Part shown: positions 1 to 64,000 of the stretch, piece after piece
How positions within the stretch are numbered: position 1 is the first letter of the stretch
How the letters are laid out: each line of letters starts with the position of its first letter
From: Alphaproteobacteria bacterium
GTDB lineage: Bacteria > Pseudomonadota > Alphaproteobacteria > RF32 > CAG-239
Assembly (NCBI GenBank): GCA_045603405.1
Contig: JAZUMA010000015.1
Location: 54,933-118,932 of the forward strand
Length of the DNA stretch: 64,000 nucleotides
Direction: 5' to 3'
Made by a program: the position numbers and the translations under genes
The notes under the pieces: generated by a model
What the model saw: the letters and a program-made list of their open reading frames with translations, nothing else
Database searches by the model: none
Told to the model about the DNA's origin: nothing

Positions 1-94
1 TCGGCATAGCTTTTAAAACTTCACCTGTTTTGCCTTTATCATCACCTACGATAACGATTACTTTATCACCTTTTTTAATTTTCATTTTGCTCAT
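1..94 (-). CDS. rplX: 50S ribosomal protein L24, 5' part of gene (window edge)
   Basis: Reverse-complement of 1-94 translates [31 protein letters not shown], an L24 N-terminus; ATG overlaps rplN stop (TAATG); position matches conserved operon order. Confidence 0.7.
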
Positions 95-462
95 TACAAA
101 ACCTCCGGCGCTAAAGAAATTATCTTCATAAATTTTTTCGCACGCAACTCTCTGGTAACAGGGCCAAAGATACGAGTACCGATTGGTTCACCATCTTTGT
201 TTACCAAAACAGCTGCATTGCTGTCAAAACGGATAACACTACCGTCTTTACGTCTGATGTCGCTGGCTGTCCGAACGATAACTGCACGTTGAACATCACC
301 TTTCTTTACACGCCCTTTAGGCATTGCATCCTTAACGGAAACGATGATAACATCACCGATGGAAGCATGCATTCTCTTGGACCCGCCAAGAACTTTAATG
401 CACTGCACCTGACGTGCACCGGAATTATCCGCAACATCTAGGTTGGTTTGCATCTGTATCAT
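94..462 (-). CDS. rplN: 50S ribosomal protein L14
   Basis: 122 aa, [17 protein letters not shown]... classic L14 sequence; operon context. Confidence 0.95.
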
Positions 463-479
463 AATTCATTCCTTCCTAT

Positions 480-722
480 CTAGGCATTTTCATTATTACT
501 GATTACAGTCCAAGTCTTTGTCTTAGAATACGGTTTAGATTCAATAATCGAAACAGTATCCCCGACTTTAAACTGATTGTTTTCGTCATGAGCTGCAAAT
601 TTCTTACTTCTCTTAACGATTTTCTTGTAAACAGGGTGCATAACTTGACGCTCAACACTGACCACGACAGTTTTGTCCTGCTTATCACTTACTACAACAC
701 CTTGAAGAATTCTTTTAGGCAT
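480..722 (-). CDS. rpsQ: 30S ribosomal protein S17
   Basis: 80 aa, typical S17 length and sequence; operon order rpsQ-rplN. Confidence 0.93.
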
Positions 723-733
723 TTCGTTTTCTC

Positions 734-931
734 CTAACTATTCTTCTTACGCTCTGTTAAAAGCGTATTGATTTGAGCTACTTCTTTACGAACTTTAGAG
801 ATGGCTGATGTATTTTGCAACTGACCGGTAGCTTGTTGGATACGCAAACTTAATTGCTCCTTCTTGCATTCTACCAATCTGTTCTCAAGCTCATCAACAC
901 TCATAGCTCTCAAATCTTTAATTTTTACCAT
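734..931 (-). CDS. rpmC: 50S ribosomal protein L29
   Basis: 65 aa, KxLRxxSxxEL...QQxxGQLQ pattern of L29; between rplP and rpsQ. Confidence 0.9.
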
Positions 932-1359
932 TATGCTTCTCCTTGATCAGAATTCAAGCGTTTAACAAATTTGCTCTTAACCGGCAATTTTGCTGCACCG
1001 AGCGCAAATGCATGACGTGCCAACTCTTCATCAACATCGGCAATCTCAAACATAATGCGACCAGGTTTAACTCTTGCTACCCAAAATTCAGGAGCGCCTT
1101 TACCTTTACCCATACGAACCTCAGCAGGTTTATCTGACACAGGAACATCTGGGAAAATTCTAATCCATAGTCTTCCGGCTCTCTTCATTTCACGGGTAAT
1201 AGCGCGACGGGCAGCCTCAATTTGGCGTGCGGTAACGCGCTCCGGCGAAAGAGCCTTCAATCCGTATGAACCGAAACTTAATTCAGAACCGCCTTTAGCA
1301 AGGCCATGAATACGACCTTTATGCTGTTTGCGGAACTTTACACGTTTTGGACTTAACAT
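931..1359 (-). CDS. rplP: 50S ribosomal protein L16
   Basis: 142 aa, [16 protein letters not shown]... L16 signature N-terminus. Confidence 0.95.
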
Positions 1360-1374
1360 CTTAAAACCTCATTA

Positions 1375-2043
1375 TTACTTTTGTTCAGCCAATTTCTTGT
1401 CTTGTGCCATTGGATCGTGAGCCATAATCTCACCTTTGTAAATCCAAACCTTAACGCCGCAAGCACCATAGGTGGTGTGAGCCGTTGAAGTAGCATAGTC
1501 AATATCAGCACGAAGTGTGTGCAAAGGCACTCTGCCTTCACGATAATATTCAGTTCTGGCAATTTCTGCACCGCCTAAACGACCTGAGCAGCAAACCTTA
1601 ATACCTTCAGCACCCAAACGAAGCGCAGATTGCATAACGCGTTTCATTGCACGACGGAAAGCAACACGTCTTTCCAATTGTTGTGCAACAGAATCAGCCA
1701 CCAACTGCGCATCTAATTCCGGCTTTCTGACTTCCAAAATGTTTAATTGAACTTCAGAATCAGTCAACTTTTGAATGTCTTTTCTTAACAACTCAATGTC
1801 TTGACCCTTCTTGCCAATTACAACACCTGGTCTTGCTGAATGAATAGTAACTCTTGCCTTCTTTGCAGGACGTTCAATAACGATTCTGCTAATTCCGGCT
1901 TGGGCTAACTTTTCTTTCAAAAATTTTCTGATTTTCAAATCTTCGTGGAGGTAATCGGTGAATTTCTCATCAGCATACCAACGAGAATCCCATGTGCGGT
2001 TAACACCTAAACGAAGACTGATCGGATTAACTTTCTGTCCCAT
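1375..2043 (-). CDS. rpsC: 30S ribosomal protein S3
   Basis: 222 aa, [14 protein letters not shown]... S3 KH-domain N-terminus. Confidence 0.95.
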
Positions 2044-2048
2044 TTATT

Positions 2049-2423
2049 TTACTCCCCACGCTCTGCAACAACAATGGTCAATTTAGAGAAAGGTTTCAAA
2101 ACCCTTGCACCTCTACCGCGACCACGCGCATGCATACGTTTCATTACAATGCCATTACCTGTATATGCTTCAGCAACCACCAACTTATCAATGTTAAGCT
2201 TATGATTGTTTTCCGCATTGGCAATAGCTGATTTTAATACTTCCAAAGCAACTTTTGCTATTCTCTTCTTAGAAAAGCTAAGTTCTGCAACAGCCTTTTC
2301 TGCAGATAAACCGCGGATTGTCTGTGCCACGAGATTAAGCTTGCGAGCGCTGGAACGAATAGAATTATTCTGAGCCATAGCTTGGGTATCAGAAAGTCTT
2401 CTTTTATCTTTAACCATTCCCAT
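2049..2423 (-). CDS. rplV: 50S ribosomal protein L22
   Basis: 124 aa, SARKLNLVAQTIRG...KSAIANAENN pattern of L22; operon order. Confidence 0.9.
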   Translation of the reverse strand: MGMVKDKRRLSDTQAMAQNNSIRSSARKLNLVAQTIRGLSAEKAVAELSFSKKRIAKVALEVLKSAIANAENNHKLNIDKLVVAEAYTGNGIVMKRMHARGRGRGARVLKPFSKLTIVVAERGE

Positions 2424-2425
2424 AA

Positions 2426-2704
2426 TTAACCTCTCTTAACTTTCTTATCTGCTGCGTGCCCATAGAAGGTGCGTGTTGGAGCAAATTCGCCGAACTTGTG
2501 GCCAACCATATCTTCGGTAACGAGTACCGGAATAAATTTATGACCATTATGCACACCAAATGTCAAACCGACAAATTGCGGCAACATAGTAGAACGACGA
2601 GACCAAATTTTAATCACTTCATTACGAGTAGATGCTCTTGCAGCTTCTGCTTTCTTAAGAAGATAACCATCAACAAAAGGTCCTTTCCATACAGAACGAG
2701 TCAT
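2426..2704 (-). CDS. rpsS: 30S ribosomal protein S19
   Basis: 92 aa, [18 protein letters not shown]... S19. Confidence 0.95.
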
Positions 2705-2716
2705 TTGTTTACCTCC

Positions 2717-3553
2717 TTATTTCTTTTTATTTTCATGACGAGATCTCATAATAAAGCGATCTGTCTTCTTGTTAGAACGAGTTTTAGCACCCTTAGTCGG
2801 TTTACCCCACGGTGTCACCGGATGACGACCGCCTGATGTACGACCTTCACCACCACCATGCGGGTGGTCAACAGGGTTCATTGCAACACCACGAGTAACC
2901 GGACGAATACCCAACCAACGTGAACGACCTGCCTTACCCAAAGAAACGTTTTGATTATCTGGGTTAGAAACAGCGCCAACAGTTGCTAAACATTCTTCAC
3001 GAACAATACGAAGTTCGCCTGAAGAAAGTTTTAATTGTGCATATCCGGCATCTTTACCTACAACTTGAGCATAGCAACCGGCAGAACGAACAAGCTGTCC
3101 GCCTTTGCCGACTTTTAACTCAACGTTGTGCACGATTGTACCAACTGGCATACTCTTTAACGGCATAGCATTACCCGGCTTAATATCAGCTTTCTCAGAA
3201 GAAATAACCTTATCGCCGGCTTTCAATCTTTGCGGAGCCAAAATATAAGCCTTTTCGCCATCTTCATAGTTAATCAAAGCAATAAAAGATGTGCGGTTAG
3301 GATCATATTCGATTCTCTCCACAGTTGCTTCACAATCAAATTTATTACGTTTGAAGTCGATAATACGGTACTTACGTTTATGACCGCCACCGATTCTCCG
3401 ACTTGTAACGTGTCCGAAATTATCACGCCCACCTGTTTTAGTCAAACCATAGGTCAGACTCTTCTCAGGATTGCCCTTATAAAGCTCACTTCTGTCAACA
3501 ATAACTAGTTGACGAAGACCTGGAGTAGCGGGCTTAAATGTTTTCAAAGCCAT
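2717..3553 (-). CDS. rplB: 50S ribosomal protein L2
   Basis: 278 aa, [15 protein letters not shown]... with GGGHKRKYR and HPHGGGEG motifs of L2. Confidence 0.95.
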
Positions 3554-3555
3554 GA

Positions 3556-3873
3556 CTAAATTCCTGCTGTAACATCAATATTTTGACCTTCGGCAAGCGT
3601 AACAACAGCTTTCTTATAATCAGAGCGAACGCCCTCATATCCCTTAAAGCGCTTTACCTTACCGGCTTGTGTAACGGTATTTACCTTAACAACCTTTACG
3701 TTAAAAATAGCTTCAACAGCTGCTTTAACTTCATCTTTTGTTGCAGACAACGGAACCATAAAGACAACTTTGCCGGCTTCAGATGAGGCCATAGATTTCT
3801 CGGTAATTACCGGACGAAGTAATGTATCATACATTGCTGCAGTTACATTGTTTGTTTTTTCTGATTTCTTCAT
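3556..3873 (-). CDS. rplW: 50S ribosomal protein L23
   Basis: ORF 3556-3894 trimmed to ATG at 3871-3873 (MKKSEKT...), preceded by GGAGG at -9; this ATG overlaps the rplD TGA stop (ATGA); L23-like sequence [10 protein letters not shown]. Confidence 0.9.
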
Positions 3874-4496
3874 TGTAATCTTTCCTCCAAGCAAGCAACT
3901 GCGTCTTTAGTTAATACCAACTTCTCTTTTCTCAAAATATCGTATACATTAGCACCGATTGTCGGTAATACATCAACACCAACAATATTACGGCTGGCTA
4001 ATGCAAAATTAACATCAACTTCCTTACCGTCAATAAACAAGCAGTTATTCCACCCCAAAGCATTCAATTTAGTTTTCAAATCTTTTGTTTTCGGAGCAGC
4101 CATCTTTGCTTCGTCAATAACAATAAGGTTGCCTTCTTGAGCTTTCGCAGAGAGGGCAGTTTTCAGACCTAATTTTCTAAACTTCTTAGTCAAGTCGTGA
4201 GAGTGATCTCTTACAACCGGACCAAATACAATACCACCTTTTCTAAATTGTGTACCCTTACGGCTACCTTGACGAGCATTACCGCTGCCTTTTTGCTTAA
4301 ACGGTTTTGCCGGTGTCAATGCAACATCAGAGCGACCTTTAGTCTGGTGATTACCGCATTGGCGCATAGCAAGCTGCCAATTAACAACGCGGTGTAAAAT
4401 GTCAGCACGAACTTCAACACCAAAAATAGCATCATTCAGTTCAATGCTCCCGACATTTTTATTTTCTAAATTTAAGATGTCCTGTTTCATTTTCAA
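3870..4496 (-). CDS. rplD: 50S ribosomal protein L4
   Basis: 208 aa, typical L4; ends EERLQ-TGA overlapping rplW start. Confidence 0.93.
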
Positions 4497-4508
4497 AAAT
4501 CCTTACTC

Positions 4509-5234
4509 TTATGCATTATCAGCTGCTGTTTCTTCAGCTTTAACTGCAACAGGTTCATCAACCTTTTTCAAACCGGCAGGCATCGGCAATTTGACATCAG
4601 CAGTTTTTTTAATGGCATCTGTAACGCGAACCCATGCATTTTCAGCACCAGGAACACCGCCTTTTACCATAATTAAACCACGGGCGCCATCAACAGCCAC
4701 AACTTTTAAGTTTTGAACGGTAACGCGCTCATCACCCATATGTCCGGCCATCTTTTTGCCCTTAAATACCTTACCCGGATCTTGTCTTTGTCCGGTAGAA
4801 CCATGTGAACGGTGAGAAATAGAAACACCGTGTGTTGCCTCCAAACCTGCGAAGTTGTGACGCTTCATAACACCGGCAAAACCTTTACCGATAGAAGTTG
4901 CACAAACATCAACATATTGACCGGCAACAAAATGTTCTGCAGACAATTCATCACCAACATTAAGCAAGCAGTCATCACTAACTCTGAACTCGCCTAACTT
5001 TTTCTTCGGCTCAACATTAGCCTTGGTGAAGTAACCTTTCATCGGCTTAGAAACATTCTTCGCCTTCACAGCGCCTGTACCTAATTGAACAGCGCTATAT
5101 CCGTCTTTTTCATTTGTTCTGACATTAACAACTTTCAAACCATCAACAGCCAAAACCGTAACCGGTACATGGGTGCCGTCTGCTTCAAAAATTCTTGTCA
5201 TTCCAAGTTTTTTTGCGATAAGACCAGTACGCAT
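4509..5234 (-). CDS. rplC: 50S ribosomal protein L3
   Basis: 241 aa, [16 protein letters not shown]... L3 N-terminus; short Ala/Glu-rich C-terminal extension. Confidence 0.93.
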
Positions 5235-5290
5235 TTTTATTTTTTCCTTTTCAATAGGTTGATTTTATCTTTCAAAAACCAACATTAAAA

Positions 5291-5602
5291 TTATAACTTA
5301 ATTTCTACATTCACACCGGCTGCAAGATCTAATTTCATCAAAGCATCAACGGTTTGTGGTGTAGGATCTACAATATCAAGAAGTCTTTTATGTGTACGAA
5401 TTTCAAATTGTTCACGGGATTTTTTATCAACGTGAGGAGATCTGTTAATCGTAAACTTCTCAATCTTCGTCGGCAGAGGAATAGGTCCTCTGACATTTGC
5501 TCCGGTTCTCTTAGCTGTATGAACAATCTCTTTAGTAGACTGATCTAATAAACGATGATCAAAAGCCTTAAGGCGGATTCTGATATTTTGTGTATCCATC
5601 AT
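5291..5602 (-). CDS. rpsJ: 30S ribosomal protein S10
   Basis: ORF 5291-5632 trimmed to tandem ATG at 5600-5602 ([23 protein letters not shown]10 consensus N-terminus) with AGGAAAAG SD 9 nt upstream; first gene of operon. Confidence 0.9.
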
Positions 5603-6063
5603 TTTAACACTTTTCCTATAACTAAACGGCAAAAAATCCCATCATGGAACCTGCCATCTAAAAAATTACTGCAAACTTTTGCAACACTCAGTCCGCATTT
5701 ATGGGTTATATTTAATTCACAAGAAACCTTATCCCATCAGAAGCCACAACTTTTATAATAAGTTCAACCTCTTAGAGAAATATTAAAGATTCCTTAATTT
5801 TTGTTGCTGGGCGTTTTTAACATTTAAATTTTATAATTGCAAGCAAAAAATACACAAAAAATGAAATTTTAAATCTTTTTAAAACCCTTCTGCCGATTCA
5901 CTTTGAGTCACATAGACAAAAAACAAGAAATCACTATTAAATACGACATTACAAACCGATATATTACAGATACAAAAAAAACTTTGAATTATGCAAAACA
6001 AAGAACCATTGCCAACAATAATGTTAACAATGGTTCTTAAGTTTAAGATTAATCACCATAATC

Positions 6064-6231
6064 TTAACATACATCGCAATAACCGCCATCACAGCCATCA
6101 CAGCAATCACCGCAATCATCGTCATCGTCATCATCATCATCGTCTTTGTCTACCACCATATAAAGTGCAACAGCAACACCCACTAAAATACCAACGACAA
6201 TTCCAATTCCTAAAAATAATAACTGATCCAT
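6064..6231 (-). CDS. candidate 55-aa micro-protein: one TM helix, then poly-Asp tract and Cys-rich tail (MDQLLFLGIGIVVGILVGVAVALYMVVDKD10CGDCCDGCDGGYCDVC)
   Basis: Hand-translated minus-strand ORF not in the supplied track (<60 aa); clean hydrophobic helix followed by (GAT/GAC)n-encoded Asp run and CxxCCxxCxxxxCxxC; weak SD; opposite strand gives a low-complexity His-rich ORF (5991-6251). Confidence 0.3.
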   Translation of the reverse strand: MDQLLFLGIGIVVGILVGVAVALYMVVDKDDDDDDDDDDCGDCCDGCDGGYCDVC

Positions 6232-6451
6232 ACGCAAAATATTTTAATTAATAATTGTTATAATTATGAGCTTTATATAGGCTTAAATACCGCTATCCAA
6301 AACTTTTGTCAAGTAAATTCTACGCTTCATATTTACCGTTGTAGTATTTTACAACAACATAATTATATTCGCTGCACCAACTTTCATATCTTTAAATTTA
6401 CAAAAAAGATTATATTTATAAATAAGCATAAATATCCTTGAAAGGCATAAA

Positions 6452-6895
6452 ATGTTATCACTTATTATTTCAACTTTAATATTATCGGCTGAGCCAAATC
6501 AACCGACGGAAATTATCGGTTCTGCCGCCACTCCCGACGGTCAGCGCAAGGAGGTTATTGTCGAACAACCGCAAAATGCACCTGATCCTTTCGGATACAT
6601 TACCCCTGCACCTCAAGGCGGTCCAACTGTTTATAATGCCTCGGAACCTGTATCTTCCTCACAAACACAACCTTCCCCATCAACAAACATTCTACAACCG
6701 CTTGTCAGTCAAACATCTTCAACCAATCCCCAAGATATGAGCCAAAATCCGCTTTATTACCAAAACAAAATTGAAAACACAATTTATCAAGATGGTAACA
6801 GACTTTTAGATGTTCAATCAATTCCCATCAAAGATATCAATAAAGCGCTAACTCCGAATATTCAGCCGACAATTTCCAATTATCCGGCTTGGTGA
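6452..6895 (+). CDS. hypothetical protein, N-terminal hydrophobic segment, Pro/Ser/Gln/Thr-rich
   Basis: 147-aa ORF; low-complexity PQ-rich composition, no recognisable family. Confidence 0.4.
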   Translation: MLSLIISTLILSAEPNQPTEIIGSAATPDGQRKEVIVEQPQNAPDPFGYITPAPQGGPTVYNASEPVSSSQTQPSPSTNILQPLVSQTSSTNPQDMSQNPLYYQNKIENTIYQDGNRLLDVQSIPIKDINKALTPNIQPTISNYPAW

Positions 6896-7512
6896 CTTTC
6901 TTCTTTTAAATTAAAATGCATCTCAATTGAAGATAAAAAGATTAAAAAATACCCGACAATCTCCATAGCCTCCTCATAAAACTCTTTAATATCACTAACA
7001 CGGTCAGATCCCAATACACTTTCCACAAAAGCACCATGACCGATACACTGTGCCACCGGCAAAATAAGAATAACCGTTATATACATCATATCAAACGCCG
7101 GCATAGCAAAAAATTTAAATAAATTCCGTTTAAAATGCACTAAGTCTCCGCTCGCATGAATAAATGTCATCAAAGGAAATAAAAAAGCAAACTTCCAATG
7201 AACAAAAGGTACAATCTTGTCAAATGTTGAATCTAATTCACGACAAGCAGCCATCAAGCAACAAGAAGATAATAACAACAGTATTTTAGCAAAATTTTCA
7301 TTTTCTTTTATCTGCCACAAAAAAGAAAAAGAACTGAAAAGCAACAGCAATAACTGCATATTTTCCACAACACCGTTCTCTTCAAACGTATCAGCACCAT
7401 ACACACGCGCTAAAAAATGTATTCCGAAAATAAAAGCAAAAATCAGCACAAAATAAACCGCTTGCCTACACACACGGTAAAATATTCCATTCTCACTTTC
7501 CTTTAAACTCAT
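6880..7512 (-). CDS. hypothetical multi-pass membrane protein
   Basis: 210 aa with several long hydrophobic segments; no family recognised. Confidence 0.45.
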   Translation of the reverse strand: MSLKESENGIFYRVCRQAVYFVLIFAFIFGIHFLARVYGADTFEENGVVENMQLLLLLFSSFSFLWQIKENENFAKILLLLSSCCLMAACRELDSTFDKIVPFVHWKFAFLFPLMTFIHASGDLVHFKRNLFKFFAMPAFDMMYITVILILPVAQCIGHGAFVESVLGSDRVSDIKEFYEEAMEIVGYFLIFLSSIEMHFNLKEESHQAG

Positions 7513-7663
7513 TAAGTTCTAGTCCTGATAGTTCATAATACATATTCGTTATCAACAATAAAACCTCTTTTTTCAAGCATAAATATCAGTTTATAAACAA
7601 ACAGAACCATTACTTTAATAAGACAGCATTTCTAAAGATAAATTACAAACAGTCTCAAACCTA

Positions 7664-8647
7664 TTACCTGCCACTGTTAATATCTTTTACTCCTCTTACC
7701 ACATTCTTTTGCACAGCATCATGAATTTTCTTTGCTTCTTTCCATTCTATTGCGCGCTTCGTCAGATATTTTATGCCTTCTTCATATGCTTTCTTGTCTT
7801 TCTGCTTATCTAGCACAACTTCATACACAAGACTTTTATCTTTTTTAACCTCTCTAAGTTGTTCTCTTAAATACTTTTCTCTTTTTTTACACATCTCATA
7901 TTCTTGTTGCAAAACACTATCAGGTACCTGTATATCTTCTCTAATACCATTTTTTCTAATATTATTATTTTCATTATTTTCACTTTTTTCCATAATCCTT
8001 CTTTCCACCGGTGACCACGCTTTATTCATTGCCATATTTTGCCGAATTAAATCAATTGCATTTACCCCTTTCTTATTTTCTCTATTAACATCAACACCTT
8101 TCTGTTCGGCCAAATATTTAGAAATTTCATACGCAGAAGCAAAATTTTTATTTTGCAATGCCAACATTAAACCTGTATTTCCATCTTTATCAACTGCATT
8201 CAAATTAGCGATTTTTAATGCTTCCACCACATCCTTTTTTTGACCTGTCTTACAAGCTTTCAAAAAACCATCATCATACTTCTTCTGGTACACAGACAGT
8301 TTTTCTTTAATTGTTTCCATCCTTTCCTTTAGCTCGTAAATTTCCTCAAATATCTTTTCTCTCTTTTCCGCTGAACTCGTTTTCGATGCATAAAAATAAT
8401 TGTGACTAGCATACGTATAATCCGCATCACTATATTCCCTTTTAAAAGCCTCAAATATTTCATAATCAGTAACCGAATCAGTAATCGATTGATCTTCAGA
8501 CTGATTTCCACAACTTATTGCCGTTAAACTCGCGCCACCGATTAACAAAGGAACAGCAACGCTCCCTGCTTTCTTCTTTAATTTCCTCGCTTTATTCTTC
8601 AGATCGTTTATTTTTTTCTTTACTTTTTCTTTTACGATTTTACTCAT
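7664..8647 (-). CDS. ankyrin-repeat protein with long basic N-region, lipobox-like LTAISC and coiled-coil segments (probable secreted/surface effector-like protein)
   Basis: 327 aa; ANK consensus GNTGLMLALQNKNFASAYEISKYLAEQKGVDVNRENKKGVNAIDLI; N-terminus MSKIVKEKVKKKINDLKNKARKLKKKAGSVAVPLLIGGASLTAISCGN; RBS AAAGGAG upstream. Confidence 0.75.
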   Translation of the reverse strand: MSKIVKEKVKKKINDLKNKARKLKKKAGSVAVPLLIGGASLTAISCGNQSEDQSITDSVTDYEIFEAFKREYSDADYTYASHNYFYASKTSSAEKREKIFEEIYELKERMETIKEKLSVYQKKYDDGFLKACKTGQKKDVVEALKIANLNAVDKDGNTGLMLALQNKNFASAYEISKYLAEQKGVDVNRENKKGVNAIDLIRQNMAMNKAWSPVERRIMEKSENNENNNIRKNGIREDIQVPDSVLQQEYEMCKKREKYLREQLREVKKDKSLVYEVVLDKQKDKKAYEEGIKYLTKRAIEWKEAKKIHDAVQKNVVRGVKDINSGR

Positions 8648-8955
8648 TTTCTTTCTCCTTTAGTTTAGACAGCACAAAAAATCCCGCAAAGAGCCACCCT
8701 CTTTACGAGATATTAAATCTGCCTGATTGTTGGTTAATTTTTCTCCCGGCAACACCTCTACATGTATGTATGTATGTATGTATGTATGTATGTATGTATG
8801 TATAAATCAATGACTTAGTGCTTTGCGAAGTCACAGCCCTATTCATCTTAATATTTAACATACTCCCACACATGGCATTCCCCTAGCTTTCACAACTATG
8901 CTAGAATAATACCATAAAAAAAACGTTAACGCAACAAAAAAAACATCACCTCTCT
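8640..8955. repeat. Repeat family A copy 1: ~300-bp duplicated 5' region (promoter/5'UTR/first codons MSK) shared with 34565-34870
   Basis: Near-identical blocks ttctcctttagtttagacagca(c/t)aaaaaatcccgcaaaga..., ..gacttagtgctttgc(g/a)aagtcac.gcc.tattcatcttaatat.taac..., ..ataaaaaaaacgttaac.caa.aaaaaaa in both copies, each immediately upstream of a minus-strand gene start. Confidence 0.75.
8762..8801. repeat. (ATGT)10 tetranucleotide microsatellite inside repeat family A copy 1, ~115-155 bp upstream of the ankyrin gene start
   Basis: catgtatgtatgtatgtatgtatgtatgtatgtatgtatgtataaatc read directly; paralogous copy at 34689-34722 has (ATGT)5 followed by (AT)5. Confidence 0.9.
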
Positions 8956-9075
8956 TCTTCCCCGTCATCCCTCTCGGGCGACTAATGTCGGCCGAGTCAA
9001 GGGATCTCCGCCCTCTCTCCAAGGGTAACATCTTCCCGTCACCACTCTCTCTTTCCGTCATTCCATCTTCCGTTA
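8950..9075. repeat. Repeat family C copy 1 (RPE-like, CT-rich, ORF-compatible element)
   Basis: Core caagggatctccgccctctctccaagggtaacatct (8998-9033) is identical to 38635-38670; minus-strand frame encodes MLPLERGRRSLD in both copies. Confidence 0.6.
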
Positions 9076-9327
9076 TTCTAAACAAAACCATGTTGAATTT
9101 GTTTTAGCATCCGCATAAGCTCTCAGATCGAGAGTTTTTTTTACCCGATGATTCTTAAAGTACCGATGTTAGAAACTTATTAGTAACCGCGATGTGCAAC
9201 AAAAGGTACATAAGCAAACATGATGCTTTTATGAGCAACATTATTCCTCATCACACACAATTTATAAAAAAATAACTTTTTTACGCTTGACTTTATAATT
9301 TATTATATGTAAAACAAAATGCACTAT

Positions 9328-9404
9328 GGCGGACGTAGCTCAGTTGGTAGAGCCCCGGTTTGTGGTACCGGTTGTCGTGAGTTCGAGCCTCATCGTCCGC
9401 CCCA
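9328..9404 (+). tRNA. tRNA-His (GUG) with encoded G-1 and CCA
   Basis: g-GCGGACG TA GCTC AGTTGGTA GAGC C CCGGT TTGTGGT ACCGG TTGTC GTGAG TTCGAGC CTCAT CGTCCGC C CCA; 7-bp acceptor perfectly paired, anticodon loop TT-GTG-GT, extra 5' G opposite discriminator C (His hallmark). Confidence 0.88.
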
Positions 9405-9434
9405 TTCTTAAAAAATTTCCCCACATAAACAACA

Positions 9435-9917
9435 TTAATGCCGCTGAAAGATTTTATGATTTACCGGTCTGTGTTCGTGTTTTTCAATATTTTTCCTATC
9501 TAACGGCTGAGCATGGCTTTGCTTTACATTATCATGCGAAGTTCTGCTTTTATCCGGCCTGTTCTTAGGAACATCATGCGAAGGTCTATCCTTTCTTATC
9601 TCATTCTTATGAACATCATGATGTTTATCATGCTCATGCTTTTTATCTATATGTTTTTTATCTTCATAATGCTTATCATGCACCGGTTTTTTATATTTAT
9701 AGTCAGATTTGTGATGCTTATAATGATGATGCTTCGGTGCCGGCGGACGATGATAATAATCCGTAGCCCATTCATAACTGCCAACCGGATAAAGATCATA
9801 AGAAGAATAGGAATAATAAGAAGAAGAATACAACTCATCATCAGGGACAACAATACATCCGCTCAATCCTGCTCCCACCACAAACAACACAAACAACGTT
9901 TTCACTTTTTTAATCAT
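9435..9917 (-). CDS. His/Lys-rich lipoprotein (signal peptide + LSGC lipobox, Tyr/Ser-rich segment, then long HxxH/DKKH-rich tail)
   Basis: 160 aa MIKKVKTLFVLFVVGAGLSGC...HHHYKHHKSDYKYKKPVHDKHYEDKKHIDKKHEHDKHHDVHKNE...; antisense 151-aa ORF considered spurious. Confidence 0.55.
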   Translation of the reverse strand: MIKKVKTLFVLFVVGAGLSGCIVVPDDELYSSSYYSYSSYDLYPVGSYEWATDYYHRPPAPKHHHYKHHKSDYKYKKPVHDKHYEDKKHIDKKHEHDKHHDVHKNEIRKDRPSHDVPKNRPDKSRTSHDNVKQSHAQPLDRKNIEKHEHRPVNHKIFQRH

Positions 9918-10081
9918 TTCGTACCTCTAAAAAATTATAGCATTTTACGAGCATTATCTGCTATCTGATAAAAAATTCAAGACCAAATAAAATTTTTTCT
10001 ATTCATAACCAAAATTAATAATTTATTTCCTTTTTAAAGTGTACTATAGTACAAAACAATTTTTGAAAGGATAAACTGAAA

Positions 10082-10990
10082 ATGAATGCATTAAAGGCTT
10101 TAAGTTTAGCTGTTATATATTTAGGAATAACCGCTGTCACTGCCGAAGCTACCGGAACATCTTCCATCGTAATAGATGCAAAAAGCGGCAATGTTCTTTA
10201 CTCAAACAATGCAGATGAGCTGAGATATCCGGCCTCATTAACAAAATTAATGACATTATATATCGCTTTTAATGCTTTAGAAAACGGCAAACTGAAATTT
10301 ACCGACAAATTAAAAGTTTCTGCTACAGCCGCTTCTCGTTCTCCATCCAAATTAGGCATGCCTGCCGGCTCATATATCGACGTTAAAACGCTTATTCAAG
10401 CTTTAATTGTTAAATCCGCAAACGACTGCGCTACAGTTTTGGCTGAAGCTTTAAGTCCGTCAGAAACCGAATTTGCTAACTTAATGACCAAAACAGCACA
10501 TCGTTTAGGCATGCACAACACAACTTTCAAAAATGCTTCAGGTCTGCCCAATTCTGCGCAAAAAACAACCGCTAAAGATTTAGCAATTTTGGGCGCTGCA
10601 ATTTATCATCACTTTCCGCAATACTATCACATGTTTTCTCTAACAGAATTTCAATACAATGGAATGACTTATAAAACACACAACTATTTATTAAACGATT
10701 CACTTGGTACAGATGGCATGAAGACCGGCTACACAGCGGCTTCCGGCTTCAACATTCTGACCTCCGCGCAACAAGGAAAATACCGCGTTATTGCTGTAAC
10801 TATGGGACATAAAAAAGTAAAAGAGCGCGATCAGGATATTTCCAAAATGATGGAAATTTCTCTACAACACATGCAAAAAAGTGCTCGCATAAATACAGCA
10901 ACCCTAAAGAATGCAATTAACAACTCTTTAAAAAGTACCAAAACAACAACCGCATATAACCAAACATCAAACAAATACCGTCACCGTTAA
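10082..10990 (+). CDS. dacA: D-alanyl-D-alanine carboxypeptidase (serine-type, PBP5/6 / DacF-like)
   Basis: 302 aa; signal peptide; active-site SLTKLMTLY (SxxK), SAND (SxN) and KTG motifs present in order. Confidence 0.8.
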   Translation: MNALKALSLAVIYLGITAVTAEATGTSSIVIDAKSGNVLYSNNADELRYPASLTKLMTLYIAFNALENGKLKFTDKLKVSATAASRSPSKLGMPAGSYIDVKTLIQALIVKSANDCATVLAEALSPSETEFANLMTKTAHRLGMHNTTFKNASGLPNSAQKTTAKDLAILGAAIYHHFPQYYHMFSLTEFQYNGMTYKTHNYLLNDSLGTDGMKTGYTAASGFNILTSAQQGKYRVIAVTMGHKKVKERDQDISKMMEISLQHMQKSARINTATLKNAINNSLKSTKTTTAYNQTSNKYRHR

Positions 10991-10999
10991 TAAAGAACT

Positions 11000-11665
11000 A
11001 TGTTTATACCTAAAGCACATATTATTGTCATAGATGGCGAAAAAAACTCTGGCCGCAATATGTTATGTTTTGAACTGGCTCTGATTTTGCTGTACAATGC
11101 ACAGCGCACAGCCATTGTTTTAGCCCCCGATTCGCCACTTCGCGAAGTCTTAAAAAAACGCCGTTTAACAATGTCGCAATTACTAACTCCGACAGTAATT
11201 ACTTTTGATGAGTTTTACAATGAAGCTAACAAATATCAGGCGGTCATTATTCCTGAAATATCACCGGAGCATGAGTTATCCGTCACAGCTTCAACATACA
11301 TAACGATTCTTCCCAAAAACAAACCGGCCCTAAATCGTTTTCAAAAAAAACAATACATAAATAATCTTTTCGAGCTGAAAAAGAAAATTGCCGCAACCTA
11401 TAATCATAGCTTAAATTGGATTGTTTGTGAAAATAATTTTAAAACATCACTCGCCGAAGAACCTTCCTTTGAATTACAAAAATTAGCCGGTACTTATGGC
11501 TTTCGCCTTGCCCCGCCCTTAAATTATCGCAAAGCATACAAAAACAATATAAGTGGTATTTCTGCACAAGATAAATCTTTACCGCTTTTACAAAAAGACC
11601 TTTCCTATGAAGACATTTGCGCAAAAAGAGAAATCACAAAACTTGCAGAATTTATTTTCAGCTAA
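11000..11665 (+). CDS. hypothetical protein, possible degenerate ParA/MipZ-like P-loop fold
   Basis: 221 aa; N-terminus HIIVIDGEKNSGRNM resembles deviant Walker A (xIxVxxxEKGGxGKS) but lacks the Lys; otherwise unrecognised. Confidence 0.45.
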   Translation: MFIPKAHIIVIDGEKNSGRNMLCFELALILLYNAQRTAIVLAPDSPLREVLKKRRLTMSQLLTPTVITFDEFYNEANKYQAVIIPEISPEHELSVTASTYITILPKNKPALNRFQKKQYINNLFELKKKIAATYNHSLNWIVCENNFKTSLAEEPSFELQKLAGTYGFRLAPPLNYRKAYKNNISGISAQDKSLPLLQKDLSYEDICAKREITKLAEFIFS

Positions 11666-11732
11666 TAAATAATCTTTACATCAAACACTTTTTGTTTTAT
11701 GCTCGCTATAAACTTTCGTTATAGAGGAAAAA

Positions 11733-13352
11733 ATGATTAATATTATTCAAACAACACCCTACACAGATCAAAAGATGGGAACGGCCGGTTTAAGAAAAAA
11801 AACAACCGATATAATGCAAGAAAACTATCTTGAAAATTTTATGCAAAGCATTTTCAACACCATAGAAAATCTTGAGCAAAAATCTTTTTTAGTCGGCGGT
11901 GACGGCAGATATTATAATTCTATCGCTATTCAAAAAATCATCAAAATAGCCGCAGCCAACCATGTCAAAAAGCTCTATATCGGTCAAAACGGCTTAGTTT
12001 CAACCCCAGCCGGTTCACACATTATTTTAAAAAATCATCTTGACGGTGCTTTTATTCTTTCCGCTTCACACAACCCAGGCGGCATAAATGGTGACTTCGG
12101 CATCAAATATGCTAACGCCACCGGTGGTCAATGCCAACCAAATGAAAGTGCCGCAATCTATAAACAAACAAAAAATATCACAACTTACAAAATAGCAGAT
12201 TGTTCTGATTTTGATTTATCCGCACTAAAAACTTTTCATTGCGAAAAAACGGAAATAGAAATCATTGATCCTTACATTGATTACATCCGCTTAATGCAAA
12301 GCATTTTTGATTTCGATAAAATAAAAAAACTTTTAACATCAGATTTCAAATTTATCTTTGATGCAATGAATGGTGTAACTGGTCCTTATGCCATCAAAAT
12401 CTTTGAAGAAATTTTAGGCGCACCCAAAGGCACTGTACATAACGGAATTCCTTTAGAAGATTTTGGCGGTCTGCATCCGGATCCGAACTTGATTTATGCA
12501 AAACATTTAGTTGATTTGATGTATTCCGAAAAGGCTGCTGATTTTGCTGCTGCCAACGATGGTGACGGTGACCGCAATATGATTTTAGGTAAACACTTTT
12601 TCGTCAGTCCGAGTGATTGTTTAGCCATTTTAACCGATAATTATAAGCTTATTCCCGCCTATAAAAACGGCATTTATGGTGTTGCCAAATCAGCTGCAAC
12701 TTCTTTAGCGGTTAAACATGTCGCAGAAGCTTTAAATATCGGCTATTATGAAGTCCCGACCGGTTGGAAATATTTTATTCATTTAATGGATTCCAATCGC
12801 ATCACTTTCTGCGGAGAAGAAAGCTTTGGAGCGGGTGCTTCATACATTCGTGAAAAAGATGGTATTTGGGCCACGCTGTTTTGGTTAAGCATCATTGCCG
12901 AAACAAAAAAGTCCGTAAAGCAAATAGCATTAAGTCACTGGCAAAAATACGGACGCAACTACTATCTGCGCAACGATTATGAAAACATTCCGCAAGATAT
13001 TGCCGATAAACTGATGAGTGATTTAGAAAAAAAACTTCCCTCCTTAATTGGTCAAACATTCAAAGGTTTTACTGTTTCTGATGCCTATCCTTTCATTTAT
13101 AATGATCCCGTAGATAAAACCTCCACTCAAAACGGTTTAATTGTCCACTTTTCAGATGGCTCCCGCATCGTTTACCGCTTATCTGGAACCGGTACAAACG
13201 GAGCAACATTACGCACTTATATCGAGCGTTATATCACAAACGATTTACTTGCCGAACCAAATAGCATATTAAAAGAATTAAGCGATGTATCCCGCGAAAT
13301 ATCTGATGTGTATTCCCGTACCGGCAAAATAAAACCGGATATTATAACATAA
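11733..13352 (+). CDS. pgm: phosphoglucomutase (alpha-D-phosphohexomutase family, PGM1-like)
   Basis: 539 aa; GTAGLRKKT substrate/Ser-loop region, SASHNPGG phosphoserine loop, DGDGDR metal-binding loop, GEESFG sugar-binding motif. Confidence 0.85.
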   Translation: MINIIQTTPYTDQKMGTAGLRKKTTDIMQENYLENFMQSIFNTIENLEQKSFLVGGDGRYYNSIAIQKIIKIAAANHVKKLYIGQNGLVSTPAGSHIILKNHLDGAFILSASHNPGGINGDFGIKYANATGGQCQPNESAAIYKQTKNITTYKIADCSDFDLSALKTFHCEKTEIEIIDPYIDYIRLMQSIFDFDKIKKLLTSDFKFIFDAMNGVTGPYAIKIFEEILGAPKGTVHNGIPLEDFGGLHPDPNLIYAKHLVDLMYSEKAADFAAANDGDGDRNMILGKHFFVSPSDCLAILTDNYKLIPAYKNGIYGVAKSAATSLAVKHVAEALNIGYYEVPTGWKYFIHLMDSNRITFCGEESFGAGASYIREKDGIWATLFWLSIIAETKKSVKQIALSHWQKYGRNYYLRNDYENIPQDIADKLMSDLEKKLPSLIGQTFKGFTVSDAYPFIYNDPVDKTSTQNGLIVHFSDGSRIVYRLSGTGTNGATLRTYIERYITNDLLAEPNSILKELSDVSREISDVYSRTGKIKPDIIT

Positions 13353-13367
13353 AATAAGGAACAGCCC

Positions 13368-16019
13368 ATGTTTAAAAATGACCAAAATGTCAGACCGGAT
13401 AAAATTTTAGAAACACGTTTGTTGTTATTGGTTGTTATGTTAACTTTAACAATCATAAGCATCGGTTTTCTTTTTGCTTATCCTACATTCTTACGCCCGA
13501 TAGTTTTAGCCATTTTTATTTTTATAATTTTATGCATCTTTATCACCATTAGCATACTGCAATCCGGAGAAACAGCCATTTTATACGGTGGCCTGGCTAA
13601 TGAAATACTAAAAAGCCGTAAAATCTGCTATATCATCACAAACACTGATGGCAAAACAATTTTACAAAACGAAACGGCAAAAACATTTTTAAAAGATATT
13701 CCTGTCCTGGAATTTTTAGAAAAAAACATTGTCGAAGATGATACCAACTCGCAAAAACTCAAGCAACTGCAAATTGCCGGCAATCATTTCAAAGCTGACA
13801 CATTAGAAATCGCTCTTAAATTTGATACATCAACTATTTTTTCCGGTGCTGAATGGTATCGCATAGGTCTGCGTCCGATAACCTTAAAACAAAAAATCAA
13901 TGAGTCTGAAAAAGTATCAGAATTTGATAAAAAATATAATATGTACCTGCTCTGGAGCCTGGAAAACATTACTTCAGAAAAAACACTTGATGCTATTTTT
14001 CAAGAAGAACGTTGCGCCTTTTATAATTTCCTAAACTTCTTACCGATAGGCCTGTTTTTACTAAATTCGAAAGGCAAAATAGAATATATCAATAAGACTT
14101 TAAGTTTAATTCTTAATAAACCGGAAGAAGAACTTTTAGGCAAAGATATAAACTACTTTTTACCCAAAACAACTGCCGGAGAACAACGCTATAATAACGC
14201 CTATACCCAATACTTAACCTATATCAGGGACAATACCGGCAACATTGCGGAATACTTAGTAAAAGTAGATAACTTTAAGCAAGGTGATGAAATACAAACC
14301 AGAGGCATTGTCATCAGTCACATACCAACCAACACCACCTTAAAACAAGACTATGAAAAAGCAGTCTCGGAAATGAGCAGTATTTTCGATTTATCCCCGT
14401 TTGGCATGATGCTCCTTGATTTAGATTTAATTATCAAGCGCACCAATCAACGTTTTATGGATATTTTAGGTGTTCCATCTGCTTCGCAACTACTTAATAA
14501 CTATTTGGCAAATTATTTGGATAAAGAAAGTATTGCCAAGATTAAAAAACAACTGAATACCTTTACTGCCGAAAATGAAAAACTCCAACCGGCTTATTTT
14601 GACTTAAACATAAAAAATAAAAATAAAAGCAAAATTCTTCGCCTATACATATGCCCGCTGTTTTCATCGACTGTCCCGTTAAAAGAAAACATCAAAGGCA
14701 TTGTATTATTCTGCTTAGATACAACCGAACAAAAGAATCTAGAAACCCAATTTGCGCAAGCTCAAAAAATGCAGGCGATGGGGCAAGTAGCCGGTGGTAT
14801 TGCACATGATTTCAACAATATTCTTACCGCTATGATTGGTTTTTGTGACCTACTTTTGCAACGCCACCGCTTAGGTGATGCATCATACGCCGATATTATG
14901 CAAATAAAGCAAAATGCTATTTGTGCTGCCGAGCTTGTCCGCCAATTATTACAATTTTCTCGCCAACAACCTTTACAACCAAAACTAAACAGTATTACCG
15001 ATATTTTAGTCACCTTTACCCCGCTTCTCAAACGTACGGTCGGCGAGCAAATAGAATTAAAATTCCGCCACGGTGAAAACTTGGATTACATCAAAGTTGA
15101 TACTGTTCAATTTTTACAGGTTATTTTAAACCTCTGTGTTAATGCTAAAGATGCAATGAACAAAAAAGGTACATTAACCATCTCTACCCAAAAAGAAACC
15201 CTGTTAGAACCATATCATTTCGGTGCAGAAGTTATTGAAAGCGGCAAATTCATCCGTTTAGATATCAGCGACACGGGTTGTGGCATTCCTCTTGAAAACA
15301 TGTCTCGCATTTTTGAACCATTCTTTTCTACCAAACAAAATGTAGTCGGCTCCGGTACAGGTTTAGGTCTGGCAACAGTATATGGCATTGTTCGACAAAT
15401 GGAAGGCTTCATAAAAGTTAAAAGCACTATCAATGTTGGCACCACATTCTCTATCTATCTTCCGGCATATTCTGCTAAAAGCGTTGAAAAAAAGGATGAT
15501 GAAACAACTATTCGTCGCACCTTAAATGATAAACGCGGTCGTGCTGTTTTAACTCCGGATATACTATCATCTCCTCAAAAAGATTCTAATAAACTGGTTT
15601 TAGGTTTAAGCTTATCTGCAACTGATGATTTAACACAAACCCCTGAGAACATTGAAAGCACACGCATTTTATTTGTTGATGATGAAAATTCCGTTCGCAC
15701 TTTTGCATTACGCGCACTTCGTAAAAAAGGTTACGACGTTGTTGGTGCAAGTTCAGCAGAAAATGCTCTGGAAATTTTACAAACAGATACAAATTTCCAA
15801 CTAATGATAACCGATATGGTTATGCCCGGTCAGAACGGTATTGAACTCTCTAAACAAGTTCAAAAAATAATACCTGATATTAAAATCATTTTAGCTTCAG
15901 GCTATTCGGAAGACATCTTAAAAGGAGAATTTGCTGAAATAGAAAACATGTCATTTATTCCCAAACCGTTCAGTTTAAGCGATTTAACTCAAAAAGTTTA
16001 TGAGGTCATACAAAGCTGA
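13368..16019 (+). CDS. cckA: hybrid sensor histidine kinase/response regulator, CckA-like (2 TM, PAS region, HisKA, HATPase_c, C-terminal receiver)
   Basis: 883 aa; H-box GGIAHDFNNILTAMIGFCDLLL very close to CckA; G1/G2 boxes (DTGCGIP, GSGTGLGL); receiver with ILFVDDE...D...K; sits with ctrA and hda in same window. Confidence 0.7.
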   Translation: MFKNDQNVRPDKILETRLLLLVVMLTLTIISIGFLFAYPTFLRPIVLAIFIFIILCIFITISILQSGETAILYGGLANEILKSRKICYIITNTDGKTILQNETAKTFLKDIPVLEFLEKNIVEDDTNSQKLKQLQIAGNHFKADTLEIALKFDTSTIFSGAEWYRIGLRPITLKQKINESEKVSEFDKKYNMYLLWSLENITSEKTLDAIFQEERCAFYNFLNFLPIGLFLLNSKGKIEYINKTLSLILNKPEEELLGKDINYFLPKTTAGEQRYNNAYTQYLTYIRDNTGNIAEYLVKVDNFKQGDEIQTRGIVISHIPTNTTLKQDYEKAVSEMSSIFDLSPFGMMLLDLDLIIKRTNQRFMDILGVPSASQLLNNYLANYLDKESIAKIKKQLNTFTAENEKLQPAYFDLNIKNKNKSKILRLYICPLFSSTVPLKENIKGIVLFCLDTTEQKNLETQFAQAQKMQAMGQVAGGIAHDFNNILTAMIGFCDLLLQRHRLGDASYADIMQIKQNAICAAELVRQLLQFSRQQPLQPKLNSITDILVTFTPLLKRTVGEQIELKFRHGENLDYIKVDTVQFLQVILNLCVNAKDAMNKKGTLTISTQKETLLEPYHFGAEVIESGKFIRLDISDTGCGIPLENMSRIFEPFFSTKQNVVGSGTGLGLATVYGIVRQMEGFIKVKSTINVGTTFSIYLPAYSAKSVEKKDDETTIRRTLNDKRGRAVLTPDILSSPQKDSNKLVLGLSLSATDDLTQTPENIESTRILFVDDENSVRTFALRALRKKGYDVVGASSAENALEILQTDTNFQLMITDMVMPGQNGIELSKQVQKIIPDIKIILASGYSEDILKGEFAEIENMSFIPKPFSLSDLTQKVYEVIQS

Positions 16020-16756
16020 TGCAGTCATTTTATAACGACAGAACCAAACAATATTTGCTGCATTTCAACGCCAATTCTTATCTTGGTGAAGAAGATTTTT
16101 TAGTAACTTCGTGTAATGAAATTGCTTACAATGCCATTAAAATGTGGCCAAACTGGCAACACTTTGCCCTAAACATTTTTGGTCCGCGCAATTGCGGCAA
16201 ATCACACTTAGCCCATATTTGGGTAAGCTCTGTACAAAAGAGCCTCCCCAAACCGATAGATATTCCGATTTTACAAGCCGCAAATATTAATATGAAAAAT
16301 GTCAACAAATTCATCAACAATTATAACTATTTGGTAATAGAAAATCTTTCGACTGAAATCAATGAAGAAGCGCTTTTCCATTTATACAATGCTTACAATA
16401 CAGACAAACATTTTATCTTATTTAATTCAGAAATACCGCTTTCCAAAATCCCTTTTAAATTACCGGATTTACGCTCCAGATTAAATACTATTCCGTCGGC
16501 AGAAATTTCTATGCCTGACGATGAAACTTTAACCGCCTTAATCGCCAAACAATTTAACGATCGGCAAATTATAATTTCACAAGAAATTTTAGATTATATC
16601 TTAAAAAATGCCGAACGTTCTTTTGAATACATTTCTCGCCTTGTTGAAGAAATAGACGCTATTTCTTGGGTTTATGGTCGCGCTGTTTCAATACCGATTG
16701 TTCGTGAAGCCCTTAAAAACTTAAACAAAAATCAACAGTTGGATTTATTTATATGA
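16019..16756 (+). CDS. hda: DnaA-related regulatory inactivator Hda/HdaA
   Basis: 245 aa; P-loop GPRNCGKSHLAHIW, DLRSRL sensor motif typical of DnaA domain III/Hda; start ATG overlaps cckA TGA (TGATG). Confidence 0.7.
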   Translation: MQSFYNDRTKQYLLHFNANSYLGEEDFLVTSCNEIAYNAIKMWPNWQHFALNIFGPRNCGKSHLAHIWVSSVQKSLPKPIDIPILQAANINMKNVNKFINNYNYLVIENLSTEINEEALFHLYNAYNTDKHFILFNSEIPLSKIPFKLPDLRSRLNTIPSAEISMPDDETLTALIAKQFNDRQIIISQEILDYILKNAERSFEYISRLVEEIDAISWVYGRAVSIPIVREALKNLNKNQQLDLFI

Positions 16757-17655
16757 GTTCGCACTATAATCAAAATATTAACGGCTGGGTTATACTTGAT
16801 AAACCGCAAGGAATAAGCTCCAATCAAGCTTTACGCAAAGTTCAATATCTCCTTCATGCAAAAAAAGCCGGTCATATCGGCACCTTAGACCCGTTTGCAA
16901 CCGGTGTTTTACCTTTAGCCTTCGGCGAAGCAACCAAATTAATTCCCTATTTGGAAGGAACACAAAAAACCTACGAATTCACACTTAAATTCGGTCAAGA
17001 AACAAATACGGATGATACAGAAGGTGAAATAATAAAAACCTCAAACATCATCCCGACAAAAGAACAAATTGAAGCAGTTATCCCTACTTTTATCGGTGAA
17101 ATTTCTCAAATTCCGCCCAAATATTCCGCTATTCATATCAATGGCGAACGTGCTTACAATTTAGCCAGACAGGGCAAAGATTTTACTATTCCTGCTCGAC
17201 AAATAACCATTCATAATCTGGAGTTACTATCATATAATGCCAAACAAAAAACCGCCTTTATGCGTGTTACTTGCTCCAAAGGAACTTATGTACGAACGCT
17301 GGGTCACGATATTGCATCAAAACTCAATACCTGTGGGCATTTAACCTCTCTTCGTCGCACAAAAAACGGATTTTTTGATACATCAAACACGATTTTACTG
17401 GATTTAAAAAAAAATATCTTGTATAACTCCTCTGGAGATTTTTTCGTTTTACCTGTTGAAACATTTCTGTGCGACATCACGGTTATCGCTTTAACGGAAG
17501 ACGAAACTCTTAAGCTTAAAAGTGGGCAAGCTATTGATTCTAAACGTTTTAACATACAATCAAGCATCAATGCCACCTGCTATCAAAATAAGCTTATCGC
17601 CCTGGTCGAACACAAAGATAACACTTTAAAACCGATTCGGGTATTTAATCATTAA
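16753..17655 (+). CDS. truB: tRNA pseudouridine(55) synthase
   Basis: 300 aa; GxxxxDKPxGxSS...HxGTLDPxAxGVLxL catalytic-Asp motif; ATGA overlap with hda; upstream of rpsO-pnp as in many bacteria. Confidence 0.9.
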   Translation: MSSHYNQNINGWVILDKPQGISSNQALRKVQYLLHAKKAGHIGTLDPFATGVLPLAFGEATKLIPYLEGTQKTYEFTLKFGQETNTDDTEGEIIKTSNIIPTKEQIEAVIPTFIGEISQIPPKYSAIHINGERAYNLARQGKDFTIPARQITIHNLELLSYNAKQKTAFMRVTCSKGTYVRTLGHDIASKLNTCGHLTSLRRTKNGFFDTSNTILLDLKKNILYNSSGDFFVLPVETFLCDITVIALTEDETLKLKSGQAIDSKRFNIQSSINATCYQNKLIALVEHKDNTLKPIRVFNH

Positions 17656-17678
17656 TTTAGTAAAAAAAGGAAAAACAG

Positions 17679-17948
17679 ATGTCGATTACAAATGAAAAGA
17701 AACAAGAAATTATTGCTCAATTTGGCACAAAACCTGGTGATACCGGTTCTCCGGAAGTTCAAATAGCTATTTGGACACACCGCATTAACGCGTTGATTGA
17801 ACACTTCAACACACATCACAAAGACCTTCACTCACGTTTAGGTTTAATGAAAATGGTTTCGCGCCGCCGTCACTTGCTTGACCACTTAAAAACAACAAGT
17901 GAAGAAAGATATCAAACATTGATTAAAAAGCTAGATTTGCGTAAGTAA
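17679..17948 (+). CDS. rpsO: 30S ribosomal protein S15
   Basis: 89 aa, [51 protein letters not shown] is canonical S15. Confidence 0.95.
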
Positions 17949-17960
17949 TGTTTGAACTAA

Positions 17961-18014
17961 TAGCGGAGCAATGGGGCTCCGCTATTAAAAAATCCTGACA
18001 GATTGTTTGTCAGG
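17961..18014 (+). terminator. two stem-loops in rpsO-pnp intergenic region (rpsO terminator/attenuator and pnp leader hairpin, RNase III-type autoregulatory region by analogy)
   Basis: tagcggagc-aatgg-ggctccgcta (17961-17985) and cctgacag-attgttt-gtcagg (17994-18014) read directly; weak U-tracts. Confidence 0.35.
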
Positions 18015-18045
18015 TGAGGTTTATTAGAAGGAAAGGTAAAAAAAT

Positions 18046-20160
18046 ATGGTTAATTGGAACGTATGCCGCAAAGAAATGGAATGGGGCGGCCGTAAATTAG
18101 TTTTAGAAACAGGCAAAATTGCCAAACAAGCTACAGGTGCTGTATATGCAAGCTACGGAGACACAGTTGTTGTTGCCACGGTTTGTGCAGCTAAAGAAGT
18201 AAAAGCAGACCAAGATTTTTTCCCTTTAACTGTCAACTATCAGGAAAAGTATTATGCTACCGGTAAAATCCCCGGTGGTTTTATGAAGCGTGAAGGCAAG
18301 CCTTCCGAACACGAAGTATTGCTCTCTCGCTTAATAGACAGGCCAATTCGTCCGCTATTTCCTGATGCGTTCAAAAATGAAGTACAAATTGTCTGCACCA
18401 CTGTTGCTCATGACAAAAAAACTGATTCCGATATATTAGCCATGGTCGCAGCATCTGCTGCCTTAGCTGTTTCCGGTATTCCGTTTTTAGGGCCGATCGG
18501 TGCGGCAAAAGTTGGTTACATTAATGGCCAATACGTTTTGAACCCGACAATTGAAGAGTTAAAAAATTCTGAACTGGATTTAACTGTTGCCGGTACTAAA
18601 GAAGGTGTTTTGATGGTAGAATCAGAAGCCAATGAATTACCGGAAGATACAATGTTAAATGCGGTTATGTTTGGTTTTGATAACTTCCAAAAAGTAATAG
18701 ATATGATTAACGAGCTAAAGGCTGAAGCCGGTAAAGAACCTTGGGAAACCCCGTCTTTTCCGCCGGAGTTTGATGCACTTTACACTCGTATAGAAAAAGA
18801 TTTTCGCTCTAAATATGAAGAAGCTTTTAATGAGATTGATAAACAAACTCGTGTTACTCGTTTAGGACAGTTAGCAGAAGAAGTCAATGCTACCATTGAT
18901 CCTGAAAATGAAATTGAAGTTCGTTATTCCTTAGATGCGATAGAAAAGTTAATGCACTCTGTAATGCGTGAAAAAGTATTGACCACAGGCAAGCGCATTG
19001 ACGGACGTGATACCAAAACAGTTCGTCCGATTACTTGTGAAGTAGGTTTATTACCGACAACACATGGTTCGGCATTATTTACCCGTGGTGAAACACAGGC
19101 TTTTGTTGTAACCACATTAGGTACGGCAGATGATGCCCAAATTGTTGACGGTTTAATGGATGAAGCCCGTCAGGAATTTATGTTAAATTATAACTTCCCA
19201 CCGTTTTCAACCGGTGAATGCGGACGTTTAGGTTCTCCTGGTCGTCGTGAAATCGGTCATGGTAAATTGGCATGGCGTGCTATTCATCCGATGATGCCGA
19301 AAGATAAGTCAGTATTCCCATACACTGTACGCGTTGTTTCCGACATTATGGAATCAAACGGTTCTTCTTCAATGGCAACCGTTTGCGGTTCCGTTTTATC
19401 ATTAATGGATGCCGGTGTTCCGTTGAAAAAGCCTGTTGCCGGTATTGCTATGGGCTTAATCAAAGAAGATGACGGCCGTGTTGCAATTTTAACCGATATC
19501 TTAGGTGATGAAGATCACTTAGGCGATATGGATTTCAAAGTAGCCGGTTCGGCAGAAGGCGTTACCGCTTTACAAATGGATATCAAGATTACCTCCATTA
19601 CCAAAGAGATTATGCACCAAGCTTTAATTCAGGCTCATGAAGGTCGTATTCATATTTTAGGTGAAATGGCAAAAGCTTTAGCCGCTCCGCGCGCCGAGAT
19701 TTCTCCGCGTGCTCCTCGCATTATTTCTATCAAAATTCCGGTAGATAAAATTCGTGAAGTTATCGGTACTGGTGGTAAAGTTATTCGTGACATTATTGAA
19801 AAGACTAACACCAAGATAGATATTGATGATGATGGCACAGTTAATGTTGCCGCTATTGATAAAAAGGATGCTGACGCAGCCTTAGAAATTATCAACGGCA
19901 TTGTTGCTGTTCCGGAAGAAGGCAAAAACTATCATGGTGTCATTACCAAGATTATGGATTTTGGTGCTTTCGTACGTTTCTTAGGTTCAACCGAAGGTTT
20001 GGTTCACATTTCAGAAGTTAAAAACGAGCGCATTGCTTCCGTTTGTGATTTCTATAAAGAAGGTGACAGCATTTGGGTTAAGTGCCTTGGCACAGACAAC
20101 CGTGGCAAGATTAAACTTTCTGCCAAACGCGTTAACCAAGAAACCGGTGAAGACGCTTAA
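18046..20160 (+). CDS. pnp: polyribonucleotide nucleotidyltransferase (PNPase)
   Basis: 704 aa; [34 protein letters not shown]-terminus, two RNase PH domains, KH and S1 C-terminus. Confidence 0.95.
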
Positions 20161-20226
20161 ATCTATGCGTCATGCTGAACTTGTTTCAGCATCTATTCAT
20201 GATGCAATACAGAAACATAGAAAAAG

Positions 20227-20257
20227 CAGGCACTCCCATGGGTGCCTGATTTTTTTA
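20227..20257 (+). terminator. rho-independent terminator of pnp
   Basis: caggcac-tcccatgg-gtgcctg followed by atttttttac. Confidence 0.65.
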
Positions 20258-20289
20258 CTATAATCTAGTATTGAGATTACTCACCATTA

Positions 20290-20595
20290 TATGAAAAATG
20301 GCGGAAATTTTGAGCTAATAGAGATGGGTACAAGGGAAACCAAAATTTTAATGTATACCAATAAAGCGAAAAATTTGAGATGGATAGAAGTGAATGTCCG
20401 ATACATAAATGGCAGAAAATTTTGAGCTAATAAAGATGGCTACGAGGGAAACCAAAATTTTAATGTATACCCATAAAGCGAAAAATTTGAGATGGATAGA
20501 AGTGAATGTCCGGTGGCAAAAATTTTAGTTTACATCGTAGTAAATGAATTTTTGCCAATCCGGCCTCCATTCACGATTAGACACTCAAATTTTAT
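20290..20595. repeat. Repeat family B copy 1: two tandem ~110-bp units plus terminal hairpin between convergent pnp and pfkA
   Basis: Units ggc.gaaaattttgagctaata.agatgg.tac.agggaaaccaaaattttaatgtatacc.ataaagcgaaaaatttgagatggatagaagtgaatgtcc x2, then imperfect inverted arm ccattcacgattagacactcaaattt. Confidence 0.7.
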
Positions 20596-21675
20596 CTAGA
20601 TTTCTCCGATATACATCCCCATCTCAACAGCCGCTTTCACATAAACGCTGTCAGGAGATAGCATCGTTGTCCCGCAAGCCACAACATCATCTAAAGGATA
20701 TGTTTTAATCTGATCCCCGTCAAGAGCCACCATCACATCAGTATGTCCTTCATACAATAGCTCAACAGCGCGTGCCCCGAATGCGGAAGCCAAAGCGCGA
20801 TCAAAAGCTGTCGGATCACCGGCACGTTGCACATGTCCGAGTTTAGTCACACGCGTTTGAAATTCTGAGTAGCGAGCATTTAAAGCCGCACTCAAATATT
20901 CACCGATACCGCCGTTAATTTTTTCACCGATAAGATTCTTTGCACTGGAAACCGCCTCGCCCGTTTCGGTATGTACCCCCTCAGATACAACAATAATCGC
21001 ATGATTTCTGCCTGATGCTTTAATACTCTTTAATTTATTAATAATACCATCAATCGTATAAGGAATTTCCGGCACCAAACAAACATCTGCAAAACCGGCA
21101 ACGGCAGAGTGCATTGCCAAGTGACCGGCATCACGTCCCATCACTTCCAAAATCAGTGCACGTTGGTGTGAACGAGCCGTTTTCCACAATGCATCTATTG
21201 CCTCCACACAAACCTGCCTTGCAGAATCAAAACCGACAGAATATTGTGTTTTTGGCGTATCATTATCAATCGTTTTCGGAATACCAACCATTTTAACGCC
21301 GGCATTATGACAATAATTGCTTACAATATTCATACTGCCGTCTCCGCCGACAACAACAACTGCATCAAGCCCAAGCTCAGCTACACCTTTACCAAAACGC
21401 TCAGAAACAGCCTTTTGCGATTCCATCTTTACGCCTTTGTTCAAAGAACCGAGATAAGAACCGGCAAGCCTTGGCCATGGGCTGTCCGAAAAATTCCGTT
21501 CCGTTAAAATTTCATATGAAAGAGGCGTCTCCGTCAATCCGTCTGTTCCGTTGTGAATACCATAAACTTCCCAGCCGTATTTTGTGGAAGAACGAACAAC
21601 CGAAGAAACAACTGCATTTAATCCGGCGCAATCCCCACCGCTTGTTAAAATACCGATTTTTTTAATATTAGTCAT
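20596..21675 (-). CDS. pfkA: 6-phosphofructokinase (PFK-A family; ATP- vs PPi-dependence not decidable by eye)
   Basis: 359 aa; GILTSGGDCAGLNA, VVVGGDGS, GIPKTIDNDT and MGRDAGHLA motifs of PFK-A. Confidence 0.85.
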   Translation of the reverse strand: MTNIKKIGILTSGGDCAGLNAVVSSVVRSSTKYGWEVYGIHNGTDGLTETPLSYEILTERNFSDSPWPRLAGSYLGSLNKGVKMESQKAVSERFGKGVAELGLDAVVVVGGDGSMNIVSNYCHNAGVKMVGIPKTIDNDTPKTQYSVGFDSARQVCVEAIDALWKTARSHQRALILEVMGRDAGHLAMHSAVAGFADVCLVPEIPYTIDGIINKLKSIKASGRNHAIIVVSEGVHTETGEAVSSAKNLIGEKINGGIGEYLSAALNARYSEFQTRVTKLGHVQRAGDPTAFDRALASAFGARAVELLYEGHTDVMVALDGDQIKTYPLDDVVACGTTMLSPDSVYVKAAVEMGMYIGEI

Positions 21676-21884
21676 AATTTTTAATTCCTCATTTCATAAT
21701 TTTTTAGTCCTTTGAAGCATTGATAACTTATAATTTTAATAATGCCAACACATTTTAACATTTTTCACTATTTTTTTGAAAAACACATACAAATTTTCTT
21801 GCTTTTTTCTTTAAAATAGAGTATACTATGCCCAGAAAAAGTGAGAATCGCAAAAGCGACAAAAATTTAGAGGAGTAAACAGCA

Positions 21885-22100
21885 ATGTCTATTAATAACA
21901 ATTCTTTTAACAAACTTCAAGTACAACTTTGTGAGCTGAAGTTGGAGAAAAGAAGAGTCGATGCAGATATAAAAAAGCTGGTTAAAGGCAAGCAATTAAT
22001 AGATTTTTATCAAGCACAACAATTAAATCACCAAAACACAAGTGTAAAAAGTAAAATTCAAAAAGTAGAAACCTTGATAAATCCGAATATTATTGCTTAA
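21885..22100 (+). CDS. small hypothetical coiled-coil protein
   Basis: 71-aa ORF with AGAGGAG SD 9 nt upstream; no homology recognised. Confidence 0.35.
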   Translation: MSINNNSFNKLQVQLCELKLEKRRVDADIKKLVKGKQLIDFYQAQQLNHQNTSVKSKIQKVETLINPNIIA

Positions 22101-22158
22101 ACATCATCGCATGGTCAAAAGCCGTGCCAAGTGCATATTTTTAAATCAGGTAGTTCCT

Positions 22159-23313
22159 ATGAAAAGCAGCAAATATACAACTTTATTTTTAGTTTTATTT
22201 GCTGCTTTAATTTTTTTCTCTGCCGTTTACATCCTATTTATCTACAAAACTGATTACTTAAAAATCTACGTTGTCTATTATAAACCGGCACCGTTAATTA
22301 AATCAGATATATTCGAGCCGATACAAGCCGGTCGCAAAATTGCCGATACATCATCAAGACAAGGTACTTTTTCTCAAGAGCAAATAAATTGGCTCAACAA
22401 CAATATGATTGGTGATGATACCGGCGCTAATATTTCTGAATTAAATCGTTCTTTTGCAGAAATAACCGCTCTTTATTGGCTATGGAAAAATACATCCTCA
22501 CCTTTTATCGGCATGTTCCAATACCGCCGTTTTTTAAGCATAAATGCCAATACACATTACCCGACAGTTGCTTTTCCATCCATGCGTTTTCATCATTTAG
22601 GCATCAAGCATTTAGAAACATTTTCCAAACAATTCCTGCGTGATTTAGAATTAGAAAAAAAATTTATTCTCCCTTGGTTTGCCACTCATGATATTTTACT
22701 TGCAGAACCGATAAAGCTAAATACCTACCAGCAATACCAAGAAGAACATAACATTAAAGATTTAGACCGTGCGCTTGCCATTCTCAAACAAAAATACCCT
22801 GAAATGTATAACTTTGCATTGGCAGATATAAACAGCGAGGCCGGTTTTTACCCTGCAAACTTATTCATCACCAAAAGAGAAATCTTAAACAATTATGCTG
22901 AATGGTTGTTTAGCATTTTACTACCGCTATATGATGAAATAAAAGACGAAGTTAATATGCGCGACACAGAACAAAAATTAGCTTTCGCTTATCTGGCTGA
23001 ACGTCTGTTCACTATATACTTTCGCTACCAAGCTAAATATCATGGTTTAAGAATTAAAGAATTCCCGTTTGCTCTAGCCTCAGATTTCTTTGAACCGCCT
23101 GCCGGAATTCCTTTTTTAAGTCTAAAGACAACTGAATGGCAAGACTTATTTTTAGATCAAAACGATGGCCGGCTATGTAGTTTTAACAACGCCTACCGCA
23201 ATTGCGGTAAATATCAATTTCTACCGCAAAACCGCCTCAAAATCAAATGGGATAACGGTGGCACATCTTATTTTTACCATACCCAAAGCAACAAATTTGA
23301 GTTAGAAAAATAG
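22159..23313 (+). CDS. DUF4422-like putative glycosyltransferase with N-terminal TM anchor
   Basis: Track ORF 22093-23313 trimmed to internal ATG 22159 (MKSSKYTTLFLVLFAALIFF...); motif ELNRSFAEITALYWLWKN...IGMFQYRRFL matches the DUF4422 hallmark (E.Y..W.N...G...YRR). Confidence 0.5.
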   Translation: MKSSKYTTLFLVLFAALIFFSAVYILFIYKTDYLKIYVVYYKPAPLIKSDIFEPIQAGRKIADTSSRQGTFSQEQINWLNNNMIGDDTGANISELNRSFAEITALYWLWKNTSSPFIGMFQYRRFLSINANTHYPTVAFPSMRFHHLGIKHLETFSKQFLRDLELEKKFILPWFATHDILLAEPIKLNTYQQYQEEHNIKDLDRALAILKQKYPEMYNFALADINSEAGFYPANLFITKREILNNYAEWLFSILLPLYDEIKDEVNMRDTEQKLAFAYLAERLFTIYFRYQAKYHGLRIKEFPFALASDFFEPPAGIPFLSLKTTEWQDLFLDQNDGRLCSFNNAYRNCGKYQFLPQNRLKIKWDNGGTSYFYHTQSNKFELEK

Positions 23314-23352
23314 CCATTGACACAACATAGATATTAAGATTTACAAAAAAAC

Positions 23353-24342
23353 TTATTTATATACATATGTTATAATACAACCTCTACCACACGCATCACA
23401 TGTCACACCATCTCCCATATTTTCGACCGAAACATAGACAGTTCTTAATCTGGCATTTGGCGGATAAACACCTTTTGTTAAAGCATTACATTCTTCTACT
23501 GAAACACCATTAAGATGAATTTTAAAGCCTTTGATATTTGCGGCACTATCAATAACAACTTCTTTTCCCAACTCAGAAACAATCATATCACTCCCGCTTG
23601 AGCTATCATACATTTCTTCCGGAACAGCACCAATTTGCATAGCAGAAAGATTGTTTAACCCTTGAAAATTGTTCCCATTAGAATATTTTGTAAAAACATT
23701 CATTGCAATTTGATCAATTTGTGTTATCGTCTTGTTAACCGCAAAGTTGGATATACCTTTTTTTATACCATGACCAACTCCCTTTGAAAAATAGACACCA
23801 AAAACTAGAAGAGATATTCCCAAAGTAGCACCGATAACAATACCGATAATAATTTTACTGGTCTTTTTTTGTCTTGGCGTCTCAATAATCGGATCCCCCC
23901 ATTCATTATCCCTTGAATATCCTTTACAGCAAATAAGATAAAGGCACTTGATTTGCCACCATATTGCACAAGGTATGAAAATAAAAGCCAAAAAAGTTAA
24001 CTTGTAACACAACACCCTCAAAAGAATCAAAAAACCTATCCACTTAAAGTACCAACTTATACTTTTATCAACATCATGAAGCCGCCGAAAGAAAATCGTA
24101 ATATTTGGCACAAACACTAAAAGCCCATACAAGCCAACTAACTTAGGTACAAATATGAGTAGGCATCCCAAAATAAAATTAATTAGAGTAAACCCCCAAT
24201 AATCATACCTTGAAGTACGCCCCTTGAAATTAAAATAATTGCGAAAAGCATTAATATAGGCTTCAAAAATAGATGAACTTGCTCTATTTACAGTTTTTTC
24301 AACAGTTTCAAAATTATCCATAAGACGGTCCTCCAGTTTCAC
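23353..24342 (-). CDS. DUF805 (YhaH-like) inner-membrane protein with extra C-terminal Cys-containing domain
   Basis: 329 aa; FKGRTSRYDYWGFTLINFILGCLLIF matches DUF805 signature (GR.SR.EYW.F.L); 4-5 TM segments. Confidence 0.55.
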   Translation of the reverse strand: MKLEDRLMDNFETVEKTVNRASSSIFEAYINAFRNYFNFKGRTSRYDYWGFTLINFILGCLLIFVPKLVGLYGLLVFVPNITIFFRRLHDVDKSISWYFKWIGFLILLRVLCYKLTFLAFIFIPCAIWWQIKCLYLICCKGYSRDNEWGDPIIETPRQKKTSKIIIGIVIGATLGISLLVFGVYFSKGVGHGIKKGISNFAVNKTITQIDQIAMNVFTKYSNGNNFQGLNNLSAMQIGAVPEEMYDSSSGSDMIVSELGKEVVIDSAANIKGFKIHLNGVSVEECNALTKGVYPPNARLRTVYVSVENMGDGVTCDACGRGCIITYVYK

Positions 24343-24533
24343 TTCAATTCTTACTTAATATAAAAATAAACTTAAAAAACAATTAAAGCAAAAAATCTCT
24401 CACCTTTCCTTTTCGTCATCATTAAAACCTCTTAAATATTCCTAAATTTTCCCTTCTTTAACCAAACATAAACCTTATACATGTTACACTCTCACCCGAA
24501 TTCGGATTAAATATTCAGCTTAAGGAAAAAATA

Positions 24534-26426
24534 ATGCATTCAATCAATTCACTTATTGTTGACTTGACTTTAATCACTATCTACGCCGGTATTACTACAC
24601 TTTTATGCAAAAAATTAAAACAACCACTGGTATTGGGCTACATTTTAGCCGGTATTTTCGCCGGTCCTTATTTTAGTTTTCTACCCACCATCAGCAATAA
24701 AGAAGACGTGACGCTTTGGGCAGATATCGGCATTATTTTCCTGTTATTCGGCTTAGGTCTGGAATTTAGCTTTAAAAAAATGCTCAATGTCGGTAAAGCC
24801 GCTATGATAACCGCCAATGCAAACATTTTGTTCATGCTTTTTTTAGGTTACAACACGGGTTTATTGCTTGGCTGGAGCACAATGGATAGCTTTTTCTTAG
24901 GTTCAATGATATCCATGTCCTCTACCACAATTATCATCAAAGCTTTCAATGATTTAAACATCAAAAAACAGAAATTTACCGACCTTGTTTTTGGTGTATT
25001 GATTGTTGAAGATTTAATGGGCATCTTAATGCTGGTCTTACTTCCCACCATTGCCATGGGTAGCCATATTGATGGTGCAGCACTGGGTTTGAGCGCATTG
25101 AAACTTATTTTCTTTTTAACGCTATGTTTTATAACCGGCATTTATTTAGTTCCCACATTTTTAGATAAAGTACAAAAACTTTTAACCGATGAAATGCTTT
25201 TGCTAATTACCATCAGCTTATGTTTCGGCATGGTTCTGCTTGCCACTTCTTCCGGCTTTTCTTCTGCATTAGGGGCTTTCTTAATGGGCTCCATTTTATC
25301 TGAAACAGAGTTAATCGACCGCATAGAAAAAAATCTCCGCCCTCTGAAAGACTTTTTTGGTGCCGTATTCTTCGTTTCCGTCGGTATGATGGTTGATCCG
25401 ATGATGATTATTACTTACGCCAAACCGATTATTGTTATTACCATAATTGTTTTACTGGGAATTACCACTTTTTCTATGTTAGGTTTTGTCGCTTCTGGTC
25501 AAAACTTAAAAACAGCCGTTTCCGGTGCATTTTCATTAGCCCAAGTCGGTGAATTTGCCTTTATTATTGCCACATTAGGTATGAGTTTAGGTGTATTATC
25601 AGATAAAGTCTATCCGATTATTGTGACCGTTTCCGTAGTAACCACCTTTATTACACCGATGATGATAAAGTCAGCCGATAAAGCCTATAAATTCCTAAAC
25701 AAACATCTCCCTCAATCATGGCTGGAATACATCAACAAATATTCCTCCACCGCAACTGTTACCCATAGCGAAGAACGTTTATGGAGCGCTTTATTTAAAA
25801 ATTATCTCATTCGCCTGACTTTATTTTCGATTATTTTATACAGTATTATCATTTTAGCCCTCGCTGTTCGCCCATTTGTCCGCGAGGCCATTCCTTACCG
25901 TATACCGGCTAATATCTTTATGACAACCATTACCCTTCTTTGTATGGCTCCATTTTTAAAAGCTCTCATTGGTTGGAACATTATTACCAGTAAATTTATC
26001 AAAGCCAAATTACCATGGTTTTTCCCGCAAAAAAAATCTGATGAAGAAATAGAAGCAGATAGTCAAGAAGAAAAAGAACCGACAAAAGTTGCTGCCATCA
26101 AAACAGCCATAGACCAAAAAACAACTCGCTTAAGAAACTTCTTTACCAGCAAAAACCAAGTATCAAAAATATACTACAAACTATGGATGGCCAAAAAAGC
26201 CAACCGCTTACCATTAATCATTCTAACCAGTTTCCGCATCTTGGTTTCTTCATTTTTCATTGTTACGGTCGTTCACAAATTTTTAAGTGAAAACCCGCGC
26301 TTAACTTTATTCCTGGTTATTTTAACCATTTTCTTTGTCTTGCGCTCCCGCTGGCTGTTAGATCAATACCTCAGAATAGAAAGTCAATTTTTACGCAATC
26401 TACAAGGTCATGAACCTAAAGAATAA
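24534..26426 (+). CDS. monovalent cation:proton antiporter (CPA2 / Kef-type Na+/H+ exchanger family)
   Basis: 630 aa, ~12 TM helices with CPA-type motifs; hydrophobic C-terminal extension. Confidence 0.7.
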   Translation: MHSINSLIVDLTLITIYAGITTLLCKKLKQPLVLGYILAGIFAGPYFSFLPTISNKEDVTLWADIGIIFLLFGLGLEFSFKKMLNVGKAAMITANANILFMLFLGYNTGLLLGWSTMDSFFLGSMISMSSTTIIIKAFNDLNIKKQKFTDLVFGVLIVEDLMGILMLVLLPTIAMGSHIDGAALGLSALKLIFFLTLCFITGIYLVPTFLDKVQKLLTDEMLLLITISLCFGMVLLATSSGFSSALGAFLMGSILSETELIDRIEKNLRPLKDFFGAVFFVSVGMMVDPMMIITYAKPIIVITIIVLLGITTFSMLGFVASGQNLKTAVSGAFSLAQVGEFAFIIATLGMSLGVLSDKVYPIIVTVSVVTTFITPMMIKSADKAYKFLNKHLPQSWLEYINKYSSTATVTHSEERLWSALFKNYLIRLTLFSIILYSIIILALAVRPFVREAIPYRIPANIFMTTITLLCMAPFLKALIGWNIITSKFIKAKLPWFFPQKKSDEEIEADSQEEKEPTKVAAIKTAIDQKTTRLRNFFTSKNQVSKIYYKLWMAKKANRLPLIILTSFRILVSSFFIVTVVHKFLSENPRLTLFLVILTIFFVLRSRWLLDQYLRIESQFLRNLQGHEPKE

Positions 26427-26432
26427 ATCAAA

Positions 26433-27182
26433 TTATTCTGCCCGAATGCGCTCGTACACATTATCCCATCCTTGATTATGTGTTGCACCATCAACCACCG
26501 TCACTGTTCCTTGAGATGCAAAATTTTCCACCAAAAATGGCAAAATAATCTTATCTTTTTTTCCGACATAATGTTTTTGCGGAAGTGAAAGATACAAATC
26601 CCTATAATCAGCTAAATTAAGCGATTCACTTAATGGAGGCAAACGATGATACTTTGTCCATGCCAAATGGTCTAAATTTCCTCCGATTGTTACCAACTTC
26701 TGCACGTTCACCTCTTTTTCCGTCACCGCCACCAAACCGGCAACCTGTGCTCCGCCGGAAAAACCAACCAACGTAACCTTCTGTCCACCGCTGATTATCT
26801 TAATCGCTTGAGCTTCAGAAGAAACAACCTCCGGTGCAAAACGTGCCGTTGTCCAATATTTTTGCTTACATTTCGTATCTTTAACAAACTGACAAGGTCT
26901 TGCTAAATAGGCAACGTTTTCGTGTTCATCACCAAAAGCAATCTCACGCAAGAGTGTTCCCTTTGGTGTCGGATTCATACTCGGTCTGCCGTCAGCCGCA
27001 AAAGCCGCCCCGTCACCTTCAACATATATTTTAAAAGGCGCCTTAGGATTAGTTATTTTCTGCCAACTTGCAAGTGTAAATTTATCAGTTTTAATTTCTT
27101 TATACGCAAAATCTGCCGGAACTTGTATCGTCGCCTGACATCCGCACAGCATAAGCAACAGCATTAAGATTTTTTTTCGCAC
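26433..27182 (-). CDS. alpha/beta-hydrolase-fold lipoprotein (possibly VirJ/AcvB-like)
   Basis: 249 aa; signal peptide with LCGC lipobox; nucleophile elbow GFSGG; no other family detail certain. Confidence 0.5.
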   Translation of the reverse strand: MRKKILMLLLMLCGCQATIQVPADFAYKEIKTDKFTLASWQKITNPKAPFKIYVEGDGAAFAADGRPSMNPTPKGTLLREIAFGDEHENVAYLARPCQFVKDTKCKQKYWTTARFAPEVVSSEAQAIKIISGGQKVTLVGFSGGAQVAGLVAVTEKEVNVQKLVTIGGNLDHLAWTKYHRLPPLSESLNLADYRDLYLSLPQKHYVGKKDKIILPFLVENFASQGTVTVVDGATHNQGWDNVYERIRAE

Positions 27183-27345
27183 AAAACAGTCCTCTCATTT
27201 TAAAATATGCTTATCAAAAATCAAGAAACAGTATAATCAAAAACATCAAAAATGCAACGTTTTACCCCAAATAATAACAAATAAAAGCCCATAAAAAAAG
27301 AGTTTCAATCCCATCTTATAAAAGACAAGAAAGAAACTCTTTTTT

Positions 27346-27858
27346 TTACGCCTCAGATTTATTTACCCATCGAATATCACCCGGCTTCGGAACATAAAAC
27401 AAAGGGATGAGTGACGTGGTAAAATTAACCATTAACACAACATTGAGAATTGTAAAACTCATGTGTACCATGGCATAAAGCCCAGCTGGGGCTAAAATTG
27501 TAATAATTAACGCAAACAACCAAGACTGCTGCCGCCCCCATTGTTGAGAAACTCTCCAGCCGACATACGGAGCCACAATTACCAAAATACATAAATGAAG
27601 CTCATCTACCGGTTGCACTTCCATAGCCGTAAGCATTGCACCCACACTAAGAGCATACATCCACGTCGTCGAATCCTCTTTGCTAAATTTCATCACGGCG
27701 ATAACAACAACCACAAAGACAACCATTGCAGCCCAAAAAGCTTTACCAATAAATGCAGCATAACCAAGTTGCAACACAGCAGCCGCAGTTGTAATAATAC
27801 AAACACAGTCAATAAAATCATAGACCGCAGCCAAAAATTCAAGAGAAATTTTTTTCAT
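27346..27858 (-). CDS. hypothetical membrane protein (4-5 TM)
   Basis: 170-aa ORF, strongly hydrophobic. Confidence 0.45.
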   Translation of the reverse strand: MKKISLEFLAAVYDFIDCVCIITTAAAVLQLGYAAFIGKAFWAAMVVFVVVVIAVMKFSKEDSTTWMYALSVGAMLTAMEVQPVDELHLCILVIVAPYVGWRVSQQWGRQQSWLFALIITILAPAGLYAMVHMSFTILNVVLMVNFTTSLIPLFYVPKPGDIRWVNKSEA

Positions 27859-27951
27859 ACCATAAAAATTTTTAAGTTATAACAAAAAAAATTAAAACTA
27901 ACGAGATACTATCATTTTTTGACAATTCTGTCAACACAAAAAATATAAAAA

Positions 27952-28285
27952 AATGATGATTGTCGAGCCTCCTCGACTTTGGGATGGATAGAAGTGAATG
28001 CCTTGTGGTAGAAATTTTAGATACACAAAAAAGTAATGGGTGTCGAGCCTCCTCGACTTTGAGATGGATAGAAGTGAATGTCTTCTGACATAAATTTTAG
28101 TGTACATAGAAGTACATGAATTTATGTCATGAAGCACCATTCACAATTTAGACGCTCTCCATACGAAATTAAAGGAAATTTGAGATGGATAGAAGTGAAT
28201 GTCTTCTGACATAAATTTTAGTGTACATAGAAGTACATGAATTTATGTCATGAAGCACCATTCACAATTTAGACGCTCAAATTTC
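27952..28285. repeat. Repeat family B copy 2: gtcgagcctcctcgac mini-palindromes and two tandem ~115-bp hairpin units
   Basis: Unit ttgagatggatagaagtgaatgtcttctgacataaattttagtgtacatagaagtacatgaatttatgtcatgaagcaccattcacaatttagacgctc occurs twice (28060-28165, 28178-28283); arms tgacataaatt/aatttatgtca and gtgaatg/cattcac are inverted. Confidence 0.75.
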
Positions 28286-28287
28286 CT

Positions 28288-28596
28288 TTAATTTGCTGTA
28301 CCGAAGTTTTGCAAATTCTGTATAATTGTCGCTGCTGTTGATTGAGATTCAGCGCTGATTCCGGCTGATTGTAAAGCAAGTTTTTTCACGCAAATTGCAA
28401 CGAGTTCGTCAGAAGTTGCGGATATACCTTTTGCAAAAAGCGTACCGGCCTGAAATTTAGCAGTTGCCTCACTGACTAAACATGCACGCATTCTTGTTTT
28501 AATTGGAGCTTTAGCATCTGCGGTTGAATATTGAGAAACGGTATCACAACCGGCAAGCATCAACAATGTTGCCATACAAAATAGAATTTTTTTCAT
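28288..28596 (-). CDS. small hypothetical lipoprotein
   Basis: 102 aa; MKKILFCMATLLMLAGC lipoprotein signal. Confidence 0.45.
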   Translation of the reverse strand: MKKILFCMATLLMLAGCDTVSQYSTADAKAPIKTRMRACLVSEATAKFQAGTLFAKGISATSDELVAICVKKLALQSAGISAESQSTAATIIQNLQNFGTAN

Positions 28597-28858
28597 TTTT
28601 CCCTCTCTTAAAAATTAAACATTATGTTTATAAAACAAAAGGCATCTGCTGTCAAATATTTTGGGCTGACTTTCATTGATTTTTATTCTTGCTCTCAAAG
28701 ATCTGATAATTACAAAAAACGCTACCGCTTATTTTTACAATAAATTCAATATGTTAACAAATAATATTATAACTTTTATGACTAAAGATATATTGAACTT
28801 TTGTCTATTTTGTGGTATATTTAGATAATGAGGGATTTTATTATTAAAGGGGGGAGCC

Positions 28859-29554
28859 ATGAGATACAGTTCATCAGAAAACGGCCGCTCAATGATAGAA
28901 ATGCTAGGTGTTTTAGCTATTGTCGGCATCCTCTCCACAGGCGCAATTTCTGGTTATTCCAAAGCGATGCTAAAACACAAAACAAACAAAACTGTTGAAC
29001 TAATTACTCAAATGTCTATGGGAATCAAAACAGCCTTTTCAACACAAAAAAACTATTCAGGCTCAGGCAACATAGATACCCTCAATAAATTAGGCATTAT
29101 ACCTAGTAACATTATTAAAGAAGAACGTATCAATCTCAATAATACTCCTGGTCTAGGTAATGGCGGAGGCAGAGGTGGCAGAATCGGTATCGGAACAGGA
29201 TTAGGAAATCCAAATACACAGATAGCAGATAGAATTGTTAATACATGTTCTAATCCTTTTAATGGTGAAATAGAGGTAGTAGAGGCTGATAAAAAAGAAA
29301 CTGATGACCAAAAAGCTTTTATAGTCAGAGCCACCAATCTACCTACGGAAGCTTGCTCAACTTTAGTCTCATTGATCTGGAGTAACAGCGATGAAAGCCT
29401 TGTTTCAGTTGGTATTAATACAGAAGATGATATGCAATCTCCTGAATGCGAATCAAGCGATACTCTTTTCTGCGGAGATGAAGACGTCAGCGTAGCTGAA
29501 ATCATAAGTGCTTGCAATAATAATACTAACAATGTTGCTTTCAAATTCTACTAA
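28859..29554 (+). CDS. type IV pilin-like / pseudopilin protein (class III prepilin signal, Gly-rich middle, Cys-rich acidic C-terminus)
   Basis: 231 aa; N-terminus ENGRSMIEMLGVLAIVGILSTGAISGY = prepilin-peptidase site G|RSMIE with Glu+5 and hydrophobic helix; GGGRGGRIGIGTGLG tract; 6 Cys in C-terminal third. Confidence 0.6.
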   Translation: MRYSSSENGRSMIEMLGVLAIVGILSTGAISGYSKAMLKHKTNKTVELITQMSMGIKTAFSTQKNYSGSGNIDTLNKLGIIPSNIIKEERINLNNTPGLGNGGGRGGRIGIGTGLGNPNTQIADRIVNTCSNPFNGEIEVVEADKKETDDQKAFIVRATNLPTEACSTLVSLIWSNSDESLVSVGINTEDDMQSPECESSDTLFCGDEDVSVAEIISACNNNTNNVAFKFY

Positions 29555-29614
29555 TATATTGATAAAAAACAACTCACAAAAAAAACCGCCTTTCGGGGCG
29601 GTTTTTGCATTTTC

Positions 29615-30646
29615 TTATTTAAAAAAGGAAACAATTTTTTTTACCTTATAATAAATTTGCCGAAAATAATGTTTCCACCCTGGCAAATATCGAATAGGCA
29701 ACATTTTTTCAGTTATCAAGTTAAGTGCTTGTAATTTTTCCATTCTATCCGGCGCTTCTTTAATTTGTGCCACAGCATTTTCAACAATAGCCTTTCTTAA
29801 ATCATCAAGATTAGCAGGTTTCGGTTTCCAATTGATATACTTCATATCTCGCCAATCATAAATCGGAACAATACCTTGCAAAATATCATACCGCACATTT
29901 ACCACATTTTTTGCAATAAATATAACCGGAATTCCCATTGCAATACAAGGCATTGCCACATGAATACGCGAAGTAATAACCAGAGATGCTTGATTTTTAT
30001 ATATTTCCAAAATTTCTCTGGCTTTTTGTTCAAAAGCAAGCGCATCTTCATATGTAAGTTCTTTATCTTTATCCCATTTATAAACATGTGTAATAGAAAA
30101 GTCTGCTTTTTCAGCAATTTCTTTCGGCAGTTTTTCGAGAGCTCTTTTATAAAGATCAACCACAAATATTTTTCCGTTTTCAGGCTCTTTTGTTCTTTTA
30201 TCAAAAGTCAATGTCATACAGCCTGAAAAGTAAGCTTTAACCCCGTGAGCCAATAAAAAATCACGAGTATTTCTGTCTCTGCACCCAACCGGTTCAAAAG
30301 GCTTCATATCATCTTGTATTTTTTTCTGAATAAATATTTTTCTGCTGTTATTTGTTGTATTTAAATGAAACCCTAAAAAGAGAGGCGTAATATCAGCCGA
30401 CCATGGAAACGGAAAATGACCATAGGCCTCTGCAAAATAAGATTGCATAACCAGCTTTACTTTTTCTCCATGATAATTAGCTAAATCATCCCTGTTAACC
30501 AAAATCAACTCATCTTTGGAAATACCTGCCTTAGCGTATAAGTTTTCTACTGCAATATTTTGTACGCAATCTCCCAGATTTCCTTCTTTTTTCCATCCAT
30601 TCTCCGACTTATACATATACTGCACATACAATCGAGCAAACCGCAT
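29615..30646 (-). CDS. polysaccharide pyruvyl transferase family protein (CsaB/WcaK-like)
   Basis: 343 aa; N-terminal GNLGDCVQNIA resembles pyruvyl-transferase G.N.GD motif; by recollection only. Confidence 0.5.
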   Translation of the reverse strand: MRFARLYVQYMYKSENGWKKEGNLGDCVQNIAVENLYAKAGISKDELILVNRDDLANYHGEKVKLVMQSYFAEAYGHFPFPWSADITPLFLGFHLNTTNNSRKIFIQKKIQDDMKPFEPVGCRDRNTRDFLLAHGVKAYFSGCMTLTFDKRTKEPENGKIFVVDLYKRALEKLPKEIAEKADFSITHVYKWDKDKELTYEDALAFEQKAREILEIYKNQASLVITSRIHVAMPCIAMGIPVIFIAKNVVNVRYDILQGIVPIYDWRDMKYINWKPKPANLDDLRKAIVENAVAQIKEAPDRMEKLQALNLITEKMLPIRYLPGWKHYFRQIYYKVKKIVSFFK

Positions 30647-30757
30647 CTGACCTTCCCTTCATTTAAACATCACTTATTATATTTTTAATAAATGGAAAAG
30701 CATTTGCCAAATATTTATCTTCTCTCTCCACAAATATTTTATTTACCTGTTTCACAC

Positions 30758-30830
30758 AAAAAAAAGCAGGCTTTTATTTTAAGCCTGCTTTTTTTCGTAT
30801 TCGTTCCATTTGTTCTGATAGATACGCCAC
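30758..30830. repeat. terminator-hairpin direct repeat copy 1 (partner at 31781-31850)
   Basis: aaaaaaaagcaggcttttattttaagcctgctttttttcgtattcgttccatttgttct versus aaaaaaagcaggcttttattttaagcctacttttttgtattcatttcatttgttct; palindromic stem agcaggc/gcctgct followed by T-run (bidirectional terminator). Confidence 0.7.
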
Positions 30831-31013
30831 ACATCCTTGCGCGTGAGCAACATATTCCATATCTAGTGGCTTCTTTCTCTCTGCCACAGTTGCATAGCAC
30901 AGTATGAGTAGCACAGATGCCAAATACTCCTCCAATTCAGTGCAACAAGTCATCTTATCCTCTAGCTCATCAATAAGCTCTTCAAGACCTGTGGCTTCTT
31001 TTTGATGATACAT
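30774..31013 (-). CDS. small hypothetical ORF overlapping 3' end of upstream ORF (possible frameshifted continuation)
   Basis: 79 aa; overlaps 30962-31741 by 52 nt in another frame; C-terminus encoded by terminator hairpin. Confidence 0.25.
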   Translation of the reverse strand: MYHQKEATGLEELIDELEDKMTCCTELEEYLASVLLILCYATVAERKKPLDMEYVAHAQGCVAYLSEQMERIRKKAGLK

Positions 31014-31741
31014 GAATTGATATTTCCCATAACACTACAAATCTCATTCCGCTCTTCGTCAGAAAGGTATAACATGCATGAGAACATAATTACACTGTTA
31101 ACAAGATTCTTCGCTACTTCGATATCAATGTCTTTAACAGACACCATCATAGCCAATTCACGTTTACATACCATCATTCCAAATGGCAGTGCAATCTCAA
31201 CAAGTTCACGCTTCTGCGCATCTGTTGTATGATACATGATGTCCATGTGCGAGAAGCATGCCATTTTCCCCAAAAGATTGATCGCCATCTTGCTGGAATA
31301 ATTCCTATACAGGTGAGACGTGACCTGTCTATAAACCTTCAGACGAAACGATACTTCGTCTTCCGGCTTACAAAATACCGGGTCTACCCACGAAAACTGC
31401 TCTATCCACGCCTGCAATCTTGATTGCTGTGCTGCAGACTCATCATTTTGAGAAAGCAATTCATAAACTTTCCTCATCTTAGCAATCAAATTTTTTATAA
31501 ACCAAGGCTGTTCATCATTGATAATGATGTTCTTCACCAAAAGTTCAAAAACTGTGAGGAGAAACTCAACCTCTTCTTTTTTAATTGTATTCATACCTAA
31601 AAATAACCGGCAAAACCTCCTTGAACCTGCACCGCCGAAAGCACAGAGGAAAATAATAATACTAGAAACTATAACGACTATACATTTTTTCAGAATTTTG
31701 TCAAGTTTAAATTTATCTAAGTTTCTCTCTTTAACAACCAA
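30962..31741 (-). CDS. hypothetical protein
   Basis: 259-aa ORF, N-terminal TM segment; no family recognised. Confidence 0.4.
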   Translation of the reverse strand: MVVKERNLDKFKLDKILKKCIVVIVSSIIIFLCAFGGAGSRRFCRLFLGMNTIKKEEVEFLLTVFELLVKNIIINDEQPWFIKNLIAKMRKVYELLSQNDESAAQQSRLQAWIEQFSWVDPVFCKPEDEVSFRLKVYRQVTSHLYRNYSSKMAINLLGKMACFSHMDIMYHTTDAQKRELVEIALPFGMMVCKRELAMMVSVKDIDIEVAKNLVNSVIMFSCMLYLSDEERNEICSVMGNINSCIIKKKPQVLKSLLMS

Positions 31742-31924
31742 AGGAATATCGTGCCTACTCGATATATCTGCTTATCCTACCAACAAAAAAAGCAGGCTTT
31801 TATTTTAAGCCTACTTTTTTGTATTCATTTCATTTGTTCTATCTCTTCATAGACCTGTGTTTTTTTTTCGGCGATATATAAAAAAATCATCTCTGAATAA
31901 GAAGATTTTTATACAATTAGCTGT

Positions 31925-32644
31925 CTAAAAAAGAAGTATATACAAGACAATAATGTAAAAGACTGCACAACCCACTGCTATTAATTCTTTATTTTGATCA
32001 ATATCAAAAGAATAAACCGTCATACATCCAAGGAAAATACTCGCCAAAACCAACCATAACATATCTTCTGTACGATAACGCTTTTTAGTGTATCCGAAAG
32101 CGTTCAAAACACTTTCATCTATTCCTTGTACTGAAGACACATATACATCCCCTCTTTTAGGTAACGTGCTATCCCCCTTGTTCATAGCTTCAAGTTCAAC
32201 ATATGTTATCAACTTTGGATCATGCTTAGAACGGTCATAGGCAATTTTTTCTTTAGGAAAATACCAAATATTTGGATTTTTAGCATAAATTTTATTATAC
32301 TCTTCTTGTAAAACATTAGTATAATAATTGCACCTTAACTTTTCCCCTCTCAAATTGTACCATGCTTTTAAACAATTATTTTTTCCAAACAAAACAACCG
32401 TACTATCTTCGTCATAACCGAAAAACATTTCCTCGTATTCACCAACCAAAATAAAATTTGGTGCGCCAGTTGAAGTGTAACAACGTTTTTGATCATACGC
32501 ACGATCATTCAATCTATAAATAGTTCCTTTCTCTGAACCATTTGAGTAGCTGTATACACAAATAAACTCAAGATTGTCTCTATACTTATACTCACATGAC
32601 TGCAAAATACAAGCAACTAAAAAGAAAAATAAATATTTTTTCAT
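31925..32644 (-). CDS. hypothetical lipoprotein with C-terminal TM segment
   Basis: 239 aa; MKKYLFFFLVACILQSC lipobox; Tyr/Asn-rich. Confidence 0.45.
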   Translation of the reverse strand: MKKYLFFFLVACILQSCEYKYRDNLEFICVYSYSNGSEKGTIYRLNDRAYDQKRCYTSTGAPNFILVGEYEEMFFGYDEDSTVVLFGKNNCLKAWYNLRGEKLRCNYYTNVLQEEYNKIYAKNPNIWYFPKEKIAYDRSKHDPKLITYVELEAMNKGDSTLPKRGDVYVSSVQGIDESVLNAFGYTKKRYRTEDMLWLVLASIFLGCMTVYSFDIDQNKELIAVGCAVFYIIVLYILLF

Positions 32645-32854
32645 ACTTTTTTTGCACGGACTTTTACCGTTACTGTTTTTAATAATTTAACATAATATCA
32701 TTTTATACGCTTAATCTATCTTTTATTAGATAAAAGTCAAGTTTTTTATTAATGCGCTTAGCCGTACAATTATCTGATAAAAGTCCATTTTCTAAAATCT
32801 CGAATTGCTATCTACACACAAAAAACCGCCCTTAAAGGACGGCTTTATTTGAAA

Positions 32855-32941
32855 TGGTGCGCTAGGCCGGAATCGAACCGGCACGGGATTGCTCCCAACA
32901 GATTTTAAGTCTGCAGCGTCTACCAGTTCCGCCACAAGCGC
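32855..32941 (-). tRNA. tRNA-Leu (UAA), class II with long variable arm, CCA encoded
   Basis: Reverse complement GCGCTTG TG GCGG AACTGGTAGA CGC T GCAGA CTTAAAA TCTGT TGGGAGCAATCCCGT GCCGG TTCGATT CCGGC CTAGCGC A CCA; anticodon loop CT-TAA-AA; one T-T mismatch in acceptor stem. Confidence 0.85.
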
Positions 32942-33073
32942 AAATCCATAACAGAAGACTTTATACAAACAAAAAAATATAATTGCAACATAAAACTTGT
33001 TTTTTTTTTAATTAAGGATAAAATTTTTTTGTTCAGACGATGCAGCGCACGCCTGAAAGCTTAAAAAACACGG

Positions 33074-33106
33074 CATATACGACAGAAACAGCGTTTCGGT
33101 ATATGC
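33074..33106. promoter_or_regulatory. two-tier stem-loop 20 nt upstream of pssA start (attenuator/terminator-like; T-runs on both strands)
   Basis: gcatatac-gacagaaacagcgtttcg-gtatatgc (8-bp outer stem, inner gaaac/gtttc stem); flanked by aaaaaaca 5' and tttattt 3'. Confidence 0.3.
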
Positions 33107-33128
33107 TTTATTTAAGAAAGGAAAACAT

Positions 33129-33938
33129 ATGAAAAAACAAACTGGGAAATTGCAATTTTCCGCCAATAAGTTTCCGGAAATGCCTTTCCGCAAACTTGTT
33201 CCGAACATTGTAACCATGCTAGCCCTTTGTTCGGGAATGACCTCAATTCGCTATGCTATCGGTGAAAACTGGAGCAAAGCTGTATTCTTTATCTTTTTAG
33301 CCGCTCTATTTGATGGCTTAGATGGTCGTGTTGCTCGCATGCTCAAAGCTTCATCAAAATTTGGCGCCGAACTCGATTCTTTAAGTGATTTTCTTTGCTT
33401 CGGTGTTGCTCCGGCAATTTTAATGTTCCAATGGTGTTTATTTGACCTTCCCAAAATCGGTTGGTTCTTCTGCTTGTTATATGCCATGGGCATGGCAATG
33501 CGTTTGGCTCGTTTTAATACCATGTTAGAAGATGATACCATTCCGCCATACTGGTCACATTATTTTACCGGCGTACCGGCACCTGCCGCCGCTGCTCTCG
33601 TTATGATGCCTATATTACTGGGCTTAGGTTTTCATCTCACGGGTGAACAACATTTTTTAAGAACACATTTATTCTGCAGCATTTGGATGTGCATTGTATT
33701 TTATCTTGAAACAAGCCAAATCCCGACCATATCGCTTAAAAAAGCCAAAGTAAAACCTTCAATGGTTATACCGTTACTGGTTATTGTCGCCATCATTGCT
33801 CACTTTTTATTTACGCAAATATGGCTTACTTTAGGTATTTTAACTGCATTATATGCACTAAGTATTCCTTATGGAATTTTACGCTTTTTAAGGGATAAAC
33901 GCTTATACTTAGAAGCACAAACCAAAACCAAAGACTAA
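33129..33938 (+). CDS. pssA: CDP-diacylglycerol--serine O-phosphatidyltransferase (CDP-alcohol phosphatidyltransferase family)
   Basis: 269 aa; DGLDGRVAR-x8-G-x3-D-x3-D (FDGLDGRVARMLKASSKFGAELDSLSD) CDP-alcohol transferase signature; multi-TM. Confidence 0.8.
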   Translation: MKKQTGKLQFSANKFPEMPFRKLVPNIVTMLALCSGMTSIRYAIGENWSKAVFFIFLAALFDGLDGRVARMLKASSKFGAELDSLSDFLCFGVAPAILMFQWCLFDLPKIGWFFCLLYAMGMAMRLARFNTMLEDDTIPPYWSHYFTGVPAPAAAALVMMPILLGLGFHLTGEQHFLRTHLFCSIWMCIVFYLETSQIPTISLKKAKVKPSMVIPLLVIVAIIAHFLFTQIWLTLGILTALYALSIPYGILRFLRDKRLYLEAQTKTKD

Positions 33939-33942
33939 AAAA

Positions 33943-33970
33943 AGAGGGGACTTCCCCTCTTTTCTTTTTT
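33943..33970 (+). terminator. rho-independent terminator of pssA
   Basis: agagggga-cttc-ccctct followed by tttctttttt. Confidence 0.6.
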
Positions 33971-33997
33971 AAACGACATTTATCCTTAACAAAGATA

Positions 33998-34576
33998 TTA
34001 TTTGCTTTTATTACCAAACACCATACCTTTCACATCTCTATATAAAGCTTCTGTGCGTTCCCTTCTTATCCTTTCCTTTGCTTCTTTTTGTCTTTCTTCT
34101 ATCTCTTGCTCTTCTCCTTCTTTCCTACGTTTAACTCTTCTCTCTTTTACTTCTTCTCTGGTCATACCTTTTTGCGCTAACTTGTAATCTTTTCTATGCT
34201 TAGGAGCTCTTAATATTTCATCTCCAACTATCTTGAGCAAATATCTTGTCAATTGCGCATTAAAAGCACTTCTATCTTCCTCAGGTTTTTCAGGACCTAC
34301 ACTTTTCATTTTTAAAGTACTAAGCATTAAACAATCTAAGGAATATGGATCTTTTGAAACTGTGCGTTGTGTAACTGTCTTAACAAAACTATCAGAAACA
34401 CCTTCTCTCCCCATGCTAACTTCAATTCTCATACTAAGAGAAGTTTTTTTAATATCCATCTCAAAAGTTATATCTCTATTTTTATCGTATATTTTATAAT
34501 GGCGACCATCTTTCCCCCTTATTACTCTTTCTATTGTATAATTTTTATCATCTCTGATTTCTTCCTCTTTACTCAT
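33998..34576 (-). CDS. hypothetical highly charged protein (KR/E-rich C-terminus), driven by repeat family A copy 2
   Basis: 192 aa MSKEEEIRDDKNYTIERVIRGKDGRHYKIYD...; RBS AAAGGAG; shares 5' region and first codons MSK with ankyrin gene. Confidence 0.5.
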   Translation of the reverse strand: MSKEEEIRDDKNYTIERVIRGKDGRHYKIYDKNRDITFEMDIKKTSLSMRIEVSMGREGVSDSFVKTVTQRTVSKDPYSLDCLMLSTLKMKSVGPEKPEEDRSAFNAQLTRYLLKIVGDEILRAPKHRKDYKLAQKGMTREEVKERRVKRRKEGEEQEIEERQKEAKERIRRERTEALYRDVKGMVFGNKSK

Positions 34577-34870
34577 CTTTTTTCTCCTTTAGTTTAGACA
34601 GCATAAAAAATCCCGCAAAGAACCCCATCTTTACGAAATTTCAGAACTACCGAATTGTTAATTAAATTTTGCTCGGCAACGCACTTACATGTATGTATGT
34701 ATGTATGTATGCATATATATATAAAGACTTAGTGCTTTGCAAAGTCACCGCCTTATTCATCTTAATATCTAACCGACATTCACACATAGCATAACCCTAG
34801 CCTTCATAATTATACTAGGATTATATCATAAAAAAAACGTTAACACAATAAAAAAATATCTCCACCATTT
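34565..34870. repeat. Repeat family A copy 2 (paralogous 5' region), containing (ATGT)5 + (AT)5 at 34689-34722
   Basis: Aligned by eye to 8640-8955 at ~85-90% identity outside the microsatellite. Confidence 0.75.
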
Positions 34871-34959
34871 TTCAAAGATACCGCTTAACTCAACAACCTG
34901 ATTAGTGCTATACAAACCCTATTTAAAACCGAAAAAACTTTCAATTTGAGAGTTTTTAA

Positions 34960-35160
34960 AAGGTGTACATAAAGGAGCAATTATGCAATCATGACTGTAC
35001 TAAACAATATTTAAACTAAAAAATCACTCTTTAAGGAGCGATTTTTGCCTAGAGCTTCTTAAAGCGCAGTGCTGGAAGCAAAATTGCGACTGCGGTGTAC
35101 AAAAAAGCGTACATAAAGGAGCAATTGTGCAATCATGACTGTGCTTTAAGAAGCTCCCCC
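34960..35160. repeat. palindromic/direct-repeat structured element immediately downstream of ychF stop
   Basis: Direct repeat gtacataaaggagcaatt.tgcaatcatgactgt.ct at 34964-35002 and 35107-35145; inverted repeat agagcttcttaaagc (35051-65) / gctttaagaagctc (35143-56); inner stem cgcagt...actgcg. Confidence 0.55.
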
Positions 35161-35164
35161 CCTA

Positions 35165-36277
35165 TTAAACATTGAAGAGGAAATTCATCAAATCCCCATC
35201 TTGAACCACATACTCCTTCCCTTCGGAGCGCATCTTTCCGGCCTCTTTACATCCTTGCTCACCGTCATATTTAATATAATCATCATAAGCTATTGTTTCT
35301 GCCCGAATAAACCCGCGTTCAAAATCAGAGTGAATAATTCCGGCACACTGTGGCGCTTTAGAACCTTTGAGGAATGTCCAAGCCCGCACTTCTTTCGGAC
35401 CTGCGGTAAAATATGTTTCTAAGCCTAATAGGTCATAACCGGCTTTAATAATTTTGGTCAATCCGGTCTCTTCTAAGCCGAGAGAAGAGAGAAATTCTTG
35501 TTTTTCCTCTTCACTATCCAGTTGTGCCACTTCAGATTCAATTTCTGCAGAAATAATCACCGCTTTAGCACCTTCTTTTTCAGCTTTTTCAAATACGCGC
35601 TTAGAAAAATCATTTCCGCTTGCCGCACTGTTCTCATCCACATTACAAACATAAAGCACCGGCTTTGAAGTTAAGAGTTGCATCATTTGATATTGTTTAT
35701 AGGCATCTTTATCTGCAACAGAAGGTGCAGCCGTCCGTGCCGGCTTTCCTGCTTTTAAGGCTTCAATAATCGGTTCCATAACCCTCGCCCGCACAGCTGC
35801 TTCTTTATCCCCGCCGGTTTGTGCCTTTTTCTTTGTTTGTTCAAAACGTTTTTCCAATGATTCCAAATCAGCAATCATCAACTCTGTTTCGACAATTTCT
35901 GCATCGCGTATCGGATCAACCGACCCCTCAACGTGTGTAATATTACTATCTTCGAAACAACGTAAAACATGGATAATAGCATCTGTTTCACGAATATTGG
36001 CTAAAAATTGGTTACCTAAACCTTCACCTTTAGAAGCGCCTTTAACCAAACCGGCAATATCAACAAATTCAAGTTGCGTCGGTACAATATTTTTCGGATG
36101 CACAATATCAGCCAAAGCTTGCAAACGTTTATCCGGCACAGCCACCCGACCGGTATTCGGTTCAATTGTACAAAAAGGAAAGTTTGCCGCCTGTGCTGCA
36201 ATTGTTTGTGTTAAAGCATTAAACAATGTTGATTTTCCAACGTTTGGCAACCCGACAATACCACAATTAAACCCCAT
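35165..36277 (-). CDS. ychF: ribosome-binding ATPase YchF (Obg-family GTPase)
   Basis: 370 aa; MGFNCGIVGLPNVGKSTLFNALT..., C-terminal TGS domain. Confidence 0.95.
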   Translation of the reverse strand: MGFNCGIVGLPNVGKSTLFNALTQTIAAQAANFPFCTIEPNTGRVAVPDKRLQALADIVHPKNIVPTQLEFVDIAGLVKGASKGEGLGNQFLANIRETDAIIHVLRCFEDSNITHVEGSVDPIRDAEIVETELMIADLESLEKRFEQTKKKAQTGGDKEAAVRARVMEPIIEALKAGKPARTAAPSVADKDAYKQYQMMQLLTSKPVLYVCNVDENSAASGNDFSKRVFEKAEKEGAKAVIISAEIESEVAQLDSEEEKQEFLSSLGLEETGLTKIIKAGYDLLGLETYFTAGPKEVRAWTFLKGSKAPQCAGIIHSDFERGFIRAETIAYDDYIKYDGEQGCKEAGKMRSEGKEYVVQDGDLMNFLFNV

Positions 36278-36337
36278 TTTACACTCCTATAATTTTCATA
36301 TATGAAGCGGTTATAAGCGATATTTTTGTTAATTGCA

Positions 36338-36372
36338 ATAAAAAAAGCAGTGAGATTTTTTGTCTCACTGCT
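36338..36372 (-). terminator. rho-independent terminator downstream of 36376-36921 gene (minus strand)
   Basis: gcagtgaga-ttttttg-tctcactgc with aaaaaaa on plus side (T-run on minus strand). Confidence 0.55.
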
Positions 36373-36375
36373 TTT

Positions 36376-36921
36376 CTACACATCAAAAGTAGCACTATGC
36401 CTTCCAGAGTTTTGTTCAAGCAGCTCCGGCCACTGTCTTTCCATTCGCCTCATAGCTCGGTTACTCCAGTTGTAACCTAAATCAATAAATGCTTGCTGAA
36501 GTTTCCCTTTTCCAAGAAAATTCAGAATATCTAATTCTACTTCTTCAGGTATCGTACCTTTGTGAAGTTTTACAAGCATCAGAGCAAAAAGATTTACCAA
36601 ATCTTTAGTTTCTTCAACCTTTTCCAGAGCCCTTGGTAAGTAAAGCATTTTAGGCAGAGTTAAGAGAAGTTCTAGATTTTTATCAACCAAAAAATCTATA
36701 TATGACTCTTGGGGACCAAAGCTATTCACATTTCTTTGCTCGTATTCCACCTTATCTTTTTTAATACCTCTCTTCAAAAGCTGAATAAGCTTGTCTTCCT
36801 GTTCATCATTTTTTTGGGCCATTTCGGCTCTGATTCGACCCGGAAAGAATCCCCTGTTGGTATCCAAATACCATCTTACACCTGCTTCGGCCAAATCTTC
36901 TAATGTAAATTCCATAATCAA
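36376..36921 (-). CDS. hypothetical protein
   Basis: 181-aa ORF, no family recognised. Confidence 0.45.
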   Translation of the reverse strand: MIMEFTLEDLAEAGVRWYLDTNRGFFPGRIRAEMAQKNDEQEDKLIQLLKRGIKKDKVEYEQRNVNSFGPQESYIDFLVDKNLELLLTLPKMLYLPRALEKVEETKDLVNLFALMLVKLHKGTIPEEVELDILNFLGKGKLQQAFIDLGYNWSNRAMRRMERQWPELLEQNSGRHSATFDV

Positions 36922-36957
36922 AATTAATAGTTAATAAAATAATTAAATAAAAACTTC

Positions 36958-37530
36958 TCATTTGGCATTATGCATGCCGACCACGTTAGAATAATGTGCA
37001 ATACCTTTTTTTATTAGTTCATTAATCGTTTCTGCCACAAAATTCAAACGTTCATCTAAAACTTCCATTTCCGCTTTAGAAAAGCGCGATAAAACAAAAT
37101 TTATTGTATCTGTATTATGTTCTTTGGGATTTCCTGCCCCGATACGGATACGATTATATTCTGTGCCTATATGCGCATCTATATTTTTTAATCCGTTATG
37201 TCCGCCGGCAGAACCGCCTATTTTTGCTTTTATTTTCCCCAAAGCTAAATCTTTATCATCATGAATAACAATTATATTTTCCGGTTTAATTTTATAAAAC
37301 TGTGCCACTTTCCCGACCGAGTTACCGGATAGATTCATAAAAGTTTGCGGTTTTAATAATAAAACTTTTTCTCCGTCAATCTCTCCTTCTGCAAGCAAAC
37401 CTTCAAATTTACTTTTATAAGGAGAGAATTCATAGCGGCTGTGGATTTCATCAGCCGCCATAAACCCTATATTGTGGCGTGTTTTAGCATACTCCTCACC
37501 AGGATTACCAAGACCAACCACTAAAAACAT
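36958..37530 (-). CDS. pth: peptidyl-tRNA hydrolase
   Basis: 190 aa; MFLVVGLGNPGEEYAKTRHNIGFMAADEI canonical Pth N-terminus. Confidence 0.92.
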   Translation of the reverse strand: MFLVVGLGNPGEEYAKTRHNIGFMAADEIHSRYEFSPYKSKFEGLLAEGEIDGEKVLLLKPQTFMNLSGNSVGKVAQFYKIKPENIIVIHDDKDLALGKIKAKIGGSAGGHNGLKNIDAHIGTEYNRIRIGAGNPKEHNTDTINFVLSRFSKAEMEVLDERLNFVAETINELIKKGIAHYSNVVGMHNAK

Positions 37531-37544
37531 CGTTTTAACCTTTA

Positions 37545-37835
37545 TTACTTACGCATAAAGTCAACGTGAATCGGCATATCAGAAACCGGATGGAACTGCA
37601 CATCTTTGCAAATAACTTTTTCGTTCTTTTTACCGAGTGCAATAACAATCGTTGATTTGTAGAAATCAGCCAAATCCAAAGCTTTTTCAAGCTCTACCGG
37701 GTGTAAACTGATATTAACGGCATCTTTTTTACCGCCATAAATAACAGCAGGAATGCGACCTTCTCTACGACATGCACGAGCTGCCCCCTTACCTGCTTTT
37801 TCACGCAAAACAGCATTAAATGTAATTTCAGACAT
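37545..37835 (-). CDS. rplY: 50S ribosomal protein L25 (short form)
   Basis: 96 aa; REKAGKGAARACRREGRIPAVIYGG; conserved pth-adjacent position. Confidence 0.85.
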   Translation of the reverse strand: MSEITFNAVLREKAGKGAARACRREGRIPAVIYGGKKDAVNISLHPVELEKALDLADFYKSTIVIALGKKNEKVICKDVQFHPVSDMPIHVDFMRK

Positions 37836-38046
37836 TTTTATAATCCTTTTTATAATTAATTAAGTTTAATATTACAAAAAAACCGAACAACCTCCAGGGG
37901 TGTTATTCGATTATTTCCAAACGTACCCCAAAAATTTATATTTGTCAACCCCAAATATTAGAGGACGCCATTTAAAAGCATTACAAATATGGCGGAAAAT
38001 GGCAAGAAGTCACCATTTTGCCATTACCGCCTCTATTTCTTTTTTA

Positions 38047-38610
38047 TCAATCACGTTCTGTATCTGGAAGCTTCTTTTCTGCTGCGCGCTTCTTATTTGC
38101 CGAGTTCTTTCTCACCTCAGCTTTATGCTTTTCAATCTTCGCTACAGTACTTTCTTCAACCTCGTCGCCTTTACGTTTAGATAATTTTCTTCTTGCAGTT
38201 TCAACCAAAAGCCTCGAAGAAAACGTTGTTCGTGCCGCTTCCGGCTTAGCCAACATTTTTTCAAAAATACCTTGTTCACGCATTTGGCGATATAAGGATT
38301 TAAAGTTTTCCGGCGTATTTTCAATGCCTTTTTCTTCCATACCCATACCAACCACGCGTTTACGATTAACCGGTGTATTCGGAATATATTGTTTGAGAGC
38401 TTTTTCGCGCGGCATTTTTTCAGCACGAGCCAATTCTTCATAAAATTTTTCGTGCAACACTTTATTATCGCGCCACTCTTGCGGGGTTGTCTTGCCTTCT
38501 TCGACCATTTTATCAAAAATAGCACCGGCAAGCATCCGCCCTTTTAAGCTGTGCGTACCGACAAATTTTGCCAAGCGCTGCGGCATTGCCTGATTGATTT
38601 TCCTCGTCAT
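38047..38610 (-). CDS. hypothetical basic protein; track ORF extends to 38688 into RPE-like repeat C copy 2
   Basis: Trimmed to ATG 38608-38610 (MTRKINQAMPQRLAKF...); the longer ORF would add MMWKRGRCYPWREGGDPLIFAYGKKG, which is encoded by the repeat element. Confidence 0.45.
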   Translation of the reverse strand: MTRKINQAMPQRLAKFVGTHSLKGRMLAGAIFDKMVEEGKTTPQEWRDNKVLHEKFYEELARAEKMPREKALKQYIPNTPVNRKRVVGMGMEEKGIENTPENFKSLYRQMREQGIFEKMLAKPEAARTTFSSRLLVETARRKLSKRKGDEVEESTVAKIEKHKAEVRKNSANKKRAAEKKLPDTERD

Positions 38611-38627
38611 CCCTTTTTTGCCGTAGG

Positions 38628-38720
38628 CAAAAATCAAGGGATCTCCGCCCTCTCTCCAAGGGTAACATCTCCCCCTCTTCCACATCATTCTGTCCCTTCA
38701 CTCCAAGGGGGTGCTCTCTA
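38628..38720. repeat. Repeat family C copy 2 (RPE-like) abutting the 5' end of gene 38047-38610
   Basis: Core 38635-38670 identical to 8998-9033; CT-rich tail. Confidence 0.6.
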
Positions 38721-38721
38721 A

Positions 38722-38875
38722 AAAGCACAAAAGTGATGGGTGTCGAGCCTCCTCAACTAAAGGCAGAAAATTTTGAGCTAATAAAGATGGCTACGAGGGA
38801 AACCAAAATTTTAGTGTACATAGTAGTACATGAATTTTGGTTTACCCGAAGTAACCGCTTTAGAAGCCAAAATTT
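38722..38875. repeat. Repeat family B copy 3 (gtcgagcctcctc module + hairpin unit with different stem arms)
   Basis: gggaaaccaaaatttt-agtgtacatagtagtacatg-aattttggtttaccc: loop nearly identical to copy 2 loop, but stem arms differ and still pair (covariation). Confidence 0.7.
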
Positions 38876-38884
38876 ATCCCTTTA

Positions 38885-39823
38885 TTAGGCACAAGAATCA
38901 AGATAATCCACAGCATCCATTGCTGCTATAGCACCGCTACCGGCAGAAATAACCGCTTGCTTATATTTCGGATCTTTAACATCACCGGCAGCAAAGACCC
39001 CTTCTACATCGGTTTGTGAAGAATTTTCATGAGTGACGATATACCCTTTGCTATCCAAAACAAGATTTCCTTTAAATATATCCGTATTCGGCTTATGACC
39101 GACTGCCACAAATACACCATCTGTTTTTATATTTTTAATTTCATCTGTTTCTACATTACGAATGCGGATTCCGGTAACTTTTCTTGGCTCTTCCTCACCT
39201 AAAATTTCCTCAACCACACTATCCCATTCAACAGTAATTTTACGATTTTCAAAAATCCGATCTTGCAAAATCTTATCTGCGCGGAGCTGATGACGGCGAT
39301 GCACAAGGACAACCTTTTCCGCTAATGTTGCCAGATAAAGAGCCTCTGCTGCAGCGGAATTTCCTCCGCCAACCACAACCACCGTTCGATTACGATAAAA
39401 GAATCCGTCACATGTTGCACAAGCCGAAACACCATAACCGAGATATTTCTTTTCAGAAGCGATATTGAGCCATTTAGCAGAAGATCCTGTAGCTACAATC
39501 ACCGCTTTAGCTTTATAGGAATGACCGTTTTCAGAACTGCAAATAAAAGGACGATGAGCAAAATCAACTTCAACAATATGGTCATTAACAAATTGCACAC
39601 CGAGTTTTAATGCTTGCTGTTTCATTTTCTCCATTAATTCAAAACCGCTGATTTCTTCAAATCCGGGAAAGTTTTCAATCGCGGAAGTCATTGTAAGTTG
39701 CCCGCCTTCCACATTACCGGAAACAATCATCACATTAACACCGGCGCGCGCAGCATAAATACCGGCAGTATAACCGGCCGGTCCGGAACCCAAAATCAAC
39801 AAATCAGTTGTATATAGTGCCAT
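38885..39823 (-). CDS. trxB: thioredoxin-disulfide reductase
   Basis: 312 aa; GSGPAGYTAGIYAARAG FAD site, redox-active CATCDG, GGGNSAAAEA NADPH site. Confidence 0.92.
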   Translation of the reverse strand: MALYTTDLLILGSGPAGYTAGIYAARAGVNVMIVSGNVEGGQLTMTSAIENFPGFEEISGFELMEKMKQQALKLGVQFVNDHIVEVDFAHRPFICSSENGHSYKAKAVIVATGSSAKWLNIASEKKYLGYGVSACATCDGFFYRNRTVVVVGGGNSAAAEALYLATLAEKVVLVHRRHQLRADKILQDRIFENRKITVEWDSVVEEILGEEEPRKVTGIRIRNVETDEIKNIKTDGVFVAVGHKPNTDIFKGNLVLDSKGYIVTHENSSQTDVEGVFAAGDVKDPKYKQAVISAGSGAIAAMDAVDYLDSCA

Positions 39824-39832
39824 AAGTCTCTC

Positions 39833-40507
39833 CTAGTGTAACAATTTCATCGTTTTATCACGCAAATTTTTAATTTGTTTAGCGTTTTCCCTATCTCCCA
39901 GCAACTCATATAGCACGGAAAGCTGACTGCATACATGTAAAGTATCTTGATATTTAGTATAAAAACTTTCATTCTGTGCCATCACCATTTCCAATGCCCT
40001 TGCTAAGAAGTTTGCTTTAACATACGGTTTATCTGAATTTTGAGCAAGTAGAACGTAGGCCGCAAATTTATCTTTTTCTTCATGATTCTCTGCCCATGTT
40101 TGTTCTACAGCTATCAAAGCATCATCATCACCCAAATAATAATACACATCTTTCAAAACCAACAGTGTTCGCCTTCTGTCTTCTGTTTGACGAGCAAACT
40201 GCAATGCTTGATTATAATACTCGGCTGCTAAAAAATATCTAGTATTATCTTGATTTTGTAAACCATCTTTACAATAAATATCCCCCAAGCGCATAAATAC
40301 ACGATACAAAACAGCTGAAATACGCGAAGAATACTCTTCATCTGATTGCAAAAATGTTGTAAAATAACGCAAAACAGCATTATATTGGATAACTTTTGCC
40401 TCATCACTTAAATAGCGTTCGCGCTCATACACAATTCTATAGAGATTAAAAAAACGGCCCTCTATATCATGACGTTTTTTTATGACCTCTTTCAGCATCT
40501 CACACAC
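39833..40507 (-). CDS. hypothetical protein (TPR-like helical repeats suspected)
   Basis: 224-aa ORF; Tyr/Leu-rich helical pattern; no firm family. Confidence 0.4.
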   Translation of the reverse strand: MCEMLKEVIKKRHDIEGRFFNLYRIVYERERYLSDEAKVIQYNAVLRYFTTFLQSDEEYSSRISAVLYRVFMRLGDIYCKDGLQNQDNTRYFLAAEYYNQALQFARQTEDRRRTLLVLKDVYYYLGDDDALIAVEQTWAENHEEKDKFAAYVLLAQNSDKPYVKANFLARALEMVMAQNESFYTKYQDTLHVCSQLSVLYELLGDRENAKQIKNLRDKTMKLLH

Positions 40508-40516
40508 CTAAAAAAA

Positions 40517-40792
40517 TTAGACAACCCCGCCTGTATGCAAACAATAGTCTTCATTATTCAGCGCATATTTTTTATGCACTAAACAAGTTGAACACAAGCA
40601 CCCACGATTTTCATGAATACATCCACTCTTATCAAACGCACAAAATAAAAGTTCCCAGTGCGCATCATTAACCCGTTTTAACACATCATCGTTTGTTGTC
40701 ATATTATTTTGCAACTTACAGGTTGTTGTATAAGACGGACAACTTAAACAACGACAAATTTTAGCATTACCTAAAGTTTTTTCAACACGCAT
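40517..40792 (-). CDS. small Cys-rich protein (10 Cys, CxC-type pairs), immediately upstream of trxB in same orientation
   Basis: 91 aa: ICRCLSCPSY..TC..FCAF..GCIHENRGCLCSTCLV..YCLH. Confidence 0.45.
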   Translation of the reverse strand: MRVEKTLGNAKICRCLSCPSYTTTCKLQNNMTTNDDVLKRVNDAHWELLFCAFDKSGCIHENRGCLCSTCLVHKKYALNNEDYCLHTGGVV

Positions 40793-40876
40793 ATTTTATC
40801 TCCTCTAAAAAAAACACCACCAATAAAATATGCTAAAAAAACACCAAAACAATAAAACTTTTCCTATATTTACGTT

Positions 40877-41164
40877 TTAAATGCGTACAAAACGTCCTTC
40901 AATAATTTGTGGTAAAAAATAATTTTTGACCCCGGGCATAAAAGAAATTTTATCAACTCTTGCAAAAAAAGGACCATCATAACATGCTTGTATCATCTGA
41001 TTAACAAATTCATCTTCTCCACGCATCAAAATCTCCACACTTCCGTCATCCTCATTTCTGACCCAACCGGAAAGACCGCCTATTTCCAAAGCCTTAGAGA
41101 CAGCCCACCGTCGATAGCCAATCCCCTGTACTCTGCCTTCAATTTTCAAATAAACTTCACGCAT
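40877..41164 (-). CDS. acyP: acylphosphatase
   Basis: About 95 aa; VYLKIEGRVQGIGYRRW and GWVRNEDDGSVEI match acylphosphatase signatures 1 and 2. Confidence 0.7.
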   Translation of the reverse strand: MREVYLKIEGRVQGIGYRRWAVSKALEIGGLSGWVRNEDDGSVEILMRGEDEFVNQMIQACYDGPFFARVDKISFMPGVKNYFLPQIIEGRFVRI

Positions 41165-41639
41165 TGGCAACCTTCTTTGCTTCTTTTAAACGCTCTATCA
41201 CTTCCTTATGCCTTTGTTCTATTTCATCAAGAGTTCCCCACCTTTTTTGCTCGGTCAATTCTTCGGCAAAACCATATTCAAAAGCCTCATCAACCGTAAT
41301 TTTACCCTCAACAAACAATATACCTAAAAGTACCGAGCGCAATTCCGTCGCCGATAAATAAAGCCCGACTATCTTAGAAGAATTCAATTTACCCAAATAT
41401 GCCTCAACTTTATCATTTTGCGAAACATTACTCTCGGCTGTTATAAAAGCATCACACATCTGAAAATGCGTGCTTAAAAAAGCATTAGCCACTGCTAAAT
41501 ATTTTTTCGCCGATTGATTTTCCGATAAATATAAAATCGTATCATGACAAACAAAAGAAACGAGTCGTTCAATCAACTCGCCCTTTTGTGTTTTACTCAT
41601 TAAAGAAACAATATCTTCAAAATTATTTTGTTTTTCCAT
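41157..41639 (-). CDS. hypothetical protein
   Basis: Track ORF trimmed to ATG 41637-41639 (MEKQNNFEDIV...) preceded by AAGGAAG SD; avoids overlap with asmA-like gene. Confidence 0.4.
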   Translation of the reverse strand: MEKQNNFEDIVSLMSKTQKGELIERLVSFVCHDTILYLSENQSAKKYLAVANAFLSTHFQMCDAFITAESNVSQNDKVEAYLGKLNSSKIVGLYLSATELRSVLLGILFVEGKITVDEAFEYGFAEELTEQKRWGTLDEIEQRHKEVIERLKEAKKVANA

Positions 41640-43779
41640 TTGCTTCCTTATTTTTATCCGCTGAACCGGAAAGCATATTAAACAAAGCTTTTGCAGTATC
41701 CTTAACCATATCGACACCACCATCTATAACCTGCCCGACATCATCTCCGGTTGATTTGATTATATTTGAAGACTCTGGAAATCTTGTCTCATATCCTGTT
41801 CCTTTAAGAGCTGTATAACACGGAGAATCATCATTTTCCATCACCATTTGCGCCCCTAAATAAACCGGTCCGGTCATCGTTGCACCCACAATGTTTTTCA
41901 CTGCATTTGCCGTGTCCACACCGATTGTTGGTTTTTGTAAAGTACCGGTTAGTTGTACCAAAGAAGACAACGCCTTCGCAATATTTGTATCTGTTAATTT
42001 ACCGGCAAACGGCTTAAAGCTAATATTAATTTTATCATTTTTCAAATTAATTTTACCATTAGCCACCACTGTAAATTTGTCAGCTTTAACCACTATTCCG
42101 TTTGGCATTGTTGCCAGACCATCTTTAACATCAGCACGCACAACGGCACATTGCATATTCAAATTATCATCACCCTTTGTCAAACTTAAAGTATTCCAAA
42201 GTTGTGAGAAAATATTACCCTTTACAAGGCCGATATTTCCTAAATGCATTTGTGACTGATCAATAATCAGTGCAACACTACCATTCAAACTCTCAACAAT
42301 TTCAGCATAAGTACTCCCCACACCCTTAAGCTTAACATACAAATCAGTATCACTACCGCTGATAATTTTAAACTTATCTGACTGTGCATCTAATATTTTC
42401 ATTAAATCGAGTAAATTCAACTTAACCACATTAAGATTAACATCTAAATTTTTATTTTGAGCACTCAATACGGCATCAGCCTGCAAATTACCTTTTGCTA
42501 CATTACCATTAATAACTTTAAGTGCTGCTACGCCTTTATTAACTTTTGCATTTAAAGCCAAATCACTCACAAGCATCATATTATTTTTAATAATTTCTGC
42601 CACAGCCACATCAACATCTGCATTAACACTATACAAAACATCATAAGGAATAGCCTCATTCGGTACTATTGTTGTTGCCTGAGCGGATTTTATTAAATTG
42701 ATATTCAACGCTGCTTTTTTAGGAGCAGCAAAAGAATCCAAATTAATTTTATCAGATTTCAAATTAGCTGTCACTTTAGGCGTTTTTTCTGATAAAACAG
42801 CTTTTGCTGTACCAGTAATATCATTACCGGCCACACTTACCTTATTGATAACCGCAGCAACTTCTTTCAAATTACCTTTAAGTGCCACATCTGCGGATTC
42901 TTTATAAGTACTGTCTTTTCCAAGAAAACCTTTAGCTTTAACCTTAGCATCAAAGCGAAGAGCATCAACATTCATAACATCAAATAAGATTGCATCCGTT
43001 ATAACATTAATCCCCATTACATTAACATCAGCTTTGACCGGATATCCTTTCTCACTTTTAAGCATATTAAGTGCACCAAGCATACCCTTTCCGTTATACA
43101 ATCCGTCATTAACATTAAAGTTGAAATCTATATTTTTATCATCATTTTCATCAAGGCGTAATTCTTTAACATCATAACTTTGCAGTTGCGCATCTTTTCC
43201 GATATAATTTACTTTAACGTTCTCCAATGCAACTTCTTTGATAACAACTTTAGAAAGAATATCATTAACGCTGTTTTCTTCCTCCGCAGTAAGTGCATTC
43301 TCTTGAGCATTTGCAACTTTAATCAAACTAAAGTTATAAGATGTCTTATCTGCTTTAGCCGGAGTTTTTTCTATAACTTTCGCTGTTTCAAAATTCCAAT
43401 TAGCGCGACCGTCTTTCGTTTCTTCCAAATTAACTTCCGCATTTTTAATCACAAATTTATCAACGACATAATTCCCTTTGATTAGCGGCAAAATAGCAAT
43501 ACCAACATCAATTGCCCCGATACGCGCCATCATCTTTTCTCTTGCCCAAGCTGCATTAGCTAGTGTTACATCTTTTAATTCCACGGTTGGACTAAGTGAC
43601 GCTTTAATCTGCACATCACCGATACGAAAATCACGACCGGTTGCTTCACTTACTTTTTCTTCCACAATATTTTTATAGCGATTAAAATCAACACTCTTAA
43701 TTGCGATATAACCGCCAATACCAACCAATAAAACCAAACAAATTAAAGAAACGATGATATATTTTAATACTTTAAACAT
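41623..43779 (-). CDS. AsmA-family outer-membrane biogenesis protein
   Basis: 718 aa; N-terminal TM anchor + DFNRYKNIVEEKVSEATGRDFRIGDVQIK matches AsmA N-domain; long beta-rich repetitive body. Confidence 0.7.
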   Translation of the reverse strand: MFKVLKYIIVSLICLVLLVGIGGYIAIKSVDFNRYKNIVEEKVSEATGRDFRIGDVQIKASLSPTVELKDVTLANAAWAREKMMARIGAIDVGIAILPLIKGNYVVDKFVIKNAEVNLEETKDGRANWNFETAKVIEKTPAKADKTSYNFSLIKVANAQENALTAEEENSVNDILSKVVIKEVALENVKVNYIGKDAQLQSYDVKELRLDENDDKNIDFNFNVNDGLYNGKGMLGALNMLKSEKGYPVKADVNVMGINVITDAILFDVMNVDALRFDAKVKAKGFLGKDSTYKESADVALKGNLKEVAAVINKVSVAGNDITGTAKAVLSEKTPKVTANLKSDKINLDSFAAPKKAALNINLIKSAQATTIVPNEAIPYDVLYSVNADVDVAVAEIIKNNMMLVSDLALNAKVNKGVAALKVINGNVAKGNLQADAVLSAQNKNLDVNLNVVKLNLLDLMKILDAQSDKFKIISGSDTDLYVKLKGVGSTYAEIVESLNGSVALIIDQSQMHLGNIGLVKGNIFSQLWNTLSLTKGDDNLNMQCAVVRADVKDGLATMPNGIVVKADKFTVVANGKINLKNDKINISFKPFAGKLTDTNIAKALSSLVQLTGTLQKPTIGVDTANAVKNIVGATMTGPVYLGAQMVMENDDSPCYTALKGTGYETRFPESSNIIKSTGDDVGQVIDGGVDMVKDTAKALFNMLSGSADKNKEANGKTK

Positions 43780-43786
43780 TATGACA

Positions 43787-44716
43787 TTACTCCTTAAAAT
43801 CCAAACCGAGTGAATTTAAACTATCTTTAAAATAATCCGGCAATTTTGCTTTAACAACCTTTTTTTTACCATACACAGAAGATAAATCAATTTTATAAGC
43901 ATGCAAGTATAATTTTCTCATTAATAAATTATTTTTATCTCGTTCTGTTCCAAAATATTTATCATCTCCGCAAATAGGAGCACCTAAATATTCCAAATGA
44001 GCACGAATTTGATGCGTTCTTCCCGTTAAAGGACTAGCTTCTATCAAAGCATATTTATCCCCTACATTATCAAGCACTTTATACACAGTCACTGCCGGCT
44101 TACCTGTTTCCAAAATCTGTACACGTCCATCAAGTTTTTCCAAAGGTGCTTTTATTTCTCCCTCTGTCTTTGCCGGCACACCGCGCGTTAAAGCCAAATA
44201 CGTTTTTTGTAACGTATGCTCCCGAAAAGCCTTTGTCAATATATCTGCTGTTTTTCTGTTTCGAGCTAAAACTAAAATACCGCTGGTATCTTTATCGATT
44301 CTATGCACAAGTTTCGGCTTTTCTTCTAAACCGAATTTAAGCGCATCCAGCATTCCATCAACATGCCTTGTCGTATTTGTTCCACCTTGCACTGCCAAGC
44401 CGGAAGGCTTATTTAAAACGATGATATTATCATCTTTATAGATAACCATATCAGAAATAAATTTCGTATCTTGTTGAGAAACATTTGCATGAACAATTTC
44501 TTTTTTTTCATTATCAAGCGGCGGCACGCGAATTTCTTGCCCTGCAAGCAACCTTGTATTTGCCTCCACTCTTGCCCCTTCAACTTTAATTTGTTTTGTA
44601 CGCAACAGCTTTTGCAACCGTCCTAGCGAAAGCCCCGGATAATATTTTAAAAACCATCTGTTCAGACGAATACCATCATCTTCTGTTTTAATTTTAATTA
44701 ACTTTACACCTGACAT
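43787..44716 (-). CDS. rluC: RluA-family 23S rRNA pseudouridine synthase (RluC/RluD-like) with N-terminal S4 domain
   Basis: 309 aa; HRIDKDTSGILVLARN catalytic motif. Confidence 0.85.
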   Translation of the reverse strand: MSGVKLIKIKTEDDGIRLNRWFLKYYPGLSLGRLQKLLRTKQIKVEGARVEANTRLLAGQEIRVPPLDNEKKEIVHANVSQQDTKFISDMVIYKDDNIIVLNKPSGLAVQGGTNTTRHVDGMLDALKFGLEEKPKLVHRIDKDTSGILVLARNRKTADILTKAFREHTLQKTYLALTRGVPAKTEGEIKAPLEKLDGRVQILETGKPAVTVYKVLDNVGDKYALIEASPLTGRTHQIRAHLEYLGAPICGDDKYFGTERDKNNLLMRKLYLHAYKIDLSSVYGKKKVVKAKLPDYFKDSLNSLGLDFKE

Positions 44717-44791
44717 TTAACATCTTTCAAAATCTATTTTTTCAAGATGTACTCTAAAAAAATCAATTTGACAAGAGGTATTCAAAAAGAA

Positions 44792-45433
44792 TTATGAGCG
44801 CTCTGCTGTCATCATACGCACAAACAAACTCGCATTATTTCCTCTGCCGGTATTGGTATTATTTGGAGCTAGCTCTGCCATCCGACGGTCAAAATCACGC
44901 CGTTGCTGAGCCAAAGTATCATGTATGGATCCATCAGGATAATACTCAATTTTTCGATATTGCTCAATTTGCATAAGAGCTTTATATTCTCTGCTGTTTA
45001 CATTATTAAGCCAAGAAAACCTTTTTGTTAAATCCATATCCAGTTTGACTTGTTCTTTACCAACAGATAAATCATCTTTGTTCACAACAGATTGAACAAC
45101 TGTATTGCCACCGCTTAACCCTCTGGCCACATCTTCTGCTCTTAAAGCTTCATTATAATGCAATTGCAACATTGCCGCCTGTTCTAATTTATGCGCTTCA
45201 TCTCTCTTAATACGCGCATCCATAACCGTATACACAGCTGGCAACACTTCATTAGCTTTATCACGAGATAATTCCGGCATTTTAAGCTCCATAAAACGTT
45301 CCTCATCGTTACCGCCTGTCACACTGAGCTTAACCTTCTGCCCATTAATCTTAAAAACTTGTTCTTTGCCTGGTACATAGCTAACTTCTTCAAAAGTATA
45401 CTTCTTACCATCTAAAATGTATATTCTCCTCAT
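44792..45433 (-). CDS. hypothetical protein
   Basis: Trimmed to ATG 45431-45433 (MRRIYILDGKKY...) with GGAGAAAGGA SD. Confidence 0.4.
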   Translation of the reverse strand: MRRIYILDGKKYTFEEVSYVPGKEQVFKINGQKVKLSVTGGNDEERFMELKMPELSRDKANEVLPAVYTVMDARIKRDEAHKLEQAAMLQLHYNEALRAEDVARGLSGGNTVVQSVVNKDDLSVGKEQVKLDMDLTKRFSWLNNVNSREYKALMQIEQYRKIEYYPDGSIHDTLAQQRRDFDRRMAELAPNNTNTGRGNNASLFVRMMTAERS

Positions 45434-45529
45434 ATCCTTTCTCCTCAGAACAGATACAAGAACAATATAGCACAAAATCAGCTATTTGTCAAGTTTTTTC
45501 CTACAAAATAAGCACCCACTGAAGGGTGC

Positions 45530-45784
45530 TTATTTGCGCTTTGGATAATGGTTTCTGCGTGATTTATCAACATATCTACATCCTAAAGAAACATTTTGCA
45601 TCGTACGCATATTACGCATATAATGATGTCCTTTATCCTTCCATGAAAAGAAAGGATAACAGCCTTTTTCACTGCTTGAAACCATTGCTCTAATTCTTTG
45701 CTTTTCTAGCATCTGCCCTTCTGCACTACCAATACAGCCCGAACAGACCACCCTTTGGACAATTTCTTTAACATCCATACACAA
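45530..45784 (-). CDS. small hypothetical Cys-containing protein
   Basis: 84-aa ORF with CSGC...GC; no family recognised. Confidence 0.3.
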   Translation of the reverse strand: MCMDVKEIVQRVVCSGCIGSAEGQMLEKQRIRAMVSSSEKGCYPFFSWKDKGHHYMRNMRTMQNVSLGCRYVDKSRRNHYPKRK

Positions 45785-45826
45785 AAATTTTTAAGTAATT
45801 AAGTTAAAATCTTCTAAGAAAAACAA

Positions 45827-47158
45827 CTATTCTTTATTATCATTTTTCTTCATTTTACGTTCGCGTTGTTTTTCTGCCCGCAATTTATCAAAATAATCGA
45901 TTCTCTTTTTTATTTCTCTTTCAAATCCTCTATCAACCGGATTATAAAAACGCCTTCTGCCCATTTCTTCCGGAAAATAATCCTGTCCCGAAAAACCGTC
46001 TTCTAAATCTTGGTCATAAATATAACCATCGCTATACCCCAGATTTTTCATCAATTTAGTCGGTGCATTTAAGATATGTTTCGGTGGCATTAACGAACCT
46101 GTTTGCCTAGCTGCATCAAACACTTTATGCATTGCCTTATACACTGCTGCAGATTTTGGCGCCGTTGCCAAATAAGCCACCAACTGCATAATTGCCAAAT
46201 CCCCTTCCGGCGAGCCCAATCGCTCATATGTATCTGCACAAGCAATTGCTTGCACTACTGCATTCGGATCAGCAAGAGATACATCTTCTATTGAAAAGCG
46301 TATCAACCGTCTGAGCAGATAGCGCGGATCTTCACCTGAAACCAGCATTCTTCCTGCCCAATAAAGTGCTGCATCAACATCAGAACCACGCATTGATTTA
46401 TGCACGGCAGAAATCAAATTATAATGCCCGTCACGTCCTTTATCATACACCGGTGCACGCGAACGGATAACTTTCATTAATTTATCTTTATCGAAAATTT
46501 CTCCTTCCTTTGCATACGCCCATACGCTTTCCGCCAAATTTAAAATATACCTTCCGTCCCCATCGGCAACCGTTTTCATTAATTCGCGCGCACCATCATC
46601 AACCGGCAATTTCACACCTTCTTCACGCTCGGCTCGCTGTAGCAACTCTTCAAAATTTTCTGCGGTTAAACGGTTGAGTACAAATACCTGACAGCGAGAC
46701 AAAAGTGCAGCATTAAGTTCAAACGAAGGATTTTCAGTTGTTGCACCCACTAAAATCACCGTACCGTTTTCAACGTATGGCAAAAAGCCATCCTGCTGTG
46801 ATTTGTTAAAGCGATGAATTTCATCTACAAATAAAAGCGTTCCTTTCCCCTGATTAGCTCTTCTTTCTTCTGCGTATTGAAACACACGTTTTAAGTCTGC
46901 CACACCTGAAAACACTGCTGATATTTGCTCAAAATAAAGATTAGTATATTCGGCAATCAAACGTGCAATTGTCGTTTTACCGCACCCTGGAGGCCCCCAA
47001 AGAATAAAAGAAGAGATACGACCGGTATGAAGCATTCTTCCCAACGGGGAATCTTCCCCCAAAACCTGCGCTTGTCCGACCACTTCTTCTAATTTTTTCG
47101 GTCGGAGTCTATCCGCAAGCGGGCGCTTTACTTTGCTTGAAAATAATGTTTCTTCCAT
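45827..47158 (-). CDS. rarA: replication-associated recombination protein A (AAA+ ATPase RarA/MgsA)
   Basis: 443 aa; GPPGCGKTT Walker A, LFVDEIHRFNKSQQD Walker B/sensor, MgsA C-terminal helical domain. Confidence 0.9.
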   Translation of the reverse strand: MEETLFSSKVKRPLADRLRPKKLEEVVGQAQVLGEDSPLGRMLHTGRISSFILWGPPGCGKTTIARLIAEYTNLYFEQISAVFSGVADLKRVFQYAEERRANQGKGTLLFVDEIHRFNKSQQDGFLPYVENGTVILVGATTENPSFELNAALLSRCQVFVLNRLTAENFEELLQRAEREEGVKLPVDDGARELMKTVADGDGRYILNLAESVWAYAKEGEIFDKDKLMKVIRSRAPVYDKGRDGHYNLISAVHKSMRGSDVDAALYWAGRMLVSGEDPRYLLRRLIRFSIEDVSLADPNAVVQAIACADTYERLGSPEGDLAIMQLVAYLATAPKSAAVYKAMHKVFDAARQTGSLMPPKHILNAPTKLMKNLGYSDGYIYDQDLEDGFSGQDYFPEEMGRRRFYNPVDRGFEREIKKRIDYFDKLRAEKQRERKMKKNDNKE

Positions 47159-47203
47159 TTTTGAGATTCTCTATCTTCTTTTTCCCCAATCCCCGCAAAC
47201 AGA

Positions 47204-47461
47204 TTAATCCATATACCTATTACTGTAGGGATCCGCCACTACCGGCCTTGTTTCCGGTTTTCCTTCCACCTCAAGTTGCGGATTAACATAGTTCGTTGAG
47301 CCTTTTTCATAAAAATAAAAATCTCGTCTCAAACGTGTCTGATCACGAATAGAGAGTGATTCCCACTCCTTTTCGGTTAAACCGTAAGGATACGATACTT
47401 CTTTACCGGAACAGCCGCATAAAAACAAGATTCCACATAAGACAACCCATTTTTTCATCAA
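47204..47461 (-). CDS. small hypothetical lipoprotein
   Basis: 85 aa; MMKKWVVLCGILFLCGC lipobox. Confidence 0.4.
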   Translation of the reverse strand: MMKKWVVLCGILFLCGCSGKEVSYPYGLTEKEWESLSIRDQTRLRRDFYFYEKGSTNYVNPQLEVEGKPETRPVVADPYSNRYMD

Positions 47462-47529
47462 AAAGACTCCTCAATGAACAAAAAAACTGTTATTTTATAC
47501 GGCAAAATATTATCTTTTTCAAGCAAAAT

Positions 47530-48093
47530 TTAAATTTTCAAAACCATTTCAACAAAGTTTTGTAAATATTGTTTTCGATTCTGCTGATAATCAAGGTAAT
47601 ATGCATGCTCCCAAACATCAATATTAAACAACACATCATACCCCAAAGGAAGCGGTGTATCACCATTTCTGGTTGAAATTATGTCATAATTTCCCTGTTT
47701 ATCTTTAACGAGCCACACCCAACCGCTGCCAAACAACTTAACGCCTTCATCAACCAATTGTTTAACAAAGGAGAATCCATCTCCGAATTGACTGATAATT
47801 TCATCTTTAACTGCTGGTTTTAATTTATCCCACACCCCGAAAGACTGCCAATAAATATTATGATTATAAACCTGTCCGGCATTATTATGCAGTACCTGAA
47901 AAGCCGGATTATCAAACGTTTTAACAATAATTTCCTCAAGTGTCATCTCTGCAAATTCTGTTCCTTTAATCAACTCATTAACTTTATCAACATATGCGCG
48001 ATGATGTTTTCCATAATGTATTTTAACAGTTTCTTTTGAAACAGCCGGTTCTAACGTATTTTCTGCAAATGGTAATTTTATCAATTCCAGCAT
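47530..48093 (-). CDS. sodB: Fe/Mn superoxide dismutase
   Basis: 187 aa; HYGKHH...DVWEHAYYLDYQNRR signature. Confidence 0.85.
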   Translation of the reverse strand: MLELIKLPFAENTLEPAVSKETVKIHYGKHHRAYVDKVNELIKGTEFAEMTLEEIIVKTFDNPAFQVLHNNAGQVYNHNIYWQSFGVWDKLKPAVKDEIISQFGDGFSFVKQLVDEGVKLFGSGWVWLVKDKQGNYDIISTRNGDTPLPLGYDVLFNIDVWEHAYYLDYQQNRKQYLQNFVEMVLKI

Positions 48094-48266
48094 TTTTTCC
48101 TCCTAAAAATTTTATTTTCTCATTCAAATATACAATTAAGTAACTAAATTAAAAAGGTATTTTAAATTTGTTAACAATTATTAACAACCCCCATAACAAT
48201 GATTCACAAATAAAATTTATGTATTATTATACAAATTAACAATAAACAAAACGGAGAGGAAAAACA

Positions 48267-48953
48267 ATGAGAGTTTTATTGATTGAAGACGATTACGCAG
48301 TCTCCCAAAGCGTTGAAACAATCTTAAAAAAAGAAGGCATGGTCGTAGATACCACAGATGACGGCGAAGACGGATTAGATTGCGGAAAATTATATGATTA
48401 TGACATCATCATCTTAGATTTAAATCTACCTGGTATGAATGGTTATGAAGTATTAAAGAGTTTACGCAATGCCAAAATTTCCACCCCTGTCTTAATTTTG
48501 TCAGGTTTATACGAACCGGATAAAAAGGTTAAAGGTTTGGGCTATGGCGCAGATGATTATTTAACAAAACCATTTAACAAAGAAGAATTGTTAGCGCGTA
48601 TTCAAGCCATTGTTCGTCGTTCCAAAGGTCATTCCAATTCTGTTATTCAAACCGGTCTCGTTGCTGTTAATTTGGATACACAAACTGTTTCCGTCGCCGG
48701 TAAAGATTTACACTTAACCGGTAAAGAATACGGCATTATGGAATTGTTATCATTGCGCAAAGGTTCAACTTTGAATAAAGAGCAATTCTTAAATCACCTC
48801 TATGGTGGTATTGATGAACCGGAATTAAAAATTATTGACGTGTTTATCTGTAAACTCCGTAAAAAACTGGAAAAAGCTTCCGGCGGTAAAAACTATATTG
48901 AAACTGTTTGGGGCAGAGGCTATATCTTAAAAGACCCTGACGAACACAAATAA
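48267..48953 (+). CDS. ctrA: cell-cycle response regulator CtrA (OmpR family)
   Basis: 228 aa; MRVLLIEDD...[28 protein letters not shown]...[51 protein letters not shown] is near-identical in pattern to alphaproteobacterial CtrA. Confidence 0.85.
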
Positions 48954-48970
48954 TTTTTACTTTACCCATA

Positions 48971-49003
48971 AAAAAAGGCGGTCTATGACCGCCTTTTTTT
49001 TTA
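48971..49003 (+). terminator. rho-independent terminator of ctrA
   Basis: ggcggtc-tatga-ccgcc followed by ttttttttt. Confidence 0.65.
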
Positions 49004-49242
49004 TCGATATAGTGGATGATAAGTCACTCTCTTTTGAGTTGTCACCGCATCCCCCGAATAGACATACCATTCATCAGTGATTTTTTTGACCTTCTCACCA
49101 CCTCCCCCCCCAACCATTCAGCATTAGAACGAGAGCCGCCAAATAACCTGCAAGAACATTAGCTTTTCATTTCTTTGATTAATATCTTTCTTTCTCTTGT
49201 TTATCTCTCTTAAAAATTCTTACAATATTCCCCCTCTTTCTC

Positions 49243-49270
49243 TTGACTCTATCTCATTTCGCACTATTAT
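49243..49270 (+). promoter_or_regulatory. sigma70-like promoter upstream of 49307 gene (-35 TTGACT, 16-bp spacer, -10 TATTAT)
   Basis: tcTTGACTctatctcatttcgcacTATTATct read directly; ATG 37 nt downstream. Confidence 0.35.
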
Positions 49271-49306
49271 CTATTTAATTTTATAGTCATAGCATAGGAA
49301 ATAAAT

Positions 49307-50119
49307 ATGAGTTTTAAAGATTTAGGGTTAAACGAAAAAACAATTCAAGCCATAGAAGACTTAGGTTATACCGAGCCGACAACCGTTCAAAAAGATGTTA
49401 TACCTTCCATTCTTGAAGGCAAAGATATTTTTACAATTGCTCCTGCTGCATGCGGTAAAACCTGCGCCTACATTTTCCCTTTAATTGATATTATTTCTAA
49501 AAAAACCGGTCAAAACATTCTAATATTAACCGCTGATTCTACAGAATCCGTCAACATTTCTGATAAGTTTGCCATTTTCAATAAATATCACGAAATAAGC
49601 GAAAAAGAAAATGCTGAAGAAGAAAACAGTATTGAAGCAAATGTCATTATTGCCTCTCCATCTTTGTTGCTTGAAAATATTGCAGAAAATAGCGTCGATA
49701 TTTCCAATATCAATATTTTAGTTGTTGACGATATTAATTTAATCAAGAAAAAGCGCCAACTTGCAAATCTGGAAAAGATTTTAGAACAATTACCGATAAA
49801 CAAGCAAAACATTGTTTTCACCACACGCCGCTCCAAAGAAACACAAGATACTTTAAACAAAATCTTAAAAACACCGGCAGAAATTAAAATTGATAAAAAC
49901 AAAGAAAGCGAAGTAACAGAAGTTAATCAAAATGAGCCTACTTTACCGGAATCTTTAGTATCTGAAGAAAGTAAAAATAAAAAGAAAACTAAATACCAAC
50001 GCAGGGAAGAACACCAAGACAAAAAGGCCTGTGAATTAGCTAAACGTTATAAAGTTTTCGGCAATAAAACCCCTAATTTCTTATTATCAGATACAAAGCT
50101 TGCTTCTGAGGCTGAGTAG
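49307..50119 (+). CDS. degenerate DEAD-box helicase paralog: RecA-like domain 1 only, catalytic motifs mutated, Lys-rich tail
   Basis: 270 aa; Q-motif F..LGL...AIEDLGYTEPTTVQ intact-like, motif I APAACGKT (vs AxTGSGKT), motif II VVDD (vs DEAD), motif III FTT (vs SAT); no helicase C-domain. Confidence 0.5.
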   Translation: MSFKDLGLNEKTIQAIEDLGYTEPTTVQKDVIPSILEGKDIFTIAPAACGKTCAYIFPLIDIISKKTGQNILILTADSTESVNISDKFAIFNKYHEISEKENAEEENSIEANVIIASPSLLLENIAENSVDISNINILVVDDINLIKKKRQLANLEKILEQLPINKQNIVFTTRRSKETQDTLNKILKTPAEIKIDKNKESEVTEVNQNEPTLPESLVSEESKNKKKTKYQRREEHQDKKACELAKRYKVFGNKTPNFLLSDTKLASEAE

Positions 50120-50208
50120 TTTTATACTAAAAATTAAAAAAAAACTTGCGCTATTTTGCACATTGTTTTATAGAAAAGAAAAATGTTAACCTTTTTATGG
50201 AGATCTAA

Positions 50209-50967
50209 ATGTCAGGACACTCCCAATTTAAGAACATCATGTACCGCAAAGGTGCACAGGATGCTAAGAAAGCCAGAGTATTTGCTAAACTGGCTCGTGA
50301 AATTACCGTTGCCGCCAAAAGCGGTTTACCTGAGCCGGATAAAAACCCACGCTTACGTCTAGCCATTCAGGCTGCTCGTGCAGAAAGTATGCCGAAAGAT
50401 AATATTGAACGCGCAATTGCTAAAGCAACCCAAGTTGCCGGCGGCGCAGATTTTACCACTATGCGCTATGAAGGCTTTTCACCCAACAAAGTTGCCGTTA
50501 TTGTTGAAGCCTTAACAGATAACAAAAATCGTACCGCAAGTAATGTTCGCGCTATTTTTGGTAAACGTGGCGGAACAATGGGTGAAACAGGCTCTGTATC
50601 ATTTAACTTTGAGCGCATTGGCTATATTGAATACCCGCTTTCTGTAGCAGATGCGGACAAAATGTTTGAAGAGGCTTTAGAAGCCGGTGCAAATGAAGTT
50701 ATTTCTGAAGATGATATCCACGCTATTGAAACGTTACCTGAAGATTTAGCTGCCGTAACCGAAGCACTTGAAAAGAAATTCGGCACACCATCTGCTTCTC
50801 GTCTGGACTGGAAACCGACTGTTAAAACAGAAATCACAGACTTAGAAACAGCAAAAAAATTCCTGGAATTCATTGACGCTTTGGAAGAAGATGAAGACAT
50901 ACAACATGTTTATCATAATGCCGATATTGCAGAAAACATTATGGCTCAATTGGCTGAAGGTGAATAA
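50209..50967 (+). CDS. yebC: YebC/PmpR-family transcriptional regulator
   Basis: 252 aa; MSGHSQFKNIMYRKGAQDAKKARVFAKL canonical. Confidence 0.9.
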   Translation: MSGHSQFKNIMYRKGAQDAKKARVFAKLAREITVAAKSGLPEPDKNPRLRLAIQAARAESMPKDNIERAIAKATQVAGGADFTTMRYEGFSPNKVAVIVEALTDNKNRTASNVRAIFGKRGGTMGETGSVSFNFERIGYIEYPLSVADADKMFEEALEAGANEVISEDDIHAIETLPEDLAAVTEALEKKFGTPSASRLDWKPTVKTEITDLETAKKFLEFIDALEEDEDIQHVYHNADIAENIMAQLAEGE

Positions 50968-51456
50968 ATGCGAATTTTAGGCCTCGATCCCAGTATTTCA
51001 TCAACCGGTTGGGGCATCATAGAGGTTGAAGGAAACCGTCTGTCTTATGTAGCAGACGGTTTTATTCCGACATCTGCAAAAGAACCTTTATCGCAGCGTT
51101 TACACACCATTCATAGCGAACTAAAAAAAATCATCGAATTATATAAACCAGATGAATCTTCCATTGAAATTACTTTTCTTAATTCAAATGCAGAAACATC
51201 ATTAAAATTAAGCATGGCACGAGGTGTCGTATTTCTCATGCCGGCATTATACAACATCCCTTTATATGAGTACGAACCGACAAAAATCAAAAAAGCATTA
51301 ACTGGTGTCGGCAAAGCAGAGAAGGCTCAAGTAGAAACAATGGTCAAAGTGCTTCTTCCCGGGTGCAAACCCAAAAACAACGACGCCTCAGATGCCCTAG
51401 CCATTGCCATCACTCATGCACACCTGAGAAATTCTTTCACCAATCATATCGCTTAA
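50968..51456 (+). CDS. ruvC: crossover junction endodeoxyribonuclease RuvC
   Basis: 162 aa; MRILGLDPSISSTGWGII N-terminus with catalytic Asp; yebC-ruvC conserved pair. Confidence 0.9.
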   Translation: MRILGLDPSISSTGWGIIEVEGNRLSYVADGFIPTSAKEPLSQRLHTIHSELKKIIELYKPDESSIEITFLNSNAETSLKLSMARGVVFLMPALYNIPLYEYEPTKIKKALTGVGKAEKAQVETMVKVLLPGCKPKNNDASDALAIAITHAHLRNSFTNHIA

Positions 51457-51465
51457 ATTATAGCA

Positions 51466-52125
51466 CTACTTCAAATATGCTTTATTTGCTGACAAAAATT
51501 TTTCAGCAATTTCTTCGCCTTCCGTCTTACCATTATAGTAAAAAAAATTTTTTCCTTCTTTTTTAAGCTCCAATACAGCCGGCTTTGTTACTTTTTCATA
51601 TTCTGCCAAGCGCTCCGATAAAACTTCATCATCTTTTCTTTTAATAAGTTTACCACCACAATATTGGCATACACCATTACTAACCTCTTGTCCTTTACCG
51701 CACACAGCACAAATACGCCTATTCTTAACGCGCTCTAGAATAAGTTCTTTAGGTGTATCTCTGAAAATAATTGCACTTGAAAAGTCCTTCATCAGATGGT
51801 AAAATTCTTGCACTTGCCCAACTGTTCTGGGATACCCATCTAAAATCAGCACCTTTGCATTAAGCTGACACAATTCATCAATCAACATTTTATTGACCAA
51901 ATTATCAGGTGCTAATCCGCCCTCTTTCATATTTGCAATTAATGCTTGTCCTATAGCTGTTCCTGCCTTTTTTTCCCGCCGTATAAGTTCACCCATAGAA
52001 ACATCAGCAATTTCCTCTGCAGAAAAACCATATTTTTTTTCTAAATCCTTTGTCAAACAAGAAGCAATATACCCTTTACCGGAAGCAGGAGCTCCTATCA
52101 AAGATATAACAAATTTTTTACTCAT
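51466..52125 (-). CDS. adk: adenylate kinase with zinc-binding LID
   Basis: 219 aa; GAPASGKG P-loop, LID CxxC...CxxC (CAVCGKG..CQYCGG). Confidence 0.8.
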   Translation of the reverse strand: MSKKFVISLIGAPASGKGYIASCLTKDLEKKYGFSAEEIADVSMGELIRREKKAGTAIGQALIANMKEGGLAPDNLVNKMLIDELCQLNAKVLILDGYPRTVGQVQEFYHLMKDFSSAIIFRDTPKELILERVKNRRICAVCGKGQEVSNGVCQYCGGKLIKRKDDEVLSERLAEYEKVTKPAVLELKKEGKNFFYYNGKTEGEEIAEKFLSANKAYLK

Positions 52126-52225
52126 ATCATTTCCTTAATTCTTCATACTTTTTAACTGCAAACAATAAATAAAAGCCTTCAATTCCACAGTCTGATACAC
52201 AAATTTAAAAAATATTTACAATAAA

Positions 52226-53209
52226 CTAATTTGCATACATACCTTCATATTCAGGCTCCGGCTCATCTAAAGGAACCTGATAAGCCACTGGCTGACGTGT
52301 TCCTCCCTGATAAGATGTCATCGGCTGAGAAATATTATTCGTCTGATAAGGCTGTACTGGCTGCTCTACCGGACGGCGCAAAGTCGGCGCGCCAAATCTT
52401 CCGCTAGTATTCGTAGTCAGCTTAGGATTCAGCGGATGAATATCTTCCGGCAAACGAATCATCCCATATCCTGAACCACCACCTGTCGCCGGACCGGAAA
52501 GGCCGATAGAATAATACCCACCGATATATCCATAATCCAAATCAATATAATCTATCGCAAACATAACTCGAATATTAGTAGCACCCATACTCGTCATATC
52601 ACACTTAAAGCCATTACCGTTTAATACAATATCCTTATTATTTTTAACATAAAGCATAGCCTTATCTGGTTTACATACAGTCGGTGTTTGTCCGTTATAG
52701 CTTAAATTATACCCCAAAGCAAGATTAACTGAGGTTTTTCCCTTACCCATAGTAGCATCAACAATTTTCACACCATCAAAATAAACATATGCCGGCGTAA
52801 CCCCTACTTTAGCGGGAACAGTTAAATAAGGATTAATACAAACATGAGCCTGCGCATTAGCCTCACACAACAAAGCTGTTTCATCTAAATTATTATCAAC
52901 CAATTGTGCCAACGCATTAAAAATATATTCCCGAGAAGAAGCCAATTCTGCCGGAGCGCATTGTTTATCCCTGCACACAATTAATGTATTAAGCGGAGGA
53001 ATACGCTTATTATAAACGGCAGCCGCCTCTCGCGGTGTTTCCGTAAAGACTTCATCTCCGAGAGAATCTGTTGAAACAATATAGTCATCAATAATGACTT
53101 CGTCTGCGGCTGAAACAGTATATTCATCCTCTCCGCTGTTCCACAAAGAAGAACATGAAACAACACCTAAACTGCCTATTAAGGCAAATATTTTAAAAAT
53201 TTTCCTCAC
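52226..53209 (-). CDS. hypothetical lipoprotein with Pro/Gln-rich C-terminus
   Basis: 327 aa; LIGSLGVVSC lipobox. Confidence 0.45.
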   Translation of the reverse strand: MRKIFKIFALIGSLGVVSCSSLWNSGEDEYTVSAADEVIIDDYIVSTDSLGDEVFTETPREAAAVYNKRIPPLNTLIVCRDKQCAPAELASSREYIFNALAQLVDNNLDETALLCEANAQAHVCINPYLTVPAKVGVTPAYVYFDGVKIVDATMGKGKTSVNLALGYNLSYNGQTPTVCKPDKAMLYVKNNKDIVLNGNGFKCDMTSMGATNIRVMFAIDYIDLDYGYIGGYYSIGLSGPATGGGSGYGMIRLPEDIHPLNPKLTTNTSGRFGAPTLRRPVEQPVQPYQTNNISQPMTSYQGGTRQPVAYQVPLDEPEPEYEGMYAN

Positions 53210-53274
53210 GGTAACTAACCTTTAATCAAAATTTAGTATATACTTTAGTAAGGATTATATTGTAAACTATCTGA

Positions 53275-53805
53275 ATGGAAAGAAAATTGTCAAAAATATA
53301 CACACCATATAACAGTTTGTTTTTTATTTTATTGTTGATTTTGTTGAGTACTTTTTCCACATGTTCGGCAAAAGAAATTGTTTCATCGCCAATAACTCCT
53401 GTCAACGTTATTGACGGCGACAGCCTAGAAATAGGTTCGGAACGCATTCGCTTAATGGGTATAGATGCACCTGAATACATTCAGCAATGCAAAAATAAAA
53501 AAGGTAAAAAGTACCCATGTGGCATACTCTCAAAAGAATATTTACAAAAACTTATCGGCAAAAATAACATAACCTGCAAAATACACAAAAAAGACCAATA
53601 CGAAAGAAATCTATGCACCTGCTATAGTGGCCAAACGGACTTGAATGCGGAAATGGTTCGTGCCGGCCACGCAATTCCCTACTTAGAAAGTCCCTATAAA
53701 AAAGAACAGCATGAAGCACAACAAAACAAAAGAGGTTTATGGGCTGGCCGTTTTATACAACCACGCCTTTTTCGCCGTTTACAAGAACAACAAAAAATGA
53801 ATTAA
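53275..53805 (+). CDS. secreted thermonuclease (staphylococcal-nuclease-like, SNase fold)
   Basis: 176 aa; signal peptide; VIDGDSLEIGSERIRLMGIDAPE and later R/E/Y catalytic region typical of SNase homologs. Confidence 0.7.
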   Translation: MERKLSKIYTPYNSLFFILLLILLSTFSTCSAKEIVSSPITPVNVIDGDSLEIGSERIRLMGIDAPEYIQQCKNKKGKKYPCGILSKEYLQKLIGKNNITCKIHKKDQYERNLCTCYSGQTDLNAEMVRAGHAIPYLESPYKKEQHEAQQNKRGLWAGRFIQPRLFRRLQEQQKMN

Positions 53806-53892
53806 TTTAACTTTTTTCAAGTTTTCTATTGACTCCTTTAAAAACTTATGTATATTGCACAAAAAAGTTATGTTTAAAATCTATACAAACAG

Positions 53893-54201
53893 GTGAATAA
53901 AATGTATGCAGTAATTAAAACAGGCGGCAAGCAATATAAAGTAGCATCAAATGATGTTATCAAAATTGAAAAAATTGCTGGAGACGCCGGAAGTGAAGTA
54001 ATTTTTAATGAAGTTTTAGCGATGGGCGAAAACGTTGGCACACCGTTCGTCAAAGGTGCAAGCGTAAAAGGTACTATTGTTAAGCAAGCAAAAGACGCAA
54101 AAATTATTGTTTTCAAAAAGAAGAGAAGACAAAATTACCGTCGTAAAAATGGACATAGACAAAACATCACAATCGTAAAGATTACGGATTTGTGTGAATA
54201 A
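53893..54201 (+). CDS. rplU: 50S ribosomal protein L21
   Basis: 102 aa MYAVIKTGGKQYKV... Confidence 0.95.
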   Translation: MNKMYAVIKTGGKQYKVASNDVIKIEKIAGDAGSEVIFNEVLAMGENVGTPFVKGASVKGTIVKQAKDAKIIVFKKKRRQNYRRKNGHRQNITIVKITDLCE

Positions 54202-54220
54202 TTAACTAGGAGTTATAAAA

Positions 54221-54478
54221 ATGGCACATAAGAAATCAGGCGGTAGCTCATCAAACGGACGTGACTCCATCGGGCGTCGTTTAGGTGTTAAAAAGTTTGG
54301 CGGTGAATCCGTTATTTCCGGCAACATCATTATCCGTCAACGTGGCACAAAGTTCCACCCGGGTAACAATGTTGGCATGGGTAAAGATCACACCATTTTT
54401 GCCACTGCAGAAGGTAAAGTTGAGTTCAAAACAAAAGCCAATGACAGAACTTATGTATCTGTTGTTCCTGCCGAGTAA
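54221..54478 (+). CDS. rpmA: 50S ribosomal protein L27
   Basis: 85 aa [28 protein letters not shown]... Confidence 0.95.
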
Positions 54479-54513
54479 TTTGACTCACATAAGCAAAACA
54501 AGGGGGTGTTTGA

Positions 54514-55608
<1,095 letters not shown>

Positions 55609-55609
55609 T

Positions 55610-55969
55610 ATGGAGCATAAAATGAACATCAAAGCAGATGAAAAACTATTAAAATTGATAGAAAAGACTTTAGATGACAACAAAGCCGAAAACATTGTCA
55701 CCATAGATTTAAAAGGCAAAACATCTATTGCTAATTTTATGGTTATCGCCAGTGGCACATCCAACCGTCATGTTGCCTCTCTTGCTGATAAAGTAAAGTC
55801 TGAATTAAAGAAAAATGGTTACGTATCTTCTTCAGAAGGTGAAGAAAAAGCCAACTGGGTTTTAATAGATGCCTTTGATGTTATAGTACACATTTTCTGC
55901 CCGGAAGTCCGTGATTTTTACAATTTGGAAAAAATGTGGAATTCCGTTGCCGAACTGCGCAAGAATTAA
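55610..55969 (+). CDS. rsfS: ribosomal silencing factor RsfS (Iojap)
   Basis: 119 aa; DLKGKTSIANFMVIASGTSNRHVASLADKV. Confidence 0.9.
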   Translation: MEHKMNIKADEKLLKLIEKTLDDNKAENIVTIDLKGKTSIANFMVIASGTSNRHVASLADKVKSELKKNGYVSSSEGEEKANWVLIDAFDVIVHIFCPEVRDFYNLEKMWNSVAELRKN

Positions 55970-56165
55970 TTTCCCCCTTTACCTTGAATCAACTTATAAT
56001 ACCTAGAGGAAATCTTTTTTCTCTTGCTTTTTGCCAAATTTTTAATTATAAATTGTGCATGCCAGCTATTTATTAATACTGGCATTGAGTACCTGTTTGG
56101 GTGCAAGAGAGCTGTCGTAAGCTCAATATTGGTATCGGTGTTAGGGATATAACATCGTCATTTTA

Positions 56166-56338
56166 TCAGCTGTTCATAACAGCTGACAATAGATATATCC
56201 CCGATTCATAACAATATGGTCGGGGAGCTTTTAGCGTATGTCCAAGAACTGTATGAAGATACTGTTTAAAAGGCTAAGAGAGTCATTTATACCAATATGA
56301 TTTACGAACTCTCCGACCACCTTTCATAACAGGGTGGT
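56166..56338 (+). promoter_or_regulatory. three stem-loops each displaying TTCATAAC(A) in the loop, in the 380-bp leader/intergenic region upstream of the OMP gene
   Basis: H1 tcagctg-TTCATAA-cagctga (56166-56186); H2 tccccga-TTCATAACAatatgg-tcgggga (56198-56226) followed by gcttttag; H3 accacc-tTTCATAACAg-ggtggt (56316-56338) followed by ttttaacttttt, 12 nt before RBS. Confidence 0.4.
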
Positions 56339-56364
56339 TTTAACTTTTTATGGAGAGTTTTATA

Positions 56365-56991
56365 ATGAAAAAGACTTTTTTATTGGCAGGAGTTGCCGCT
56401 TCATTGTTTGCTTTCAATGCAAACGCTTTTGATTTTCAGCAATACATTTCTGGAAAACTAACATATAGCGATATGTCTAATGATGTTAAGATAAAAGACT
56501 TCGACGGAGGTTCAGATAAAACAAATGTTGATGATAAAGTATGGGGAAGCAATTTTGCCTATGGTATAAAAAATAATGCCTTAAGAACAGAATTAGAATT
56601 GAACATTAACGATAAAGCAAAAAAGAGTCAGTTTCATGATGGAACAAATGAAAAAAGAGAATTAGAAAATAATTCAATTATGCTAAATGCATATTATGAC
56701 ATAAATACAGGAACTAAATTTACTCCGTATATTGGAGTAGGCATTGGTATGGCTAGATTAAAAGCAACATATTCTGATAATACGGGTGCAAACATCAGCA
56801 AACACAAAAATAATGTTGTTTGGCAATTAGGTGCAGGTATATCTTATACATTAACTGATAATACAGCTCTTGATTTAGGATATCGATATACCGATTCAGG
56901 AGATGTAACATTACATGATCAAGAAGGAAATAAAGCTAAATTTGATTCTCAAGCACATGAAATTTTACTCGGTATCAGATATACATTTTAA
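56365..56991 (+). CDS. outer-membrane beta-barrel protein (OmpA-like/Opacity porin family small OMP)
   Basis: Track ORF trimmed to ATG 56365 (MKKTFLLAGVAASLFAFNANA signal peptide) with GGAGAG SD; alternating amphipathic strands; C-terminal ...GIRYTF with terminal Phe. Confidence 0.6.
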   Translation: MKKTFLLAGVAASLFAFNANAFDFQQYISGKLTYSDMSNDVKIKDFDGGSDKTNVDDKVWGSNFAYGIKNNALRTELELNINDKAKKSQFHDGTNEKRELENNSIMLNAYYDINTGTKFTPYIGVGIGMARLKATYSDNTGANISKHKNNVVWQLGAGISYTLTDNTALDLGYRYTDSGDVTLHDQEGNKAKFDSQAHEILLGIRYTF

Positions 56992-57015
56992 CGTAAATAT
57001 ATAAACTATCGCTTA

Positions 57016-57052
57016 AACATCTAGGAGTTTTTTTAATCTCCTAGATGTTTTA
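57016..57052 (+). terminator. terminator hairpin after OMP gene (12-bp stem)
   Basis: aacatctaggag-ttttttta-atctcctagatgtt then tttac. Confidence 0.5.
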
Positions 57053-57150
57053 CAAAAAATATAGCACTTTCTCACACAAATAAATCTTGAACTAAAGAAA
57101 AAAGTTCTTGATTTGCGTAAAGAAATGTTTTATAAGCATTTTAGCTTGAT

Positions 57151-57191
57151 AGGGGTATAGCTCAGTTGGTAGAGCATCGGTCTCCAAAACC
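57151..57191 (+). pseudogene. tRNA-Trp (CCA) 5' fragment: acceptor 5' strand, D-arm, anticodon stem-loop; no T-arm/3' half (probable att-site remnant)
   Basis: AGGGGTA TA GCTC AGTTGGTA GAGC A TCGGT CTCCAAA ACC then caaaatagaattttcc, which is not tRNA-like; typical Trp tRNA matches to position ~41 only. Confidence 0.55.
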
Positions 57192-57364
57192 CAAAATAGA
57201 ATTTTCCAAGTATTTAAATTTCCACATTTTTTATTGATTTTTCAAACAGTTTAAGCAAAAAAAATTTTTTGCCTAGCGTACCTTGGCGTACCTAGGTATT
57301 CTCGATTTTCCGAACCGTTTCGGTATACTTTAGGTATCAGATAAACCGAAACGGAGATTTTGAA

Positions 57365-58492
57365 ATGGTAAAAAGTTTTCCTGGAGTGCGAACAGCAAAT
57401 CGCATAAGAAATGGTAGAAAAGATATTTACTTTTCTATTCGCTATACCAAAAACGGTAAGCAATGTGAAGAAGGCATCGGTTATAAATCAGACGGATTTA
57501 CAGCAGAAAAAACCTACGAAATTTTAAAAGAATTAAAACAAGATATAAAAGCAGGTAAAGTATCTTCTTTACGCGACAAAAACAACCAACGCGAACAAGA
57601 AAGAATTGCTAATGAGGCGGCAAATATGACGTTCTCAGAGCTTTTTGAAGAATATTATCAGCCGCATATTCAAAATAAAGACAAAAAATCAACATATGAC
57701 AGAGAAGTTAACCTATATAAAGTATGGCTTAGACCTTTTTTGGGAGATGTTAGGTTAAACCTCATTAGCCTCAAAAGCCTCACTAGGTTAATTCAAGCTA
57801 TGGATAAAAAACATTTATCTAATCGTACAAAACGCTATGCTATAGCACTAACGCGACAAGTTCTTAATTTTGCAATTAAATATGAGCTATTTGCAGGGGA
57901 AAATCCGGCAGCAAGATTTGACGAGCTGAAAAAGGAAGATAATCAACGTGTAAAGTTTTTAAGCGAAGAAGATTTAAACAATCTTTTAGCAGAAATAAAG
58001 AAACATAGCTATCAAGTTTATGTAATGGCACTTATTTCCGCCGATTGCGGACTACGCGCCGGAGAAATTTTCAGACTAACTTGGGCTGATGTAAGCCTAG
58101 AAGAAAAAATGCTGTTTTTGCGTGATACAAAAAATGGCAAGAATCGTTATGCCTATATGACAGACCGTGTTTTTGATGAACTTTCAAAATTAAAACAGCA
58201 TGAAGGCAATGAATTAGTCTTTCAAAGCAGAGAGGGAAAGAAAATAGAACATGTTTCACGCACTTTTGAACGTGCAGTCAAAGCATTGGGATTAAATAAA
58301 GGTGTTACAGACCGCAGGCAAAAAGTAGTTTTTCATTCTTTAAGGCACACATTTGCCAGTCGGTTAGTGCAAAAACGCGTTTCACTTTACGAAGTCAAAG
58401 AACTGTTAGGACATTCCGATATTGCAATGACTCAACGCTATTCACACTTGGCAAATGAAACGCTACGAGAGGCTGTTTCTAAGCTTAATTAG
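57365..58492 (+). CDS. int: tyrosine-type site-specific recombinase/phage integrase
   Basis: 375 aa; C-terminal catalytic region HSLRHTFASRLVQKRVSLYEVKELLGHSDIAMTQRYSHL (R..HxxR...Y). Confidence 0.85.
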   Translation: MVKSFPGVRTANRIRNGRKDIYFSIRYTKNGKQCEEGIGYKSDGFTAEKTYEILKELKQDIKAGKVSSLRDKNNQREQERIANEAANMTFSELFEEYYQPHIQNKDKKSTYDREVNLYKVWLRPFLGDVRLNLISLKSLTRLIQAMDKKHLSNRTKRYAIALTRQVLNFAIKYELFAGENPAARFDELKKEDNQRVKFLSEEDLNNLLAEIKKHSYQVYVMALISADCGLRAGEIFRLTWADVSLEEKMLFLRDTKNGKNRYAYMTDRVFDELSKLKQHEGNELVFQSREGKKIEHVSRTFERAVKALGLNKGVTDRRQKVVFHSLRHTFASRLVQKRVSLYEVKELLGHSDIAMTQRYSHLANETLREAVSKLN

Positions 58493-58653
58493 AGCAGTTT
58501 AACATATTATTTTGTTTATTATTTCGGGGCTTTTTTTTAAGTTCCGCACTCAAAATATTTTTGCACCCAAAAAAGGTGAATTGAGGTCTTTGGTCGTTAT
58601 AGCGCGAAAAAACAATGGTGTTTTTTCATAACTTTCGAAAAAGGAAACGGAAA

Positions 58654-58986
58654 ATGAAGAAAAACAATGATTTATCGCCAAGATTCTTTGAAATTTACAA
58701 AAGTAAACTTCTCGAACAAGCACCTTTAATTAGCCGAGTTAAGCTTTGCGAAATACTCCCATTTCTGAGCAGAAACACATTACGAAATATTGATTATGAA
58801 AACCCAGAAAAAGGAATAGGCGAAGTTTACTACGTAAACGGCAAAGCTTACTATGATGTAAACGATGTAATCCTATACATAAAAAAGAAATTTTGCAACC
58901 CCGAAAATGAAAAGGAGAATACAAAAAATGAAATTATTAAAAGTCGACCACAAAATTTTAGTTATAAAAGCGGAGGTATGAAATGA
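58654..58986 (+). CDS. AlpA/excisionase-like small HTH protein (putative Xis/regulator of the element)
   Basis: Track ORF 58615-58986 trimmed to ATG 58654 (MKKNNDLSPRF...) with AGGAAA SD; LCEILPFLSRNTLRNIDYENPEKGIGEVYYVNGKAYYDVNDVILYIKK resembles AlpA-family HTH layout. Confidence 0.4.
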   Translation: MKKNNDLSPRFFEIYKSKLLEQAPLISRVKLCEILPFLSRNTLRNIDYENPEKGIGEVYYVNGKAYYDVNDVILYIKKKFCNPENEKENTKNEIIKSRPQNFSYKSGGMK

Positions 58987-61328
58987 AACTAAAAAACATT
59001 TTAATTGAACAAATGGAGCGAGAGGCGCAAGCCTCTCCACTCCCTCCGAGAGAAGATGTTAGCGCATCTGCTCTCAATAACCAAAATGTTTGCAATATCA
59101 ACGAAGCGACCAACTTTTTGGATATTGCTACATTTTACGCACAACGCAATATTAAAACCTTTCCGGTAAAAAAGCAAGGCAAATCACCGCTTTGCCCGCA
59201 TGGTTTTAATGACGCAACCGCTGATAAAGTCGTATTGCAGGAATGGAATAAGCAATTTCCAGATTGCAATATAGGCATTCCGACCGGAGCAATCAATAAT
59301 ATCTTTGTTGTTGATGTAGATGGTGAAAGCGGCGCAAAATCTTTAGCTGAGTTTGAAAATAAATATGGTAAACTCAAAGCCCCGACCGTTAGCACAGGAA
59401 AAGGTAAGCATTTGTATTTCAAAATGCCGGAATGGGTAGAAATCAAATGCAGTACGAGTAAAATAGCTCCGCATATTGATATACGCGGTAATGGAGGCTA
59501 TGTTGTAGCACCACCATCTATTCACGAAAACGGTAATAAATATACTTGGGTTAATTTTGACTTTAGTCAAGATTTTCCAACTGCGCCAGAATGGTTGATT
59601 GATTTAATTAACAATCCCGAAAAAACAGATATTGATATGTTGCTTGATGAAATAGCCAACGCTCCTGAGGGAACACGGAACGATAGATTGTTAAGTAATA
59701 CTATCAAAATTTGTAATAGTGCAGATAGACAATTTCGCGATATTTCCGAAATCAAAGAAGATGTTGTAAATGCCGCGCTTGAATCAGGATTAACAAAAGC
59801 AGAGACAGTAAAAACAGTTAGCAATGCTATCAAGTTTTCAGAGGCTCACAGCGATAATCAAGCAGACACAGAGCCGGATATGGATATCCTTAAAGCTAAG
59901 GACCTATTGCCGGCTCCACAGCTTGATACAAGCATCTTTAAAAGCTTAGAGCCGTGGGTAGTGCAAACGGCACAAAATACTAATGCGCCGGTTGACTATG
60001 TCGCATTTTCATTGCTAGCCGGCGCAGCAGGTGTTATTGGTTTGTCGCGCTCTGTTTCACCTTGGGCAGAATGGATAGAACCATGCTGTTTATGGATTGG
60101 TGCTGTCGGAGAGCCAAGCTCCGGCAAAACACCGGCAACTACTCCTATTCGGCGTATTCTGAATCAAATTGAGGAAGACCATAAAGAGCCTTATTTTGCA
60201 AAACTAGCAGAATGGAAACGTACTAGAGAAGTTGCTAAGCAACGCAAAAAAGAATGGGAAGAAAAGGTCAAAGAAAATCCCGATACTGCAAGCAATTTTC
60301 CAAATACCGCTATTATTCCGGCAAAACCGCAAACATATCGCTTTGTTTACGGTGATACTACGCAAGAGGCAATTACCAAGGATATGGAACGCAACATAAA
60401 AGGCGCTATTCTTTTCCGTGACGAATTGTCAGCGTGGATTTGTGGTATGAATCGCTATAATAGCGGCAGTTCCGAGCGCGGTTTTTGGCTTGAGGCTTTT
60501 AACGGCCACAAGTTTGTATGCGATCGCGTTAAATATGACGACGACCGCTTAGAAATTAAAAATCTATTGGTATCGGTGTTCGGTACTATACAGCCTCAAA
60601 GGCTCGTAGACACGGTTTTTGATGACCGCGGCGACGGCTTCCTTGCCCGTTTTCTTTGGGTGTATCCAGCGGTTATACCGCCTGCTATCCCGCAAAATAT
60701 TGCTTTACCGGACACGGCTCTGAAAGCATTGCAAAAACTGGACACTTTATTAGATCCATATGCAGATTTTGCAGAAGAACAGAAAAAATGCTTGCAATTA
60801 AGTATAAAAGCAAAAGATGTTTTTAGCACTTGGTATATTGAACATTTAACCAGAACCCAGCAGGAAGAAAGCAATATCAAATATTTTCTTGGCAAAGGAC
60901 AAGGTTATGTCCTTAGGCTTGCGTTACTTTTAGAGCTTTTGTGGTGGAGTAATTCGGAATTTACTGAGCCGACAGAAGTCAGCGAAGACGCGGTCAAGGC
61001 AGCTATAAATCTTTACGATACCTATTTATTACCTATGTGTGAACGTGTTTATTATATGTATTATAGTCCGGTATATAATATTGAAGCACGGGCATTGGCT
61101 CGATGGATTATCGAAAATAAATCTGAAAGCTTTATTTTACGTGATGTTTATAACAATGGCACAGTAAAATATCTGCGCCGTAAGGAGCCGACAGAAACTG
61201 CCGCTAAAAAATTGGTGGAGCTGAATTGGCTACGTTATGAATGCACGCGCGCCGGAACAACCAAAGGCAAACGCCGGACAACCTACTATGTAAATCCCGA
61301 AGTCTACACTTTGGCGGAAAATTATTAG
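58983..61328 (+). CDS. primase-helicase: N-terminal bifunctional Prim-Pol domain + C-terminal P-loop NTPase (D5/DUF3987-like)
   Basis: 781 aa; Prim-Pol region FPVKKQGKSPLCPHGFNDAT...IGIPTG..NNIFVVDVDGESG...IDIRGNGGYVVAPPSIHENGNKYTW; P-loop GAVGEPSSGKT; GGAGG SD. Confidence 0.7.
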   Translation: MKLKNILIEQMEREAQASPLPPREDVSASALNNQNVCNINEATNFLDIATFYAQRNIKTFPVKKQGKSPLCPHGFNDATADKVVLQEWNKQFPDCNIGIPTGAINNIFVVDVDGESGAKSLAEFENKYGKLKAPTVSTGKGKHLYFKMPEWVEIKCSTSKIAPHIDIRGNGGYVVAPPSIHENGNKYTWVNFDFSQDFPTAPEWLIDLINNPEKTDIDMLLDEIANAPEGTRNDRLLSNTIKICNSADRQFRDISEIKEDVVNAALESGLTKAETVKTVSNAIKFSEAHSDNQADTEPDMDILKAKDLLPAPQLDTSIFKSLEPWVVQTAQNTNAPVDYVAFSLLAGAAGVIGLSRSVSPWAEWIEPCCLWIGAVGEPSSGKTPATTPIRRILNQIEEDHKEPYFAKLAEWKRTREVAKQRKKEWEEKVKENPDTASNFPNTAIIPAKPQTYRFVYGDTTQEAITKDMERNIKGAILFRDELSAWICGMNRYNSGSSERGFWLEAFNGHKFVCDRVKYDDDRLEIKNLLVSVFGTIQPQRLVDTVFDDRGDGFLARFLWVYPAVIPPAIPQNIALPDTALKALQKLDTLLDPYADFAEEQKKCLQLSIKAKDVFSTWYIEHLTRTQQEESNIKYFLGKGQGYVLRLALLLELLWWSNSEFTEPTEVSEDAVKAAINLYDTYLLPMCERVYYMYYSPVYNIEARALARWIIENKSESFILRDVYNNGTVKYLRRKEPTETAAKKLVELNWLRYECTRAGTTKGKRRTTYYVNPEVYTLAENY

Positions 61329-61343
61329 AAATAAGAAAAAGAC

Positions 61344-61374
61344 AGGGCGAGTTTTACGATTCGCCCTTTTTATT
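61344..61374 (+). terminator. bidirectional rho-independent terminator between primase gene and minus-strand cargo operon
   Basis: agggcga-gttttacgat-tcgccct + ttttatt; upstream aagaaaaaga gives T-run on minus strand. Confidence 0.55.
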
Positions 61375-61376
61375 AG

Positions 61377-61667
61377 CTAACTCAATTGACCTAAAAATTT
61401 ATTGCCTTTATTCCATCTAGCTTCGTATTTATCCCGAACCTGATAAACCCAAATATCTGCACCATATTTATCATCAACCCAACAAATAACTGCTGTTGCA
61501 CCATATTCACTATCGGAAAAATACCAAATTTCATCTTTGCAATCAGCCTCATAAATATCTCTTGTTTTGTAGAACCATAAATCAGCTTCGTATTTATCGC
61601 TAACTAAAAACACTTTTACCACCTTCGGAAAAAAATATATATCATTTGTAGCATATATTTGCGCCAT
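61377..61667 (-). CDS. hypothetical repeat protein (five ~12-aa DKY.AD.W.Y repeats), last gene of cargo operon
   Basis: 96 aa: DKYEADLWFY / RDIYEADCKDEIWYF / DSEYGATAVICWV / DDKYGADIWVYQV / RDKYEARWNKG. Confidence 0.4.
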   Translation of the reverse strand: MAQIYATNDIYFFPKVVKVFLVSDKYEADLWFYKTRDIYEADCKDEIWYFSDSEYGATAVICWVDDKYGADIWVYQVRDKYEARWNKGNKFLGQLS

Positions 61668-61749
61668 TGTTTTTACCTTTCATGAAATAAAAAAACAGGC
61701 GCATCATCTTTTAAGATGCGCCATAAATAGAAGTCGTATAGAAACAAAA

Positions 61750-62382
61750 TTATTTCTGATTTACTTTTTGATTGTTAATTTCATCAAAGATTTTAATAAT
61801 TCGAGTTTTTAATTCATCATCTGATAGCGTAAAATTAGATTTCTGCTTTTTTATAACACCCGCAATAAATCTATCTACTTCTTCATACCATTTATCATAT
61901 ATTGTCTCACCATAATCGCCAACATAGACCAGTTCCTTATACTTTTCAGATAATATATTAAAATGTTCCTTGACAATAGAATAAAGCTGTTTTTTGTATA
62001 ATTTTTCTGCGTATTTTCTATATACAAAGCTAAACAAACCAATAACAAGAAAAGAGGTAATAACAACGCAAAAAGAAATTGAATCAGATTCAACACCTAA
62101 TGATTCAAAGAAAACAATTAATCCACCCAATAAAGGAAAAAAAATCAAAGTAACAAAAAGTATAAACCATGAGGAATAAGTAAAACTAACTTTTTTTGTA
62201 TTTCCAGATATTTTATTGCCAATTGCGTTCAACGCATGCGTAGAAGTAGATGCCGAAGCCTTTATAATTTTGACGATTATTAAAAATATAATAACACAAA
62301 TAAGGTAAATTATTGGTCCTATCGGCGGAACAATCAAACAACTTATTATAAAACCAAGTATTATCAAAAGCCATGCTATCAT
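61750..62382 (-). CDS. hypothetical membrane protein (4 TM) with ~90-aa cytoplasmic C-terminal domain
   Basis: 210-aa ORF; middle gene of cargo operon. Confidence 0.45.
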   Translation of the reverse strand: MIAWLLIILGFIISCLIVPPIGPIIYLICVIIFLIIVKIIKASASTSTHALNAIGNKISGNTKKVSFTYSSWFILFVTLIFFPLLGGLIVFFESLGVESDSISFCVVITSFLVIGLFSFVYRKYAEKLYKKQLYSIVKEHFNILSEKYKELVYVGDYGETIYDKWYEEVDRFIAGVIKKQKSNFTLSDDELKTRIIKIFDEINNQKVNQK

Positions 62383-62403
62383 GTCTATTTCTCCTTTTTT
62401 CTA

Positions 62404-63249
62404 TTATTTGCACAAACCAGCCGCCCCATTACTGGTACAGCATTTAAGACTCTTATCATAAAGGTACGTTTGGTATTCTATTTCGGATATTTTGAAATTT
62501 GATTTTTTAAATGCCCTAATTCTCTTATTCTTCCAGTTATATATTCCAATATCTTTATGTAAATATTGCCAGTCTTTGTAGCATTCTCCATCGGCATAAT
62601 CATCGTCAGTATAAATGAAATATTCTTTTTCCTCACATCCAATAAGAGGATTAAGAAATAGATTTGCTAAAGGAGAAAATGTACAGCCACTTCTTACGAC
62701 AATTCCCGTATTATCATAACCGATTACCTTTAAACAGAAACTCCAGTTACTTGTACGATTCTCCGGATTAGAAGTTATAGTTTCATCCAATATCATTAAA
62801 TTGCCTTCAGAGTTGTTAAGTTCAGTATTACGTAGTTTAGCCTTTTCCATAGCCCGTTTGCAATCACTCACCTTTTCCTCTTTTTCTTTTTGTACTTTTA
62901 AAATGCTTGCCTTGTATTGTGCATATTTAGCAATATCCTCCGGGCGTTCTTCTGAACAAATTTCACAAGCTTTCAGTAATTTATCAAAAACATTATCGGC
63001 AGTATCAATCGTCAAAGTTTGATATGTTTTATTAGTATCAGTCCAATCTTTACCATATTGAATGTTTGATATGTATTGAATATTCTTATCACTATCATAT
63101 CTAAAATAATCAGAAAGAAAATGACAACTATTTGGTATTTCTGCCCTAACGTTTTTATACTGTTCTTTAAGAGCTATAAGCCTTTCATTAGTACACCCAA
63201 TTAACATCAACAAAACTAATAAAAAAAACTTTTTCATTATACACTCCAC
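62404..63249 (-). CDS. hypothetical Cys-rich lipoprotein, first gene of cargo operon
   Basis: 281 aa; MKKFFLLVLLMLIGC lipobox; 14 Cys. Confidence 0.45.
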   Translation of the reverse strand: MECIMKKFFLLVLLMLIGCTNERLIALKEQYKNVRAEIPNSCHFLSDYFRYDSDKNIQYISNIQYGKDWTDTNKTYQTLTIDTADNVFDKLLKACEICSEERPEDIAKYAQYKASILKVQKEKEEKVSDCKRAMEKAKLRNTELNNSEGNLMILDETITSNPENRTSNWSFCLKVIGYDNTGIVVRSGCTFSPLANLFLNPLIGCEEKEYFIYTDDDYADGECYKDWQYLHKDIGIYNWKNKRIRAFKKSNFKISEIEYQTYLYDKSLKCCTSNGAAGLCK

Positions 63250-63392
63250 TGCGAAAAAGGAATAATTTAAAACACAGTGTAATGTGTATTAGATTCGGTG
63301 TCAATCAAAATTACAATAAAAAACACAGCCAACCGTTATGGTATTTAACACATTAAAATGTGAAAATAACCGGTGATCTGAAAGGCTGAAAA

Positions 63393-63740
63393 ATGATTGA
63401 ATCAACGCAAATTTTAAAAATATTAGGCAAAAGAATTGCTACACTCCGCAAGCAGCAAGGAATGAATCAAGAGGAATTTGCGGATGTTTCCGGCAAAATG
63501 ATTAACACAATTTCCAATATAGAACGCGGTTTAAGCGATCCTAAAGTAACTACTTTGTTGTCTTTAGCACAAGCATTAAATGTTCCTGTCGATTCTTTAT
63601 TTAACGGCAACGAACAACAACCGATTGAAGAACTACCAGAGAACGTGCAAGCCATTGTAAAACTGATTAAAAACCAAGATAGCCACACATTAAGAGTTAT
63701 TCAAAAACAAATTGAGGCACTTCTAGAGCTAAAGAGGTAA
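63393..63740 (+). CDS. XRE-family (Cro/CI-type) HTH transcriptional regulator
   Basis: 115 aa; LRKQQGMNQEEFADVSGKMINTISNIERGLSDPKVTTLLSLAQALNVPVDSLF. Confidence 0.7.
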   Translation: MIESTQILKILGKRIATLRKQQGMNQEEFADVSGKMINTISNIERGLSDPKVTTLLSLAQALNVPVDSLFNGNEQQPIEELPENVQAIVKLIKNQDSHTLRVIQKQIEALLELKR

Positions 63741-63816
63741 CGTTTAAAAATAAATAGATATTGAGATTTTGATTTTATTAATATACAATTCAGGCATATT
63801 TTATAAGGTGCTCGGA

Positions 63817-64000
63817 ATGAATATTAATGGGATAAATATAAAAAGAACTGACAAAAACACTGTAATTTGCAAAGTTACTTCTTTTACAAATGAATTACAG
63901 CAGATAATTATAGAAAAAATTGCATCTATTGCACGTGGAAAAAATGGCACATATTTTTCGCATAATGAGATATTACGTGAAATGCTGGATATATGTCAAA
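63817..64000 (+). CDS. hypothetical protein, N-terminal part (runs off window)
   Basis: ATG at 63817, open to end of window (61 codons). Confidence 0.3.
   Translation, partial: MNINGINIKRTDKNTVICKVTSFTNELQQIIIEKIASIARGKNGTYFSHNEILREMLDICQ

Follow-up and report, generated by a model that had tools for sequence, protein, structure and literature searches.

Repeats in promoter spacers are a classic mechanism of phase variation, and in Neisseria and Haemophilus phase variation is known to arise from a homopolymer or dinucleotide tract that separates the −35 from the −10 element. Phase variation by ribosome-mediated anti-termination, in which the repeat is located inside a leader ORF, has to our knowledge been experimentally established only for the pilus loci of a single Gram-positive species, Streptococcus gallolyticus. 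In the pil1 locus, a (GCAGA)n tract is located in a leader ORF upstream of a stem-loop of −18.7 kcal/mol (Danne et al., 2014, PMC3894217). Expression is low when the leader ORF stops 39 bp upstream of the stem-loop and high when it stops within or downstream of it (PMC3894217). In the pyrBI attenuator of E. coli, a leader ORF spans an intrinsic terminator located just ahead of the structural gene, and termination is suppressed by a ribosome that follows closely (PMC4824070). A 1-nt frameshift in an E. coli reporter, by which the stop was moved from 28 to 5 nt before the terminator, lowered termination from ~90% to <10% (PMC4824070).

Two further types of systems resemble the locus described here in part. 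Repeats in a transcribed 5′ leader, more than 100 nt before the start codon, are found in M. catarrhalis uspA2, where a tetranucleotide repeat, AGAT(n), is located 132 bp upstream of the start (PMC7302503), and in H. influenzae hmw1A, where the repeat is (ATCTTTC)n (PMC12721329). These act in a graded manner via the transcript level or via a hairpin processed by RNase III, and no logic based on a leader ORF and a terminator has been described for them. The Brt sRNA/trp units of Bartonella are multi-copy, lineage-specific elements of ~200 nt with a terminator-like end just 5′ of a protein gene (PMC5387305).

Here, we describe two blocks, copy A and copy B, on the minus strand of a 64-kb stretch of DNA from a low-GC bacterium; the whole of this stretch is referred to as the window. 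On balance, we favor the hypothesis that both blocks represent a new instance of phase variation by a leader peptide and a terminator, as in S. gallolyticus pil1, a function that we predict from the arrangement of their sequence elements.

Homologous blocks upstream of different genes

The upstream blocks of copy A (positions 8639–8957, minus strand) and copy B (34567–34869, minus strand) are homologous and about 300 bp long each. A preliminary description had referred to them as near-identical; the homology is real, but the degree of identity was overstated and amounts to about 80–84% (79.6% over 304 columns with blastn and 84% over a 134-nt ungapped segment), with 93% over the final 57 nt. 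Subsequences of 15 and 20 nt from the block occur exactly twice in the window, with 0.01–0.09 occurrences expected, and nhmmer yielded E-values of 1e-77 and 3.5e-69, which excludes chance similarity. The same description placed the ribosome binding site, the 5′ UTR and the first codons (MSK) within the block, and indeed the shared sequence spans the Shine-Dalgarno (SD) sequence and ATG AGT AAA, and ends right after. The main SD of copy A, AAGGAG (8660–8655), and the ATG (8647–8645) together occupy 8645–8660 on the minus strand, and the corresponding AAGGAG and ATG of copy B are located at 34574–34589, minus strand.

The ORF that follows copy A, here called its cargo, encodes a 327-aa ankyrin-like putative lipoprotein (8647 to 7664, minus strand), and the cargo ORF of copy B encodes a charged protein of 192 aa (34576 to 33998, minus strand). 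The name “ankyrin-repeat” given earlier to the former protein is best softened to ankyrin-like, as its Pfam matches are sub-threshold both for Ank_2 (25.4 bits, cut-off 27.3) and for Ank (19.6 bits, cut-off 21.1). The cassette of the relative L011 is followed by a gene for a 442-aa protein that is unambiguously an ANK protein (E = 3e-78), and the cargoes known so far comprise ankyrin proteins, the charged 192-aa protein and a pair of proteins of 157 and 370 aa. We searched for homology between the 192-aa cargo and the 157-aa cargo of the relative L012, and found it to be absent. Ankyrin-like homologs are also present in L001 and L003 (P0003 and P0002, respectively), where the cassette is missing.

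No third copy of the cassette was identified within the 64 kb using blastn with a word size of 7, or nhmmer --max with a family profile. Exact-sequence look-ups of the window’s own proteins returned no record, the exact 20-mer TGCTGTCTAAACTAAAGGAG had 0 matches in genome contigs and 0 in metagenome contigs, and two scans of viral contigs gave 0 matches. The 24-mer TCTTTGCGGGATTTTTTNNGCTGT had three matches in metagenome contigs, of which L011 is the only real homolog. Its single match in genome contigs, to a Syntrophomonadaceae MAG with a GC content of 54%, was discarded as a chance match because nothing but the 24-mer itself matches.

Location of the repeat relative to the predicted promoter

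The number of repeat units differs between the two copies, as had been proposed. Copy A contains (ACAT)10 at 8762–8801 (8801 to 8762 on the minus strand, corresponding to (ATGT)n on the plus strand), which is located inside a leader ORF and in that frame encodes (YIHT)n, whereas the tract of copy B begins with (AT)5GCAT (34722–34709) and continues with (ACAT)5 (34708–34689), spanning 34689–34722 on the minus strand in all. Tandem Repeats Finder identified (ATGT)10.5 with 100% matches at 8762–8803 and a degenerate array at 34689–34722, and it reported no other period-4 array in the 64-kb window. Ten units are thus present in copy A, five in copy B and eight in L012, and the relatives have two to three. 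The distance from the tract to the cargo start codon is 115–156 nt in copy A and 113–146 nt in copy B, which agrees with the earlier figure of ~115–155 bp.

The sole promoter-like motif kept across all homologs, TTGCGK-17 nt-(TGN)TAWWAT, is located ~100 nt upstream of the repeat. It is common to A, B, L012, L002/L013 and L011, although the spacer sequences differ; the TTG of the −35 element is unchanged in six out of six aligned homologs, and the motif is positioned 26–35 nt 5′ of the leader ATG in all homologs. In copy A, motif inspection on the minus strand identified a T8 tract (8936–8943) directly 5′ of a predicted −35 element, TTGCGT (8929–8934), followed by a 17-nt spacer, TAACGTTTTTTTTATGG (8912–8928), with a T8 run at 8916–8923, and by a predicted extended −10 element, TGGTATTAT (8906–8914); the transcription start site (TSS) that we infer from this motif is near 8899. 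The predicted promoter of copy B (34820–34856, minus strand) consists of T7 (34856–34850), the −35 element TTGTGT (34848–34843), a 17-nt spacer with T8 (34837–34830) and the extended −10 element TGATATAAT (34828–34820), with a predicted TSS near 34813. The tract 5′ of the −35 element is T7 in L012 as well as in copy B and T8 in L015, and the spacer of the L015 promoter has 16 nt versus 17 nt in copy B, that is, one T fewer. The cassette promoter was not called by a generic promoter scan because its −35 element matches the consensus at just three of six positions, and a scan combined with inspection of the alignment found no conserved candidate for an alternative promoter in the interval from the repeat to the hairpin described below. 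Given a promoter ~100 nt upstream, the repeat would span roughly positions +99 to +138 in the predicted transcript.

This location bears directly on the mechanism suggested in the preliminary description, in which the ATGT tract is part of the promoter or adjoins it, TTGATT serves as the −35 element, and slippage resets the promoter spacing. Such a tract would conform to a classic mechanism of phase variation, and TTGATT does abut the tract in copy A (8805–8810, read 8810 to 8805 on the minus strand) and in L012. However, the hexamer is deleted from copy B and missing in L015, L002 and L011, no acceptable −10 element follows it, and the promoter scan was negative at this position, while a predicted promoter that is conserved in all homologs is situated ~100 nt upstream of the repeat. 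Furthermore, a −10 element placed 17 nt past TTGATT would be inside the repeat, so that the copy number would be unable to alter the spacing between the −35 and −10 elements. We therefore rejected TTGATT as a −35 element and consider a promoter-spacing role of the tract highly improbable. The broader idea of a contingency locus fares better, since the tract differs among paralogs and between copy B and L015. Phase variation by promoter repeats is exemplified by the distal TAAA repeats of nadA (PMC2791445). The cassette resembles promoter-spacer systems in that L015 and the window differ by a single T both in the T8 spacer tract and in the T7/T8 tract 5′ of the −35 element, but it differs from them in that the ATGT tract is located outside the promoter, and in that a run of T7–T8 is short for a tract that switches efficiently.

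A leader ORF and a terminator-like hairpin

The leader ORF (uORF) of copy A consists of 56 codons plus a stop codon (8703–8873, read 8873 to 8703 on the minus strand), with an SD-like CTAGG at 8886–8882, 8 nt before the ATG, and its TAA stop codon falls in the 5′ arm of a terminator-like hairpin. In copy B, the leader ORF has 41 codons plus a stop codon (34662–34787, read 34787 to 34662 on the minus strand) and stops 26 nt upstream of the hairpin. The entire repeat tract is contained in the leader ORF in both copies. The arrangement CTAGG-N8-ATG is kept in A, B, L012 and L002, and L011 has AAAGG-N8-ATG; the leader SD (AGG/GGGG) falls well short of the cargo SD in strength.

A terminator scan and folding identified the hairpin of copy A (8675–8711, minus strand), which resembles an intrinsic terminator with 13 bp, a 5-nt loop and about −17.5 kcal/mol, followed by T6. 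The hairpin of copy B (34604–34639, minus strand), identified by folding, has 12 bp and about −12 kcal/mol and is also followed by T6; it was not called by the consensus scan because it has only two G-C pairs. Folding of the hairpin gives −11 to −17.5 kcal/mol for all of the copies, and in seven homologs 93% of the cells are paired. A, B, L012, L002/L013 and L011 all retain the TACATACAT motif, the hairpin with its T6 and the sequence AGGAGAAA-N-ATG. In the covariation analysis of the seven homologs, 0 pairs were changed on both sides, and given this lack of compensatory substitutions the conservation of the hairpin could reflect some other sequence constraint. The end of the T-run is located ~14 nt upstream of the main SD.

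The combination of a predicted promoter, a transcript of ~200 nt and a terminator just 5′ of a gene is also the layout of Brt/trp (PMC5387305), and the cassette, like those units, is multi-copy and placed ahead of unrelated genes. It could thus be a stand-alone gene of ~215–225 nt for an sRNA or a small protein, possibly with a dual function, the cargo being expressed by occasional read-through alone. We find this improbable. The T-run ends so close to the cargo SD that there is no room for a separate cargo promoter, the homology always continues through the cargo SD and ATG, and coupling is suggested by those leader stops that overlap with the SD or start of the cargo. Nor does the block resemble a known RNA family: two tRNAs alone pass the gathering score of Rfam 15 in the window, E-value searches of both blocks gave just sub-threshold matches to microRNA families and other chance matches, strongest on the repeat tract, and there is no stable conserved structure beyond the terminator. 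The cassette also differs from Brt/trp in its lack of homology, in that its cargoes are not HTH regulators, and in that the leader ORF and the microsatellite are its salient features.

In six relatives that lack an expanded repeat, the leader ORF (52–59 codons) crosses the hairpin and stops at the main SD or start codon. These through ORFs have 55 aa in P0021 (L002/L013/L014), about 52 aa in L011, 58 aa in P0022, 57 aa in P0024 (L015), 55 aa in P0025 and 59 aa in P0027, the last of which ends in …RRKK, corresponding to the SD region. The frame from the ATG to the hairpin is open in just 1.8% (L002) and 2.8% (L011) of dinucleotide shuffles. We also considered the possibility of a conserved leader peptide. 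This was dropped because frame-shifting indels separate the leader ORFs of different lineages, the hairpin is read in either of two open frames (…SLRDFLCC… or …LCGIFCAV…), and the leader ORFs of L002 and L013 differ by four non-synonymous and no synonymous changes, which provides no evidence for coding constraint. As judged from these alignments, the feature that is kept is predicted translation across the hairpin, rather than the sequence of the leader peptide.

Frame arithmetic and a model for a proposed switch

The ACAT unit is 4 nt long and not a multiple of three, and each unit therefore shifts the leader frame. Depending on the repeat state, the leader stop is located ~50 nt upstream of the hairpin, 26 nt upstream of it or inside its stem, or past the T-run, 15–20 nt before the main ATG according to the frame table. 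For copy A, ten units place the stop in the stem, eight or 11 units place it 50 nt upstream, and nine or 12 units result in read-through, with a through-frame TAA (8662–8660) that overlaps the main SD. For copy B, the stop is 26 nt upstream with five units and read-through is obtained with six, and for L012 the stop is 49 nt upstream with eight units and read-through is obtained with seven or ten. All three expanded copies (A, B and L012) are out of the through frame. In each expanded copy, one frame out of three remains open between the repeat and the SD, which is statistically unremarkable, with a chance of ~0.3–0.5 by our own estimate.

The location of the repeat inside the leader ORF and upstream of the terminator hairpin points to a frame-dependent attenuation switch. 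We hypothesize that the cassette is composed of, in this order, a sigma-70-type promoter with an extended −10 element, a leader, (ACAT)n in an ORF, a hairpin with T6, and the SD and start codon of the cargo. The leader would be 235–250 nt long and open with the SD-like motif and ATG of the small ORF. In the ancestral state, presumably still represented by the non-expanded relatives, this ORF would be translated across the hairpin to a stop codon on the cargo SD or start, and a ribosome trailing the RNA polymerase would block the formation of the terminator and hand over to the cargo start codon. A pre-existing ACATACAT motif may then have been expanded into a 4-nt microsatellite in this lineage. 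Slipped-strand mispairing, at the high rate that the model presupposes, would shift the leader frame with each unit gained or lost and relocate the stop relative to the hairpin, such that the expression of the cargo would switch stochastically between a low (terminated) and a high (read-through) state. As assembled, copy A (n = 10, stop in the stem) would be predicted to be on/high, and an off/low state would be predicted for copy B, where n = 5 and the stop is 26 nt short of the hairpin.

Divergence of the tract in a close relative

The relative L015 carries a syntenic ortholog of locus B, with a 97% identical YchF protein and a 90% identical cargo protein. The L015 block is 98.1% identical to copy B of the window, and the flanking housekeeping genes are 88–90% identical. 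The only indels between the two blocks are 20 nt (5 × 4) at the repeat, their largest difference, and single T’s in the two promoter T-tracts. The tract of L015 is thus 20 nt shorter, and the leader ORF is through in L015 and truncated in copy B. At a genomic divergence of ~10%, this comparison shows the evolutionary lability of the tract, rather than a high switching rate.

The ACAT expansion could also be the outcome of selectively neutral slippage in a decayed leader, in which the ancestral through ORF has been inactivated and the cargo level is fixed by leakage of the terminator. This would account for the finding that none of the three expanded copies is in the through frame, for the 1-nt indels that set copy B apart from A and L012 on the 3′ side of the repeat, and for the lack of constraint on the leader peptide sequence. 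However, the through frame is reachable in one third of the repeat states in all three expanded copies, including copy B despite its indels, and the two sole tetranucleotide arrays in 64 kb occupy an equivalent functional position. The block is otherwise 98% conserved versus 88–90% for the flanking housekeeping genes, and the layout is shared with the experimentally proven pil1 system of S. gallolyticus. We therefore regard neutral decay as rather unlikely.

Another explanation is that the repeat acts from the 5′ UTR via RNA structure, spacing or stability, with leader translation being irrelevant and the effect graded rather than three-state, as for uspA2 and hmw1A (PMC7302503; PMC12721329). 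The repeat is predicted to be transcribed, and minimum-free-energy folds pair (ACAU)n with the complementary AUGU(G)U motifs, in the form of AUGUGUG, at the start of the leader ORF; the proto-repeat of L002 and L011 is folded into a local hairpin, of which it makes up the 3′ arm. Yet these folds are not robust outside the terminator, with z-scores of −1.5 to −2.0 and centroid structures in which the pairing is absent, and this explanation does not account for a leader ORF that stays open across the terminator in six non-expanded homologs. We consider a purely structural role quite unlikely.

Comparison with known switches and implications

The preferred interpretation, a leader-ORF switch of the pil1 type, draws on an extensive similarity in layout. 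Both systems contain a promoter, predicted in the case of the cassette, a leader ORF with its own RBS and ATG, a repeat wholly inside this ORF, a stem-loop, and the RBS and start of the regulated gene, in the same order. The length of the repeat unit is not divisible by three in either, the stem-loop has −18.7 kcal/mol in pil1 and −12 to −17.5 kcal/mol here, and it depends on the repeat number whether the leader stop is placed well ahead of the hairpin (39 bp in pil1, 26–50 nt here) or within or beyond it. The repeat number varies among strains in pil1, and here copy B and L015 differ by 20 nt. On the other hand, the two systems are not homologous in sequence, the unit here has 4 nt and occurs in 5–10 copies versus 5 nt and 22 copies in pil1, and the cassette belongs to a low-GC bacterium, has a non-pilus cargo and is known from its sequence. 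It is also multi-copy before unrelated genes, and its repeat-less relatives display the ancestral, always-through leader ORF. The non-expanded homologs L002, L011 and L015 have the geometry of the pyrBI attenuator, but the cassette has no link to pyrimidine genes, no evidence of UTP-sensitive pausing and no homology to pyrBI, and its variable input would be a DNA repeat, not a metabolite.

A more speculative possibility, which we put forward tentatively, is that the cassette is a portable plug-in contingency switch that has been repeatedly recombined before unrelated accessory and host-interaction genes in an uncultured, host-associated lineage. The relatives might in that case capture how an attenuator that is constitutive and translated throughout becomes a stochastic switch with three states, simply by expansion of the pre-existing ACATACAT motif.

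If the cassette is an independent instance of the pil1 mechanism, the leader-repeat switch would be a general and convergently evolved solution, realized with another repeat unit, in an unrelated low-GC bacterium and with several unrelated cargoes. The non-expanded relatives would then provide a rare opportunity to see an ordinary translation-coupled attenuator give rise to such a switch. For the prediction of contingency loci in metagenome-assembled genomes, it would imply that leader ORFs should be inspected for repeats, beyond promoters and the 5′ ends of coding sequences. The cargo genes, finally, would be marked as likely targets of fluctuating selection.

Two homologous upstream blocks with a tetranucleotide repeat

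The preliminary description held that two unrelated genes share an upstream block with a variable (ATGT)n repeat, and the shared block was confirmed for the 327-aa gene (8647 to 7664, minus strand) and the 192-aa gene (34576 to 33998, minus strand). The homology extends over approximately 8957-8639 upstream of the former (copy A) and 34869-34568 upstream of the latter (copy B). The blocks are less similar than the "near-identical" of that description, with 79.6% identity over 304 alignment columns and 84% over an ungapped stretch of 134 nt; the last 57 nt, including the SD sequence and ATG AGT AAA, are 93% identical. From the sequence it is clear that the copies represent a duplication, since the window contains exactly two occurrences of 15- and 20-mers taken from the block, where 0.01-0.09 would be expected, and nhmmer gave E-values of 1e-77 and 3.5e-69 for the two blocks. 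No third copy was found in the window. Across the 64 kb, Tandem Repeats Finder identified just two arrays of period 4, at the homologous position in the two copies: (ATGT)10.5 at 8762-8803 in copy A, which reads (ACAT)10 on the coding strand, and a degenerate array at 34689-34722 in copy B, which reads (AT)5GCAT(ACAT)5.

Homologs of this cassette were identified on contigs from other samples. Approximately two ACAT units are present upstream of an ankyrin-like ortholog (47% identical) on the Logan and ENA contigs L002, L013 and L014, and upstream of a 196-aa ortholog of the copy B cargo on the ENA contig L015. The JGI metagenome contig L011, with a 442-aa bona fide ankyrin protein as cargo, has no perfect (ACAT)2 and only ATACATATAT, and the ENA contig L012 carries eight units ahead of an unrelated pair of 157-aa and 370-aa proteins. 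The cassette motifs had no match in the species-representative genome collection. The window has a GC content of 36.9%, and its YchF protein falls in a 90%-identity cluster in which most members come from ENA and Logan metagenome contigs; some of the sample labels may point to human-gut studies.

Cassette anatomy and predicted promoter

Conserved elements were read 5' to 3' on the coding strand from an alignment of six sequences. The cassette begins with a T7-8 run just upstream of a TTGCGK -35 hexamer, followed by a 17-nt spacer of which the length is kept and the sequence is lineage-specific (with T8 inside in the window copies), an extended -10 element, (TGN)TAWWAT, and CTAGG-N8-ATG, the leader start. 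A variable middle part ends in the invariant TACATACAT and is followed by GTTGCC...AATTAA, a hairpin (CTCGTAAAGAG-loop-CTCTTTGCGGG) with T6 and, after a gap of some 14 nt, AGGAGAAA-N3-4-ATG. The homology ends at the cargo start codon, because the L012 cargo starts with MDIS. The second gene of the L012 operon (822-845) shares at its start the AAGGAGAAAGAAAATGAGTGAA initiation region found at the cassette 3' end, and thus the shared MSK/MSE start may partly be a favoured initiation context of this lineage.

Motif-based promoters were predicted on the minus strand at 8934-8906 in copy A (transcription start near 8899) and at 34848-34820 in copy B (near 34813). With the promoter taken at these positions, the leader would measure 237-252 nt, and the repeat would occupy approximately +99 to +138 within it. 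It had been proposed that the ATGT tract acts by changing the spacing of a promoter with the hexamer TTGATT (8810-8805). This hexamer occurs in copy A and L012 and is missing in copy B, L015, L002 and L011; the promoter scan called nothing there, and there is no acceptable -10 element downstream. Any such element would fall within the repeat, so the number of units cannot alter the -35/-10 distance. We therefore rejected the promoter-spacing model, which we regard as hardly credible. The broader idea of a contingency locus remains plausible, although the mechanism first suggested for it was wrong. In each copy, the -35 hexamer of the cassette promoter lies between two poly-T tracts on the minus strand, one within the -35/-10 spacer (8916-8923 in copy A, 34830-34837 in copy B) and one just upstream of the -35 (8936-8943 and 34850-34856). 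These tracts are a possible second source of variation, of the classic kind that acts at the promoter.

The copy A hairpin was called as a terminator by the terminator scan, and the folding energy ranges from -11 to -17.5 kcal/mol in all copies. Across seven sequences, 93% of the cells are paired and no pair has changed on both sides, so covariation adds nothing for the hairpin. An effect of the repeat through RNA structure or spacing is, in our view, rather unlikely.

A leader ORF predicted to be translated through the terminator

The conserved ATG starts an ORF that holds the whole repeat, translated as (YIHT)n, with 56 codons in copy A (8873 to 8703, minus strand) and 41 codons in copy B (34787 to 34662, minus strand). 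In all homologs without an expanded repeat, the ORF passes the hairpin and the T-run, and its stop codon lies on or adjoins the SD or start codon of the cargo. These ORFs encode 55 aa in L002, L013 and L014 (P0021), about 52 aa in L011 and 57 aa in L015 (P0024); for P0022 (58 aa), P0025 (55 aa) and P0027 (59 aa, ending in ...RRKK, the translated SD region), passage through the hairpin was deduced from C-terminal similarity of the peptides. The ATG frame was open up to the hairpin in only 1.8% (L002) and 2.8% (L011) of dinucleotide shuffles.

Conservation does not extend to the leader peptide itself. Its frame is shifted by indels between lineages, the hairpin is translated as either ...SLRDFLCC... 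or ...LCGIFCAV... depending on the copy, and the L002 and L013 leader ORFs differ by four non-synonymous and no synonymous changes. We infer that the conserved property would instead be translation through the terminator, ending at the cargo initiation region. An independent sRNA or small-protein gene seems improbable to us.

Since the unit is 4 nt long, every unit gained or lost shifts the leader frame. With the observed ten units in copy A, the computed stop is a TAA within the 5' arm of the hairpin, which is predicted still to block hairpin formation; 9 or 12 units would give read-through to a TAA located 15 nt ahead of the ATG and overlapping the SD, and 8 or 11 units a stop about 50 nt upstream. 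In copy B, the observed five units place the stop 26 nt before the hairpin, while six (also three or nine) would read through and four or seven would stop about 50 nt upstream. The stop in L012 is 49 nt before the hairpin with the observed eight units, a position of about 50 nt upstream shared with 5 and 11 units, and 7 or 10 units would read through. The importance of the stop-to-terminator geometry has been shown in published experiments: shifting the frame by one base in an E. coli reporter, which brought the stop from 28 to 5 nt before the terminator, reduced termination from about 90% to less than 10%, and distances of more than about 27 nt gave full termination (PMC4824070).

The three expanded copies (A, B and L012) are all out of the through frame and the leader SD is weak, which together with the missing hairpin covariation we count among the main weaknesses of a leader-ORF switch. 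A neutral microsatellite in a decayed leader ORF is a less likely alternative.

Lability of the tract and possible exchange of modules

The L015 contig is syntenic with locus B: genes for L25, Pth, a 205-aa ORF and YchF are followed by the block and the 196-aa cargo, and then by pssA in the opposite orientation. The proteins are 97% (YchF) and 90% (cargo) identical. At the nucleotide level, the block (98.1%) and the cargo coding sequence (96.4%) are more alike than ychF (88.2%) and pssA (89.8%). Indels in the block are confined to simple-sequence tracts: a 20-nt (5 x 4) difference in the ACAT/AT tract, T8 in copy B versus T7 in L015 in the promoter spacer (17 versus 16 nt), and T7 versus T8 directly before the -35. 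Owing to the 20-nt difference, the leader ORF is in the through frame in L015 (57 aa) and out of it in copy B (41 aa). Because indels occur only at such tracts and this one changes the frame, tract length is, judged from this comparison, the fastest-changing feature of the cassette and one that flips its predicted state; the lability is on an evolutionary timescale and is no measure of a switching rate.

The cassette and cargo are closer between relatives than the flanking housekeeping genes (33998-34860 in the window versus 3600-4455 in L015). Likewise, the block and ankyrin-like gene are about 99% identical between L002 and L013, compared to 87% for the adjacent methyltransferase. Cargo differences between relatives are mostly non-synonymous, and the combined pattern suggests that modules of cassette and cargo were exchanged laterally not long ago, rather than kept similar by purifying selection.

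Neighbouring repeats and variable sites

Ankyrin repeats in the 327-aa cargo are sub-threshold, and on inspection of the sequence its N-terminus looks like the signal peptide of a lipoprotein. Just upstream of cassette A (8997-9040) lies a repeat of 44 nt that recurs with 95% identity at 38634-38677, and homology between L012 (1-40) and copy A (8960-8990) reaches beyond the promoter T-tract by at least 45 nt in the upstream direction; another repeated element may thus be part of A-type cassettes or adjoin them. The 38634-38677 copy lies beside a member of an intergenic family of approximately 80-120 nt (20296-20585, 27940-28278 and 38720-38837; also L015 269-340), with tandem or dispersed copies of 86-100% identity, which looks REP- or MITE-like because of an internal palindrome (TGTACATAGAAGTACA) and a GTCGAGCCTCCTCGAC stem. 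The interval between ychF and cassette B contains two 44-nt direct repeats (34958-35001 and 35102-35145, 91% identical), both kept in L015 (3314-3357 and 3458-3502), and a 36-nt inverted repeat with a separation of 33 nt (35052-35156).

The site between the genes for a DEAD-box helicase and MgsA looks like a variable hotspot, with the cassette and the 442-aa ankyrin protein in L011 (590-2164), a 145-aa ORF and an ankyrin-like protein without cassette in L001 (4437-5903), and two different ORFs (187 and 228 aa) in the window (47530-48953). Beside tRNA-His (9329-9404) is a 160-aa ORF (9435-9917, minus strand) with no Pfam match; its N-terminus resembles that of a lipoprotein, and the rest of it is very rich in histidine and lysine (e.g., HHHYKHHKSDYKYKKPVHDKHYEDKKHIDKKHEHDKHH). 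The ORF at 30962-31741 is flanked by two nearly identical, terminator-like 36-nt palindromes (AAAAAAAGCAGGCTTTTATTTTAAGCCTGCTTTTTT; 30759-30795 and 31785-31820).

Relation to known phase-variation systems

The logic of a repeat inside a leader ORF has been proven experimentally for pil1 in Streptococcus gallolyticus, where 22 GCAGA repeats lie within a 38-codon leader ORF upstream of a stem-loop of -18.7 kcal/mol and the repeat number varies between strains (PMC3894217). Pilus expression is low when the stop is 39 bp upstream of the hairpin, whereas ribosome-mediated anti-termination makes it high in out-of-frame variants whose stop lies inside or past the hairpin (PMC3894217). The sequence-level features of this mechanism are present in the cassette, the promoter and transcription start upstream of the leader ORF being predicted ones. 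Unlike pil1, with its 5-nt unit, the cassette has a 4-nt unit, its host and cargo genes are unrelated to those of pil1, it is multi-copy ahead of unrelated genes, and its non-expanded relatives show an ancestral through-translated attenuator, with a geometry like that of the pyrBI leader. Partial analogs are the 5'-UTR repeats of uspA2 and hmw1A, the Brt/trp tandems of Bartonella, and promoter-spacer tracts, the last being relevant only to the T8 run. We cautiously favour the hypothesis that the duplicated cassette carries a new, independently evolved phase-variation switch, in which a repeat within a leader ORF would act on a terminator.

What the first reader, a model, noticed from the sequence alone, without database searches (positions are those of the whole stretch)
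28859..29554. Type IV pilin-like gene in an accessory block abutting the 3' end of tRNA-Leu
The 231-aa product has a textbook class III prepilin signal (G|RSMIEMLGVLAIVGIL with Glu+5), then a Gly-rich tract and a Cys-rich acidic C-terminal domain unlike standard pilin globular heads. It sits with a pyruvyl-transferase-like gene, several lipoprotein/unknown genes and, further upstream, a DUF4422 glycosyltransferase-like gene. The whole 28.3-32.7 kb block ends at the 3' end of tRNA-Leu(UAA), a classical island insertion point, and carries no recognisable housekeeping gene. No prepilin peptidase or pilus ATPase is in the window, so this may be an orphan or novel pseudopilin-like surface/secreted protein.
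Basis: partly seen in the sequence, partly recalled or inferred. Interest (0 to 1): 0.55.

Follow-up and report, generated by a model that had tools for sequence, protein, structure and literature searches.

The report
Standalone type IVb pilin gene copy
This gene encodes a real pilus-fibre subunit (a type IVb pilin) from a very large, unnamed family in gut and rumen Alphaproteobacteria whose members all have an unusual arginine as the predicted first mature residue. It is a standalone copy away from the pilus-assembly genes, not a new kind of surface protein and not cargo of a tRNA island.

Summary
The ORF (28859-29554, +, 231 aa), its G|RSMIE motif with Glu+5, the named neighbours and tRNA-Leu(UAA) at 32855-32941 are all real. 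The C-terminal domain is not unusual. It scores above Pfam's cut-offs for PilS_N and Bundlin, a family profile hits BfpA, PilS, TcpA and CofA in the PDB, and the AlphaFold model's top 16 fold matches are all type IVb pilins. Only the Gly-rich tract (residues 95-124) is an idiosyncratic disordered insertion.

The protein belongs to a family of thousands of sequence clusters in rumen and gut Alphaproteobacteria MAGs. All share a near-invariant N-terminus, GRSM(I/V)EMLGVLAI, with Arg always at +1. One MAG carries at least 30 dispersed copies.

In related genomes some copies lie in an R64-type type IVb pilus operon (TcpQ-like, PilN secretin, PilO, PilP, ATPase, platform, pilins, PilT-like). Most copies, like this one, are standalone genes.

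In the nearest relative the pilin gene sits at the same position with a conserved promoter. Only the 3.3 kb between it and the tRNA differs, and there is no integrase, att repeat or GC shift.

No prepilin peptidase was found in the window or in 2 Mb of related loci. Processing therefore remains inferred.

The parts
28793..28821 (+). Promoter-like site: TTGAAC, 17-nt spacer, TATATT, with a TG extended -10
   Evidence: The block 28739-28858 is conserved in the orthologous locus of the relative L001, including the -35 hexamer and TGGTAT.
28847..28856 (+). Purine-rich ribosome-binding site (AAGGGGGGAG) just upstream of the ATG
   Evidence: Read directly from the sequence. L001 has AAGGAGGG at the same place.
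28859..29554 (+). Type IVb pilin gene, 231 aa plus stop codon; a standalone paralogue of the GRSM(I/V)EMLG family
28859..28885 (+). Predicted leader peptide MRYSSSENG (9 aa) ending in the invariant Gly(-1)
   Evidence: G9 is invariant in alignment A1. Family leaders are mostly 7-12 aa. Cleavage is inferred, not shown.
28886..29038 (+). Residues 10-60: Arg(+1), Glu(+5), the hydrophobic alpha1-N segment and the rest of the long alpha1 helix
   Evidence: AlphaFold places a helix at 10-60. Residues 9-45 are 90% conserved across 114 family members. Third codon positions are free, so selection acts on the protein.
29141..29230 (+). Gly-rich insertion (residues 95-124), predicted to be disordered
   Evidence: pLDDT 51-70, and below 50 at residues 103-106. 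Column occupancy is only 5% in the family. The orthologue P0002 has a different, Lys/Glu-rich insert at the same site.
29231..29551 (+). Beta-sheet head domain (residues 125-231) with the conserved Cys166/Cys219 pair and Trp174
   Evidence: PF08805 matches residues 127-228. C166 is present in 98% and C219 in 100% of family members. Fold matches are to CofA, TcpA and PilS.
29581..29606 (+). Intrinsic terminator-like hairpin followed by a T-run, 27 nt after the stop codon
28288..28596 (-). 102-aa lipoprotein gene, a conserved neighbour transcribed divergently from the pilin gene
   Evidence: Lipobox LAGC. 76% nucleotide identity with L001 7303-7653.
29555..32820 (.). Strain-specific segment between the pilin gene and tRNA-Leu: pyruvyl transferase 29615-30646, and ORFs of 79, 259 and 239 aa
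   Evidence: No blastn match to L001, which carries an Exo_endo_phos gene and a 128-aa ORF here instead. No integrase or att repeat. GC 0.33-0.36, like the rest of the window.
32855..32941 (-). tRNA-Leu(UAA); its 3' end faces the variable segment
   Evidence: The same tRNA lies at the same position in L001.

Best explanation
The gene encodes a type IVb-class pilin. It is one standalone member of a large paralogous family of rumen and gut Alphaproteobacteria.

Proposed mechanism:
1. The gene is transcribed from its own conserved promoter as a single-gene unit.
2. The prepilin inserts into the inner membrane through its hydrophobic N-terminus.
3. A prepilin peptidase removes the 9-residue leader after Gly9. 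This leaves Arg as residue 1 and Glu as residue 5.
4. The subunit is polymerised through its nearly invariant alpha1-N helix by an R64/PilS-type type IVb pilus machine encoded elsewhere in the genome (PilN-type secretin, PilO, PilP, PilQ-type ATPase, PilR-type platform).
5. The variable head, including the disordered Gly-rich loop, is exposed on the fibre.
6. The many full-length paralogues with one common N-terminus and divergent heads would then serve as alternative or minor subunits that change the adhesive or antigenic surface of one pilus.

Shown: the pilin identity and fold, the family and its invariant N-terminus, the presence of paralogues inside type IVb operons in related genomes, and the standalone transcription-unit anatomy.

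Inferred: cleavage at G|R, presence of the machine in this genome, incorporation into a fibre, and the role in surface variation.
For: - Pfam: PilS_N 36.3 bits (cut-off 22) and Bundlin 26.9 bits (cut-off 22.3).
- A family profile against PDB sequences: BfpA 1zwt E=5e-17, PilS 1q5f 4e-6, TcpA 8uhf 4e-6, CofA.
- AlphaFold model pLDDT 85.3, with a helix at 10-60 and a beta head. The top 16 Foldseek PDB hits are all type IVb pilins, with CofA 9iuf at E=1e-6 and TM-score 0.68 normalised to the target.
- G9, R10, S11, M12, E14-A20, C166 and W174 are invariant in alignment A1. All 235 family ORFs in related loci have Arg at +1.
- Conservation is at the protein level: consensus fraction 0.91 at codon positions 1 and 2 against 0.56 at position 3.
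- Fourteen of the 165 fetched loci carry a T2SSE-type ATPase gene within 10 kb of a family member. For L040 the full gene order was read: TcpQ-like, secretin, PAP_PilO, PilP-like, T2SSE ATPase, T2SSF platform, two pilin-fold genes, PilT-like ATPase. For L054/L090 a similar order was read up to the platform gene.
- The L040 secretin scores 281.7 bits on TIGR02520, the PilN type IVB model (cut-off 287.65).
- The in-operon pilin has the same N-terminus and aligns end to end with the window protein (31% identity, E=2e-31).
- Promoter-like site, ribosome-binding site and terminator are present, and the promoter is conserved in the orthologous locus.
Against: - No assembly gene and no A24 prepilin peptidase lies in the 64-kb window. 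A PilD probe, checked against Pfam A24, found none in 2.0 Mb flanking about 235 family genes, including the operons.
- Both N-methylation motif models score below threshold: PF07963 16.6 against 21.2, and TIGR02532 13 against 16.3.
- To my knowledge, Arg at +1 is unknown in characterised pilins, so cleavage at G|R is unproven.
- Whether this genome has the operon is unknown.
- The 9-aa leader is shorter than in classical type IVb pilins.
Confidence: 0.7

Rival explanations
1. The protein enters the same type IVb pilus, but as a low-abundance minor or tip subunit that acts as a specificity-determining adhesin. The operon-encoded pilin would be the only major subunit. This would be analogous to R64 PilV variants, except that the variants come from separate genes rather than from a shufflon.
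For: - The operons already carry their own pilin with the same N-terminus.
- There are dozens of standalone paralogues with divergent heads.
- The window protein has an unusual exposed Gly-rich loop.
Against: - Sequence and fold resemble major pilins (bundlin, PilS, TcpA, CofA), not the large minor pilins.
- The protein aligns end to end with the in-operon pilin.
- There are no expression or stoichiometry data either way.
Confidence: 0.2
2. The protein is a pilin-derived protein that no longer forms filaments. It would stay anchored in the inner membrane by its uncleaved N-terminal helix, or be released after cleavage by signal peptidase I. It would act as a periplasmic or surface protein, and this genome would have no matching machine.
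For: - No machine or peptidase in the window or near most paralogues.
- Arg at +1 and sub-threshold N_methyl scores.
- The related operons contain a pilin-fold protein with an ordinary transmembrane anchor and no G...E motif, at L040 9277-9873.
Against: - Ninety per cent conservation of residues 9-45, including Gly-1 and Glu5, under protein-level selection is what an assembly interface shows, not a signal peptide.
- The N-terminus is identical to that of the in-operon pilins.
Confidence: 0.08
3. The gene is horizontally acquired cargo of a genomic island integrated at tRNA-Leu.
For: - The 3.3 kb between the pilin gene and the tRNA 3' end differs completely from the closest relative.
- No housekeeping gene lies in 28.3-32.7 kb.
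Against: - The pilin gene, its promoter and the adjacent lipoprotein gene are positional orthologues in L001, on a colinear backbone of 68-83% nucleotide identity.
- No integrase, no direct repeat of the tRNA end and no GC deviation.
- The variation consists of several small independent insertions, not one block.
Confidence: 0.07
4. The protein is a type II secretion pseudopilin (GspG-like).
For: - It has a class III-like signal.
- JGI labels some homologues 'PulG'.
Against: - No GspG/T2SSG family match.
- The 222-aa mature size and type IVb fold do not fit.
- The associated secretin is PilN type IVB, with only 38.9 bits on the GspD model.
Confidence: 0.02

Closest known systems
Bundlin BfpA of enteropathogenic E. 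coli (PDB 1zwt; Pfam PF05307)
   Same: Best sequence match of the family profile (E=5e-17, covering most of the mature protein). It shares alpha1-C, the Y..GL..P motif, the 'ACxxLat' helix with the conserved Cys, and a C-terminal Cys.
   Different: - Bundlin has a longer leader and Leu at +1 (my own knowledge).
- bfpA heads a plasmid operon that includes its own peptidase (my own knowledge).
- Here the leader is 9 aa, +1 is Arg, and the gene stands alone on the chromosome.
PilS major pilin of the Salmonella Typhi / IncI1 plasmid R64 thin pilus (PDB 1q5f, 3fhu; Pfam PF08805)
   Same: - PF08805 scores above its cut-off over residues 127-228.
- Fold match.
- The machine found next to paralogues has the gene order secretin, PilO, PilP-like, ATPase, platform, pilins. 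This matches R64 pilN-O-P-Q-R-S as I recall it.
   Different: - The alphaproteobacterial operons, as far as captured, lack the pilU peptidase, the pilV minor pilin and the rci shufflon. They have a PilT-like ATPase instead.
- Pilins occur as dozens of dispersed genes.
TcpA (Vibrio cholerae) and CofA (enterotoxigenic E. coli) type IVb pilins (PDB 8uhf, 1oqv, 3hrv, 9iuf, 3s0t)
   Same: Best structural matches over the full length (TM-score 0.63-0.70 normalised to the target).
   Different: - Only 11-15% sequence identity.
- Those pilins have Met at +1 and about 25-30-aa leaders (my own knowledge).
- The Gly-rich loop is absent from them.
Multi-copy pilin repertoires: Neisseria pilE/pilS cassettes and the R64 PilV shufflon
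   Same: One conserved assembly module combined with many variable surface modules.
   Different: - Here every copy is full length with its own start codon. The copy in this window also has its own promoter-like site and terminator.
- Third codon positions of the conserved N-terminus are free, so nothing points to DNA-level cassette conversion.
- The functional analogy is speculative.

Membership tests
Type IV pilin (class III signal peptide) | Hydrophilic leader of 6-26 aa ending in Gly (definition as in PMC4471445) | tested here: met
   The leader is MRYSSSENG (9 aa). Gly9 is invariant in the family.
Type IV pilin (class III signal peptide) | About 21 mainly hydrophobic residues after the Gly, interrupted by Glu5 | tested here: met
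   The segment is RSMIEMLGVLAIVGILSTGAI. Glu14, which is +5, is invariant. The exception is a charged Arg at +1.
Type IV pilin (class III signal peptide) | Scores above threshold on the N-methylation motif models (PF07963, TIGR02532) | tested here: not met
   PF07963 scores 16.6 against 21.2. TIGR02532 scores 13 against 16.3. Both align in register from Ser11 onwards.
Type IV pilin (class III signal peptide) | Leader removed by an A24 prepilin peptidase | not testable with these tools
   No A24 gene was found in the window or in 2.0 Mb of related loci (probe validated). The rest of the genome is not available.
Type IV pilin (class III signal peptide) | Lollipop fold: a long alpha1 helix plus an antiparallel beta-sheet head, with a C-terminal disulfide | tested here: met
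   The AlphaFold model has a helix at 10-60 and a beta head, pLDDT 85.3. C166 and C219 are conserved in 98-100% of members. The disulfide itself is inferred.
Type IVb pilin subclass (PilS / bundlin / TcpA) | Head-domain homology to PilS_N or Bundlin above the curated cut-offs | tested here: met
   PF08805 scores 36.3 against 22. PF05307 scores 26.9 against 22.3. The family profile hits 1zwt, 1q5f and 8uhf.
Type IVb pilin subclass (PilS / bundlin / TcpA) | Type IVb fold topology | tested here: met
   The top 16 Foldseek PDB hits are all type IVb pilins. No type IVa pilin appears among the hits with E<=0.07.
Type IVb pilin subclass (PilS / bundlin / TcpA) | Long leader peptide (classical criterion, now regarded as non-discriminatory; PMC10191384) | tested here: not met
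   The leader is 9 aa here and mostly 7-12 aa in the family.
Type IVb pilin subclass (PilS / bundlin / TcpA) | Non-Phe residue at +1 and a mature length of about 180-220 aa | tested here: met
   Residue +1 is Arg. The mature protein is 222 aa, and the family median is 202 aa.
Type IVb pilin subclass (PilS / bundlin / TcpA) | Gene clustered with its assembly genes | tested here: not met
   No assembly gene lies in the window. The feature is met for paralogues in related genomes such as L040 and L054.
T2SS major pseudopilin (GspG) | Match to GspG/T2SSG models and a size of about 140 aa | tested here: not met
   No such hit in Pfam or NCBIfam. The mature protein is 222 aa.
tRNA-associated genomic island | Integrase gene and a direct repeat of the tRNA 3' end bounding the block | tested here: not met
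   No integrase between 26 and 33 kb. No repeat of the tRNA end.
tRNA-associated genomic island | Whole block absent from, or different in, related genomes | tested here: inconclusive
   Only one relative was available (L001/L002). Segment 29555-32820 is replaced there, but the pilin and lipoprotein genes are conserved in place.
tRNA-associated genomic island | Atypical base composition | tested here: not met
   GC is 0.33-0.36 across 28-33 kb, within the range of the window.

The most novel reading that the evidence does not exclude
The GRSM(I/V)EMLG proteins form a distinct, undescribed branch of type IVb pilins. Three things would set it apart:
- An invariant Arg at +1 would imply a different N-terminal chemistry. 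The Arg1 guanidinium might pair with Glu5, or the end might be left unmethylated or modified differently.
- The matching prepilin peptidase would have altered specificity and would be encoded away from the operon.
- Repertoires of 30 or more full-length genes per genome would let uncultured gut and rumen Alphaproteobacteria swap the exposed surface of a single pilus.
Probability: 0.35. Interest if true: 0.65.

Novelty: new variant of a known kind. Interest (0 to 1): 0.42.

Why it matters
Type IVb pili are known mainly from enteric pathogens and from IncI plasmids. Here the same kind of machine appears on the chromosome of abundant, uncultured commensal Alphaproteobacteria of rumen and gut.

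It is paired with a very large pilin gene family: 8,869 clusters at 50% identity with E<=1e-3. NCBI leaves the members that carry a name as 'hypothetical protein', and the window protein scores below the cut-offs of both N-methylation motif models.

Three consequences follow:
- A simple signature, G-R-S-M-[IV]-E-M-L-G, would allow these proteins to be annotated.
- The invariant Arg at +1 gives a concrete test of how tolerant prepilin peptidases and pilus assembly are at that position.
- The paralogue repertoire is a candidate system for surface variation in host-associated bacteria.

For this particular window the practical message is more modest. The gene is an ordinary member of that family and is not island cargo.

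Tried and rejected
- Exact look-up of the window protein's contig: not on record.
- Search for a second pilin or any pilus machinery in the window, by tblastn, motif regex, Pfam on about 50 ORFs and a PilD phmmer probe: nothing.
- Search for an A24 peptidase near family genes in 165 loci (2.0 Mb): none. A GxGDxK motif screen over polytopic ORFs of 130-330 aa in the first 91 sequences (1.46 Mb): none.
- Search for att-type repeats of the tRNA-Leu end: none. The 19-29-nt matches found are terminator hairpins.
- DNA-level concerted evolution or cassette conversion of the conserved 5' end: rejected, because third codon positions are nearly saturated.
- Phase-variable G-tract in the ribosome-binding site: rejected, because the G6 run is not conserved in L001.
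- JGI metagenome scan for closer orthologues, to compare more tRNA-Leu flanks: best full-length match only 35% identity.
- Rfam scan: only the two tRNAs.
- Literature searches for this family, for RF32-type gut Alphaproteobacteria pili, or for Arg at +1: nothing relevant.
- The 546-aa first gene of the related operon as a large minor pilin: rejected, because it has no prepilin motif.

Full report
**1. Observation**

Its N-terminus is a 9-residue hydrophilic leader, MRYSSSENG, followed by RSMIEMLGVLAIVGILSTGAI. Gly is therefore at -1 and Glu at +5, in register with the Pfam N_methyl model.

tRNA-Leu(UAA) lies at 32855-32941 on the minus strand, with its 3' end facing the block.

The neighbours are as described:
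- a pyruvyl transferase (PF04230, 57.6 bits) at 29615-30646;
- products with lipobox-type N-termini;
- a DUF4422 gene at 22093-23313.

The window holds one pilin-like gene only. It has no pilus ATPase, platform protein, secretin or prepilin peptidase. Otherwise it is ordinary alphaproteobacterial chromosome, with PNPase, PFK, TruB, pssA, Pth, YchF, TrxR, AsmA and ribosomal proteins.

**2. What the protein is**

It is not.
- Pfam PilS_N (PF08805) scores 36.3 bits against a cut-off of 22, over residues 127-228. Bundlin (PF05307) scores 26.9 against 22.3.
- A profile of 37 family members finds BfpA (1zwt, E=5e-17), PilS (1q5f), TcpA (8uhf, 3hrv, 1oqv) and CofA among solved structures.
- The AlphaFold model has mean pLDDT 85.3 and pTM 0.75. 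It shows a continuous helix at residues 10-60 and a beta-sheet head.
- The model's 16 best PDB fold matches are all type IVb pilins: CofA 9iuf at E=1e-6 with TM-score 0.68 normalised to the target, then TcpA and PilS.
- Cys166 and Cys219 are conserved in 98-100% of the family. They correspond to the usual pilin disulfide pair, which is an inference.
- Cys197 and Cys205 occur in about a third of members. Cys130 is unique to this protein.
- The Gly-rich tract (residues 95-124) is an insertion present in about 5% of family members. It is modelled with low confidence.
- The orthologue in the nearest relative has a different, Lys/Glu-rich insert at the same site.

**3. The family**

The word-indexed search gave 524 homologues. 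Most carry no name. The few named by NCBI are 'hypothetical protein' from Alphaproteobacteria or Pseudomonadota MAGs, and a few JGI entries are labelled as pilus-assembly or pseudopilin proteins (PilE, FimT, PulG).

An exhaustive profile search of 1.84 billion representative proteins gave 8,869 clusters at E<=1e-3, 5,600 at <=1e-10 and 846 at <=1e-30.

In species-representative genomes, more than 598 stretches matched the N-terminal patterns. Nearly all lay in 'Alphaproteobacteria bacterium' MAGs from rumen, reticulum, colon or faeces of deer, yak, sheep, goat, buffalo, horse, rabbit and humans.

The N-terminus is almost invariant:
- G9, R10, S11, M12, E14, M15, L16, G17, V18, L19 and A20 are identical in all 37 aligned sequences.
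- All 235 family ORFs in the fetched loci, and 269 of 275 fetched proteins, read G-R-S-M-[IV]-E. The other six include five gene calls that start inside or after the motif and one variant reading GRSMIEIL.
- Conservation is on the protein. The consensus fraction is 0.91 at codon positions 1 and 2 but 0.56 at position 3.
- Residues 9-45 are 90% conserved, against 37-44% for the rest of the protein.

Such conservation is what an assembly interface shows, not a Sec signal peptide.

Paralogy is extreme. MAG RGIG4773 has at least 30 distinct genes in the roughly 230 kb of it that I hold. They are spread over seven contigs and both strands.

**4. Is there a machine?**

Most family genes are standalone and sit among housekeeping genes. 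Fourteen of the 165 loci, however, have a T2SSE-type ATPase within 10 kb of a family member.

In L040 the gene order is:
1. unknown 482-aa protein;
2. TcpQ-like protein;
3. secretin;
4. PAP_PilO;
5. PilP-like protein (TIGR03021, 31.5 bits against cut-off 34.65);
6. ATPase (559 aa);
7. T2SSF platform protein;
8. a pilin-fold protein without a prepilin motif;
9. a family pilin with GRSMVEMLG;
10. a PilT-like ATPase.

The secretin scores 281.7 bits on TIGR02520, 'PilN family type IVB pilus formation outer membrane protein' (cut-off 287.65). It scores only 38.9 bits on GspD.

A similar arrangement, read as far as the platform gene and the motif-less pilin-fold gene, occurs in RGIG4773. As I recall it, this is the gene order of R64 and Salmonella Typhi pilN-O-P-Q-R-S.

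The in-operon pilin aligns end to end with the window protein (31% identity, E=2e-31). The only exception is the Gly-rich insert.

The most economical reading is that the standalone copies are substrates of this one machine.

**5. The open point: the peptidase**

I used a PilD sequence as a probe. Pfam confirmed it as A24_N_bact plus Peptidase_A24. It found no homologue in the window or in 2.0 Mb of family loci, operons included.

The R64 operon carries its own peptidase (pilU), as I recall it. These operons, as far as captured, do not.

The N_methyl models also fall below threshold. This is a plausible reason, though untested, why NCBI leaves its named members unnamed.

To my knowledge, Arg at +1 has not been reported for a characterised pilin. 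The reviews I read describe the segment after the Gly as predominantly hydrophobic (PMC4471445; PMC10191384). Cleavage at G|R is therefore inferred from register and conservation only.

**6. Island question**

The closest relative available is ruminal_MAG_71 (GCA_045221335.1, locus L001). It is colinear with the window at 68-83% nucleotide identity from PNPase to AsmA, apart from an inversion of the YchF-Pth segment.

Conserved in place:
- the 102-aa lipoprotein gene (28287-28636);
- the pilin promoter and 5' end (28739-28992), including the -35 hexamer and the extended -10;
- tRNA-Leu plus pssA (32821-33914).

The two pilins are positional orthologues. They are 61% identical over residues 1-93 and 47% over residues 127-231, with unrelated central inserts.

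Different between the two genomes:
- 23.3-24.4 kb (DUF805 gene);
- 26.4-28.3 kb (hydrolase, a 170-aa membrane protein and tandem repeats);
- a 2.2-kb insert in L001 between the lipoprotein and pilin genes;
- the segment between the pilin gene and the tRNA. In the window this is 29555-32820, with the pyruvyl transferase and ORFs of 79, 259 and 239 aa. L001 has an Exo_endo_phos gene and a 128-aa ORF there.

There is no integrase, no repeat of the tRNA end and no GC shift. This is a small plasticity zone with several independent indels. The pilin gene is a stable resident of it, not its cargo.

**7. Gene anatomy**

- A promoter-like site with a TG-extended -10 lies at 28793-28821.
- A purine-rich ribosome-binding site lies at 28847-28856.
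- A terminator hairpin lies at 29581-29606.

Together these make a single-gene transcription unit.

**8. Verdict**

It is wrong on the 'non-standard head' and on the island.

The gene is a new member of the type IVb pilin class. At family level this is an undescribed variant for three reasons:
- an invariant Arg at +1 with a short leader;
- dozens of dispersed full-length copies per genome;
- an R64-type operon without a peptidase gene nearby.

Interest is moderate. It rests mainly on the family, not on this locus.

Noticed in passing
window 27947-28278: An intergenic tandem-repeat array lies between the 170-aa membrane-protein gene and the lipoprotein gene. One unit has an 80-nt period (86% matches). 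Two copies of 100 nt, spaced 121 nt apart, are 100% identical. The array lies in a segment absent from the relative L001 and matches no Rfam family.
   Followed up: partly
window 57365-61328: A tyrosine integrase (PF00589, 57365-58492) is followed by a PrimPol/DUF3987 primase-helicase-like gene (58983-61328). This looks like an integrated mobile element at the far end of the window. It is not next to either tRNA.
   Followed up: no
window 30759-30816 and 31785-31840: A roughly 60-nt repeat with a 36-nt AT-flanked GC hairpin (AAAAAAAGCAGGCTTTTATTTTAAGCCTGCTTTTTT) occurs on both sides of the 79-aa/259-aa gene pair. The copies are 1026 bp apart, as if the module had been inserted or duplicated between two copies of a bidirectional terminator.
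   Followed up: no
window 35164-37850 versus L001 13604-16305: The YchF-Pth-L25 segment is inverted relative to the closest relative, while the flanking backbone is colinear.
   Followed up: no
L040 9277-9873; L090 13303-13923: In the related type IVb operons, the gene right after the platform gene encodes a protein of about 200 aa. The L040 copy matches PilS and Bundlin in Pfam, whereas the L090 copy gave no such match. Both have an ordinary N-terminal transmembrane anchor and no G...E prepilin motif.
   Followed up: partly
L011, L013, L015, L017, L034, L039, L042, L050, L054, L056, L065, L074, L076, L090 (MAG RGIG4773, JAFUSA01): One roe-deer reticulum MAG carries at least 30 distinct full-length genes of this pilin family. 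Some contigs hold 5-9 copies within 20-60 kb.
   Followed up: partly
L036, L053, L057, L059: A few family genes sit on contigs binned as Bacteroidaceae, [Ruminococcus] gnavus or Lactobacillus sp. These are most likely mis-binned alphaproteobacterial contigs, not gene transfer.
   Followed up: no
window 7664-8647: A 327-aa ORF has a weak ankyrin-repeat match (25.4 bits, cut-off 27.3). An Ank-rich 1007-aa protein lies just upstream of the pilin homologue in L004.
   Followed up: no
L040 12869-15738; L087 4817-7683: A VWA-domain protein, a PP2C phosphatase and a Ser/Thr kinase-like gene lie in a row a few kb from the type IVb operon in L040. ORFs of matching sizes and order recur in L087, but they were not scanned against Pfam.
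   Followed up: no

Follow-up and report, generated by a model that had tools for sequence, protein, structure and literature searches.

A predicted cis-acting leader RNA with alternative terminator and antiterminator helices upstream of an outer-membrane protein gene in a gut alphaproteobacterium

Three hairpins in the spacer between rsfS and a gene for a β-barrel outer-membrane protein (OMP) of an uncultured gut alphaproteobacterium carry the same nine nucleotides in their apical regions. What does this spacer encode, and is the shared sequence the reason for it? We addressed this question in a contiguous 64-kb stretch of DNA (64,000 nucleotides, referred to here as the window), an AT-rich sequence of 37% G+C, and in related loci recovered from other genomes and metagenomes.

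Genomic context

The genes at this locus run in the order rplU, rpmA, obg, rsfS (55610–55969), the spacer, the OMP gene, a terminator palindrome, a tRNA-Trp fragment and an integrase. The closest Obg proteins are 85% identical and come from Alphaproteobacteria MAGs. The OMP gene encodes a 208-aa β-barrel protein with a signal peptide (Pfam OMP_b-brl, 1.4e-19), and exact-sequence protein look-ups of the OMP, RsfS and P0001 returned nothing on record. Past the tRNA-Trp fragment lie a tyrosine integrase, a small ORF and a Prim-Pol/DUF3987 gene. A first, sequence-only reading of this region had placed the spacer between rsfS and a mobile-element junction; the junction instead coincides with the tRNA-Trp fragment, beyond the OMP gene (Table 1). 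A plasmid search returned only tRNA-Trp-like matches.

Table 1 Features of the spacer and its surroundings in window coordinates.
Feature	Position	Strand	Description
Putative sigma-70-type promoter	56024–56052	+	−35 TTGCTT (56024–29), 17-nt spacer, −10 TATAAA (56047–52)
Whole leader RNA, ~290 nt	56059–56349	+	Profile match, alignment A2
P1 hairpin, ATGCCAG...CTGGCAT	56059–56085	+	Predicted fold; 5/6 family pairs change on both sides
P2 hairpin, GUACC/GGUGC	56089–56104	+	97.9% of cells paired; 2 pairs covary
P3 hairpin	56109–56124	+	Stem 96% paired; loop GUCGUAA (56114–56120)
Helix J, 5′ strand	56126–56135	+	Long-range; partner 56289–56298
P4 hairpin, CGGUGUU/AACAUCG	56136–56157	+	95% paired; 3 pairs covary; conserved loop AGGGAUAU
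H1 (hairpin 1), peripheral, variable	56162–56190	+	10/11 pairs covary; motif copy 1 at 56173–56181
H2 (hairpin 2), predicted anti-antiterminator	56198–56226	+	UCCCCGA/UCGGGGA; 96% paired, near-invariant; motif copy 2 (56205–56213) apical
Segment 2, GGUCGGGGAG	56218–56227	+	3′ strand of H2; common to H2 and the antiterminator
P5/P5a arm	56228–56280	+	P5, 8/8 pairs covary, 99% paired; P5a, 4/5 covary
Helix J, 3′ strand	56289–56298	+	Partner 56126–56135
Linker UUACGAA, pseudoknot 3′ strand	56302–56308	+	Pairs with P3 loop; directly adjoins segment 3
Segment 3, CUCUCCGACC	56309–56318	+	Pairs with segment 2 or, via GACC..., with segment 4 (terminator)
T (hairpin 3), predicted intrinsic terminator	56315–56349	+	GACCACCU/GGGUGGUU stem (56315–39), U-tract to 56349; motif copy 3 (56323–56331) forms the loop
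OMP gene	56352–56991	+	SD GGAGAG (56352–57), start codon ATG (56365); ORF list
tRNA-Trp gene, 5′ half	57152–57192		Mobile-element junction, beyond the OMP gene

Three hairpins with a common 9-mer

The sequence TTCATAACA starts at 56173, 56205 and 56323 within the rsfS–OMP spacer (55970–56364), each time on the + strand. Both strands of the window together hold five copies against 1.26 expected, and three of these are packed into 160 nt. Inverted repeats flank every spacer copy (TCAGCTG/CAGCTGA, TCCCCGA/TCGGGGA and GACCACC(T)/(G)GGTGGTT, respectively), and the 9-nt identity among the three apical regions compares with a maximum of 6 nt in 200,000 composition-preserving shuffles. The clustering and identity of the copies are thus real and beyond chance. 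The description given by the sequence-only reading, in which each stem presents the motif in its loop, holds fully for hairpin 3 only. The stem of hairpin 1 can be extended to 9 bp around a CAU triloop, and in hairpin 2 the CAUA of the motif is paired with UAUG, which corresponds to CAUAG/CUAUG in the form typical of the family described below. Hairpin 1 is also a near-perfect 21-bp palindrome.

The same reading had seen T-tracts behind two of the hairpins. The U-tract behind hairpin 3 is genuine: this hairpin scores as an intrinsic terminator and, as originally described, ends 12 nt before the OMP ribosome-binding site GGAGAG. The T-run behind hairpin 2 (GCTTTTAGC) belongs to helix P5, as its 5′ strand. 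This helix is 99% paired and covaries at 8 of 8 pairs, and we rejected the run as a terminator tail. A search for further hairpins tipped with TTCATAAC found no other within the 64-kb window, none of the remaining seven copies of TTCATAAC lying in a comparable hairpin loop. Taken as a whole, the rsfS–OMP spacer folds far better than its shuffled counterparts (z = −6.7).

A family of homologous RNAs

The nearest genomes (four loci with Obg 85% identical) have other genes behind rsfS and lack both the motif and an orthologous leader, so that the closest relatives offered no orthologous spacer in which to look for covariation. Nor are the leaders of OMP homologs (nine loci, ≤65% identity) of this kind: they are hairpin-rich and lack an RNA of the 56059–56349 type, which indicates that the RNA is not tied to the OMP family. 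Homologous RNAs were found at unrelated loci. A sensitive blastn search of a phage collection with 55970–57364 as the query returned MT835859.1, a mislabeled bacterial scaffold from human feces. It carries the RNA between secB and an XRE gene and matches window positions 56193–56341 at 74.5% identity. Conservation between the two sequences covers the stems of hairpins 2 and 3 and their flanks, and the loops differ.

A gapped search pattern was built from two blocks identical in the window and MT835859.1, GGTCGGGGAG and CTCCGACCACC. This pattern matched three contigs of the viral collection IMG/VR and, in metagenomes, more than 120 contigs. Most of these metagenome contigs come from human and ruminant gut; ~60% are true relatives and the rest G+C-rich chance hits. 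A profile search of the collected loci added diverged copies, including one in an Alphaproteobacteria MAG near rsfS–rlmH (L010), tandem or partial copies in L206, L148 and L198, and second paralogs in L099-type loci. Family membership now stands at more than 60 sequences, recovered from the gut metagenomes of humans and animals; 38 are non-redundant and form our alignment, A2. A leave-one-out nhmmer profile built from 37 sequences, with the window excluded, identified 56063–56348 as its sole hit in the window (196.7 bits, E = 1.3e-59). The window copy can form P2–P5, J, the pseudoknot, H2 and T, and its nearest family member, L112, is 75% identical.

The interval matched no Rfam 15 family. Across the whole window, the Rfam 15 covariance models detected two tRNAs only; at E ≤ 10, region 55900–56450 gave only chance hits far below the gathering threshold (for example, mir-875, 28.7 against 84 bits). 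Ten homologous loci yielded only tRNAs. At E ≤ 1, L198 and L201 produced only sub-threshold isrD hits to the terminator. A literature search with keywords and with the conserved blocks as text found nothing relevant. Within the 64 kb, the profile matches at this one place and TTCATAAC tips no further hairpin, so that over this stretch the element does not behave as a dispersed repeat of the REP or MITE type. Judged by sequence homology, 56059–56349 is a member of a widespread RNA family that is absent from the Rfam catalog. Synteny among lineages is absent on either flank of the RNA. Together with the tandem or partial copies in L206 and L198, this lack of synteny shows that the locus is also recombination-prone or a mobile module, a property for which the attenuator model proposed below does not account.

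Structure of the leader RNA

A sequence of the form TTGNNN-N16–17-TANNNT lies just upstream of the RNA in 30 of the 38 homologs, 28 of them with an identical offset. The corresponding boxes in the window were read by eye, the promoter scan not having picked them, and they predict a transcription start near 56059. From there, the RNA is predicted to fold into hairpins P1, P2 and P3, followed by a multi-way junction that is closed by helix J and carries P4, H1, H2 and P5/P5a. Eleven helices, including the junction and a pseudoknot, have covariation support. The hand-built structure comprises 71 pairs, which are 91.8% paired across the alignment as opposed to 36–47% after sliding of the partners; 44 of the 71 change on both sides, and the observed values were reached in none of 500 shuffles. 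In A2, the P1 of the window is register-shifted.

The long-range helix J is particularly informative, in that 9 of its 10 pairs change on both sides in 2–20 sequences each (10–20 for the six inner pairs), as exemplified by AUAUUGGUAU/AUACCAAUAU in the window and CAUUUCGCA/UGCGAAAUG in L093. We had also considered the 10-bp inverted repeat at 56126/56289 as an inverton; it is this covarying RNA helix and no recombination site. The loop of P3 pairs with the linker just upstream of the 3′ end to form the pseudoknot, in which 6 of 7 pairs covary (variants include UUCAUC:GAUGAA, UUCAAC:GUUGAA, UCGAAA:UUUCGA and UGAGAA:UUCUCA); at least five Watson–Crick pairs can form in 100% of members, compared with 4% of cross-type controls. 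P5/P5a encloses a conserved internal loop (GUAUGUYCAG / UUAAAG), the apical part of H2 reads GAUUCAUAG...CUAUGGUC in many members, and the stem of T is 98% paired and invariant with a freely varying loop. The loops of H1 differ among relatives (UUCGUAACA in L112, UUCAUCGCA in L108 and UAUUUGCAC in L096).

These comparisons reverse the idea of a conserved loop on variable stems, from which a recognition motif had been proposed: among 38 homologs, the stems of H2 and T are near-invariant, that of H1 covaries and the loops differ. They also bear on whether the hairpins act as DNA, as targets of a recombinase or HUH nuclease, operators or iterons tied to the mobile element. The palindromic hairpin 1 would suit such sites, as would the integrase and Prim-Pol element 1 kb downstream, a 16-nt repeat common to the Prim-Pol gene, and the partial 3′ copies in L198, which resemble att duplications. 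The helices contain many conserved G·U pairs, however, and these exist on the + strand only, which indicates that the functional form is RNA rather than a DNA hairpin; 50 pairs covary, the element has the architecture of a promoter and a U-tract terminator, homologs occur in integrase-free loci, and the element junction lies past the OMP gene. We consider the DNA-level reading largely refuted and its truth very improbable. On the same RNA evidence, we rejected an integron attC site, an HUH nick site and an iteron as readings of the motif.

An alternative pairing at the terminator

Segment 2, the 3′ strand of H2, can pair over 10 bp with segment 3, which overlaps the 5′ strand of the terminator; RNAalifold chose this 2:3 helix unprompted. 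The invariance of segments 2 and 3 in A2 is in part a product of the search pattern, which fixed them, so the 2:3 helix cannot covary there, and its covariation rests on a handful of diverged paralogs. Where canonical copies have UCCCCGA, GGUCGGGGAG and CUCUCCGACC as segments 1, 2 and 3, L152 and the second copy in L099 have UCCCCGG, GGCCGGGGAG and CUCCCCGGCC, such that one nucleotide of segment 2 changes along with both of its alternative partners. Copy A of L206 has no segment 1 and carries GCCGGGGAG and CUCCCCGGC as segments 2 and 3, and the terminator stem of L010 covaries as well (ACCGCU/AGCGGU). Such three-way compensatory changes are a signature of mutually exclusive helices, namely 1:2 with 3:4 against 2:3. 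The locus thus has a terminator between the leader and the coding sequence, and a mutually exclusive antiterminator backed by evolution in the few informative copies.

On this basis, we propose that 56059–56349 is a single cis-acting leader RNA that would be transcribed from its own promoter. Segment 1 and segment 2 would form hairpin 2, and segment 3 (CUCUCCGACCACC) would pair either with segment 2, as the antiterminator, or with segment 4 (GGUGGUU plus the U-tract), as the terminator. For the window copy, the minimum-free-energy fold (−101.9 kcal/mol) is the one with the terminator formed, and the forced antiterminator state reaches −86.6 kcal/mol. The default state would therefore be "off", with hairpin 2 and the terminator formed and transcription stopping ahead of the OMP gene, and read-through would need an input. 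A signal that frees segment 2 or stabilizes the 2:3 helix could then let polymerase read into the OMP gene. Because the antiterminator is 15 kcal/mol less stable in the window, either a strong stabilizing factor or a kinetic route would be needed. The 3′ strand of the pseudoknot abuts segment 3, so that the pseudoknot and the 2:3 helix could stack into one 17-bp helix. In addition, CUCUCC of segment 3 is complementary to the OMP SD GGAGAG, a pairing present in the minimum-free-energy fold of the spacer; in the off state, free CUCUCC may mask the SD, as a possible second, translational layer. AUG codons after an SD-like GGGGAG open ORFs of 2–20 codons that are not conserved, and we rejected them as leader peptides.

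Genes downstream of the leader RNA

An SD and a co-oriented ORF follow the terminator in essentially every member (~30 independent contexts). In most distinct contexts the ORF starts ~36–60 nt past segment 3, and in a few it starts further away, up to +155; the exceptions are L170, with its first ORF at +449, and L130, with a truncated pseudogene. L099-type loci hold two paralogous leaders, each ahead of its own small HTH gene. The downstream genes encode β-barrel OMPs, PilS/bundlin-type pilins, large autotransporter or PMP-like proteins, lipoproteins, a secreted SNase and membrane proteins, with DUF805 among the latter. GT2 glycosyltransferases, epimerases, XRE regulators, a YspA-SLOG protein, an EcoRI-like methyltransferase and a RadC-like protein are also represented. 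Of all these genes, some 70% have surface, envelope or secreted products. They share no pathway, an uncommon situation for a metabolite riboswitch.

The spacer had also been suggested to encode an sRNA, and it does hold one promoter-to-terminator RNA with strong covariation. Such an RNA could stand alone and act in trans, ending at the terminator and using CUCUCC as an anti-SD seed, with the downstream gene merely gaining from read-through. Its own promoter and strong terminator, a terminated form that is the minimum-free-energy state, an invariant C/U-rich block adjoining the terminator and the lack of synteny on both flanks would all fit this alternative, and riboswitch-terminated RNAs that act in trans are known. 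Against it, all of the ~30 independent contexts have a co-oriented gene with an SD, a share that for an independent gene should be about half, and the SD and gene mostly lie 10–30 nt behind the U-tract. Segments 1, 2 and 3 covary three-way, which points to selection for exclusive helices that include the 5′ strand of the terminator, and a 290-nt fold of 11 helices far exceeds the need of a seed-bearing sRNA. The consistent co-oriented genes and the paired leaders of L099-type loci favor a cis-acting leader over an independent sRNA, and we regard the trans-acting alternative as unlikely.

Overall, the suggestion of a structured leader or attenuator controlling the OMP gene is supported by the promoter-to-terminator organization, the strong covariation and the terminator–antiterminator alternative. 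We consider it likely that the leader is a cis-acting switch of an uncataloged family, with a predicted 5′ end and predicted termination, that sets a terminator against an antiterminator before the OMP gene. As such, it probably decides whether this gene is transcribed.

Origin of the shared motif

If the architecture is that of a family-wide switch, what is the 9-mer? The triple 9-mer is confined to the window and absent from the 37 other A2 members, in which at most 6 nt are common to any two apical regions and at most 4 nt to all three. A sponge or multi-seed sRNA would have its loop motif conserved among homologs, and here the shared stretch is 9 nt in the window versus at most 4 nt elsewhere. 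In L112, H1 carries UUCGUAACA and H2 carries UUCAUAGCA, and copies 1 and 2 of the window motif are each one substitution away from these. The third copy forms the terminator loop. Unconstrained elsewhere in the family, this loop has a 10-nt match to H1 in the window. TTCATAACA is a lineage-only feature that neither defines nor operates the leader-RNA family.

The 9-mer may have arisen neutrally, through inherited similarity of H1 and H2 together with short templated mutation or micro-conversion between adjacent hairpins, which would have carried the sequence into the terminator loop. Both precursor sequences are visible in L112, the H1 and terminator loops vary freely in the family, and our searches found no partner for the motif. 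Its complement, TGTTATGAA, shows no enrichment in the window (42 sites with at most one mismatch, the three sites themselves counted, against 33 expected), and duplexes between the motif and either the linker or the OMP translation start have energies within ~2 SD of background. Two GTTATGAA sequences that we considered as antisense targets, at 48442 and 61234, sit inside ORFs and not at start codons. A neutral origin would nevertheless require two separate events, lacks flanking microhomology to guide a template switch, and has no parallel in that no other member shows such homogenization; we rate its chances at a little short of even.

Selection could instead have placed UUCAUAACA in the three tips as a lineage-specific site for one trans factor, either a protein or an RNA carrying UGUUAUGAA. 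Such a factor would adjust the switch, for instance by holding hairpin 2 and the terminator in place. Chance falls far short of explaining the triple identity, and an otherwise unconstrained terminator loop nonetheless matches hairpin 1 over 10 nt. In several clades, including L112 and the L108 clade, the H1 loop repeats the sequence of the P3 loop and complements the linker, which indicates that loops in the leader RNA can matter; the window motif itself can pair with the linker only with an A·C mismatch. As a 7-nt loop, UUCAUAA may also be seen to resemble a tRNA-Met anticodon loop, by our own comparison. A selected site is at odds with the absence of the motif from all 37 other members, with its three different structural contexts and with the single substitutions that separate copies 1 and 2 from the L112 loops, and neither the complement count nor the duplex energies stand out. 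We therefore think a dedicated trans factor improbable.

Discussion

Our analysis points to a new RNA family that, by its apparent mechanism, would be a riboswitch-like attenuator. In a broader and more tentative reading, the family could be a new class of large riboswitch-like sensors, in which a ~200-nt domain of junction and pseudoknot would sense a global signal and turn on genes for surface, adhesion and accessory functions in gut Alphaproteobacteria, and in which lineage-specific loops such as the triple UUCAUAACA would tune the switch or link it to a trans factor. Candidate signals include a second messenger, a tRNA or another macromolecule. If the cis-acting switch is correct, uncultured gut Alphaproteobacteria possess an abundant, uncataloged structured regulatory RNA that precedes cell-surface genes (porin-like OMPs, type IVb pilins, autotransporter adhesins and lipoproteins) and mobile-element genes. 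The defined sequence and structure model, with mutational predictions for segments 1–4 and the pseudoknot, makes it a tractable orphan-riboswitch candidate. The locus also illustrates that a striking local pattern, here the identical loops, can be a lineage quirk on a far more conserved architecture.

The leader shares with the trp leader, PyrR sites and T-box leaders a promoter-proximal 5′ position, four segments that form mutually exclusive helices and a terminator before the SD. It differs from riboswitch and attenuator leaders in matching no Rfam model, in having no conserved leader peptide and in preceding genes without a common pathway, and a multi-way junction of ~200 nt, together with a pseudoknot, makes up its sensor part. 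T-box leaders in particular are set apart by the absence of an RF00230 hit at E ≤ 10 and of a T-box sequence, and by an antiterminator that is here an unbulged 10-bp helix. With GOLLD, ROOL, OLE, HEARO and raiA, the family has in common its comparative discovery, its many covarying helices, a link to mobile or accessory DNA and the lack of a known ligand or partner; in contrast to these RNAs, whose models miss it, the leader, at ~290 nt, is the smaller RNA, and it comes with an explicit expression platform and a consistent downstream gene.

The likeness to CsrB/RsmZ, with their GGA loops, and to the alphaproteobacterial "cuckoo" RNAs, with their CCUCCUCCC loops, lies in different stems with the same apex and is limited to this genome. 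In those RNAs the loop motif is conserved across species, whereas in the leader RNA conservation is lowest in the loops, and 1 of 38 members has the motif. Finally, hairpin 3 resembles Rho-independent terminators in its G+C-rich stem of 8–9 bp and its U-tract. Unlike in a simple gene-end terminator, its 5′ strand lies in an invariant 13-nt block with an alternative partner, which suggests that termination at this site is regulated.

A tRNA-Trp fragment beside an integrase gene

A tRNA-Trp(CCA) gene fragment in the window, comprising the 5′ half, was called by neither ARAGORN nor Rfam. A tyrosine integrase gene (57365–58492) begins 170 nt downstream of this fragment and is followed by Prim-Pol/DUF3987. 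An integrative element probably has its left junction at this fragment, with the crossover within the anticodon loop. The Prim-Pol gene also shares a 16-nt exact repeat, TATTGGTATCGGTGTT, with the leader RNA; one copy occupies the J/P4 strands (long-range helix and helix) of the leader (56127–56142), and the other lies in the gene interior (60565–60580). This match may be due to chance.

Coordinates of the tRNA fragment and of leader copies in compared loci
Feature	Locus	Coordinates	Strand	Remark
tRNA-Trp(CCA) gene, 5′ half	window	57152–57192		stops right behind anticodon loop
Tandem full and partial leader copies	L206	7074–7905
Tandem full and partial leader copies	L148	1911–2464
Tandem full and partial leader copies	L198	945–41	−
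Diverged leader paralogues, facing each other	L099	5859–6113; 6992–6903	+; −

Genes near the leader RNA and the OMP homologues

The closest OMP homologue (65% identity; L081 1563–2715 and L082 322–1474) adjoins two small resolvase/invertase genes and an integrase, neighbors that suggest phase variation or mobility of this locus. Another OMP homologue, in L087, adjoins a stretch (2100–2330) in which a tRNA-Ser gene has a copy of its own 5′ part ~120 nt upstream; the hairpin-rich leader of this homologue is unrelated to the leader-RNA family of the window.

Among loci carrying the leader RNA, the first relative found by blastn (L090, GenBank MT835859.1) is labeled 'Bacteriophage sp.' although it carries chromosomal genes, among them those for SecB and an MltA-like protein; the record is probably a mis-binned bacterial scaffold. 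In L199, the product of the ORF that begins ~88 nt past the leader is a PMP/autotransporter-like surface protein; close to its N-terminus it carries a ubiquitin domain of eukaryote-like type (PF00240, E 1.5e-26).

Internal AUG and partial copies of the leader

An AUG is nearly invariant in the internal loop of helix P5 (GUAUGU; columns 223–225 of the 38-member leader alignment, window 56238–56240). The L170 and L211 lineages have AUA in its place, and the AUG opens no conserved ORF.

Several loci carry more than one leader copy. The two L099 paralogues, each with a small XRE-type HTH gene behind it, are flanked as a pair by a Sel1-repeat gene and thrS. Two of the L206 copies are ~90-nt 'core only' versions that consist of segment 2, P5 and segment 3 and lack the terminator. 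In L198, a 75-nt 3′ leader fragment sits immediately behind an ORF stop, with the full copy 800 nt further downstream, an arrangement that resembles an att-type duplication.
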